Positions 1 through 32,000 of a stretch of DNA of 32,000 nucleotides are shown piece by piece. The stretch lies in contig CAWBWK010000002.1 of the NCBI GenBank assembly GCA_963792525.1, positions 642,285-674,284 of the forward strand, written 5' to 3'. The translations under genes and the position numbers were made by a program. This stretch comes from an uncultured Alphaproteobacteria bacterium. Its GTDB lineage: Bacteria; Pseudomonadota; Alphaproteobacteria; Rhizobiales; Aestuariivirgaceae. The notes below the pieces were generated by a model that made no database searches, was not told the DNA's origin, and saw only the letters and a program-made list of their open reading frames with translations. Numbering within the stretch: position 1 is the stretch's first letter; the number at the start of each line of letters is the position of its first letter.

Positions 1-104
1 CCCACTGCTGCAACACACACAAATGCCGCAAGAAGACCTGCGCCGGTGGAGATGTCTCCACGCGGCGTCAGGTAGCGGTCAACAAGTGTGTTCAACCATG
101 GCAT
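1..104 (-). CDS. ABC transporter permease, N-terminal fragment (runs off the window)
   Basis: ATG at 104-102, 7 nt after the stop of the upstream binding-protein gene. Translation MPWLNTLVDRYLTPRGDISTGAGLLAAFVCVAAV has a hydrophobic permease-like N-terminus. Operon context supports the call. Confidence 0.45.
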   Translation of the reverse strand, partial: MPWLNTLVDRYLTPRGDISTGAGLLAAFVCVAAV

Positions 105-111
105 TGCTCAA

Positions 112-1083
112 TCAGCCGCCATAGACATTCTGCTCGATCAGGTCCTGGGGCGTCACTTCGACTTGCACTTTCTGGAAGCCTTTCCAGATTTCAATGGCGT
201 CCGCGACGGTCTTGTGCAGCGTCCCGTCAGTGCCTGCGGATCCAAACAGCGTGGCATTGGCAGCTTTATCAAGATACTGGATGCCACCAGCGGCAGCTTT
301 GAAGTCGTCAGGTTTTTCAATCCAGCCACCCACACCTTTAGCCATTATCGCATAGCCTTCGTCGGGATTCGCTTTCAGGAAATCCAAGGCACGGTACCAA
401 GCGCGTGCAAAACCGCGCAGATCAGCCTCTTTGGCCTTTGCTGTCTCACCTGTTGTTGCCAACACATCGACAATTACACCTGGCAATTCCGCACTTGAAG
501 CGAGGAGGTGGCCATTTGCCGAGGTGGCCCCAAGACTGAGTGCAGGTTCCCATGTCACAGCTGCGTCCACTTGGCCGGCCACAAATGCCGTGCCAGCGTC
601 GGCCGCCGTCATGCTCACGGCCTCGACGTCGGCCTGTGTCAAACCATTCTTCTTCAAAAGCACGTTCAAAAAGAACTGAGAAATTGAGCCTTGCTCGAAT
701 GCAATTTTTTTGCCTTTCAATCCGGCGATGGTCGTAATGTCTTTTGTAGCGACGACGCCATCACCACCATTGCTGTAGTCAACCGCCATGAAGTAACGCG
801 CGGATTTCCCCGGTTGCAGATAGATCGGAAATTCGTCCGATGTTGAAGCCGCAATGTCAATTTGCCCCGCAAACAACGCGCCCATTTTGATGGCTGTGTC
901 TTCCATGATTGTGAACTCGACATCAACGCCTTCTTCCTTGAAGTAGCCCTTGTCCAAAGCAATGTAGAATGGGCCATAGCCCACCCATGTGGAATGACCG
1001 AGTTTTAGCGTCCCTGCTTCAGCAACAGAGCCGAATGCCATCAATCCTGCGATGGCAGCACCGGCGAGTAATGTCTTCAACAT
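112..1083 (-). CDS. ABC transporter periplasmic substrate-binding protein, NMT1/THI5-like (NitT/TauT family)
   Basis: ORF 112..1146 trimmed to the ATG at 1083, which follows a GGAGGA Shine-Dalgarno. MLKTLLAGAAIAGLMAFGSVAEA is a Sec signal peptide. The body (LKLGHSTWVGYGPFYIALDKGYFKEEGVDVE, AAVTWEPALS) is typical of the family by recall. Confidence 0.85.
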   Translation of the reverse strand: MLKTLLAGAAIAGLMAFGSVAEAGTLKLGHSTWVGYGPFYIALDKGYFKEEGVDVEFTIMEDTAIKMGALFAGQIDIAASTSDEFPIYLQPGKSARYFMAVDYSNGGDGVVATKDITTIAGLKGKKIAFEQGSISQFFLNVLLKKNGLTQADVEAVSMTAADAGTAFVAGQVDAAVTWEPALSLGATSANGHLLASSAELPGVIVDVLATTGETAKAKEADLRGFARAWYRALDFLKANPDEGYAIMAKGVGGWIEKPDDFKAAAGGIQYLDKAANATLFGSAGTDGTLHKTVADAIEIWKGFQKVQVEVTPQDLIEQNVYGG

Positions 1084-1111
1084 GTTGTATCCTCCGAGGT
1101 TTGCGCCACAT

Positions 1112-2068
1112 TCAAGTGGAAGCGCGCGCGTGAAAAATTCGTCCAAGTGTATTCAGCAAGAGCTGGGCGGCCAAAATAGCTGTGGAGCCCGTATGGTCAT
1201 AGTCAGGGGCAACCTCAACCAGGTCAAGCCCCACAATTTGCCCGCGCTTGGCCAATCCTGCGATAAGCTCAAGACCTTCATAATAAAGAAAACCACCATG
1301 GCTCGGTGTGCCTGTGCCTGGTGCTATGGAGGGGTCAAAGCCATCAATGTCAATTGTCAGATAATAGCGTTTGCCTGCAGGGATTCGTTCCAACACGGCA
1401 TCCACACCCAGCTTGCGGAATTGACGAACAGATAGAATGTCAGAACCCATTTGCCGCGCTGTGTCATAACCCTCGCGCGCTGTTGAAGACACGTTGCGAA
1501 TGCCAATCTGTGACAGGCCCGAAACGTGATCATGATCAGCCGCGCGCCGCATGGGGCTGCCATGGCCATTGCGCACACCGTGGCGCTGATCAACAAAATC
1601 GAGATGTGCATCAATCTGCACAACATGAATGGGCGCTTCTTCTGAAAAGGCATTGATGCATGCAATGTTGATGGAATGGTCACCGCCCATCACCACGGGT
1701 AAGGCCCCAGCCTTCAAAATCTTGCGAACCCCATGTTCGATGTTCTCAAGGCTCTTGGCTTGGTCAGTGTGAACAATATCAGCATCGCCAATGTCAACGA
1801 TACGCACTCGATCGCCTGGAAGATAAACCACGTCGTCTTCATGGTCGTAGGATCCGCCATGTCCAAAAGAAAACAGTGTTGATGCCTCGCGAATGGCGCG
1901 CGGGCCGAAGCGCGCACCGGCGCGAAATTGCGTACCCATGTCCAGCGGCGCGCCAAGAACGGCAACATCCGCCTGGATATTGTCCCAATCCGTGCAAATC
2001 GGCCGTTTGCCAAAACTGCAAATTCCAACAAAAGGAAGATCAAGCCGCCCACGATCATAACTGTTCAT
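1112..2068 (-). CDS. Agmatinase/arginase-family ureohydrolase (agmatinase or guanidino-acid hydrolase)
   Basis: Mn-binding ureohydrolase motifs GGDHS, VQIDAHLDF and LTIDIDGFDPSIAPGTGTPSHGG. Start set at the ATG (MNSYDRGRLDLPF) at 2068. The TTG at 2110 is an alternative start. Confidence 0.9.
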   Translation of the reverse strand: MNSYDRGRLDLPFVGICSFGKRPICTDWDNIQADVAVLGAPLDMGTQFRAGARFGPRAIREASTLFSFGHGGSYDHEDDVVYLPGDRVRIVDIGDADIVHTDQAKSLENIEHGVRKILKAGALPVVMGGDHSINIACINAFSEEAPIHVVQIDAHLDFVDQRHGVRNGHGSPMRRAADHDHVSGLSQIGIRNVSSTAREGYDTARQMGSDILSVRQFRKLGVDAVLERIPAGKRYYLTIDIDGFDPSIAPGTGTPSHGGFLYYEGLELIAGLAKRGQIVGLDLVEVAPDYDHTGSTAILAAQLLLNTLGRIFHARAST

Positions 2069-2142
2069 GGTCAAATGTTCACTGGAATCCGCAGCTGTTA
2101 AAACAGTCAAATTCCGTGGAAAGGATCGGAATTCCCGATGTA

Positions 2143-3042
2143 TCAGCGGGGCGGTTTATCGTTTTGCAGAAGCTCCACGAATTTTTTGATCAGCTGGTTC
2201 GGTATGCGCTGCTTCATCGAAACCGCGAAAAACTGTGATTCATAGCTGAACCGCTCAGGCAGAATGGCACGCAAGTCACCACTGGAAACCCACTGCTGTG
2301 CATAATGCTCTGGCAAATACCCGAAGTATTCACCGCTCTGAATCAGGATCAGCTGTGCTTCCATGGTGTCAACAACGGCATGAGGGTCAGACAAGCCAAC
2401 GCGATTGATGTCCGAACTATGGAGATAGCGCCGAGACACAAATGCGTGTCCGTCGAGGATCTCGTGGCCGCCATCACCTTTCAAACTGAAGAGTTTGTGT
2501 TGACGCGAAACGTAGAGCGTCTGCACCTCTTGATGTAACGGCACATAGTCAAGCGTCGCATAGCGCTCTGCGTAGGGACCAATAACCACATCACGTTTGC
2601 CTTGCAGCACCTGCGCTTCCAAATCTTCCGGGCCTGCATTCAAGAAATCAACCAGTACATTCTTGGCGAATGCTCTGAAACGCCTCAGGGCGGCAGCAAG
2701 CGGCAAGTTTGGATTTGTGGCGACTGCGTCAACAGTACCAATCCGCAATATGCCGCGCGTCGAATCCGATATCGCCGAAGTGCTGGCGCTGAAGCGACCA
2801 ACGGCATCGAACAAGTCGTGACTTGCCTCGTAAACAATGCGTCCAGCCTCGGTAAGCGCAAAGCCCGAGCGCCCGCGATTGCACAGCCGCAACCCCAGCC
2901 GCGTTTCCAGTTCGCTCAAACTGGCCGAAACAGTAGACTAACTCATGTTCAATACAGCTTGCGCACCCGCCAATCCCTTGTGTTCGACAATCGTGCGCAA
3001 GATCATCAGTAGTCGCAAATCAACATGCAGCAATTGGCGCAT
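2143..3042 (-). pseudogene. LysR-family transcriptional regulator interrupted by an in-frame TAG at codon 35
   Basis: A 900-nt frame from the ATG at 3042 (GGGAG 6 nt upstream) reads MRQLLHVDLRLLMILRTIVEHKGLAGAQAVLNMS*STVSASLSELETRLGLRLCNRGRSGFALTEAG. This is a LysR wHTH with a TAG (2940-2938) where family members usually have Q. The substrate-binding domain downstream is intact. Confidence 0.7.
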
Positions 3043-3721
3043 TCATTTCTCCCAAAACTCAACGTTACACTTTGCCATATTCCGCGCGCCGTCAACTTTT
3101 GCGGTTGTCTACGTCATGCGTTGGTTTCGACAAGTGACCTCGGGGCAAAACCGCCGTCATCTGACATACGTTCGTTGAGATAGACTGCTGCAAGTGGGCA
3201 CTGAAACATCCAGCGACCTCACGAAAAGCTACCAAAGTGCGTTAATTCAGCAATAGCGATCAAGAACGACATCACCAGCTTGACCGTTTATGCCTGCTTT
3301 TTCACGTCTTTCCCAATTGAGCAAAAGGAAGGAGCCAGCTAAACGACTTCCATGACAACCAACACGCCACCAACGATGGCGCGCGGGAAAGTGTTTTCCG
3401 TTGCGCCCATGATGGATTAGGCAGACAATCCCCTGAAAACAACAAATTTGAAGGCGTCGTGTGCGCATCGCGTACAGTAAGGAAATGCGGCGCAATGCAG
3501 CCTATTGAACCGCCACGTGACCCTGCATTAAAGCTACTTCGCGCACTTGAATTTCCAATTCTACTGCTTGCTCGCTTGGACGATACATGAACGGCTGCAG
3601 CGCCAGAGCACCTTCGCTTGGACCATGCTACGGCTCGAGTTCTCCTGTGGCGGCCCTTCAATGGCTTGCTTCAAACAGATTGCGAGCCTGATGGTCCACT
3701 GGCCGGCAACATCTAATTCAT

Positions 3722-3982
3722 TTACTTTGGCAATTTAGGCAATGTTGATGCTGTATGTTTCAACGGCCGTTCCCTCCGCATCTTCGCAAACCCTCGATCT
3801 GAAGCCATGAAGCGCTCAATCATCGGCGCAATCAATTTTGACGGTTCGCCAATGGACCGCCCCGTTTCTTTTCCAAGAGTCTCGGCATATGCGAGCAAGT
3901 TACGATGTGTTGCAGCCGACAGTTCGACCGACACCTTGACCGGCTTGTCATCTTCGAGTGGTCCGAGTTTCAGTTTTGACAT
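3722..3982 (-). CDS. DUF2274-type small protein found downstream of trbI (msi021-like)
   Basis: 86 aa, MSKLKLGPLEDDKPVKVSVELSAATHRNLLAYAETLG...LIAPMIERFMASDRGF. It starts 3 nt after the trbI stop. Position and sequence match the conserved post-trbI gene of trb-type ICEs (recall). Confidence 0.7.
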   Translation of the reverse strand: MSKLKLGPLEDDKPVKVSVELSAATHRNLLAYAETLGKETGRSIGEPSKLIAPMIERFMASDRGFAKMRRERPLKHTASTLPKLPK

Positions 3983-3985
3983 GGA

Positions 3986-5191
3986 TCAGCCTCCATAGGG
4001 TTCGAGCACGAGATCGCGGGTTACTATGATGCGCACAGGAAATCCTGGCCGGACAGTCAGTGTCGGCGCAACATTGAGCTGGCGCCGCACGATCTGCTGA
4101 CCTGCGTCATTGATCGTGTCTTGGGCGCCGTTGCGGATGGCACTGATCAACCGGTCATCATTGCTAGCACCGAGTTCCGTGCCAATGCTGAGCAGAGTGG
4201 ACAAGCCAGCTGCTTTGGCAAGATCCCACCAGTGATAGTCGACGCCATCTTGCAGGCCCGCAAAACCTTCGGCATCGGCACCTGGCTGACGCTCAAGCAC
4301 GATGGAGCGACCATTGGGAAAAATGAGTCTGTTCCAGACGAGGAGCACACGGTTTTGCCCAAACTGCACATCGCTATCGTATTGACCGATGATACGTGTG
4401 CCTTGCGGTACCAACAGGGTGCGTCCCGTGGGACTGTCATAGACATGTTCAGTCACCTGTGCCGTGATCTGGCCCGGAAGATCGGAGCGAATGCCGGTGA
4501 TGAGCGCTGCTGCGATCACAGCACCTGCCTGCAGCACATAAGGCGAAGCGGGTGCCGCCACGCGGTCTGTTGAGACAGTTTTGCGATCAACATTGGCATT
4601 GAGGAAGGCAAGCTGCTTGTCCTGTGCGGTGGGTGCAACTGGTGGCGGTGCTAGGCCAAGCGACGCGAGATCAGGCATTGGCACTGCCATTGGCGCTGTG
4701 CCTTGTAGGACGGGCGACACATTCCGCGTTTCCGTGGCGGCGAAGAGTTTGCTCATCCTTGCTGCTTCGATTTCCTGCAACCGCCGCTGCTCTTCAGCAC
4801 TGATCGCGGGATCAGGCGGGACGATGTTGGGATTGGGAACAGACATTCCCCGCTTTTGCGCGTCGAGAATGGGTCGGCCAAGATCGCCGGGAAGCGGTGG
4901 TCCGAGTTTCGGGATAGTGCTATAGTCTTTTGGCAGGCCGACCAGACCATCAGCGGTCGCACGGTTCTCTGTCGAAAAGAGTTCGTCCGCCGTTTTGGTC
5001 GTATCACGCGTTTGCAAGGCATAGATCAACGCGCCACCCAACACGAGGCTGGTGACACCTCCCAGTCCCGCCAGCACCTTGCGCGACAGACGCGTGACGC
5101 GGGGCGCATCACCGCGCAGGCGCATCGGCTTTTCTGTATCTTCGGCAGGCTCGGTTTTTATTTGCCCTGAAGCGGTGTAAGGATCGCTCAT
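3986..5191 (-). CDS. trbI: P-type conjugative transfer protein TrbI (VirB10 homolog)
   Basis: 401 aa with an N-terminal TM segment, a Pro-rich linker and a C-terminal VirB10 barrel (GTRIIGQYDSDVQFGQNRVLLVWNRLIFPNGRSI). ATGA overlap with the trbG stop. Confidence 0.9.
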   Translation of the reverse strand: MSDPYTASGQIKTEPAEDTEKPMRLRGDAPRVTRLSRKVLAGLGGVTSLVLGGALIYALQTRDTTKTADELFSTENRATADGLVGLPKDYSTIPKLGPPLPGDLGRPILDAQKRGMSVPNPNIVPPDPAISAEEQRRLQEIEAARMSKLFAATETRNVSPVLQGTAPMAVPMPDLASLGLAPPPVAPTAQDKQLAFLNANVDRKTVSTDRVAAPASPYVLQAGAVIAAALITGIRSDLPGQITAQVTEHVYDSPTGRTLLVPQGTRIIGQYDSDVQFGQNRVLLVWNRLIFPNGRSIVLERQPGADAEGFAGLQDGVDYHWWDLAKAAGLSTLLSIGTELGASNDDRLISAIRNGAQDTINDAGQQIVRRQLNVAPTLTVRPGFPVRIIVTRDLVLEPYGG

Positions 5192-6186
5192 GACGCGGGC
5201 TTTCCATCGGTGCGAACAATACGCACGCGCTTCTGGGCCTTGCTGGAGCCAAGGCGCAGCTCGGCTGCCGCAAAGAGCCGGTCAACAATCATGTGATGGC
5301 CGCGAATGCGGTAGTTGACGAGTTCGGAAGTATCACCTTCCGGCCCGACGATGAACAGCGGTGGCATCTCACCCTGTCCAATGCCGCGCGGAAACTCAAT
5401 GAACACCTGTCGGCCATCATCATAGGCGCGTAGAGGCCGCCACGGTGCACGGTCACCTTCGATTGCGTAGCGGAAATTGACGCGCGCGAGATCGACATCG
5501 GTTGCGATGGGTTGGGCCGCTTCGGCCTGCGCATTCTGGCGGCGGAGTGCGATGAGTTGATCCTCTGGATATTGCCAGGAGACCGAGGCCATATAGGTCG
5601 CTCCGGTTGAGCGCAGCTCCAGATGATAGGTGCGAAGGTTCGTATTGATGACAACGTTAGTCGTGAGATCTACGCGCGTCGGTTTGACGAGAATATGAAC
5701 CTGCCGCGTCTGGCCCGACCCGCTTTCGGTGTCGCCGATGATCCAGCGTACGGTATCACCGGCGGCAACCGGGCCGGACCCTACAAGTTGTTCACCCGGC
5801 TGCAATGCGATGTCGGTGATCTGACCGACAGCGGTATAGACTTGATAGAGCGCACCTTGCGTGAAGGGATAGACTTGCATCGCATTGATGAAGCCGTCGC
5901 GCACCGGCTGGATGCGTGCCAATGCATTCGCATCGGCGACACGCACCGTCGGCTCAGCCGCTTCTGGTTTTTTGCGGGACTTGGCCACCGGCTTCAATTG
6001 GCCGGGCAGAGGCAGGGGTTTTGGCAGCTCGACCACTTCGACAGGTGCTGGTGGATCGAAGCTCTCAACGGCGGGTGCCGCATTGTCGTAAGAAATCTCC
6101 GGTGGCTTCCGGTGCGATGTGCAGCCGGCAAGTGCTGTTGCGGAGAGAAGTAAAGTGGTGAGAATGAGTTTGTAAGGGTGTGTCAT
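5188..6186 (-). CDS. trbG: P-type conjugative transfer protein TrbG (VirB9 homolog), lipoprotein
   Basis: 332 aa with lipobox LLLSATALAGC. VirB9/CagX-type body. ATGA overlap with the trbF stop. Confidence 0.9.
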   Translation of the reverse strand: MTHPYKLILTTLLLSATALAGCTSHRKPPEISYDNAAPAVESFDPPAPVEVVELPKPLPLPGQLKPVAKSRKKPEAAEPTVRVADANALARIQPVRDGFINAMQVYPFTQGALYQVYTAVGQITDIALQPGEQLVGSGPVAAGDTVRWIIGDTESGSGQTRQVHILVKPTRVDLTTNVVINTNLRTYHLELRSTGATYMASVSWQYPEDQLIALRRQNAQAEAAQPIATDVDLARVNFRYAIEGDRAPWRPLRAYDDGRQVFIEFPRGIGQGEMPPLFIVGPEGDTSELVNYRIRGHHMIVDRLFAAAELRLGSSKAQKRVRIVRTDGKPAS

Positions 6187-6866
6187 TGTCCAAGCTCCCG
6201 GGACCAGTTGATGGCGTTGACGTAAATGCCGAGCGGATTGGCGCGAAGCCTTTCGGCATTGCGCGGTGTCTCCAGAACGATGGTGAGAATGGCGGTCCAG
6301 CGCGCGGTGACAGAAAGCTGGCCATTCTCATAGGAGCGCTCGACCCAGGCAACGCGGAAACTTTCCGGAGAGGCACGGATCACGCTCGAAACCTCAACCG
6401 CGATCTGCTGTTTGCCGACTTTGGCGAAGGGATCGTTGACGCGGGCATAATCATTGAGTGCTGTCGCGCCGCGATCGGTGGTGAACTCATAGGCGCGAAG
6501 CCAGTTCTGCCGGACGATGATGGCATCGGCTGGAATGGCACGGACCTGCTCGATGAATCTCGCGAGATGAAAAGCGATCTGCGGGTCAGTCGGGCGAAAG
6601 TCAGCAACTGCCGGGGTCACGGCCTGTGCCTGGCCGAGCCGGTCGACTTGCACCACCCAAGGCACGACAGAGCCTCGCGCCGATTGCCAGATAAGTGCTG
6701 TCGCAAAGCCGCCCGCGAGAACGAGCGAAGCGAAGGCCATGAGACGCCAGTTCCTGGCTTGGACGCGGGCCGAACCGATGCGGTCATCCCAGACTTGGGC
6801 TGCACGCTGATAGGGCGTCACGGGTTCTGGCATTTTGCCGTAGTGGGTTGATGGGCGTTTGAACAT
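6183..6866 (-). CDS. trbF: Conjugal transfer protein TrbF (VirB8 homolog)
   Basis: ORF 6183..7049 trimmed to MFKRPSTHYGKMPEPVTPYQRAAQVWDDRIG (ATG at 6866). The upstream part of that ORF is really the out-of-frame trbL tail. One TM segment followed by a VirB8 fold. Confidence 0.85.
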   Translation of the reverse strand: MFKRPSTHYGKMPEPVTPYQRAAQVWDDRIGSARVQARNWRLMAFASLVLAGGFATALIWQSARGSVVPWVVQVDRLGQAQAVTPAVADFRPTDPQIAFHLARFIEQVRAIPADAIIVRQNWLRAYEFTTDRGATALNDYARVNDPFAKVGKQQIAVEVSSVIRASPESFRVAWVERSYENGQLSVTARWTAILTIVLETPRNAERLRANPLGIYVNAINWSRELGQ

Positions 6867-8190
6867 CAGCGGTCCCTTTCTGAAAGATTGACGGAAGAGC
6901 CGCCGCCATGGGCATCGCCGCTGCGGATGGCGTGAGCCGCCGTACTGACACCATGGCTCATGGCTTGTGCAGCGCTTCATGCGCTTGGCCCAGGCGGGGG
7001 CTGGATCGGAAGACGTGGTTCCGCCGCCACCTGACGCAGTTGGGGACATGCCACCTGTCGCTTCAGCTGCGTGACGACCGCCAGTCGCTGAAACTCGATT
7101 GCATGCTTGCGGATGCGCGCTTCAATGGCGAAGACACGGCACTGCCAGCAGCACGCACCATGCCACCTAAACCTCCGCCCACACCTTTGAGACCGGATTG
7201 GCCAGCGGCTCCAAGGCTGTAGGAGGTTGCAGCACCTCCTGCGAGGGAGGCACCACCGCGTGCGGCGGCGGCTGTTCCCGAAGCAAGCGCTGATCCTGCT
7301 GATGCAACACCACCCACACCTGCTGCTGCGACCGCCGCCACGCCACCCGCAGCAAGTCCAGTGCCAACAGCACTGCCAGCGCCCAGCTGCGGACCACCTG
7401 ATACAAGACCATTGGCGATGCCAGGACCGAAGATGCCGAGGCCCAGCAACGAAAGTGCCGCAAGCACAATCGCCATCGCTTGATCAATGGTGGGCGTGTT
7501 GCCGCCAAAGCCCGCCGTAAACTCGGAGAAGAGCGTCGAACCGATGCCGATGATCACGGCCAGCACCAGCACCTTGATGCCAGAGGAGATGACATTGCCG
7601 AGCACGCGTTCGGCCATGAAGGCGGATTTGCCGAAGAGGCCAAAGGGAATGAGAATAAAGCCTGCCAGCGTTGTCAGCTTGAACTCGATCAGCGTGACAA
7701 AGAGCTGGACGGCAAGGATGAAGAAGGCGAGCAGCACCAGCACCCAGGCAAACAGCATGCAGGCGATCTGGATGAAGTTCTCGAAGAAACTCCAATAGCC
7801 CATGAGATCGGAAATGGATTCAAGCAGTGGCCGCCCGGCATCAAGCCCGGTTTGCGCCACTTTGCCGGGGCGCAGAAGATCAGCCGTTGAAAACCCGGTG
7901 CCCGAGGCTTTGAGACCAATGCCAGCAAAACTCTCGAAGACAATTTGTGCGAGGTAGTTCCAGTTGCTGATCAAATAAGCGAAGACGCCAACAAACAGCG
8001 TCTTCTTGATGAGCCGGGCCATGATGTCGTCGTCTGCCCCCCAGCTCCAGAACAGGGCGGCGAGTGTCACGTCAATGATAATGAGTGTCGTTGCGATAAA
8101 AGCGACTTCGCTGCCAAGCAGGCCAAAGCCGCTGTCGATGTAGCGGGTGAAAACCTCGAGGAAACGATCAATGACGCCAGTATCGCCCAT
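6866..8190 (-). pseudogene. trbL: Conjugal transfer protein TrbL (VirB6 homolog); multi-TM core intact, C-terminal tail split by two frameshifts
   Basis: ATG at 8190 (GGAGCGAG upstream), MGDTGVIDRFLEVFTRYIDSGFG. The intact frame stops at 7063. The conserved tail continues one frame over (SATGGRHAAEATGGMSPTASGGGGTTSSDPAPAWAKRMKR). It then shifts one frame again (AQAMSHGVSTAAHAIRSGDAHGGGSSVNLSERDR*) and ends in a TGATG junction with trbF. Total length is 1325 nt, i.e. 3n+2. Confidence 0.8.
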
Positions 8191-8194
8191 GGTG

Positions 8195-8554
8195 CTACTC
8201 GCTCCGACCAAGGGTGGGGGATGCGTCCAGCGGGACTTGCATCAACTCGGGCCAGTTGGAGTTTTTGTGGATGACGGTTTTGTTGCGCGGCTGGTCGGAA
8301 CGTGCCGTATCGCCAAGGAAGCGGCGGCGCGCCGTCGCCCAGGCCGCAAGACACGTTGCATCGCGCGGACCCGCCTCCCCAAGTTCCTGGCAGCGCGTGA
8401 GTTCTGCCCGAAGCGGATCGGTGACTGGCGGTGCTGGTTGGGCGATGCTTGGGTCCTGCGCCTCGTCCTTGCGCACCAGTCCCATCGCGGTCGCTGTGAT
8501 GGCAAACGCAACAAAGACGACTGCTCCGATCTGCGCCACGGTTTGTCCGGTCAT
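8195..8554 (-). CDS. trbK: Putative entry-exclusion protein, TrbK-alt family
   Basis: MTGQTVAQIGAVVFVAFAITATAMGL...DPLRAELTRCQELGEAG...CLAAWATARRRFLG resembles the TrbK-alt proteins found between trbJ and trbL (recall). GAGGG lies 8 nt before the ATG at 8554. Confidence 0.55.
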   Translation of the reverse strand: MTGQTVAQIGAVVFVAFAITATAMGLVRKDEAQDPSIAQPAPPVTDPLRAELTRCQELGEAGPRDATCLAAWATARRRFLGDTARSDQPRNKTVIHKNSNWPELMQVPLDASPTLGRSE

Positions 8555-8565
8555 CGGCTTTGCCC

Positions 8566-9333
8566 TCAATTGCCGTTTCGAAACATTTGGGCGTTGCCGG
8601 GCTGGTAGCCGGTGCCGGGTGCGAGAAAGCGGCGGCGCTGTTCGCGGCCTTGTTCGGCGGCGGTGGCGCGTTCTGCTTCAATGAGGGCCTGCGAGCGCCC
8701 ATTGGCGGCGAGTACAGCCGCGACATCGGAGAGCTGGCTGGTTTGCAGGGCCAGAATCTGATTGCCGGCCTGTGCTGCTTGCAGGGCACCGGTTGCCGCT
8801 TGGCTGCGCTCCACAAGCGCTGACATCTGCACGCGGTTGGCATCGATGTTACCGACCACACCGGCTTGGACCCGCATGGCATCCTGCAGCCCACCGACAG
8901 TGTTCTGCCAGCGTGTGCGGGCGTCGGTGACGAGCTGCTGATCTGAGGCCGAAAGTGCCACGTTGCCATAGGTCGACGTGAAGGCTTGATCGATCTCCTG
9001 AACGTCAAAGGCAATACTTTGTGCTTCCGCCAGCAGGCCTTGCGTGCGCTGCACTGACTGTTGAAGTTGCTGGAGTGCTGAGAAGGGCAGGCTCGTGAGA
9101 TTGCGCGCCTGATTGATCAGCATCTGGGCTTCGTTTTGCAGCGACGTGATCTGATTGTTGATTTGCTCCAGCGCACGGGCTGCCTGCAACACGTTTTGTG
9201 CGTAGTTGGTGGGGTCATAAACAATGCGGCCCCAAAAGGCTTGGGCAGGTAACGCCACGAAGGGTGCTATCACGATTGGAACAGTCATCAATGCGGCGGC
9301 AATGCGCGCGATGCGGAGGGAACGAATGGTCAT
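8566..9333 (-). CDS. trbJ: P-type conjugative transfer protein TrbJ (VirB5-like)
   Basis: 255 aa with a signal peptide ending PAQA-FWG. Coiled-coil body (YDPTNYAQNVLQAARALEQINNQITSLQNEAQMLINQARNL). ATGA overlap with the trbE stop. Confidence 0.85.
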   Translation of the reverse strand: MTIRSLRIARIAAALMTVPIVIAPFVALPAQAFWGRIVYDPTNYAQNVLQAARALEQINNQITSLQNEAQMLINQARNLTSLPFSALQQLQQSVQRTQGLLAEAQSIAFDVQEIDQAFTSTYGNVALSASDQQLVTDARTRWQNTVGGLQDAMRVQAGVVGNIDANRVQMSALVERSQAATGALQAAQAGNQILALQTSQLSDVAAVLAANGRSQALIEAERATAAEQGREQRRRFLAPGTGYQPGNAQMFRNGN

Positions 9334-11791
9334 GGGGAAAACTCCTTTGCTGGGGTGGACCTGAGGTTGGTGAGAGAGGGAATGAGATCAGCGGCCCATG
9401 CGGCACCGCGCAGGCGCAGCCAGGCCGCGAGGAAGCCATCGCGGCCATGCGCAGCAAGGGTCTCTTCGATCTTTGCCTGATCGGTCTTGGCTGATGTTGC
9501 GCAGAGTGCGAGTGCCACTTCGGACAGGCCGAGATCGAAGAGCCGGTTGCCTTGCCTCGACTGGCAGTAGTAGTCGCGCTTCGGCATGGCGCGGGCGACA
9601 ATCTCGATCTGCCGATCATTCAAACCAAAGCGCTGATAGATGGCACCGATTTGCGGCTCGATGGCGCGTTCATTCGGCAAGAAGATTCGTGTCTGGCAGC
9701 TCTCGATGATGGCTGGTGCGATCTTCGATTGATCAATATCGGAAAGCGACTGCGTGGCGAAAATGACTGAAGCGTTCTTTTTGCGCAGCGTCTTCAACCA
9801 TTCCCGCAACTGCCCGGTGAACCCGTCGTCATCAAGTGCCAACCATCCTTCATCGATGATGAGCAGCGTCGGTCTGCCATCAAGCCGGTCCTCGATGCGG
9901 TGGAAGAGATAGGAGAGAACAGCGGGTGCGGCACTCGTGCCGATCAGGCCTTCCGTCTCGAAGGCCATCACGGACTCTTCGCCCAAGCGCTCTTGCTCGG
10001 CATCAAGCAGGCGCCCATAAGGGCCGCCGACGCAATAGGGTTGCAGCGCCTGCTTCAGTGCATTCGACTGCAAGAAAACCGCAAGGCCCGTCAGCGTGCG
10101 TTCGGACACCGGCGCACTTGCGAGCGACGTCAGTGCCGTCCAGAGATATTCCCTAACCTGCGGATCGATGGCGACACCTTCACGCGTGAGGATCGACACG
10201 ATCCAATCGGCAGCCCAGGCGCGCTCCGGTACATCGTGGATGTGGGCGAAGGGTTGCAGGGACACACTGTCGGCGGCACCATCCGTCAAGCCACCACCGA
10301 GATCATGCCAGTCACCACCCATGGCAAGCGTTGCCGCGCGGATCGAGCCCCCGAAATCGAAGGCAAAGACTTGGGAGCCGACATAGCGCCGGAACTGCAA
10401 TGCCATGAGGGCGAGCAGCACGGATTTGCCGGCACCCGTGGGGCCGATGACCAGCGTGTGGCCAACATCGCCAACATGAAGTGAAAACCGGAACGGGGTC
10501 GAGCCCTCGGTCTTGCCGAACAGCAAGGGGGAGGCCCCGAAGTGCTCGTCCCGCGCCGGCCCCGCCCAAACGGCTGACAGGGGTATCATATGGGCGAGAT
10601 TGAGTGTCGAGATCGGCGGCTGCCGGACATTGGCGTAAGCATGCCCCGGCAGTGAGCCAAGCCAGGCATCAACCGCATTGATGGTCTCTGACTGCCGCCG
10701 TGAAGTCCCGGCCCTGGACGATCTTCTCGACAAGACGCAGCTTCTCGGCGGCGATTCTGGGATCGGCATCCCAGACGGTGATGGTCGCCGTCACATAGGC
10801 CTGGCCCGCATAGTCGGCACCCAGCTCTTGCAGGGCCATATCGGCATCGGCGGCTTTGTTGGCTGCATCGGTATCGACAAGCACCGAGGCCTCGTTGGTC
10901 ATCACCTCCTTCAGGATCGCAGCAATGGACTTGCGCTTGGCAAACCATTGCCGCCTGATTTTGGTGAGCAGCTTCGTCGCATCGGTCTTGTCGAGAAGGA
11001 TGGCACGGGTCGACCAGCGGTAGGGAAACGCCAGCCGATTGAGATCATCGAGCAGGCCCGGTGTGGTGACACTTGGGAAACCGACGAGTGTCAGGATACG
11101 CAGGTGCTGATCACCGAGGCGCGGTTCAAGGCCTCCGACAAGCGGTTGATCGGCGAGCAGTGCATCGAGGTAGATCGGCGTCTCGGGCACGCGTACGCGC
11201 TGCTGTTTGGTCGAAACCGTCGAATGCAGATAAGTCAGCGTCTCTTCATCATCAAGCCACTCACATTCCGGCATGAAGTTCTCAATAAGCTGAAGCACAC
11301 GCGTGGTGCGGTCTGCGAAACTGCGCAAGACCTCATGCGGATCAACGCCGCTGTTCGGCCTTGCCCTCATAGAGCCAGCTCTCGGTGCGGGCGGCTTCCT
11401 CGGCGGGTGGCAGATACAGAAACGTCAGGAAATACTTCGATTCAAAATGCGCCTCGACCTCTTCGAATACTGCCTTGCGCTCGGCATCGACAAGGGCAGA
11501 CGCCGCATCGGGAAACTGATCCGATGGATATGCGCCAACCGGCTGGCGCTGTGCCTCGACAAAGATTGCCCAGCCGGAGCCCAAACGCCGGAAAGCATTG
11601 TTGAGACGGCCCGCAACGGCAACGAGTTCAGCCTGCACAGCGGAATCAAGATCGGGTCCCCGAAACCGTGCCGTCCTTTGGAAGCTGCCGTCCTTGTTGA
11701 GAACGATGCCTTCTCCGACCAGCGCAGCCCAGGGCAGGAAGTCTGCGAGCCGTGTCGCTTTGATCCGATATTCGGCGAGGTTCATCATCAT
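9330..11791 (-). pseudogene. trbE: Conjugal transfer ATPase TrbE (VirB4 homolog) split into three ORFs by two frameshifts
   Basis: ORFs 11791-11342, 11370-10669 and 10769-9330 are consecutive TrbE segments. They begin MMMNLAEYRIKATRLADFLPW; ...DPHEVLRSFADRTT...; and ...ETINAVDAWLGSLPGH...GPTGAGKS (Walker A). The joins at about 11350 and about 10695 each need one base removed. Span is 2462 nt, i.e. 3n+2. Confidence 0.9.
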
Positions 11792-11797
11792 GGGACC

Positions 11798-12077
11798 TCA
11801 CACGCTCAAATGACCGGGGATGCGGAGATGACGGCGCACCACATCGACAAATTGCGGATCGCGCCGCGCCGCCCAGACCGCCAAGAAATGTCCCACCGCC
11901 CAGATCAAAAGACCGACCAGCCAGAGGCGAAGCCCCAACCCAATTGCTGCTGCCAATGTGCCGTTCAGAATGGCGATTGAACGTGGTGCACCGCCGAGCA
12001 GGATATGTTCGGTCAAAGCGCGATGAACTGGCACGGTGAAGCCTGGGACCTCAAGCCATTGTTTGAAAGCGTGCCAT
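11798..12077 (-). pseudogene. trbD: Conjugal transfer protein TrbD (VirB3 homolog), probably frameshifted near its 5' end
   Basis: The body VPVHRALTEHILLGGAPRSIAILNGTLAAAIGLGL... is intact from a GTG at 12034. The frame stays open upstream (QWLEVPGFT), and an ATG coupled to the trbC stop (TGATG, 12077) reads MARFQTMA* one frame off. Removing one T near 12052 gives MARFQTMAEVPGFTVPVHR. Span is 280 nt, i.e. 3n+1. Initiation at the GTG cannot be excluded. Confidence 0.55.
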
Positions 12078-12410
12078 CAGATGAGTGCCCCGCCACCGAA
12101 GGAGAAGAACGACAGGAAGAAGCTCGATGCGGCAAAAGCAATGGAGAGACCAAAGACGATCTGGATCAATCGCCGGAAGCCACCTGCGGTATCGCCAAAC
12201 GCCAGCGTCAACCCTGTCACGATGATGATGATCACTGCGACGATCTTGGCAACCGGACCTTCGATTGATTGAAGGATCTGCTGCAACGGTTGTTCCCAGG
12301 GCATCGACGATCCTGAGGCGTGCGCTGCGGGTGCCACCAACAGACTGCCAAGTGTGACGACGGTGGCGGCAGAAGCCGCGTCCAGAGCTGTTTGAAGTGC
12401 GATTGATCAT
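12077..12410 (-). pseudogene. trbC: TrbC/VirB2-type pilin precursor with a frameshift inside the signal peptide
   Basis: The ATG at 12410 forms an ATGA junction with the trbB stop and reads MINRTSN. The pilin frame (TALDAASAATVVTLGSLLVAPAAHASGSSMPWEQPLQQILQSIEGPVAKI...) is one base further on and has only a TTG inside the leader as a start. One extra base lies near the AAA run at 12391-12393. Confidence 0.75.
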
Positions 12411-13387
12411 GCGGCGTCTCCTGCGGTGAGTTCAAAAGCGGGAGTGATCCGATAGTCGCCATCAGCGTTGAGGCCTTCGACGAAGCTGAGTTCCGAAAGT
12501 TGGCGTTGGCTGCCGCGACCGCTGAGCACCGCGATCAAATCGATTGTTTCGGCAACAAGTGCGCGGGGCACGGTGACAACCGCTTCCTGGATCAGCTGTT
12601 CGAGACGCCTGAGCGCGCCAATGGCAGAGCCTGCATGAATGGTGCCGATGCCGCCGGGATGGCCCGTGCCCCAGGCTTTGAGAAGATCGAGCGCCTCACT
12701 GCCCCGCACCTCACCAATCGGAATGCGATCAGGCCGCAGGCGAAGCGAGGAGCGCACAAGATCGGACAGCGAAGCAACGCCATCCTTGGTGCGCATCGCG
12801 ACAAGATTGGGAGCAGCGCATTGCAGCTCACGCGTATCCTCGATGAGGACAATGCGATCTGAGGTCTTTGCGACTTCCGCGAGGAGCGCATTGGTGAGCG
12901 TGGTCTTGCCCGTTGATGTGCCGCCGGCGACGAGGATGTTGCGCCGCTCCGCCACGGCTCGCGCAAGGATCGCGGCTTGGTCAGCCGACATGATCTTTGC
13001 TTCGACATAGTCGAGGAGCGTGAACACGGCGACAGCGGGCTTGCGGATGGCGAAGGTTGGTGCGGTAACGACCGGCGGCAACAAGCCTTCGAAGCGCTCG
13101 CCAGTCTCCGGGAGTTCCGCCGAAACGCGTGGACTCTTCGCATGGACTTCGACGCCAACATGATGTGCGACGACGCGCACGATCCGTTCGCCATCAGCAG
13201 CGGAGAGTTCCATCCCTGTGTCGGAAAGGCCTTGGGACAATCGGTCGATCCAGAGCCGTCCATCTGGATTGAGCATCACCTCGACGACTTGCGGGTCTTC
13301 CAAGAAGCCAGCGATTGCGGGACCGAGTGCTGTGCGCAACATGCGCGCCCCGCGAAGAACTGCTTCTGATTGCTGGTGAGAAATCAC
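12407..13387 (-). CDS. trbB: P-type conjugative transfer ATPase TrbB (VirB11 homolog)
   Basis: Walker [10 protein letters not shown], Asp box VLIEDTRE, Walker B/His box [12 protein letters not shown]...[11 protein letters not shown]. Start set at the GTG at 13387 behind GAAGGGGA. ORF 12407..13507 extends further upstream with a non-homologous-looking peptide. Confidence 0.88.
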
Positions 13388-13551
13388 TACTTTGTCCCCT
13401 TCGCATTGGCCGCCGCTCACGGAGGCACTGCATTGGGGTTCAGTAAGAAAGGCAGAATTTGATCTGCCGCAACAGGTTTGTGGGCGTAGTAGGGATGTGG
13501 CGTGCAAATACAGGGAAACGGCTAATGTGCTGTATGCGGCTATGCCACTCC

Positions 13552-13570
13552 TAATCGCTAATAGCGATTA
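13552..13570. promoter_or_regulatory. Perfect 19-bp palindrome TAATCGCTA-A-TAGCGATTA upstream of trbB
   Basis: Read directly. 9-bp arms with a 1-nt centre, about 165 bp upstream of the trbB start in the trbB/cargo intergenic region. This geometry is typical of a dimeric repressor operator. Confidence 0.35.
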
Positions 13571-13693
13571 TTCGGCGCTTATTGCCTTTGCCAGTTGTAT
13601 GACGTTTCTCAGTTCGAAATGTTGTCCGATACAATTTTGTGAGCGGACATACTCAAACTCAGCGTAATCGACGTGATTGACCCTAAGCGGTCT

Positions 13694-14527
13694 TCAATGG
13701 GTACGCCTCAAGACCGCGTTGAAAAGACCGATCCTTCCTTCTTCGAGATTGCGTAACATATTGCGGCTTATCGTGGCGAAGTCGCTGCCAAGAAGCAGAT
13801 GCAGTCCGAGAGGTGAAGGAGAGCCAGTCTTCGCGACTTTCGCGCGCGCTTGCACCTCCTCAAGCGAAGTTTTCGTCGTGTCCATCCATGTCGTGGTCCG
13901 AAAACCTGCGCGCTCCAGCTTGTCGCGAGTCTCCTCGGCGGTAATCAAGAAGCTGATGTTCGGTTCACGTGCCCACGAGAGCGGATAGAACGGAGGGCCA
14001 CCGCTTCCCGCAACAACATCCTGAATTGCCAATTGGCCTTCCGGCTTCAGCACACGGAACATTTCCGCATACAGCGCAGGGCGGTTAGCTACGTTCATCG
14101 AAACATTCTGGCACCAGACGATGTCGAATATTTGGTCCGCAAAGGGCATGTTGAGCGCATCCCCTTGACGATAGTCCACCAGCGCGCTCAACCCGGTGAG
14201 ATGCGCCAGCATATCGGCGACACGGACGAACCCGGAGGTAAGATCGAGGCCACTGACGCGGCAACCGTACTGCTTTGCCAGAAACCGAGAGGGTCCACCA
14301 ATACCGCAGCCCACATCGACAACTCGCTCGGACCCTCTCAGATGCAAGAGCTCAGCGAGCCTGACGGTCGCGCCACGCTGGCCCGTATGAAACTCGTCCA
14401 CGGCCGCGAGATCATCCGGCGTCAAGCGCTCGACATCTTTGCCGGCCTGTTTGAGTGCGGCCAATATCGTTGCGCCAAGATCGGGACGGTCATAATTACG
14501 CTCGATAGCCTGATGCGCCTCAGCCAT
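13694..14527 (-). CDS. Class I SAM-dependent methyltransferase (small-molecule type)
   Basis: 277 aa. Motif I VVDVGCGIGGPSRFLA, post-I GLDLT, motif II/III FDIVWCQNVSMNV...LKPEGQLAIQD. Confidence 0.85.
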   Translation of the reverse strand: MAEAHQAIERNYDRPDLGATILAALKQAGKDVERLTPDDLAAVDEFHTGQRGATVRLAELLHLRGSERVVDVGCGIGGPSRFLAKQYGCRVSGLDLTSGFVRVADMLAHLTGLSALVDYRQGDALNMPFADQIFDIVWCQNVSMNVANRPALYAEMFRVLKPEGQLAIQDVVAGSGGPPFYPLSWAREPNISFLITAEETRDKLERAGFRTTTWMDTTKTSLEEVQARAKVAKTGSPSPLGLHLLLGSDFATISRNMLRNLEEGRIGLFNAVLRRTH

Positions 14528-14603
14528 GACACGCTCCTATGGTCATTCAGAGCCAGCTTTCGACTTCGACAAAAATGTCGCATGAACGTGCTCAGCAAGC
14601 AAT

Positions 14604-14649
14604 TCAAGATCAAGCACTTCTCGAAGTCAAGATGAAGCACTTCTCGAAG
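14604..14649. repeat. Tandem duplication, 2 x 23 bp (TCAAGAT[C/G]AAGCACTTCTCGAAG)
   Basis: Units 14604-14626 and 14627-14649 differ at one position. They lie 77-122 bp upstream of the methyltransferase start codon. Confidence 0.8.
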
Positions 14650-14781
14650 GAAGAATCATGAACGCCAAGTCTCCTTGTGGCCCGTTTGAGAAGATGATGG
14701 TCATTCGCAAATTGTCCGATCATCACCGGTGAGCGGAACTCCAGCAAGTGATTTCAGCTTTCTTCGAAAATTTGTGCGTTA

Positions 14782-14892
14782 TAGCGGTTCCGGGTTAGTT
14801 TGAATGATACACCAAACCCCTTCATTCCCGCGTTCGCGGGGATGACGAGGTGAAAATGTAAAGACGATTCTGACAAAACCGGAACCGCTCTA
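14782..14892. repeat. About 110-bp MITE-like / intergenic palindromic element
   Basis: Terminal inverted repeats AGCGGTTCCGG (14784-14794) and CCGGAACCGCT (14879-14889). Internal hairpin CCCGCG-TT-CGCGGG (about 14827-14840). No coding potential. Confidence 0.45.
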
Positions 14893-15033
14893 GGTGTCGC
14901 AATGCGGACCTTGCGCGAAGCTCTCAAATTATGCGTTCATGACCTTGAGCAGAACTCGTATTTATTAGCAGAAATGCAGTTGAGGATTTTCGCTGCTTGA
15001 TTTTATACGAATACTGATATATATATCCCTGAT

Positions 15034-15344
15034 ATGAAACGCATATTCTTCCTTGGTGACACGCTGGAACAGATTCGCTCATTTCCAGTGAAGGCCCGCA
15101 GTGATGCCGGTTCAGAACTGCGTCGTGTTCAAATGGGTCTGGACCCAATGGATTGGAAACCAATGAAAACCATTGGTGCTGGCGTGCGTGAGATCAGGGT
15201 GCGGGATGTAGCAGGCGCGTTTCGTGTTGTGATGTGTTGCACAGAGCAGATGCCATTTATGTACTGAATGCATTTCACAAGAAAACACAGAAGACACCCA
15301 AGCATGAATTGGAACTGGCGGCGCGGCGCCTGAAATTGATCTGA
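15034..15344 (+). pseudogene. RelE/HigB-type toxin (phage Gp49-like family), frameshifted
   Basis: MKRIFFLGDTLEQIRSFPVKARSDAGSELRRVQMGLDPMDWKPMKTIGAGVREIRVRDVAGAFRVV, then the frame is lost near 15228-15232. The conserved C-terminus VLHRADAIYVLNAFHKKTQKTPKHELELAARRLKLI* continues in the -1 frame and stops at 15342-15344. One base appears to be missing. Confidence 0.7.
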
Positions 15345-15354
15345 TGGAGAAGGA

Positions 15355-15651
15355 ATGATGGAAAGGAAAATCAAGGTTGAAAGCTTTGCCAATGTCTGGG
15401 ACGCCATCATGGACACGCCCGAAGAGGCGGCAGCCATGACCATGCGTTCAGACTTGCTCATCACTCTCACCGAACATGTCAAAGCCTGGAAACTCACCCA
15501 AGCCGCCGCAGCAAAACGCCTCGACATCACCCAGCCGCGCCTCAACGACCTGCTCCGTGGGCGGATCAATAATTTCAGCATTGATGCGTTGATCAGCTTG
15601 GCCCGAAAAGCGGGTCTGACAGTCGAACTCAAGATCAAGAAGGCGGCTTAG
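15355..15651 (+). CDS. XRE-family HTH antitoxin partnered with the Gp49-like toxin
   Basis: 98 aa, starting 10 nt after the toxin stop. HTH LTQAAAAKRLDITQPRLNDLLRGRINNFSIDALISL. Intact. Confidence 0.75.
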   Translation: MMERKIKVESFANVWDAIMDTPEEAAAMTMRSDLLITLTEHVKAWKLTQAAAAKRLDITQPRLNDLLRGRINNFSIDALISLARKAGLTVELKIKKAA

Positions 15652-15657
15652 ACTTCA

Positions 15658-15739
15658 AGAGGGCAAAGCGATTCCCTTAAGTCAAAAAGGGAAGCGTCCC
15701 CTATTCTCCATTAAAAGAGGGAAACGTCCCCTATTCCCC
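15658..15739. promoter_or_regulatory. Three tandem ~30-bp repeats, each with an imperfect palindrome GGGAA(G/A)CGTCCCC
   Basis: AGGGAAGCGTCCCCTATTC (from 15688) and AGGGAAACGTCCCCTATTC (from 15718) are 30 bp apart. A degenerate copy GGGCAAAGCGATTCCC lies at 15661-15676. All are 150-230 bp upstream of the first ankyrin-cytochrome gene. Confidence 0.4.
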
Positions 15740-15888
15740 CCGCTGTTTTCTCCTCCTGAAAAATCCGAAAGGGACATTCTCATTTTGCGCTAACAGCTTT
15801 GTAGACGGCGTTGTCATCGCAGCGAAATCATGTTAGCATCTTTATGTCCAATAGTGCTGTTTCCCTTGTTTCCCATGGGAGTCGTAAA

Positions 15889-16797
15889 ATGCGCAGATTG
15901 TTGATTTTCATTTTTCTTGCCTTTGCCCAAGTTCCGAATGCAAACTCAGCAGCCATTCATGAGGCCGCCAAAAAAGGCGACCTCGCCGCACTTACTGCGG
16001 CTTTGAACGCCAGAACCGATGTCAACGAGGTCGATGGCGGTGCAACGCCGCTTTATTTTGCGGCGGTAAGGGGGCGCCTGGAAGCGGCAAAGCTTCTCAT
16101 TGCGCGCGGTGCCGACGTCAACGCCAAGACGAAAATCGGTTCGCCCCTGATGGCGGCGGCGGCGAAAGGCGGCCCCGAGCTAGTAAAATTGTTGTTGGCC
16201 AACGGCGCAAATCCAAACGCGGAGCCAGAAAGCCAGACGGCGCTTCATCTTGCTGCGGAGCACGGCTGCCTCGCATGTGTCAAGGCACTGGTCGAAGCGG
16301 GCGCAAATGTGAATGCGCAACACAAGTATACCCCCCGACAAGAAACGCTGGTCACAACCCCCCTCCATCTCGCCATCACTTACAGTCATGGTGACGTTGC
16401 GGACTATCTCATCTCGCACGGCGTCATCTTTCCAAAACCCGCCCCGATTGGGGCCAAACTTACCTCAGCTGATTCCGGCAAAGGGTGGAAGTTCTTTGAA
16501 AAAGAATGTCAATCTTGCCATACCTTCAGTCGGGTACACGGCGACAACTATGGTCCTGGCCTATGGAATGTTGTCGGTCGCAACAAGGCGTCTCTCAACT
16601 ATAGGGGATACTCCAAGACGCTGCGGGCATTGGACGGTGATTGGACTTACGAGGATTTGAATATTTTTCTTTCTGGACCAACCGTCACCACGCCCGGCGT
16701 GAACATGCAAATGCAAGGTGCACCCAACGAGGATGATCGTGTGAATGTGATCGCCTATCTGCGCTCGCTCAGCGACAATCCTGTTCCGCTGCCGTAA
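15889..16797 (+). CDS. Secreted ankyrin-repeat / class I c-type cytochrome fusion protein, paralog 1
   Basis: ORF 15811..16797 trimmed to MRRLLIFIFLAFAQVPNANS-AAIHEAAKKGD (signal peptide). It has 4-5 ANK repeats (GATPLYFAAVRGRLEAAKLLIARGADVNA...). The C-terminal domain carries CQSCH, GPGLWNVVGR, PGVNMQMQG and VNVIAYLRSL. Confidence 0.85.
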   Translation: MRRLLIFIFLAFAQVPNANSAAIHEAAKKGDLAALTAALNARTDVNEVDGGATPLYFAAVRGRLEAAKLLIARGADVNAKTKIGSPLMAAAAKGGPELVKLLLANGANPNAEPESQTALHLAAEHGCLACVKALVEAGANVNAQHKYTPRQETLVTTPLHLAITYSHGDVADYLISHGVIFPKPAPIGAKLTSADSGKGWKFFEKECQSCHTFSRVHGDNYGPGLWNVVGRNKASLNYRGYSKTLRALDGDWTYEDLNIFLSGPTVTTPGVNMQMQGAPNEDDRVNVIAYLRSLSDNPVPLP

Positions 16798-16817
16798 TCC
16801 AAACAAGGAGAAGCGCC

Positions 16818-17729
16818 ATGAACTTCAAGCTGGTGCTGTTTTCTGCGATCCTCTTTTTTGGTCCAGCGGTTTCCCGTGCCGCCGAAATTCATGAGGCCGC
16901 CAAAATAGGTGATCTCGCCACGCTGACTGCGACCTTGAACGCTGGAGCCGATGTCAACAAGTTGGCTGGCGGCGCAACGCCACTCTATTTTGCGGCGATC
17001 AGGGGGCAACTCGAAGCGGCGAAGCTTCTCATCTCGCACGGCGCCGATCTCAATGCCAAGGCGAACTACGGTTCACCCCTGATGGGTGCTGCGGCAAGAG
17101 ATACGCCGGAGCTGGTCAATTTGTTGCTGGCCAATGGCGCTGATCCAAATGCAGACCTGGACGGCAAGACCGCGCTTCATGTTGCGGCTGAGCGTGGCTG
17201 CCTCGGCTGCGTCAAGGCACTGGTTGATGCGGGCGCAAATGTGAATGCGCAACACAGGAAAGTCGGCGGACAGTACATTCTGGTTACGACCCCCCTTCAC
17301 CTCGCCATCTTTTACGAACATGGCGATGTCGCTGACTACCTTGTCGCGCACGGTGTCATTTTGCCGACGCCCGACCCGATCGCTGCCAAACTTGCCTCCG
17401 CCGATCCCGGCAAAGGGCGTGAATTTTTTGAAAGTGAATGCGGCAAGTGCCACTCTATCATTTTGGGACTAGATGATACGCTCGGCCCCAACCTTTGGAA
17501 TATTGTCGGGCGCGACAAGGCGTCTCTCGACTTTGCTGAATATTCCAAGACTTTGCTGGCATTGAAGGGGGACTGGACTTACGAGGATCTCAATACGTTT
17601 CTCTCGGGACCAGCCATCACTACGCCCGGCGTAGACATGCAAACGGAAGGTGCGCCCAACGAGGATGATCGTGTGAACGTGATCGCCTATCTCCGCACCC
17701 TCAGCAAAAATCCTGTTCCGCTGCCGTGA
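16818..17729 (+). CDS. Secreted ankyrin-repeat / class I c-type cytochrome fusion protein, paralog 2
   Basis: MNFKLVLFSAILFFGPAVSRA-AEIHEAAKIGD signal peptide, ANK repeats, then CGKCH, GPNLWNIVGR, PGVDMQTEG and VNVIAYLRTL. AAGGAGAA Shine-Dalgarno in a 20-nt spacer after paralog 1. Confidence 0.87.
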   Translation: MNFKLVLFSAILFFGPAVSRAAEIHEAAKIGDLATLTATLNAGADVNKLAGGATPLYFAAIRGQLEAAKLLISHGADLNAKANYGSPLMGAAARDTPELVNLLLANGADPNADLDGKTALHVAAERGCLGCVKALVDAGANVNAQHRKVGGQYILVTTPLHLAIFYEHGDVADYLVAHGVILPTPDPIAAKLASADPGKGREFFESECGKCHSIILGLDDTLGPNLWNIVGRDKASLDFAEYSKTLLALKGDWTYEDLNTFLSGPAITTPGVDMQTEGAPNEDDRVNVIAYLRTLSKNPVPLP

Positions 17730-17749
17730 TCCAAACAAGGAGAAGCGCC

Positions 17750-18691
17750 ATGAATTTCAAGCTGGTTTTGCTTTCTGCGATCCTCTTCTTTGGTCCAGCG
17801 GTTTCTCATGCCGCCGAAATTCATGAGGCCGCCAAAAAAGGCGACGTCGCTGCGCTGACTGCGGCCTTGAACGCTGGAACCGATATCAACGCGATGGATG
17901 GCGGCGCAACGCCGCTATTCCTTGCGACGGCGCGGGGCCACTTGGAAGCGGTGAAACTTCTCATCGCACGCGGCGCCGATGTCAATGCATTGACGAAAAT
18001 GGGTTCGCCCCTGATGGCCGCTGCGAAAAGAGACACGCCCGAGCTGGTGGTCTTGCTGTTGGCAAAAGGCGCAGATCCAAACGCCGACTTGAAAAGCAAG
18101 ACGGCGCTTCATGTCGCTGCCGAACGTGGCTGCCTCGGCTGCGTCGTGGCATTGGTCGAGGCTGGCGCAAATGTAAATGGGCAACACAGGGATACCGAGG
18201 TCTACGGCGGGCAATATGTGCGGATGACGACCCCTCTTCATCTGGCCATCCTTTTCGATCATGAGGATGTCGCGGCTTACCTCAAGGCGCACGGCGTCAT
18301 CATACCGAAGCCCGCGCCCATCACAGCCAAGCTAGCATTCGCCGATCTCGACAAAGGAAAAACAGTTCTCGAAAACAAATGCCGCCATTGCCATATCGTC
18401 ATTCCGGAAGAGGGCGCAGATTCGACCGTCAATAAGGAAGGTTGGGGCCCTGGCCTATGGAATGTTGTCGGGCGCGACAAGGCGTCTGCCGACTACAAAG
18501 GGTATTCCCCGACCATGAAGGCATCGGAAGGCACTTGGACATACGAAGATTTGAATACGTATGTTGCGGGACCGGCCGTCACCACACCAGGCACCTACAT
18601 GCAAATGGAAGGCGTGCCCGACGAAACTGATCGCGTCAATCTGATCGCCTATTTGCGCACACTCAGCGACAGTCCTGTTCCGCTGCCGTAA
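17750..18691 (+). CDS. Secreted ankyrin-repeat / class I c-type cytochrome fusion protein, paralog 3
   Basis: ORF 17726..18691 trimmed to MNFKLVLLSAILFFGPAVSHA-AEIHEAAKKGD. It has the same spacer and Shine-Dalgarno as paralog 2. Motifs CRHCH, GPGLWNVVGR, PGTYMQMEG and VNLIAYLRTL. Confidence 0.87.
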   Translation: MNFKLVLLSAILFFGPAVSHAAEIHEAAKKGDVAALTAALNAGTDINAMDGGATPLFLATARGHLEAVKLLIARGADVNALTKMGSPLMAAAKRDTPELVVLLLAKGADPNADLKSKTALHVAAERGCLGCVVALVEAGANVNGQHRDTEVYGGQYVRMTTPLHLAILFDHEDVAAYLKAHGVIIPKPAPITAKLAFADLDKGKTVLENKCRHCHIVIPEEGADSTVNKEGWGPGLWNVVGRDKASADYKGYSPTMKASEGTWTYEDLNTYVAGPAVTTPGTYMQMEGVPDETDRVNLIAYLRTLSDSPVPLP

Positions 18692-18718
18692 TCCAACGAG
18701 CCATGATCCGCTTTCCGA

Positions 18719-19669
18719 CTATTTTTTGACAGGTACTGATGGCGGAAGTGGTGGTGGGTTGTCACTCATGGTGCGCATGTAAGCGATGAGGTCGGCCCGG
18801 GTTGCTGGGTCCTTCAATCCAACGAAACGCATCTTTGTGCCTGGCACATAATCCAAAGGCGAGGAGATGAATGCGTTGAACTCAGATAGTGTCCATTGGC
18901 CGTGCAGACCGGAAAACGCCTTGGAATAGCCGACACCTTCAACGCCTGCTTTATTCTGCCCAAGAATGCCCCAAAGATTGATTTTGGTGCTGCTCAAGCC
19001 ACCTTTATCAACGCTGTGACAATAGTTGCAAGACATCTTGAATATCCTTTCACCTGCGCTTGGCGAGGCAGATGTGAGGAGGCCCGTGACCGGTTTCACA
19101 ATTGGGCCGCGAGCACCGTACGCCCTGAGCAGATCGACAATGTGATTTTGGTTGTTAAAAGCGGCTGAATGAATTGCCGGGTAACCGGGGTAACCGGGAA
19201 ATTCAAGTTTTTCCCCAGTATCTGCGCTGCGCGTGTTCACGTCGGCACCATTTGCGACGAGGAGATCTACGACACCCGCATGGCCACCTTCGGCAGCAGC
19301 GTGTAAAGGGGTTGTTCCATCGTTCCAACGGGCACCCACATCAGCGCCATGGGCAATGAACACGGCAACAATGCTTTCATTGCCTTTTCGGGCCGCCAGG
19401 TAAAGCGGTGTGCCCAATATTTTGTGGGCGGCGTTGACGTTGGCTCCGTTGGCGATCAACAATTCGGCCAACGCCTTGTTTCCCGACAAACTCGCCTGAT
19501 GCAGCGGCGTACCGAGCGATCTTTGGTTCTGGTTGATGTCCGCGCCACTGGCAATCAGTTGCTTCACCTTTTCAATGTCGCTACCCTTGACCGCATCATG
19601 AAGTGGACCTGCATTGGACTGTGAAACCAGCGCTATCAAAACACCGACGAATAACAGGAGCTTGCCCAT
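18719..19669 (-). CDS. Secreted ankyrin-repeat / class I c-type cytochrome fusion protein, diverged paralog 4
   Basis: ORF 18719..19714 trimmed to MGKLLLFVGVLIALVSQSNA-GPLHDAV (GGAGGG upstream). It has 5 ANK repeats (GTPLHQASLSGNKALAELLIANGANVNA...). Motifs CNYCH, INLWGILGQ, PGTKMRFVG and ADLIAYMRTM are closest to mitochondrial/c2-type cytochrome c. Confidence 0.85.
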   Translation of the reverse strand: MGKLLLFVGVLIALVSQSNAGPLHDAVKGSDIEKVKQLIASGADINQNQRSLGTPLHQASLSGNKALAELLIANGANVNAAHKILGTPLYLAARKGNESIVAVFIAHGADVGARWNDGTTPLHAAAEGGHAGVVDLLVANGADVNTRSADTGEKLEFPGYPGYPAIHSAAFNNQNHIVDLLRAYGARGPIVKPVTGLLTSASPSAGERIFKMSCNYCHSVDKGGLSSTKINLWGILGQNKAGVEGVGYSKAFSGLHGQWTLSEFNAFISSPLDYVPGTKMRFVGLKDPATRADLIAYMRTMSDNPPPLPPSVPVKK

Positions 19670-19933
19670 ATTCCCTCCGTTCAAAGACGCAGCCCGCGCA
19701 AGGAAGAATTCCAAATGGCTCCCGCTACGCGGCTAAAATCTCGTCACGTGGCAGCCTCAATCAACACATGCAAAATCGCGAGCTTCATTTCAGCATAGTA
19801 TGTGGGTCGAGCCGTTGCAACAACACCCCATTCCGCACCGCAGAGTCCAGAAGCGTCGCCTTTCCACCCTCATCCGTCAACCCGTCGACGCGGCCCATGG
19901 GAAAACCGGAACCTTCCCTTTTCACGTATAGTC

Positions 19934-20257
19934 CTAAGCAGCCTTCTTGATCTTGATCGCAACTGACAATCCGGCCTTGGCCGCAATTGTCATCAGGGCA
20001 TCGCGGCTGAGTCTGTTGATGTACTCCCGCAGCAGGTCATTGAGCTTCGGTAGGGTGACGACTGGCCGCTTGGCGGCGGTGACTTGACTGATACGAAATG
20101 ATTTTACGATTTGCACGAGGGCCATCATCACGTGAATGCGGGCCATCACGTTTGCCGCCACCACTGGATTGGCCTCAATGGCATCCCTCACACTTTCAAA
20201 CTGTTCATATTTCAACTTGTTCGTTGCCTCACCAAGCACCCAGGAGGCCGACCACAT
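19934..20257 (-). CDS. XRE-family HTH protein, paralog of the 15355-15651 antitoxin, third gene of the higBA locus
   Basis: The C-terminal two-thirds aligns with the other antitoxin (KLKYEQFESVRDAIE.., LPKLNDLLREYINRLSRDALMTIAAKAGLSVAIKIKKAA versus ..QPRLNDLLRGRINNFSIDALISLARKAGLTVELKIKKAA). The ATG at 20257 forms a TGATG junction with the higA stop. The start is uncertain (TTG at 20260 or TTG at 20215 are alternatives). Confidence 0.6.
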   Translation of the reverse strand: MWSASWVLGEATNKLKYEQFESVRDAIEANPVVAANVMARIHVMMALVQIVKSFRISQVTAAKRPVVTLPKLNDLLREYINRLSRDALMTIAAKAGLSVAIKIKKAA

Positions 20258-20529
20258 CAACCTGCCAATTGCATACGCGCCTGCGCAAGATCATAAGAGG
20301 TCTGCATTCTCATCAAGGTATCAGCACTGATCTTGAACTGTCGTTCAAAGCGCAGGGCCATGTCGGCGCTCAGGCTGGCATGGCCATTCAGCACTGTGCT
20401 AAGCGCTTGCCGCGACACGCCCATCTCTGCGGCCACATCGGTAATGCTACGGCCACTGGGGTCGATGATTTCGCTCATGAGCCAACGTCCGGCATGCACG
20501 GAGATCGAGGGGTGCATTTTAAGAGCCAT
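20257..20529 (-). CDS. higA: HigA-family antitoxin (XRE HTH)
   Basis: 90 aa, HPSISVHAGRWLMSEIIDPSGRSITDVAAEMGVSRQALSTVLNGHASLSADMALRFERQF is the canonical HigA/VapI architecture. It overlaps the 3' end of the higB remnant. Confidence 0.8.
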   Translation of the reverse strand: MALKMHPSISVHAGRWLMSEIIDPSGRSITDVAAEMGVSRQALSTVLNGHASLSADMALRFERQFKISADTLMRMQTSYDLAQARMQLAG

Positions 20530-20808
20530 GATAATCCTCCAGGTTCATATCTGTAACAGTGCCCGCTTGTGTCACAGTGAAAGTCAGGCGCCAATTGCGT
20601 GTGACAGTCATAGACCAGGTTCCCGCTCGGTTGCCTGTGAGAAGGTGCAAGCCAAGTTCGGCGGCCTTGCCAATTCATCGAGCGAAGCGGTGGCCGCAAT
20701 AAAGGAGAGCATCGCACGCAACCGCTCAACATAATCCACAAGGCCTTTTGAATTTCCAGTCAAAAAGAAACGCTTCAGAAGCTTGTGTGAGATGCTTTCA
20801 ATTTACAT
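20519..20808 (-). pseudogene. higB: HigB-family toxin remnant (stop at codon 2 plus one frameshift)
   Basis: ATG at 20808 is followed directly by TAA. The frame then reads IESISHKLLKRFFLTGNSKGLVDYVERLRAMLSFIAATASLDELARPPNL. After a missing base near 20650-20655 it continues GLHLLTGNRAGTWSMTVTRNWRLTFTVTQAGTVTDMNLEDYHGS*. Both halves match the HigB (RelE-fold) consensus by recall. Confidence 0.65.
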
Positions 20809-20810
20809 TC

Positions 20811-20827
20811 GTCAAGTGATACTTGAC
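20811..20827. promoter_or_regulatory. Perfect palindrome GTCAAGT-GAT-ACTTGAC, candidate HigA operator
   Basis: It lies 3 bp upstream of the higB start codon. A related half-site ATCAAGTG occurs at about 20840-20847. Confidence 0.45.
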
Positions 20828-21076
20828 ATTGGCAAATGTATCAAGTGCAACACGACGGAATGATTGGAAGCATAGTCCCCCTCTGCTGCACAAGTGCAGC
20901 GTTTTACAAAAGAACCAAACGCAATCAACGCCAAGAGTTTGGTCGTTGCTAAAATCCGTTGCAGTTCAGCAAGCATGTCAGCTTCTGGCCCATCTCAGAA
21001 TTGCGCCTGACCAATTGAGATGTCCGGTACACAGATGGAAGCGGACTTCGATGCACTCGCCAGATGTCGGGAAATT

Positions 21077-21508
21077 TTATGAGCTGCAAGTGCTGTCTGG
21101 CACGTCTTCCGAAATCTCATGCAGCAGCTTTGGCCCCTTTGCCAAGCGGCGCCCGAGCGCTGCAACAAACGCATCATAGCGCTCACCCGCTTGCGCCCGT
21201 GCCGCAGCTTGCGAAGGCTCTGGCAGTGGCGGGTTCGTGGTTAGCCAGAAACGGACGAAGACGGCCAGCATTTCAATTGAGATGCCGAGATCGCGTTCCA
21301 TCCGCGTCATGCGCCGGTCGATCTGATCGAGGCGCTTGGTTGTTGCGGCTTCCTGCCGTTCTGCCGCATCGGGAGAGAGGAAGGATGCAATGGCTGCTTC
21401 AGCGACGAGCGAAAGCGAATGGTCGCGCCGCGCTGCGTATTCAGCAAGTGTTTTCAGGATCGCGGGTTCTACATAGACTGAGAGGCGCTGCTTTTTGGAG
21501 GGTTTCAT
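21077..21508 (-). CDS. Ribbon-helix-helix (CopG-like) protein conserved between traG and trbB
   Basis: ORF trimmed to MKPSKKQRLSVYVEPAILKTLAEYAARRDHSLSLVAEAAIASFL (RHH motif), 143 aa. The ATG is 10 nt after the traG stop. The position is typical for trb-type ICEs (recall). Confidence 0.75.
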   Translation of the reverse strand: MKPSKKQRLSVYVEPAILKTLAEYAARRDHSLSLVAEAAIASFLSPDAAERQEAATTKRLDQIDRRMTRMERDLGISIEMLAVFVRFWLTTNPPLPEPSQAAARAQAGERYDAFVAALGRRLAKGPKLLHEISEDVPDSTCSS

Positions 21509-21518
21509 GTAATGCGCC

Positions 21519-22625
21519 TCACAGGTCCATGCCGTCGTTGGGATCAAGTGAGACTTGGCGCGCGACACCTTGGACGATCTGGGTCATGCGACGTGCGCGC
21601 GTTGCGTCGTCATCGGCGTCGTCTGCAAACTCGTCGTGGAATTCGTTGGTCGGTGTTTGTTTTTCCGCTGCCACCTCGGGCCGGATGAGTTCAGGTTGTC
21701 TTCGCTTTTCCGATCCGGTCGGGTCTTCATTGTCTTCAGAGTTTCCATAGCTGGGAACAGGTGATCCGGATGGACTGGCGGGTAACGGCAATACGCTCCA
21801 GTCGTCATGTTTGGTCGAGCTTCCGTGGGCTGGTTCGGGCGGCGGCAGGACACGCTCCAACAATCGGCAATCTTCAAAATAGCGCACCTTCTTTGCGCGG
21901 ATCGGCGGTGTGCCAGACACCATCACGATTTCATCTGCTGGAGGCAATTGCATCACCTCGCCGGGCGTGAGCAGCGGTCGCGCGGTTTCTGAACGCGAGA
22001 CCATCAGATGGCCAAGCCAGGGACTGAGACGATGTCCAGCATAGTTTTTCATGGCCCGCATTTCGGTCGCCGTGCCCAGCGCATCGGAGACGCGCTTTGC
22101 CGTGCGCTCATCATTGGTGGCAAAACTCACGCGCACGTGGCAGTTGTCGAGGATGGAATTGTTTGGGCCATAGGCCTTCTCGATCTGATTGAGTGACTGG
22201 GCGATCAGGAAACTCTTGAGCCCGTAACCCGCCATAAAAGCGAGTGCGCTTTCGAAAAAATCGAGCCGTCCGAGGGCCGGGAACTCATCAAGCATCAGGA
22301 GCAAACGGTGACGCTTCCCCTTCGCGTTCAGGTCTTCGGTCAGACGCCGCCCGATCTGATTGAGGATGAGGCGGATGAGTGGCTTGGTGCGGACGATGTC
22401 CGATGGCGGCACGACCAGATAAAGCGTCGACGGTTGATCACCGCTAACCAGCTCGCCGATGCGCCAGTCACAGCGCCGCGTCACTTCGGCGACAACGGGA
22501 TCGCGGTAGAGGCCCAAGAAGGACATGGCTGTGGAAAGAACGCCGGAGCGCTCATTGTCCGACTTGTTGAGGAGTTCGCGCGCGGCACTGGCAATCACGG
22601 GATGGGGGCCGGCCTCGCCTAGGTG
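21519..22625 (-). pseudogene. traG: Type IV coupling protein TraG/VirD4, C-terminal ~368 codons only; 5' end removed at the IS3 boundary
   Basis: The frame is open right up to the IS end (HLGEAGPHPVIASAARELLNKSDNERSGVLSTAMSFLGLYRD...LLMLDEFPALGRLD (Walker B region)...). The N-terminal TM segments and Walker A are absent from the window. Confidence 0.9.
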
Positions 22626-22677
22626 TGAACCGCACCGGGTTTGCCGGAGACCTTCAACCTGACTAAGGAAGAAGGCT

Positions 22678-23010
22678 ATGGAAAAAAGTAAAACATCAAA
22701 TCGTTATTCACCTGAAGTGCGGGCGCGCGCCGTTCGCATGGTGCTGGAGCATCAAAGCTCCTACGAAACGCAAGCGGCCGCGATTGTGGCCATTGCCCCT
22801 AAGATTGGTTGTATCACGGAGACATTGCGGCTGTGGGTTAGGCAGGCTGAACAGGATAGCGGCAGTCGTGATGGTGTTACCAGCGGTGAGCGTGATCGGA
22901 TCAAAGAGCTTGAGCGGGAAGTGCGTCAGCTACGGCAGGCCAATGAAATTCTGCGAAAGGCTTCAGCTTATTTTGCGCAGGCGGAACTCGACCGCCCGTT
23001 CAAGCCATGA
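22678..23010 (+). CDS. IS3-family transposase OrfA (HTH / leucine zipper)
   Basis: 110 aa, [17 protein letters not shown]...[32 protein letters not shown] is a typical IS3 OrfA. Confidence 0.9.
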
Positions 23011-23912
23011 TCAGTTTTATAGATGATCAGCGGACCGTTTATGGGGTCGAGTCGATCTGCAGAGTTCTGCCAATTGCCCCATCCACTTATTATCATCAAT
23101 TGGCATGTCGTGCCGATCCAACAAAGCTGTCACCACGTTGCCAGCGAGATGTTAGTTTAAAGCCGAAGATCCAAAAAGTTTGGGACGATAACTGGAAGGT
23201 CTATGGCGTCAGGAAAACCTGGCGGCAGCTGCGCCGTGAAGGCGTTGATGTGGCAAGGTGCACGGTTGCTCGCCTCATGGCTGGCATGGGATTGCGGGGT
23301 ATTGTTCGGGGAAAGAGTTTAAAAACAACGATCTCTGACACTTCTGTGCCGTGCCCGCGTGACAAGGTGAACCGTCAGTTCCGAGCATCTGCCCCAGACA
23401 TCCTTTGGGTCAGTGATTTTACTTACGTGTCAACGTGGCAAGGATTTACCTACGTTGCATTCATCATCGACACCTTTGCCAACCGCATTGTTGGCTGGAA
23501 AGTGTCACGGTCTGCAAAGACTGACTTCGTTCTGGATGCGCTCGAGCAGGCGCTTTATGCACGCCGACCTGCCCATCAGGGTGGATTGATCCACCACAGC
23601 GACAGGGGAAGTCAGTATGTCTCTATCCGTTACACTGAACGTTTGGCAACAGCTGGAATTGAACCATCCGTTGGCAGCGTAGGCGATGCCTATGACAATG
23701 CTTTGGCTGAAACAATCAACGGCCTTTATAAAACCGAAGTCATCCGCAGGCGCTGCTCGTGGAAAACAATGGAGGACGTAGAAATGGAAACTCTCAAATG
23801 GGTCGATTGGTTTAATCATCGTCGTTTGCTTGAGCCAATCGGCAACATCCCGCCGGCAGAGGCTGAAGAAAACTATTACGCCATGATGGACATCTCCAAA
23901 ATGGCAGCTTAA
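23007..23912 (+). CDS. IS3-family transposase OrfB (DDE / rve integrase core)
   Basis: 301 aa, WVSDFTYV...HHSDRGSQY...[15 protein letters not shown] supplies the D, D, E catalytic context. The frame is -1 relative to orfA and is open from 22947. It is probably expressed as an OrfAB fusion by frameshifting. Confidence 0.9.
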
Positions 23913-23951
23913 CAAGAACTCACTGGTCTCCGGCAAACCCGGTGCGGTTCA

Positions 23952-24804
23952 CGCCCTTCTTCTTCGCCGTCTTTTCAAAATCCCATTCATGGAAGCGGTC
24001 GCCGCGTGGCATGAACCTCCACACGGGTCCAGCCTTGGGCCAGAAGTTCATCGCGCTTGGCTGCAATAGCCTTGACCTGCAAGGCCCAGAAACTGTCGGG
24101 ATTGGCGAAGTAACTTCTCCTCGCCAAACAGGTCTGACACGATCTCACCTTGATAGGTGGCAAGGTCAAACAGGGCAGTCTTTGTCGAAATGTTCTGCCC
24201 GCCAAGCAACCAACGCTTCAAGCCTTGGCCCATGGGGGCTTGCTGTTCCTCGTCTCTCATAGAGGACCAACCAGTCCTTTTGCTGCTGCTTTGAGGCCAT
24301 GGTCAAAGCCCGCAAGGTTTCGGCGTCGATGTCCTCGGTGCGATACAGTTGCCTGATCTTGGGGGCCAGATTGGCAATGGCCAAACGGCGCTTCACCGTC
24401 AATTCTGTCACACCAAAGACATTGGCGATATCTTCAATGCTGCGGCCTTCCTTCAACAAGCGCTGGAAGGCTTCGAACTGGTCCATGTCGTCCATGGGCA
24501 GATGGGCGACATTCTCAATCAATGACGCTTCAACCGCTGCGGCGTCATCGCCCTTGGCCATGATGGCACAAGGCACGGCTTCGACCTCAAGCCCTTCCTT
24601 TTCCAGGGAACAGGCGGCAAGGAAGCGCCGTCGTCCGGCAATGATTTCGTAGCCGCTTCCGTTCTTGCGAACCAGAAGCGGTTGCAGAATGCCGCGTTCC
24701 TTGATCGAGGGAATGAGGTCTTTGTAGTCAGCCTTCTTCACACCATGCCTGACATTGACTTTGGCGATGGCGAGTTCTGACAAAGGGATATGCAAAAGTT
24801 CCAT
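23952..24804 (-). pseudogene. ParB-like nuclease/partition-domain protein, three frameshifts and 3' end truncated at the IS3 boundary
   Basis: MELLHIPLSELAIAKVNVRHG...YEIIAGRRRFLAA (ParB box) ...GVTELTVKRRLAIANL (HTH). The frame then moves one base at about 24258, about 24110 and about 24010. The segments are ..DWLVLYE / RDEEQQAPMGQGLKRWLLGGQNISTKTALFDLATYQGEIVSDLFGEE / SYFANPDSFWALQVKAIAAKRDELLAQGWTRVEV / MPRGDRFHEWDFEKTAKKKG. The sequence stops at the IS end. Confidence 0.8.
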
Positions 24805-24809
24805 GAGAA

Positions 24810-25043
24810 TTACTCCGTGGGTTGGGGTTGGGAATTGGCGCTGAACAGGTCCATCTGGTTCCGTGCCACATCGTCGAAGAGACCGATGTCACAGGGCTTT
24901 TGCAGCCTGTCGGAACCAAGGGGATGCGCGGCCAACGCCTCAAGCCGCGCTTTCATCGAAACGGGGCGAACGCCGGGGACCAGCGCTTGCGGTCCGATGG
25001 GTGTCGCTTCCGTTTCGAAGGGGATGGGAGTGGCGGCAATCAT
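24810..25043 (-). CDS. Hypothetical protein between ardC and parB-like
   Basis: 77-aa ORF whose ATG forms an ATGA junction with the ardC stop and which ends 5 nt before the parB-like start. No motif recognised. Confidence 0.4.
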   Translation of the reverse strand: MIAATPIPFETEATPIGPQALVPGVRPVSMKARLEALAAHPLGSDRLQKPCDIGLFDDVARNQMDLFSANSQPQPTE

Positions 25044-25966
25044 GCCGCTTGCTCCAAATCAGTTGATGATTGTGCTTCGGCCTTGAAGGCCAGAATGAAG
25101 TCGCAAGCTTTGGAGGCAAGGCTTGCCGCCTTGACGATGGCGCGGGCGTCTTCTTTCAGGACTTGCAGCCAATTGCCGATATAATCGGCATGGCGGACGG
25201 TGGGAATAATGCCAAGCGATGCGCAGACAAACGCCGTTGCCATTTCGGCAACCAGTTCCTCGCGGGCGTAATCTACCGTGCCGAATTTGGTGGTGAGGTT
25301 GCGGTCAAGGCGGGTCTTGTGGCCTGTCCAGTGGCCAAGTTCATGGAAGGCCGTGCGGTAATAATTGATCTGGTCGGTGTAGGCCGTCTGGTTGGGAATG
25401 CGGATAAAGTCTTCTGACGGCACATAGAAGGCCTGATCACCACCAATGCGGAAATCCGCACCCGTGGCACCAATCAGCGCCTCGGCTTCCGGCACAATCT
25501 GCCGCTCGGTTTGTGCAACGGGTGGCGCAATCAAGCCCCTTGGGCAAGCCGTCGCATTGCTCGGCATTGAACACCGTATAGCGTTTGAGGAAGGCAATGG
25601 CTGATGGTTCGTCGCCTGTTTCCTCGGCGCGGCTGCTTTTCCTTCTGCGGCACAAACTTGTCGGCGAAATAGACATGTGTGCCCTTCTCGCCCTTCCGCA
25701 CACTGCCACCCATGGCGATGCATTGCTTGAAGGTCACCCAATAGGGAGAAGCAAAACCGCGTTCCTCAAGCGCAGACCACAACAACAGAATATTGATGCC
25801 GGAATAGCTGCGGCGGGTCAGGCCATTGACGGGAAGCCCCAAGGGGCAAAGCTGGCGGGTGCTGGTCCAAGGCTGCACCCATGGCACGATGCCGCGTTCC
25901 AGTTCGGCAATGATCTTGTCGGTGATATCTCTGTAGAGATTGTCTCTTCTGAATGCCCTTGGCCAT
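25040..25966 (-). pseudogene. ardC: ArdC-type antirestriction protein (ssDNA-binding N-domain plus HExxH metalloprotease), three frameshifts
   Basis: ATG at 25966 behind GAGGAGGA. Segments are MAKGIQKR / NLYRDITDKIIAELERGIVPWVQPW...RSYSGINILLLW...TFKQCIAMGGSVRKGEKGTHVYFADKFVPQKEK / SRAEETGDEPSAIAFLKRYTVFNAEQCDGLPKGL / IAPP...TAFHELGHWTGH. The frame moves one base at about 25945, about 25645 and about 25540 (GGGG run). Total length is 927 nt, consistent with three single-base insertions. Confidence 0.85.
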
Positions 25967-25986
25967 CACTGTCCTCCTCTTCCGCA

Positions 25987-26194
25987 CCTGAACCCCGAGA
26001 GTGGGGTGGGCGGTGCCTTGCGACTGAAGAGGCCCGCTGAATGAGGCGGGCCGCACCCGAAGGGCCGGAATGAAATGGAGGACTGCGCGAATACGAACCC
26101 TGTCGAACATTGTTGTCTTTGAGAACTTGCGCAGTTGCGGCCCGCCGCAGCGGGCCTAGAAAGGAGCGCCGCCCACCCCGCGAACGGGTTCAGG
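25987..26194. repeat. Large imperfect inverted repeat (arms about 25987-26056 and 26134-26194, ~77-nt centre) directly upstream of ardC
   Basis: Hand alignment of the left arm with the reverse complement of the right arm gives four perfect blocks: CCTGAACCC, GGGGTGGGCGG, AGGCCCGCTG and GGCGGGCCGCA. Each arm also contains its own GGCCCGC...GCGGGCC hairpin. Confidence 0.7.
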
Positions 26195-26333
26195 GCTCTT
26201 CAAAAATGTCATCGCGCAGCGATGGCCGCTGCAGAGCCAAGTCGACAGAATGTCACGTCGTAACGATGTCGAGACAATCGACATTAAGACAGTGGCTCAA
26301 GCTCAAGCTCAACCTTGGTGCGCTGTCTCCGCT

Positions 26334-26567
26334 TCACCTTGTCAACGGTACGCGCCATCGGCGGCATTTCGCCTGGCGGTAGCGATCGTTACCCGCAGGG
26401 CCGAGACTGACAACGTCAGGCTCGGTTGAGCGCAGCGAAATAGAGCGCGGACCCAGCTTGCTGGGGACCGTAAAAATATCCCGCTCAATATCAAACACGA
26501 AATCCGAACCACAAACGCTCAGCAATGTTGATACGGCAATGGATGTAATGTGCGGTTTTTGGTTCAT
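26334..26567 (-). CDS. Hypothetical small protein (weak call)
   Basis: 77-aa ORF divergent from the DUF4143 ATPase gene. No convincing Shine-Dalgarno and no recognisable motif. A possible one-base-shifted continuation (MPPMARTVDKVKRRQRTKVELELEPLS*) suggests it may also be decayed. Confidence 0.25.
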   Translation of the reverse strand: MNQKPHITSIAVSTLLSVCGSDFVFDIERDIFTVPSKLGPRSISLRSTEPDVVSLGPAGNDRYRQAKCRRWRVPLTR

Positions 26568-26608
26568 TTCAATGGCGAAAAAAACCTCATAGCTTGGTTA
26601 TCGCCTCT

Positions 26609-26696
26609 GTCCAATACGCGGGATTTTAGCTTCCAAATAGCGGGTCATTGACTTCCAATTAGCCGAGATCAATAGTTCCGATTGTCCGAGATTCGG
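26609..26696. repeat. Three to four degenerate ~22-bp tandem repeats beginning TCCAA(N)TA(G/C)GC
   Basis: TCCAATACGCGGG (26610), TCCAAATAGCGGG (26632), TCCAATTAGCCGA (26654), TCCGATTGTCCGA (26677). They lie immediately upstream of the ATPase start at 26704. Confidence 0.45.
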
Positions 26697-26703
26697 GGAA
26701 GGC

Positions 26704-27924
26704 ATGTATGAGCGGTTTGTAGAGCGGCGGGCGGAGCAGGCCCTTTCGGATACCCCAGTGGTCCTGATCGTAGGACCGCGCCGGGCAGGCAAAACCACGC
26801 TTGTCCGAAAAATGGGGGAAGCCGGTCGAACCTATATCACGCTCGACGACCAGACAGTGCTCGAAGCCGCAAAATCCGATCCGACCGGCTTCATCCGGGG
26901 CCTGGACCAAGCCATCATCGATGAGATTCAGCGTGCGCCAGACTTGCTGCTGGCGATCAAAAAGACGGTCGATGAGGATTATCGTCCGGGTCGCTTTCTA
27001 CTCACGGGTTCGGCGAATGTGCTGACCTTGCCACGGATTGCCGACAGTTTGGCGGGGCGTATGGAAACCATCCAGATGCTGCCGCTGGCGCGGGCCGAAA
27101 TCGAAGGTCGACCACCAACTTTCTTGGAGCGCCTCTTCGAGGGGAAGCTACAGAGCCAGAAAGATGCGGCGATTGGCGATGATCTTGTCCGGCTGGTCCT
27201 GCTCGGAGGATTTCCGGAAGCGATCAGCCGCGAAACCGAACGGCGTCGGCAGGATTGGGCGCGCTCCTATCTCAACTCGATTCTTACCCGCGATCTGCGG
27301 GACATCGCGGAGGTGGAAAAACTCACCGAGCTCCCAAAATTTGTGCGGCTGCTGGCCGAGCATTCCGGCCAGTTGGTCAATTATTCGCAGTTCGGGGGCA
27401 GCATTAACGTCAGCCACAAAACCGGACAACGTTATGTCGGCTTGCTCGAACAGGTCTTCCTGATCGCGACGGTGCAGCCCTGGTTCACCAATGCCCTTAA
27501 GCGGATCGTCAAAACTCCGAAACTGCATTTTCTCGATTCCGGTCTGCTGGCCAGCGTGCGCGGCCTGACATTCGCCAAGGTAAAGGCTGACCGCGGAACC
27601 TTTGGCGCACTGTTGGAAAGTTTCGTCTTCTCGGAAGTGTTGAAGCTGATGACAGCCTCGGACCTGCGGTTAACACCCTATCACTTCCGGGACCGGGACA
27701 AGCGTGAGGTGGACATCGTGCTGGAGCGCGATGACGGAATGATTGTCGGCATCGAAGTCAAATCGAGCGCAACAGTTACGGGTGGAGACTTCAGCGGTTT
27801 GCGAGCGCTGGCCGATGCCTGCGGAGACCGCTTTGCCTTTGGCGTTGTTCTCTATGATAGCACTGATGTCGTGCCGTTCGGTGACCGGCTGGCGGCGGCG
27901 CCTTTATCGTGTTTGTGGAAGTGA
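26704..27924 (+). CDS. AAA-family ATPase with C-terminal DUF4143 domain (COG1373-like)
   Basis: 406 aa. Walker A GPRRAGKTT, Walker B AIIDEIQ, and a C-terminal ...HFRDRDKREVDIVLERDDGMIVGIEVKSS restriction-endonuclease-like motif typical of AAA_14/DUF4143 proteins (recall). Confidence 0.8.
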   Translation: MYERFVERRAEQALSDTPVVLIVGPRRAGKTTLVRKMGEAGRTYITLDDQTVLEAAKSDPTGFIRGLDQAIIDEIQRAPDLLLAIKKTVDEDYRPGRFLLTGSANVLTLPRIADSLAGRMETIQMLPLARAEIEGRPPTFLERLFEGKLQSQKDAAIGDDLVRLVLLGGFPEAISRETERRRQDWARSYLNSILTRDLRDIAEVEKLTELPKFVRLLAEHSGQLVNYSQFGGSINVSHKTGQRYVGLLEQVFLIATVQPWFTNALKRIVKTPKLHFLDSGLLASVRGLTFAKVKADRGTFGALLESFVFSEVLKLMTASDLRLTPYHFRDRDKREVDIVLERDDGMIVGIEVKSSATVTGGDFSGLRALADACGDRFAFGVVLYDSTDVVPFGDRLAAAPLSCLWK

Positions 27925-28039
27925 AGGCCATGGCTTCGCACGAAAAAAGACACTTCCGGCTATCACATGCTCACGCATTAGATGGTGATTGGCAATGGGG
28001 ACCGGGAGTCCACCCTACACTCAACATCGGGGGAAAATC

Positions 28040-29632
28040 ATGACGATTGAACGCATTATTGTTCGAAATTATCGTGGATTGCGAAACGCCGATGTCACCC
28101 TCGGTTCTGGCACCAATATCATTGTCGGCAACAATGAAGCCGGCAAATCCACCCTGCTCGAAGCTATCAACTTGGCATTGAAATGTCAGTTAGGCCGACG
28201 ACCGATCGCTTACGAACTTCACGCGTTTCTATTCAACACCCTCACGGTTGCTGAGTTCATCGCTAGTCACCGCGCTAAGAAACCGAATCCGCCGCCAGAA
28301 ATCCTGATCGAGCTATATCTGAAAGATGATAAGGCGCTCGCCGACCTGAAAGGTTCGATCAATAGCCTCATGCTTGATCAACCTGGCATAAGTCTTACCA
28401 TAAGGCTCGACGAGAATTTTAAAGAGGAATATCGTGAGTATATCTCAGATCCTGATGCTTTAAACGGAATTCCGGTCGAATATTATGAGATCATTTGGCA
28501 AAGCTTTGCGGGTCAACCGCTTCAGACTCGTGCTATTCCGATCAAATCGGTTCTGATTGATCCGAGTTCCATTTCCAACACTAATGCCGCTAATCGCTAC
28601 ATCCTCGAAATCGTACGCGATTACTTAGACAAGTCGCAGGCCGTCGATCTGGCGCTGTCGTATCGCAAGATGCGCGACGAGTTTGTCAGTGATGCTCGAA
28701 TCGCAGCAATCAACACGGACCTGGCATCAAAGACAGGGATTGTATCGGACAAAGCGCTGTCGGTCGCAATGGACGTGACGTCTAAAGCCGGATGGGAGTC
28801 TAGCGTTCTTCCGCACCTCGATGGCATTCCGCTCACACTCATAGGAAAGGGTGAGCAGAACGCAGTTAAGGTGAAACTCGCCATGGAAGCATCGGACAAG
28901 TGCCATGTCTTCCTTATGGAGGAGCCTGAAAATCACCTGTCTCACAGCAACCTCAACAGGCTCATAAACAAGATCATCGAAAAATCAGATGGCCGACAAC
29001 TTATCATTACTACGCACAGCAGCTTTGTCCTGAATAAGCTGGGCATCGATAATACGCTAATGTTCAACGGACAGAATTCGGTCCGGCTTAACGATTTACC
29101 GAAAGCCACCGAAGCCTATTTCCGAAAGCTTCCTGGATATGACACGCTGCGGATGATCCTTTCGGAAAAGACACTGCTCGTCGAAGGACCGTCGGACGAA
29201 TTGTTGGTGCAAAAAGCGTTCCAACAGACTCATGGGAAAATGCCGCTCGAAGCGGGAGTCGAAGTGATCTCGGTGAATTCGCTCGCGTTTAAGCGCTTCC
29301 TCGATATCGCCAAGCTTCTGAAACTTGATGTTTGCGTGATTGGTGACAATGACGGAAAGTCCGCCACCAAGGAAGCAGGATACGCCGCCTATTCGTCTGA
29401 AAAGACCATAAGCATCCACATAGGCAAGGATGACGATTATCCAACCCTAGAGCCGCAACTTGTCAAAGCGAACGGACTTGCGAAACTCAACCGGATATTG
29501 GGTAAAACATATGCCGATGAAGCTGGGCTGATTCATTACATGACGAACCATAAGGCTGACACCGCGCTGATGCTGTTCGACAGCACAGAAGCAATTGATA
29601 TCCCGGAATACATTAAAAATGCAATCGCATAA
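28040..29632 (+). CDS. gajA: OLD-family ATP-dependent nuclease (ABC-type ATPase plus Toprim), GajA-like
   Basis: ORF trimmed to MTIERIIVRNYRGL (GGGGGA upstream). Walker A GNNEAGKST, Walker B/D-loop VFLMEEPENHLS, H-loop ITTHS. C-terminal Toprim LLVEGPSDELL ... VIGDNDGK. 530 aa. Confidence 0.8.
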   Translation: MTIERIIVRNYRGLRNADVTLGSGTNIIVGNNEAGKSTLLEAINLALKCQLGRRPIAYELHAFLFNTLTVAEFIASHRAKKPNPPPEILIELYLKDDKALADLKGSINSLMLDQPGISLTIRLDENFKEEYREYISDPDALNGIPVEYYEIIWQSFAGQPLQTRAIPIKSVLIDPSSISNTNAANRYILEIVRDYLDKSQAVDLALSYRKMRDEFVSDARIAAINTDLASKTGIVSDKALSVAMDVTSKAGWESSVLPHLDGIPLTLIGKGEQNAVKVKLAMEASDKCHVFLMEEPENHLSHSNLNRLINKIIEKSDGRQLIITTHSSFVLNKLGIDNTLMFNGQNSVRLNDLPKATEAYFRKLPGYDTLRMILSEKTLLVEGPSDELLVQKAFQQTHGKMPLEAGVEVISVNSLAFKRFLDIAKLLKLDVCVIGDNDGKSATKEAGYAAYSSEKTISIHIGKDDDYPTLEPQLVKANGLAKLNRILGKTYADEAGLIHYMTNHKADTALMLFDSTEAIDIPEYIKNAIA

Positions 29633-30746
29633 CCGCATTGTACTGGCATGCGCCGGGTCGGGAAAAACGACCGCCCTCGTTCGCGATGCGTGTGAAGACC
29701 CCGTTCGAAGCGCGGCGCTGATTACCTATACGATCAACGGTAGCAGTGAACTGTCTCGTGCCACGTATGACCACTCACATGCTATCCCACCCAAGATTAC
29801 AATCGGCACCTGGTACGCATTTTTGCTTCGGCATTTCGTGCGACCATATCAAAATCACCTCTATGTGCCGCGCGTTGTAGGTATTAACTTCACGCGCGGA
29901 CAATCCGCGCGTTATGCGAAGACGACCGACATTCGGAATCATTATTTTTCGCGCGAAGGCATTATTTATCTCGACAAAGTGTCGAAATTTGCATGCGAAG
30001 TAATTAAACGCACTAACGGTTTGCCGATCCGGAGACTGGAACAGATTTTTGACCGCATCTATATCGATGAGAGCCAGGATCTTGCGGGCTTTGACCTGGA
30101 ACTTGTTGAGCTACTGCTGCGATCCAACACACAAGTTATTCTGTTTGGCGATCACCGCCAAGCTACTTACGCGACCAACGACTCGGGAAAAAACAAAAAA
30201 TTTGCGCGCGCGAATGTCGTCGTCAAATTCCAAGAATGGGAAAGGGCTGGGCTGTGCAAGGTCGAGTACGAGACGCACAGTCATCGCTGCGTTCAGGCGA
30301 TTTGTGATTTTGCAGACCAATTCTACCCTGCGTTCCCAAAGACGAATTCCCTTAATAAGCAAATAACCGGCCATGACGGTGTTTTTGCCGTCGAGGCCAG
30401 TCAAGTTGCTACATACTTGACGCGCTTTGCGCCGCAGCCGCTTCGCTATAACCGAACACACAAGGGCATTCCCGGTTCTCCGATTAATTTCGGGAATGCG
30501 AAGGGCATGACCTTTGACCGCACGTTGATCTATCCGCACGGTCCGCTCGCCAAATTTCTTCAGAGCGGAGATGTTGCCGACGCTGGCGCTGAAATTCCGA
30601 AGCTATACGTAGCCGTCACGCGCGCTCGGCAAAGCGTTGGGTTTGTGGTGCCTGACGGTTGCACCGTGAAAGCGATGTCCGTTTACCGACCGGATACAGG
30701 TGGAGAGAGCACGAGAGAAAATGATCCGAATTCTACACACAGCTGA
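29619..30746 (+). CDS. gajB: UvrD/PcrA-like superfamily 1 helicase, GajB-like (short, 375 aa)
   Basis: The ATG at 29619 overlaps the gajA 3' end by 14 nt. Motif I ACAGSGKTT, motif II IYIDESQD, motif III LFGDHRQATY, motif VI LYVAVTRARQSV. Confidence 0.75.
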   Translation: MQSHNRIVLACAGSGKTTALVRDACEDPVRSAALITYTINGSSELSRATYDHSHAIPPKITIGTWYAFLLRHFVRPYQNHLYVPRVVGINFTRGQSARYAKTTDIRNHYFSREGIIYLDKVSKFACEVIKRTNGLPIRRLEQIFDRIYIDESQDLAGFDLELVELLLRSNTQVILFGDHRQATYATNDSGKNKKFARANVVVKFQEWERAGLCKVEYETHSHRCVQAICDFADQFYPAFPKTNSLNKQITGHDGVFAVEASQVATYLTRFAPQPLRYNRTHKGIPGSPINFGNAKGMTFDRTLIYPHGPLAKFLQSGDVADAGAEIPKLYVAVTRARQSVGFVVPDGCTVKAMSVYRPDTGGESTRENDPNSTHS

Positions 30747-31953
30747 TTGGCATATCGGTCAAACGCTTCGCGGGTTTTCGCGAGAGCAGGAGCACCGCAA
30801 GGTGTTTGAGCGGCTCGAAGAGATCGTCGTAGAGCGGGATGTCGATGCACTTGTCATCGCCGGTGATGTGTTTGATAGTCAGAACCCCTCCGGGGAGTCA
30901 CAACAGCTTTTCTACGATACGCTCGTGCGGCTGAGCCGCGCACATCCACGCATGACTACGGTAATTGCTGCCGGTAATCATGATGCAGCTGGTCGCTTGG
31001 AAGCGCCGCGGCCTCTGTTGGAAGCATTCAACATCCGCGTCGTAGGCAATGTTCGGCGGCGTGAAGGCGTGGTCGAGGCTGCGCGTCATCTCGTTTCTAT
31101 CACTGACGCAAGCGGTGCGGTGGCCGCTCATGTACTTGCAGTCTCTTATCCAACCGCAGCTTGCCTTCCGAATTTGACACGACTGGATGGTGAAGCAGGT
31201 TCGCCCGTCATTGCCGGCGTGCGAAGCCTATATGCCGAATTGGTAGGCACGTTACGGGGTCGGATGGATGGCATGCCGTTCGTCCTCACGGGACATCTCC
31301 ATGTCGCGGGCGGCATCGAGTCAGAAGGCGCGGAGCGCCGAATTCTGGTCGGTGGTCAGCATGCCGTGCCGCCTGACGTGTTCCCGGCAGAAGCGAGCTA
31401 TGTGGCGCTTGGCCATTTGCATAAGGCTCAGGCTGTCGGTCGTGAGACCATCCGCTATTCTGGTTCATTGATCCCTTTGTCGGCGACAGAAATTCCTTAT
31501 GCACATGGGGTCACACTTGTGAGCGTCGACGGTACATCGGTCCAATCCGAACATATCTCGATTGACCGTCCAGTTCCCTTCGTCCGCCTTCCTGAGGCGG
31601 GAGATATGCGCTTGGGCGAATTTGGTGATCATCTGGCAGCAATGGATCTCTCATCGGACCTATTGATTCATGAACGACCGTTCGTACAAGTCAAGCTTGC
31701 CCGAGAGGGGCTATCGCCTGGGTTCAGAGAAGAAATTGACCGCATCGCCGAGAGCTTTCCGGTGCGCGTGGTTGATACTCGGGTCGCGGCAATACCCGGG
31801 GCGTTAATTGAACTGACCATCACCGATCCTATGATACGGCTGGCAGAAAGAGATCCCGAGGATCTGTTTAAGCTCGCATTTGAACGCACCTTAGGGGTGG
31901 CTCCGGATGCCGCGCACCTGGATGTTTTCCACCGGGCACGGGCGGAGGCATAG
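30721..31953 (+). CDS. sbcD: Exonuclease SbcD (Mre11-family phosphoesterase)
   Basis: MIRILHTADWHIG, VIAGDVFD, AGNHD, GHLH are calcineurin-like phosphoesterase motifs I-IV. The ATG (GGAGAGAG upstream) lies 26 nt inside the gajB-like reading frame. Confidence 0.9.
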   Translation: MIRILHTADWHIGQTLRGFSREQEHRKVFERLEEIVVERDVDALVIAGDVFDSQNPSGESQQLFYDTLVRLSRAHPRMTTVIAAGNHDAAGRLEAPRPLLEAFNIRVVGNVRRREGVVEAARHLVSITDASGAVAAHVLAVSYPTAACLPNLTRLDGEAGSPVIAGVRSLYAELVGTLRGRMDGMPFVLTGHLHVAGGIESEGAERRILVGGQHAVPPDVFPAEASYVALGHLHKAQAVGRETIRYSGSLIPLSATEIPYAHGVTLVSVDGTSVQSEHISIDRPVPFVRLPEAGDMRLGEFGDHLAAMDLSSDLLIHERPFVQVKLAREGLSPGFREEIDRIAESFPVRVVDTRVAAIPGALIELTITDPMIRLAERDPEDLFKLAFERTLGVAPDAAHLDVFHRARAEA

Positions 31954-31955
31954 TA

Positions 31956-32000
31956 ATGCGGATATTGGCTATACGCGGCGAGAATCTGGCAAGTCTTGCT
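31956..32000 (+). CDS. sbcC: SbcC-like SMC-family ATPase, first 15 codons only
   Basis: ATG 2 nt after the sbcD stop, behind GGAGG. MRILAIRGENLASLA matches the usual SbcC/Rad50 N-terminal strand. The remainder is outside the window. Confidence 0.6.
   Translation, partial: MRILAIRGENLASLA

Follow-up and report, generated by a model that had tools for sequence, protein, structure and literature searches.

The window (the whole stretch of 32,000 nucleotides that was analysed) contains four intact paralogous genes, A to D (Table 1), whose products, as the sequence-only reading had proposed, are predicted to be exported fusions of ankyrin repeats with a mono-haem class I cytochrome c domain. With a probability of about 0.55, these four proteins are partner-specific, tethered, soluble periplasmic c-type electron carriers that combine a haem domain derived from cytochromes c552, cy and CycM with docking by ankyrin repeats. 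The ankyrin-cytochrome c family is real and fairly widespread in soil alphaproteobacteria, yet unstudied: the architecture gave 1428 database matches, and the best 120 of these, a few fragments excepted, have both domains and the full length of about 300 aa. The architecture is common, not rare. The matches, which carry only generic annotation, include RefSeq proteins of Mesorhizobium and 16 PLSDB plasmids, the main hosts being Mesorhizobium, Rhizobium, Aminobacter and Aestuariivirga. A literature search for a characterised member or a paper on the family found none, in agreement with the sequence-only reading.

The arrangement of three tandem genes and a convergent fourth was recovered as claimed, with A, B and C forming a direct repeat far above chance (period 932/932 bp, nucleotide identity 78-85% in 300-nt blocks). 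Amino-acid identity is 68% for A/B, 64% for A/C and 35% for A/D. Both 20-nt spacers consist of ATCCAAACAAGGAGAAGCGCC followed by ATG, with an AAGGAG ribosome-binding site inside, so that spacers described as near-identical are the same, and the spacer between A and B, with its Shine-Dalgarno sequence, implies that these two genes are co-transcribed. A consensus search for sigma-70-like promoters returned 3 sites in the region versus 2.6 expected, among them the candidate 5' of A, and no FNR/FixK-type box, sought as a tie to respiration, was found upstream of the genes.

Table 1. Features of the array and of the conjugative element around it (positions in the window).
Feature	Position	Strand	Description
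trbE	9333..11788	-	Three frames, two frameshifts (near 11360 and 10693); probably a pseudogene
trbB	12407..13507	-	Last gene of trbB-I mating-pair-formation operon; left border of variable region of ~8 kb
Gp49/HigB-like toxin gene	15034-15267		Appears frameshifted; adjoins HTH_37 gene at 15355..15651
HTH_37 antitoxin-like gene	15355..15651	+	~240 bp 5' of A
Moved segment	15756..18405	+	94.4% identical to tandem A-B-C' array on contig L001; begins 133 bp 5' of A
Candidate sigma-70-like promoter	15811..15839	+	TTGTCA-17-TAGCAT, TG extension; ~50 bp 5' of A; consensus match only
Gene A	15889..16797	+	302 aa; signal peptide, five ankyrin repeats, class I cytochrome c domain
A, CxxC of repeat 4	16264-16281	+	
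A, CQSCH	16507-16521	+	
A, PGVNM	16693-16707	+	
A-B spacer	16798..16817	+	ATCCAAACAAGGAGAAGCGCC, with Shine-Dalgarno sequence
Gene B	16818..17729	+	303 aa
B, CxxC	17196-17213	+	
B, repeat 4-5 hairpin	~17250-17291	+	Variable
B, CGKCH	17439-17453	+	
B, loop after CGKCH	17454-17483	+	Hypervariable
B, PGVDM	17625-17639	+	
B-C spacer	17730..17749	+	Same 20 nt as A-B spacer
Gene C	17750..18691	+	313 aa
C, CRHCH	18380-18394	+	
Gene D	18719..19669	-	316 aa; C-terminal extension PSVPVKK
D, CNYCH	19016-19030	-	
Second, diverged HTH_37 gene	19934..20260	-	~265 bp 5' of D
traG 3' fragment	21519..22598	-	Coupling protein; profile positions 209-455 of 468; right border of variable region
IS3 element	22678-23912		Adjoins traG truncation

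All four proteins match Pfam Ank families above threshold (E 1e-26 to 1e-34) and exceed the cut-off of 21.3 bits for PF00034 Cytochrom_C (A 28.1, B 30.7, C 30.1 and D 23.5). Each has a Sec-type signal peptide, called by eye, in which K/R residues of the n-region precede about 10 hydrophobic core residues and a putative cleavage site (ANS-A, SRA-A, SHA-A or SNA-G). The motifs that had been listed for the haem domain are largely in place (CQSCH, CGKCH, CRHCH and CNYCH; PG..M; (V/L)IAY(L/M)R), except that D has KINLW where a GP(G/N)LW motif had been claimed. An NP(V/P)PLP terminus had been attributed to all four proteins, but C ends in SPVPLP and D continues past PLP. AlphaFold models give confident two-domain folds for B (pLDDT 92.9, pTM 0.87) and D (pLDDT 90.2, pTM 0.86), each with five ankyrin repeats, where four or five had been counted, plus a hairpin; confidence is low in the first ~20 residues, which is usual for a signal peptide. 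Residues ~20-185 are matched best by the structures of DARPins and of rigid fusions containing them (Foldseek E 1e-10 to 1e-11, rmsd 1.5-2.2 A), and no solved structure combines an ankyrin domain with cytochrome c. The connector between the domains is short and proline-rich, with P183, P185, P187 and I188 conserved in 121 sequences, and this conservation together with the high two-domain pTM suggests that the orientation of the ankyrin domain relative to the haem domain is fixed.

The haem domain follows the class I pattern of a single CxxCH near the domain N-terminus and a distal methionine about 60 residues on (PGVNM in A, PGVDM in B, PGTYM in C, PGTKM in D); C208, C211 and H212 are the same in all of 121 sequences, and conservation of M274 is at least 90%. 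The sequence-only reading was right to call the domain class I, but its mitochondrial/c2-type label fits less well than a c552/cy/CycM type: among solved structures, Paracoccus c552 (3m97) matches best with E 5e-18, followed by the class I cytochrome in 9fks with 1e-17 and by Rhodobacter cy (6xkw) with 3e-15, while mitochondrial c and c2 are weaker at about 1e-11. The nearest non-ankyrin relatives in metagenomes have an N-terminal transmembrane helix, an Ala/Pro linker and the same YLRSLSDSPxPLP C-terminal tail. By these comparisons the membrane-anchored cytochromes c552, cy and CycM are the closest relatives of the haem domain and the source of its tail. The ankyrin domain replaces their membrane helix and linker. 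The four proteins are derivatives of this group and not members, since the uncleaved anchor and flexible linker are missing and short signal peptides with AxA-type sites are followed directly by ankyrin repeat 1. Assignment to the soluble cytochrome c550 CycA was likewise rejected (NCBIfam NF043008, 27-47 bits versus at least 240 required).

Gene D had been read as a more diverged copy of the other three. Its architecture is otherwise the same, but its haem domain is 47% identical to membrane-anchored cytochromes versus 33-39% to A-C, and its ankyrin repeat 4 lacks the CxxC (GCLxCV) that marks the A-C subfamily and is at least 90% conserved among 121 of its members. D is a member of a subfamily that diverged long ago, and not a decayed fourth copy. 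The CxxC might possibly couple thiol/disulfide chemistry to the haem in the A-C subfamily, and its conservation is one ground for regarding the proteins as haem- or thiol-based periplasmic redox sensors or relays, in which a change of state in the haem or the CxxC would be relayed by the ankyrin domain to, for example, an adenylate/guanylate cyclase-TPR protein; in other genomes, genes for such proteins recur at most 6 kb from family members (L022, L025, L172/L173 and L176). This is improbable, because the conserved distal methionine favours a six-coordinate electron-transfer haem over a ligand-binding sensor haem, the D subfamily keeps the architecture without the CxxC, the window has no cyclase, and at least one of the cyclase proteins lacks a membrane segment, so that its TPR part may be cytoplasmic. 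Rhizobia encode many adenylate/guanylate cyclase-TPR proteins, and the adjacency may therefore be chance.

The differences among A, B and C are concentrated on the ankyrin surface expected to bind targets: substitutions occur at 18 of 26 canonical ankyrin target-binding positions versus 34 of 124 other ankyrin positions (Fisher p 9e-5), and entropy across the family is 2.20 bits at the canonical positions versus 0.92 bits. In ankyrin proteins of every kind these positions are less constrained than all others; their variability fits a diversification of docking but does not prove one. The most variable segments had been placed directly after CxxCH and in the last ankyrin repeat. The former was confirmed (7% identity, dN/dS 0.58, from 10-14 codons in three sequences), and the latter holds for the distal ankyrin region, where the variation lies in the repeat 4-5 hairpin and not in the last repeat (dN/dS ~1.0, likewise from 10-14 codons in three sequences). 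In C this hairpin is longer by 3 aa, and 7 aa are inserted 3' of CRHCH. The net charge of the haem domain also differs from copy to copy (+1, -7, -4 and +6).

Selection on the genes had been argued from their being intact amid decayed transfer genes, an argument that is supported in part. The decay is real, trbE and trbL having two frameshifts each and traG being cut by IS3, but seven other trb genes are intact. A gene-wide dN/dS of 0.32-0.38 indicates purifying selection of only moderate strength, and copy C of the related array on L001 is a B/C chimera truncated by an IS. These two observations, and the abundance of pseudogenes and IS elements in the surrounding region, are what could be expected if the duplicate copies of an accessory gene were redundant in function and drifting, and had survived by chance on a mobile element in decay. 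Such drift is a rather unlikely explanation: none of the four frames is broken, the haem ligands and framework residues are invariant, conservation of the family extends across genera, and dN is low although dS among the copies is 0.6-0.8 or saturated, which argues that they have long been kept open.

The four genes lie within a Trb/TraG element (P-type, MPF_T), between trbB and the traG fragment, and the trbBCDEJ-K-LFGI genes with DUF2274 are collinear with pMLb. An HTH_37 gene beside D mirrors the one beside A, so that the four-gene block is symmetrically flanked. Description of the genes as cargo of a conjugative element is therefore correct by position, but this place is incidental, because an array 94% identical to A-B-C occurs elsewhere, amid RTX-like genes and an IS on contig L001, and relatives are found in many unrelated chromosomal and plasmid contexts. 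The segment at 15756..18405 is the unit that moved between contexts. The gene family has no consistent association with Trb/TraG elements, the L001 array and about 30 other loci lying in unrelated settings. Across 24 loci, none of the neighbouring gene families is conserved, and the flavoprotein neighbours seen in three contexts have no signal peptides. What the position on a degraded Trb/TraG element shows is that these genes are accessory and mobile, not that they act in transfer.

Ankyrin repeats are typical among type IV secretion substrates, and the position of the genes between trbB and traG, the many relatives hosted by plant symbionts and weak NCBIfam matches to Legionella Dot/Icm ankyrin effectors could suggest effectors aimed at eukaryotic hosts through type IV secretion. 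The matches to these effector families (T4SS_Ank*) score 16-54 bits, below cut-offs of 450-1400, and amount to generic ankyrin similarity; a Sec signal peptide and haem attached in the periplasm are out of keeping with a cytoplasmic type IV substrate; Trb is a conjugative mating-pair apparatus, defective here; and most family members are distant from type IV genes. An effector function is accordingly very improbable.

As partner-specific electron carriers, the proteins would be exported by Sec and would each receive one haem, bound covalently through CxxCH and ligated by His and Met. The haem domain descends from the carriers Paracoccus c552, Rhodobacter cy and Bradyrhizobium CycM, the former tether of transmembrane helix and linker having given way to a cleavable signal peptide, a five-repeat ankyrin domain and a short proline-rich connector. 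By docking on one particular protein of the periplasm or membrane, the ankyrin groove would bring the haem domain into position to pass electrons to that partner or to take them from it. Once tandem duplication had supplied the copies, divergence in the docking positions, in the repeat 4-5 hairpin, in the loop after CxxCH and in surface charge would have given them different partner preferences. It is proposed more tentatively that the ankyrin repeats are the address label of a respiratory electron carrier, a label open to evolution, with which every paralog docks its c552/cy-type haem domain onto a periplasmic or membrane redox partner of its own. If so, duplication and a few changes at binding positions would rewire periplasmic electron flow while leaving the enzymes unchanged, and this would be the first bacterial case of a repeat-protein scaffold setting redox partnerships.

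Among known systems, AnkB of Pseudomonas aeruginosa, encoded in the katB-ankB operon, is reportedly a periplasmic ankyrin protein that supports the catalase KatB. Like the array proteins, it is an ankyrin protein exported to the Gram-negative envelope, functionally tied to a haem protein; unlike them, it has no cytochrome domain and is encoded beside its catalase client. The array proteins could, like AnkB, assist a haem enzyme, or could serve in haem handling, the ankyrin domain binding the client and the haem domain acting as a donor, a protective reductant or a peroxide-related electron source, given that catalase-linked periplasmic ankyrin proteins are documented and that ankyrin-only proteins with a signal peptide adjoin or neighbour family members in L171 and L172. 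This too is rather unlikely, since no catalase or peroxidase domain is encoded among the ORFs of the window or in the annotated neighbourhoods, and the haem of a CxxCH cytochrome is covalent and cannot be donated.

The closest parallel is with Paracoccus denitrificans c552 (3m97, 1ql3), Rhodobacter capsulatus cy (6xkw) and Bradyrhizobium CycM, to which the haem domain is homologous (~40-47% identity, E 5e-18 to 3e-15) and with which it shares the CxxCH, a GPNL-type segment, PG..M, the IAYL helix and the SDxPxPLP tail. In those tethered carriers (doi 10.1101/2020.06.27.175620), the haem domain stays close to its partners, the bc1 complex and the aa3 and cbb3 oxidases, by means of a transmembrane helix and a flexible linker; these partners are not established for the array proteins. 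Both groups have an N-terminal module that holds the haem domain and stops it from diffusing freely, but the array proteins have a cleavable signal peptide and a folded ankyrin domain instead of a membrane anchor and a long flexible Ala/Pro linker, which predicts that they are soluble and that any tether they have is to a protein, not to the membrane. The sites at which the array varies are those randomised in libraries of DARPins, although DARPins are synthetic binders. CcoP of the cbb3 oxidase and the subunit II-cytochrome c fusions of caa3 oxidases similarly keep a class I haem domain beside its partner; there the domain is fused to the enzyme itself, whereas in the array proteins it is fused to a generic protein-binding scaffold, so that the partner would be chosen by docking and could be changed through evolution of the scaffold.

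Genes A to D, which encode exported ankyrin-repeat/mono-haem cytochrome c fusion proteins, lie exactly where the sequence-only reading had placed them. A, B and C are arranged as direct repeats, their successive starts 932 bp apart, with nucleotide identities of 78-85% in 300-nt blocks; at the amino-acid level, B, C and D are 68%, 64% and 35% identical to A, respectively. The A-B spacer is the same as the B-C spacer (ATCCAAACAAGGAGAAGCGCC, followed by ATG), and because each contains a Shine-Dalgarno sequence, A, B and C very probably constitute a single transcription unit. A weak sigma-70-like site, of a kind no commoner here than in shuffled sequence, is located ~50 bp upstream of A; no FNR/FixK box (TTGA-N6-TCAA) was found upstream of A or D, and no Rfam family in positions 13500-22700.

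Coordinates of the ankyrin-cytochrome genes, their repeat 4 motif and the damaged transfer genes (pMLb, Mesorhizobium plasmid with collinear trb genes)
Feature	Positions	Strand	Remarks
Gene A	15889-16797	+	ORF of 302 aa
Gene B	16818-17729	+	ORF of 303 aa
Gene C	17750-18691	+	ORF of 313 aa
Gene D	19669-18719	-	ORF of 316 aa
Repeat 4 CxxC (GCLxCV) of A	16264-16281	+	replaces consensus GH..VV
Repeat 4 CxxC (GCLxCV) of B	17196-17213	+	replaces consensus GH..VV
Repeat 4 CxxC (GCLxCV) of C	18128-18145	+	replaces consensus GH..VV
trbE	9333-11788	-	three frames against the pMLb protein, hence two frameshifts
trbL, 3' end	6872-8190	-	three frames against the pMLb protein, hence two frameshifts
traG, 3' portion, and IS3-family element	21519-23912		orfA 22678-23010, orfB 23007-23912; traG remnant abuts IS3

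Pfam ankyrin families match all four products at E values of 1e-26 to 1e-34, and PF00034 (Cytochrom_C) scores 28.1, 30.7, 30.1 and 23.5 bits in A, B, C and D, respectively, all above the curated threshold of 21.3. The motifs previously read from the DNA are present, except that GP(G/N)LW is replaced by KINLW in D, that the ending of C is SPVPLP, and that D runs on past PLP with PSVPVKK. The N-termini, judged by eye, are Sec-like (one or two basic residues and ~10 hydrophobic residues, then ANS/A, SRA/A, SHA/A or SNA/G). AlphaFold2 models of B (121 homologues, pLDDT 92.9, pTM 0.87) and D (81 homologues, pLDDT 90.2, pTM 0.86) share one plan, in which five ankyrin repeats, the fourth and fifth joined by an extended hairpin, are followed by a short connector and a cytochrome domain of ~115 residues; the first ~20 residues of both are of low confidence, which fits a signal peptide. 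The high pTM of these two-domain chains and a connector with prolines that hardly vary (P183, P185 and P187, together with I188, in B numbering) suggest that the ankyrin and haem domains hold a fixed mutual orientation. Foldseek comparison to the PDB returned only ankyrin proteins and DARPins, and a profile search of PDB sequences identified no entry with both ankyrin and cytochrome c domains. That the proteins are exported and have a haem site of the class I His/Met type is near-certain. A host-directed effector, the least probable of the four alternatives weighed here, is contradicted by the signal peptides and by sub-threshold scores; a type IV effector role was rejected on the signal peptides and on scores that fall far below the thresholds.

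The best PDB match of the B haem domain is the membrane-anchored cytochrome c552 of Paracoccus denitrificans (3m97, E 5e-18), followed by the class I cytochrome in 9fks and related entries (1e-17) and cytochrome cy of Rhodobacter capsulatus (6xkw, 3e-15), with mitochondrial cytochrome c and c2 clearly behind all of these (~1e-11). A metagenome scan with the family profile yielded mostly haem-domain relatives that lack ankyrin repeats (36-49% identity) and possess an N-terminal transmembrane helix (e.g. MDSFELNKILGAVLGTCL...), an Ala/Pro-rich linker and, in many cases, a C-terminus of the form ...YLRSLSDSPKPLP. Since the tail is common to these anchored cytochromes, the NP(V/P)PLP ending that the sequence-only reading had pointed out is evidently a hallmark of the lineage of c552, cy and CycM (the Bradyrhizobium protein), not of the fusion. 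The preferred reading, to which a probability of about 0.55 is assigned, is that A to D are tethered periplasmic electron carriers that have a protein-binding scaffold as their tether instead of a membrane helix, and that have been multiplied and diversified by tandem duplication. The ankyrin domain would act as a docking module in place of the membrane tether, and each paralog would have its own partner.

With B as the query against 5.8 billion proteins, 1428 matches were obtained, the best 120 of which, a few fragments aside, are full-length two-domain proteins of ~295-340 aa. Among these 120 are many RefSeq entries from Mesorhizobium, annotated simply as "ankyrin repeat domain-containing protein" or "c-type cytochrome". 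Species-representative genomes encode full-length members in more than 12 Mesorhizobium species, Aestuariivirga MAGs, Rhizobium sp. Root1220 and unclassified alphaproteobacteria, and in PLSDB a member is carried by 16 plasmids of Mesorhizobium, Rhizobium and Aminobacter, one of which has three matching places. HMMER searches of the 1.84-billion representative library with the whole protein were swamped by giant eukaryote-like ankyrin proteins and included only one full-length relative (P0354) in the top 150; the haem domain alone would be the better query. The ankyrin-cytochrome architecture has no model in Pfam or NCBIfam, and full-text literature searching found no paper on it; thus, the family is known to databases but uncharacterised.

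D retrieves its own set of full-length relatives, and a distance tree of haem domains separates the A-C group, which includes the Mesorhizobium proteins, from the D group. The haem domain of D is 47% identical to an anchored cytochrome and 33-39% identical to those of A-C, and synonymous divergence between D and A-C is saturated. The consensus of repeat 4 is the canonical GGHAxxV in the D subfamily versus a nearly invariant GCLxCV in the A-C subfamily; the CxxC, which opens the outer helix of this repeat in A, B, C and at least 90% of 121 relatives, is missing from D and its subfamily, and might serve as a structural disulfide, as a redox-active pair or as a metal site. Because the two subfamilies agree in repeat number, in where the hairpin is inserted and in the junction, one old fusion is more economical than two, a choice that the 120-residue neighbour-joining tree cannot decide.

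The dN/dS ratio (Nei-Gojobori) is 0.32-0.38 among A, B and C, and about 0.35, from fewer than 20 substitutions per gene, between A and B of the window and their orthologues in a near-identical A-B-C' array on a metagenomic contig (L001); by these estimates A-C are under purifying selection of moderate strength. Constraint is strongest in repeat 4, in the connector and across GPNLW...KAS. Among A, B and C, identity is 7% in the loop that follows CxxCH (dN/dS 0.58) and 46% in the hairpin that joins repeats 4 and 5 (dN/dS about 1.0). Substitutions among A-C affect 18 of the 26 positions that correspond to those randomised in designed ankyrin binders versus 34 of the 124 other ankyrin positions (Fisher p 9e-5); family-wide, the entropy is 2.20 bits at binder-randomised positions versus 0.92 bits elsewhere in the ankyrin domain. 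The haem domain carries a net charge of +1 in A, -7 in B, -4 in C and +6 in D. Such variation, the hot spots of which are short, is expected from diversification of partners and also from relaxed constraint at exposed positions. The second most probable alternative is that the genes are redundant duplicates that are drifting.

The description of the four genes as cargo of a conjugative element stands as far as their position is concerned, the element being defective. A P-type transfer region (trbB-C-D-E-J-K-L-F-G-I and DUF2274, 3770-13507, minus strand) is collinear with that of pMLb; trbB, C, D, J, F, G and I appear intact. The frameshift sites of trbE and trbL are not long homopolymers, so the frameshifts look genuine and are probably not homopolymer sequencing errors. 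Beyond the IS3-family element no 5' part of traG was seen, and the window has no tRNA gene that would mark an integration site. A-D share the ~8-kb stretch from trbB to traG with two remnants of toxin-antitoxin systems and a class I methyltransferase. One HTH_37 antitoxin-like gene lies ~250 bp upstream of A and another ~250 bp upstream of D, in a mirror-image layout.

The association with the element is, on the other hand, unspecific, as the A-B-C' array is also found elsewhere and relatives occur in many contexts. Positions 15756-18405 of the window (2650 bp) are 94.4% identical to the array in L001, a contig of 670 kb, where RTX-like genes flank it on one side and, on the other, an IS4-type transposase cuts its third copy short. 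That copy (10933-11610) matches B in its first ~175 residues and C in the rest, and is interrupted by the transposase just past CRHCH; being a B/C chimera, it is evidence of recombination within the array, and shows that recombination and decay both occur in such arrays. The tandem junction TCCAAACAAGGAGAAGCGCCATG had no match when metagenome contigs were scanned for the exact pattern. Mesorhizobium relatives are located behind SBP56, Fer2 and CoA-binding genes; another is flanked by a BBE-type oxidase and a lipase, another is preceded by a methyltransferase and followed by a GMC oxidoreductase, another adjoins an ankyrin-only gene, and those on plasmids are in regions full of hypothetical genes. 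When all flanking ORFs of 24 loci were clustered, no common partner gene emerged, no family being present in more than five loci. The BBE-type, GMC-type and Pyr_redox_2 flavoproteins and SBP56 encoded beside relatives were rejected as redox partners: none has a signal peptide, so they are unlikely to be periplasmic partners. The most probable of the alternatives, that A-D are AnkB-like helpers of haem enzymes, is weakened by the absence of a catalase gene nearby.

In at least five loci of different lineages (L022, 2568-4346; L025, 7029-9014; L172; L173; L176), genes for class III adenylate/guanylate cyclases with C-terminal TPR regions lie no more than 6 kb from an ankyrin-cytochrome gene, sometimes two per locus; none is encoded in the window. 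The adjacency may be due to chance because rhizobia have many such cyclases. These recurring neighbours in other genomes and the conserved CxxC are the leads towards a haem- or thiol-based sensor that feeds a signalling protein, which ranks third in probability among the alternatives. A small secreted Cys/His-rich protein of ~125 aa (motif YPPACCHGD...HICLHPT.E.ENCF, no Pfam match, no homologue in the window) is encoded 0.1-1.7 kb from the ankyrin-cytochrome gene in four Mesorhizobium loci (L013, 5499-5870; L014, 7359-7742; L018, 4055-4333; L028, 5433-5708). Some members of the family have, beside them or close by, genes for signal-peptide-bearing proteins that consist of ankyrin repeats alone (L171, 7179-7931; L172, 14722-15312, the latter adjoining a gene for a secreted protein with a YHS domain); periplasmic ankyrin proteins seem to recur in these bacteria.

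Other features of the window surround the four genes. The left toxin-antitoxin remnant (15034-15651) comprises an apparently frameshifted Gp49/HigB-like toxin and then the HTH_37 antitoxin, and the right one (19934-20800) a diverged HTH_37, a HigA-like HTH_3 gene (20257-20529) and what is apparently the disrupted end of a HigB-like toxin (...NLEDYH). The interval from the antitoxin gene of the left remnant to the start of the L001 homology contains two tandem 26-nt copies (AAAAAGGGAAGCGTCCCCTATTCTCC, 88% alike, 15684-15739), each with a short palindrome; a related inverted copy is located upstream of D (19901-19922). The class I SAM methyltransferase gene (13694-14527) is 1.4 kb from A, and methyltransferases of this broad class, orthology not implied, are found near relatives as well (directly upstream in L172 and L173; also in L176, L174 and L171). 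An N-terminally truncated LysR-type regulator gene (2143-2919), which keeps only the last ~26 residues of the HTH, lies just beyond the end of the transfer region (DUF2274, 3770-3982) and may mark the boundary of the element. A Gabija anti-phage system (27989-30746) consists of GajA (547 aa, PADLOC E 1e-223) and then GajB (383 aa, E 1e-129), preceded by a DUF4143 ATPase (26704-27924) with a match to PDC-S01 (E 9e-172), a candidate defence family, and followed by a metallophosphatase ORF (30700-31953).

As far as was found, an ankyrin scaffold as the tether of a cytochrome c is undescribed, both domains and the idea of tethering being well known. The interest of the family is moderate rather than high, because its domains are ordinary, its architecture is abundant and annotated in cultured rhizobia, it is only incidentally linked to the element, the data point to neither a partner nor a phenotype, and no question of long standing turns on it. 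It is nevertheless a clean and testable case: its generic annotation in well-studied, genetically tractable rhizobia (Mesorhizobium, Rhizobium) means that testing it is straightforward and that it has probably escaped notice. Alphaproteobacterial electron transfer without a freely diffusing carrier has its textbook form in the tethered cytochromes c (cy, c552 and CycM), and a scaffold in exchange for the membrane tether, if the preferred reading is true, would be a new answer to the same problem, retargetable by a few substitutions. Held at the membrane by their tether, the anchored c552, cy and CycM transfer electrons between the bc1 complex and terminal oxidases (10.1101/2020.06.27.175620), whereas in A-D a cleavable signal peptide and an ankyrin domain sit where those cytochromes have their anchor and linker.

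Follow-up and report, generated by a model that had tools for sequence, protein, structure and literature searches.

The window, the whole stretch of 32,000 nucleotides analysed here, carries a pair of Gabija genes immediately ahead of sbcD and sbcC. The explanation that we favour, with moderate confidence, is that a canonical Gabija cassette was inserted in a variable defence slot just upstream of a mobile-element sbcD–sbcC pair, that the linkage is adaptive, and that SbcCD tunes Gabija. The adjacency of Gabija and SbcCD is recurrent and, as judged from gene neighbourhoods, probably adaptive but not obligate. No prior description of it was found in the searchable literature.

Overall organization of the locus

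Read directly from the sequence, gajA, gajB, sbcD, and the start of sbcC lie on a single strand (Table 1). The gajB gene overlaps gajA by 14 nt and sbcD by 26 nt, and the ATG of sbcC lies 2 nt past the sbcD stop codon. These coordinates confirm the spacing reported in an earlier note on this DNA and bear out the operon-like packing of the four genes that it proposed. Its claim of intactness holds for gajA and gajB, which reach nearly the full span of their profiles, and for sbcD, which is full length; sbcC is cut by the window end. Probably, gajA, gajB, sbcD, and sbcC are transcribed together, with translation of sbcD coupled to that of gajB. The GC content rises stepwise along the block (gajA, 0.485; gajB, 0.517; sbcD, 0.569).

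Table 1 Features in and next to the Gabija–sbcDC block of the window.
Feature	Coordinates	Strand	Description
AAA_14 + DUF4143 ATPase	26704..27924	+	PADLOC candidate defence family PDC-S01
abiEii toxin gene 3′ remnant	27926..27999	+	blastn match to L004 604-677, 75%, within AbiEii-homologous ORF
gajA	28040..29632	+	ATG 28040, TAA end 29632; 530 aa; OLD-family ABC ATPase + Toprim nuclease (class 2 OLD)
gajB	29619..30746	+	ATG 29619, TGA end 30746; 375 aa; short UvrD-like SF1 helicase
sbcD	30721..31953	+	ATG 30721, TAG end 31953; 410 aa; Mre11-type nuclease subunit
sbcC 5′ end	31956..32000	+	Rad50-like ATPase; 45 nt in window, rest beyond window end

The same four-gene colinear block occurs in a second metagenomic contig (L004; 88.5% nucleotide identity, GajA 94% identical), with AbiEii upstream of the block. 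The 14-nt overlap of gajA and gajB is a family trait, also seen in L004 and L006–L009. The 26-nt overlap of gajB and sbcD, by contrast, is lineage-specific, and in L004 the two genes instead share a 4-nt ATGA. Relative to L004, the window has lost 1 nt near 30700 (ggctgg to ggtgg), a change that shifts the last gajB codons past the ATGA stop and so creates the 26-nt overlap; the last ~16 codons, from about 30700, encode a frameshifted tail that reaches 26 nt into sbcD. The comparison identifies the interlock as the product of a 1-nt deletion that removed an ancestral ATGA stop/start junction.

The gene upstream of the block, which stands where L004 has AbiEii, encodes a protein matching Pfam AAA_14 (89 bits), DUF4143 (152 bits), and, over its full length, PADLOC profile PDLC04790 (570 bits). 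We read the abiEii remnant as the left scar of an ancestral AbiE–Gabija–SbcCD arrangement. The neighbouring conjugation genes look damaged, as previously claimed: the TraG/VirD4-type protein covers only positions 209–455 of its 468-position profile and adjoins an IS3-type transposase, and the trbE region is broken into several ORFs. The block is best described as part of a defence island, which itself sits on a Trb-type conjugative element in decay.

The Gabija pair

GajA matches PADLOC profile PDLC00102 with 741 bits over positions 1–529 of 532 and contains the Pfam domains AAA_15 and OLD-like_TOPRIM. Its best matches among solved structures are those of Bacillus cereus GajA (8WY4 and 8SM3; E 1e-10). 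The Walker A motif (GNNEAGKST), EEPENH, and the Toprim motifs EG..D and DND are invariant columns in the alignment of relatives. GajB matches PADLOC profile PDLC00148 with 431 bits (residues 4–359 on positions 2–368 of 369) and Pfam UvrD-helicase with 37.5 bits (cut-off 23), and its motifs I (GSGKT), II (DESQD), III (GDHRQ), and VI (VTRA) are likewise invariant; no solved structure matches GajB by sequence. Measured against the PADLOC profiles, neither protein has an added domain or a loss, except for the accidental frameshifted tail of GajB. The pair has the sequence hallmarks of Gabija, namely an ATPase–Toprim GajA, an adjacent GajB helicase on the same strand, and intact catalytic motifs, and the two PADLOC scores uphold the claim of a Gabija-type pair.

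The shortness of the helicase had been taken as a sign of a divergent subtype. However, PADLOC already holds GajB profiles of 369 and 365 positions, and the full-length match to such a profile indicates that the 375-aa helicase represents a catalogued short-GajB subtype. GajB is detectable in 75 of 80 metagenomic relatives, each matching about 345–365 residues of the window helicase. We class the pair, on its sequence, as a canonical two-gene Gabija system of the short-GajB subtype. To our knowledge, no member of this subtype has been assayed experimentally. The Gabija prototype of Bacillus cereus VD045 likewise encodes an OLD-type ABC ATPase–Toprim protein and then an SF1 helicase whose start overlaps it, but the window GajB is about 120 residues shorter and the window pair is joined operon-like to sbcDC. 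The B. cereus proteins form a GajA:GajB 4:4 supramolecular complex (8SM3; PMC10568477).

SbcD and SbcC

SbcD matches TIGR00619 with 202 bits (cut-off 77.65) and the E. coli SbcD structures 4LTY and 6S6V with E 5e-35, in agreement with the previous assignment of SbcD and the start of SbcC. When aligned to 4LTY, it keeps all the phosphoesterase motifs (DWH, GDVFD, GNHD, and GHLH) of bacterial Mre11–Rad50, and its 410 aa are full length, as in all relatives; as in SbcCD, the start of sbcC directly follows sbcD. However, it scores 173 bits against NCBIfam NF008206 (E. coli-type enzyme), below the cut-off of 450, and belongs to an element-borne clade, indicating that it does not correspond directly to the housekeeping SbcD of E. 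coli. In the colinear L004, the sbcC part of the block runs on for at least 941 aa. The SbcC homologue of L001 contains AAA_23 and SbcC_Walker_B domains and has 1256 aa, the SbcC length of the relatives, whereas E. coli SbcC has about 1048 aa.

The window clade also differs from E. coli SbcCD in its location, since plasmids and integrative elements carry it and it is embedded in defence islands. The window sbcD shares 83–88% nucleotide identity with Rhizobium, Bradyrhizobium, and Methylocella plasmids, and the homology begins exactly at the sbcD start. Within the clade, SbcD proteins are 75–91% identical across Hyphomicrobiales, Sphingomonadales, and Rhodospirillales. The sbcDC pair belongs to a clade that has spread horizontally on plasmids and integrative elements of Alphaproteobacteria. 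Copies that stand by themselves, behind an intergenic region of their own, occur in R. indicum, B. quebecense, B. septentrionale, and Bosea plasmids.

Exchange of defence cassettes upstream of sbcDC

In relatives, the slot upstream of sbcDC holds SIR2–HerA, an SMC-like ATPase with DUF3223, Gabija, or gene remnants alone. The order SIR2–HerA–sbcD–sbcC, found in L001, L003, L010, L012, and L014, recalls the archaeal operon herA–mre11–rad50–nurA. SIR2–HerA takes the slot of Gabija in these relatives, on the same strand and with an ATGA junction to sbcD, but its proteins are unrelated to those of Gabija and the system is absent from the window. A ~70-nt 3′ remnant of HerA precedes sbcD in L002 and L013. 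In L011, a GajB-derived tail (YRPDAGWRE..GE*) is joined to the DUF3223 gene, and the homology between the window and L011 starts at 30684, within gajB. In L016 and L020, the position directly upstream is taken by WYL-type regulators.

Cassette exchange is further supported by the GC step from gajAB to sbcD, by the plasmid homology that begins at sbcD, and by sequence comparison. SIR2 and HerA of L001 and L014 are 95–96% identical, against just 76% for SbcC. The neighbour-joining tree built from sbcD nests the Gabija-linked copies among copies linked to other defence pairs. The same sbcDC (86–96% amino acid identity) is found behind SIR2–HerA or without an upstream pair, and sbcDC is not exclusive to Gabija, as it also follows the SMC-like ATPase with DUF3223 or AbiE. 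The varied slot contents, remnants included, point to cassette replacement, in which sbcDC is the fixed anchor and the defence pair is what gets exchanged.

Linkage of Gabija to sbcDC

Within this Gabija clade, only L004 shares sbcDC with the window. None of the five close relatives L005–L009 has sbcDC beside Gabija, and neither does any of the metagenomic loci of the subtype with room beyond gajB (0/51). No plasmid accession is shared between the 28 SbcD match records and the GajA match records listed (45 of 71). Relatives at 83–87% GajA identity carry a complete two-gene unit amid unrelated neighbours. Co-inheritance of sbcDC with this Gabija clade is thus absent from both L005–L009 and the 51 loci, and SbcCD is no fixed component of the clade. 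The suggestion that SbcCD is part of Gabija fails for this clade, but the broader link recurs elsewhere.

In a control set of Bacteroidota, Gabija directly adjoins sbcDC at 5 of 40 loci (L051, L054, L056, L060, and L087), in both gene orders and with four other Gabija subtypes (PADLOC 00090/00103, 00079/00135, 00066, and 00070/00117). This count is far above the 0.6 loci expected under a very generous null (Poisson P = 4e-4), which takes the presence of Gabija in about 15% of genomes from a review (PMC10568477) and assumes the other terms. The adjacency has recurred independently in other lineages, at these five loci and in the sbcD–sbcC–gajA–gajB blocks of L174–L178. Three of three sampled relatives of the L051-type GajA, at 68–69% identity, lie in blocks of the same order, on contigs for which three source names are given, two of them Bacteroidota; the block is absent from two Acinetobacter-type relatives of the L051 subtype. 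Among L051, L174, L177, and L178, pairwise identities are 67–80% for GajA, 55–70% for SbcD, and 40–50% for SbcC. GajA, GajB, and SbcD give the same identity ranking of these loci, SbcC being too diverged to rank; the four genes of this block have remained together over deep divergence. Because five Gabija subtypes adjoin sbcDC in unrelated lineages, we infer that the linkage is adaptive, not accidental. Further neighbours of sbcDC include PDC-S06 (three loci), PDC-S46, BrxA, and SIR2–HerA, so that some of the signal could stem from a general defence hotspot.

Alternative explanations

A pure hotspot would make sbcDC the backbone of a mobile element by a recombination-prone cargo site, with Gabija there by chance and functionally unrelated. 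We consider this explanation rather unlikely. It accounts well for a slot that holds many systems (SIR2–HerA, the SMC-like ATPase with DUF3223, AbiE, PDC-S06, PDC-S46, and WYL regulators), for remnants that record repeated replacement, for the divergent serine recombinase adjoining sbcD in L054, L063, L174, L177, and L178, for Bosea sbcDC without any adjoining defence pair, and for the lack of sbcDC in most Gabija relatives. However, Gabija makes up five of the about nine defence or candidate systems beside Bacteroidota sbcDC, and prevails there despite restriction–modification systems, which are far commoner in genomes. Chance also sits poorly with five distinct Gabija subtypes in both gene orders, and with the four-gene linkage of L051, L174, L177, and L178 across deep divergence, where three genes rank the loci alike. 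Nor does a hotspot explain why mobile elements retain a 5-kb sbcDC.

The overlapping frames suggest stoichiometric co-expression, and the block is conserved with L004 and tightly clustered in L051 and L174–L178, as would be expected of an obligate machine of GajA, GajB, SbcD, and SbcC, a Gabija variant needing its own SbcCD as effector. Such a machine is nevertheless highly improbable, given the complete two-gene units at 83–87% GajA identity, the 51 further loci of the subtype without sbcDC, and the same sbcDC behind SIR2–HerA or nothing. Moreover, GajA and GajB fit the PADLOC profiles of a system that is described in a review as GajA–GajB (PMC10568477). The distinct four-component system raised in the earlier note is thereby disfavoured. 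It is also quite improbable that the mobile-element SbcCD is itself a defence or exclusion factor, cleaving hairpins of single-stranded plasmid DNA as it enters, or palindromic or capped phage DNA, and lies near other systems simply through the general clustering of defence genes. In its favour, members of this sbcDC clade almost always sit amid defence genes of plasmids or integrative elements, the WYL-type regulators lie immediately upstream of it in L016 and L020, and natural E. coli isolates regained conjugation as recipients when transposons hit sbcD (bioRxiv 10.64898/2026.07.06.735840). Yet neither SbcD nor SbcC matched any PADLOC system at a meaningful score, and a defence role of SbcCD does not by itself account for why OLD-family neighbours are preferred; such a role can hold together with the explanation favoured here and does not exclude it.

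Proposed role of SbcCD

SbcCD processes hairpins and blocked DNA ends, and such DNA structures are reported to trigger OLD-family systems or to be guarded against by them. If the Gabija cassette is functionally linked to sbcDC, the co-carried enzyme would thereby tune Gabija activity. Hairpins and DNA ends switch on P2 OLD, SbcCD counteracts this, and sbcD deletion potentiates P2 OLD defence (bioRxiv 10.64898/2026.07.10.737580). P2 Old (class 1 OLD) resembles Gabija in having an OLD-family sensor, and the dependence of its activation on ends and hairpins that SbcCD removes provides a functional logic for the Gabija–SbcCD linkage. In the P2 system, however, SbcCD is a chromosomal host enzyme opposing activation, and no co-encoded SbcCD has been described. 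Gabija targets DNA ends without RecBCD, and self DNA is protected by RecBCD (PMC12407980; PMC12904381). SbcCD may limit Gabija self-targeting in hosts with weak end-processing of their own, or may aid attack on protein-capped phage or plasmid ends. GajAB and SbcCD would not make an obligate four-subunit complex.

A wider role is possible, although we regard it as doubtful. The long-SbcC SbcCD on mobile elements of Alphaproteobacteria and Bacteroidota could be an immune hub, a portable end and hairpin processor coupled to the adjoining end-sensing system, which would be Gabija above all, but also SIR2–HerA, the SMC-like ATPase with DUF3223, or PDC-S06. If so, SbcCD would curb self-targeting in RecBCD-less hosts or open protein-capped or hairpin ends, and Gabija–SbcCD would be a previously unrecognised four-gene defence configuration.

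Rad50-like ATPases also serve immunity in Lamassu and Wadjet, and SbcC gives weak LmuB matches (103 bits), but it is partnered by a true Mre11-type SbcD and has no LmuA/LmuC or JetABD partner. A Wadjet-like cluster lies downstream of gajB in L174.

Identity of the four genes

GajA, GajB, and SbcD of the window are each full length against their own profiles. The closest solved structures of GajA are those of B. cereus GajA. GajB scores above the cut-off of Pfam UvrD-helicase, and its helicase motifs I, II, III, and VI are invariant in an alignment of relatives down to 40% identity; a sequence search of GajB against solved structures returns no match. SbcD aligns with E. coli SbcD and contains all phosphoesterase motifs, and its score does not reach the cut-off that NCBIfam sets for its E. 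coli-type enzyme model. For SbcD, SbcC, and the two genes conserved downstream in relatives, PADLOC gives weak generic ATPase or phosphoesterase matches, or none. The GC content is 0.485 in gajA and 0.517 in gajB and steps up to 0.569 in sbcD.

Reading the sequence confirms the gene coordinates and the overlaps of 14 and 26 nt reported in the earlier note and places the sbcC start at 31956; it also bears out, for gajA, gajB, and sbcD, the contrast that the note drew between intact genes and damaged conjugation genes (truncated TraG/VirD4, split trbE). The short helicase, which in the note suggested a divergent subtype, is ruled out as a new one: the PADLOC profiles with 369 and 365 positions match along its entire length, and GajB is detectable in 75 of 80 metagenomic relatives, each matching ~345–365 residues of the window helicase. 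Given the full-length PADLOC match, the short GajB belongs to a catalogued Gabija subtype. A consensus scan, uninformative for an alphaproteobacterial element, gives seven promoter-like sites against 4.1 expected, none of which precedes gajA or sbcD, and shows no terminator that convinces.

Features of the window discussed in the text
Feature	Position	Strand	Remarks
Trb-type conjugation genes	3900-13500, 21519-23912		75–77% identical to Sphingobium and Mesorhizobium plasmids
Ankyrin-repeat protein	15811-16797	+	C-terminal cytochrome c domain
Ankyrin-repeat protein	16818-17729	+	C-terminal cytochrome c domain
Ankyrin-repeat protein	17726-18691	+	C-terminal cytochrome c domain
Fourth ankyrin-repeat protein	18719-19714	-
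ParB_N protein	24166-24804	-
ArdC-type zincin metallopeptidase	25040-25741	-	MPTase-PolyVal
AAA_14/DUF4143 ATPase	26704-27924		PADLOC candidate family PDC-S01, 570 bits; intact, directly upstream of gajA
AbiEii 3′ remnant	27926-27999		74 nt, 75% identical to L004
gajA	28040-29632	+	PADLOC GajA PDLC00102, 741 bits, positions 1-529 of 532; Pfam AAA_15, OLD-like_TOPRIM
gajB	29619-30746	+	Overlaps gajA by 14 nt; PADLOC GajB PDLC00148, 431 bits, positions 2-368 of 369
sbcD	30721-31953	+	Overlaps gajB by 26 nt; TIGR00619, 202 bits
sbcC	from 31956	+	Only 5′ start inside the window, cut by the window end

Close relatives of the Gabija pair

The metagenomic locus L004 (GajA 94% identical) has the order AbiEii-GajA-GajB-SbcD-SbcC and is colinear with the window, with 88.5% nucleotide identity over 28022-31999. 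The complete two-gene units of L007 (GajA 87%) and of L006, L008, and L009 (GajA 83%) have unrelated neighbours and no adjacent sbcDC, nor does L005 (GajA 83%), in which gajB is degraded. A metagenome scan by GajA alignment yields 80 loci at 38–64% identity, and neither SbcD nor SbcC is found beside Gabija in the 51 that reach at least 1.5 kb past gajB or the 50 that reach at least 1.5 kb before gajA. Among plasmid records, GajA homologues are present in 71 and SbcD homologues in 28; the full set of 28 SbcD records and the 45 listed of the 71 GajA records share no accession. The distinct four-component system that the note considered is not borne out, sbcDC accompanying the pair in L004 only and being absent from L005-L009 and from the 51 informative metagenomic loci. 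These gene neighbourhoods indicate that sbcDC is not part of this Gabija clade.

In L007 (4841-6516), a BrxR/WYL regulator adjoins the 87%-identical Gabija pair, and after it comes a phosphoesterase distantly similar to SbcD (34% identical) that runs into the contig end; this may represent another nuclease module beside Gabija.

The slot upstream of sbcD

In megablast against plasmids, the sbcD-sbcC part alone matches (83–88% identity), and the homology starts exactly at the sbcD start. The genome scan reveals a tight SbcD clade at 75–91% amino acid identity, then a drop to 61% or less; its hosts are Rhizobium, Bradyrhizobium, Methylocella, Nitrobacter, Oryzibacter, Sphingomonas, Stellaceae, Aliidongia, and Acetobacteraceae. 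By this distribution, the sbcDC clade is horizontally spread and not a vertically inherited housekeeping gene.

The position directly upstream of sbcD is occupied by differing genes. AbiEi-AbiEii-SIR2-HerA (L001, L010, L014) or SIR2-HerA (L003, L012) joins sbcD through an ATGA junction, and the SIR2-HerA pair is bona fide by PADLOC (678 and 1030 bits). An SMC-like ATPase and a DUF3223 protein precede sbcD with an overlap in L011 and with a gap in L021 and L092. Only AbiE is present in L002 and L013, and WYL regulators in L016 and L020. L090, L091, and L093 have other ATPases there, or metabolic genes followed by a normal intergenic region. A second SIR2-HerA subtype lies upstream near a 46%-identical sbcDC in Nitrospirillum. 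HerA of the L001 type is found in 214 plasmids and abuts sbcD only in the three closest; therefore, the link of SIR2-HerA to sbcDC is no tighter than that of Gabija.

The SIR2-HerA-SbcD-SbcC clusters, with their ATGA HerA/sbcD junction (L001 5550-14014, likewise L003, L010, L012, and L014), resemble in gene order the archaeal herA-mre11-rad50-nurA operon. Behind sbcC, L003 (14071-15063), L002, L011, L012, and L013 share two small conserved genes (183 and 145 aa) that match nothing in Pfam or PADLOC.

Several loci retain scars of exchange. In L002 and L013, sbcD is still preceded by ~70 nt from the 3′ end of HerA. The 74-nt abiEii remnant shows that the AbiE toxin-antitoxin pair flanking the slot in relatives has been replaced in the window. 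The DUF3223 gene of L011 ends in YRPDAGWREPSGE and the stop, nearly the GajB tail of L004 (YRPDTGWREQEGE and the stop), and the homology between the window and L011 begins at 30684, inside gajB. This chimera was left by cassette replacement. Between L001 and L014, SIR2 and HerA are 95–96% identical and SbcC only 76%, and in a neighbour-joining sbcD tree the Gabija-linked copies nest among copies linked to other defence pairs. By the remnants, the identity contrast, and the tree, sbcDC is the anchor and the upstream pair the replaceable part. The DUF3223 ('HamC'-type) gene of L011 (9246-10004), with its 13-codon gajB-derived tail, has an ATGA overlap with sbcD.

The 26-nt overlap of gajB and sbcD is an accident. 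In L004, gajB ends in ...ggc tgg aga gag cag gag ggg gaA TGA. Relative to L004, the window has lost one base near 30700 (ggctgg to ggtgg), and therefore gajB runs past the ATGA stop to a TGA within sbcD.

Gabija beside distant sbcDC

As a control, PADLOC was run on the two nearest ORFs on each side of sbcDC in distant loci (SbcD 30–61% identical; 58 loci upstream, 54 downstream). The commonest families returned are GajA and GajB. In Flavipsychrobacter (L051; PADLOC 00090/00103), gajA-gajB-sbcD-sbcC are tightly packed between opposite-strand flanking genes; in Flavobacterium shii (00070/00117), a 367-nt gap separates gajA-gajB from sbcD-sbcC. The order is reversed in Pedobacter (recombinase, then sbcD-sbcC-gajA-gajB; 00079/00135), in Sporocytophaga (sbcD-sbcC-Old-gajA-gajB; L051 subtype, GajA 67% identical), and in Algoriphagus (sbcD-sbcC-Old-like-gajA; 00066). 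PDC-S06 (n = 3) and PDC-S46 (n = 1) follow sbcC in further loci.

All three sampled relatives of L051 GajA (68–69% identity) lie in serine recombinase/sbcD-sbcC-gajA-gajB blocks (L174-L178); the source organism is named for two, both Bacteroidota. Among L051, L174, L177, and L178, pairwise identities are 67–80% for GajA, 59–71% for GajB, 55–70% for SbcD, and 40–50% for SbcC. The pairs rank in the same order for GajA, GajB, and SbcD, SbcC being too diverged to rank, and the block has therefore been kept together over deep divergence.

An extra stand-alone Old-type gene lies between sbcC and gajA in L178 (6837-8990), Sporocytophaga (L056, 10058-12256), and Algoriphagus (L060, 15008-16942). In L174 (12898-19129), a Wadjet-like four-gene set follows gajB of the Bacteroidota sbcDC-Gabija block.

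Interpretation of the Gabija–SbcCD linkage

Chance juxtaposition would fit the absence of sbcDC from close relatives of the Gabija pair and the presence of other pairs in the slot. Two relatives of the L051 subtype, one of them in Acinetobacter gerneri and the other in similar gene surroundings, lack sbcDC, and Gabija is missing from many Bacteroidota sbcDC pairs that are 60–85% identical to those linked to it. Chance is rejected as the sole explanation because the control scan of distant sbcD loci unexpectedly gave Gabija. Gabija stands beside sbcDC in 5 of 40 Bacteroidota loci against ~0.006 expected under a rough null of our own, which assumes Gabija in ~15% of genomes (PMC10568477) and random placement. 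A deliberately generous null of 0.6 expected gives P = 4e-4, an estimate of enrichment that rests on 80 loci and the assumed null. Adjacency of OLD-family/Gabija genes to sbcDC is recurrent, occurring with five subtypes of Gabija, in both gene orders, and in two phyla, and is unlikely to have arisen by chance. The window itself is best read as holding a standard Gabija cassette, placed in a defence slot that is anchored by SbcCD and carried on a conjugative element; its block is not a dedicated variant of Gabija with four components.

Hairpins and unprocessed DNA ends trigger P2 OLD; SbcCD works against this activation, and defence is potentiated when sbcD is deleted (bioRxiv 10.64898/2026.07.10.737580). 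Gabija targets DNA ends to which RecBCD is denied access, and self DNA is shielded by RecBCD (PMC12407980, PMC12904381). In addition, insertions in sbcD made conjugation into resistant isolates of E. coli possible again (bioRxiv 10.64898/2026.07.06.735840). This physiology favours a reading in which gajA-gajB-sbcD-sbcC would be co-transcribed and SbcCD would modulate the substrates that Gabija senses. SbcCD could then guard against self-targeting by Gabija, assist it at capped or hairpin ends, or do both. Literature searches, with possibly relevant papers outside their reach, did not turn up any account of Gabija or SIR2-HerA genes clustered with those of SbcCD.

According to recent experiments, OLD-family systems, Gabija among them, tell self from non-self at DNA ends and hairpins, and the host nucleases RecBCD and SbcCD set this decision. 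If Gabija and SbcCD are recurrently paired in nature at the level of the operon, the pairing would mirror this physiology in genomes. The sbcDC genes of plasmids and integrative elements, as an anchor of defence cassettes that can be exchanged, could help to find new systems, including among unannotated neighbours.

Neighbouring genes of the element

A distant homologue (26%) of the PDC-S01 ATPase lies just upstream of sbcD in L070. The trbE region of the window is split into several ORFs, and the TraG/VirD4 coupling protein is missing ~200 residues at its N-terminus and adjoins an IS3-type transposase; the conjugative element looks immobilised. The ParB_N and ArdC-type genes, typical establishment genes of plasmids and integrative elements, lie beside the defence island. 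Of the four ankyrin-repeat proteins (15811-19714), the three in tandem combine the repeats with cytochrome c, which is unusual for a bacterial mobile element.
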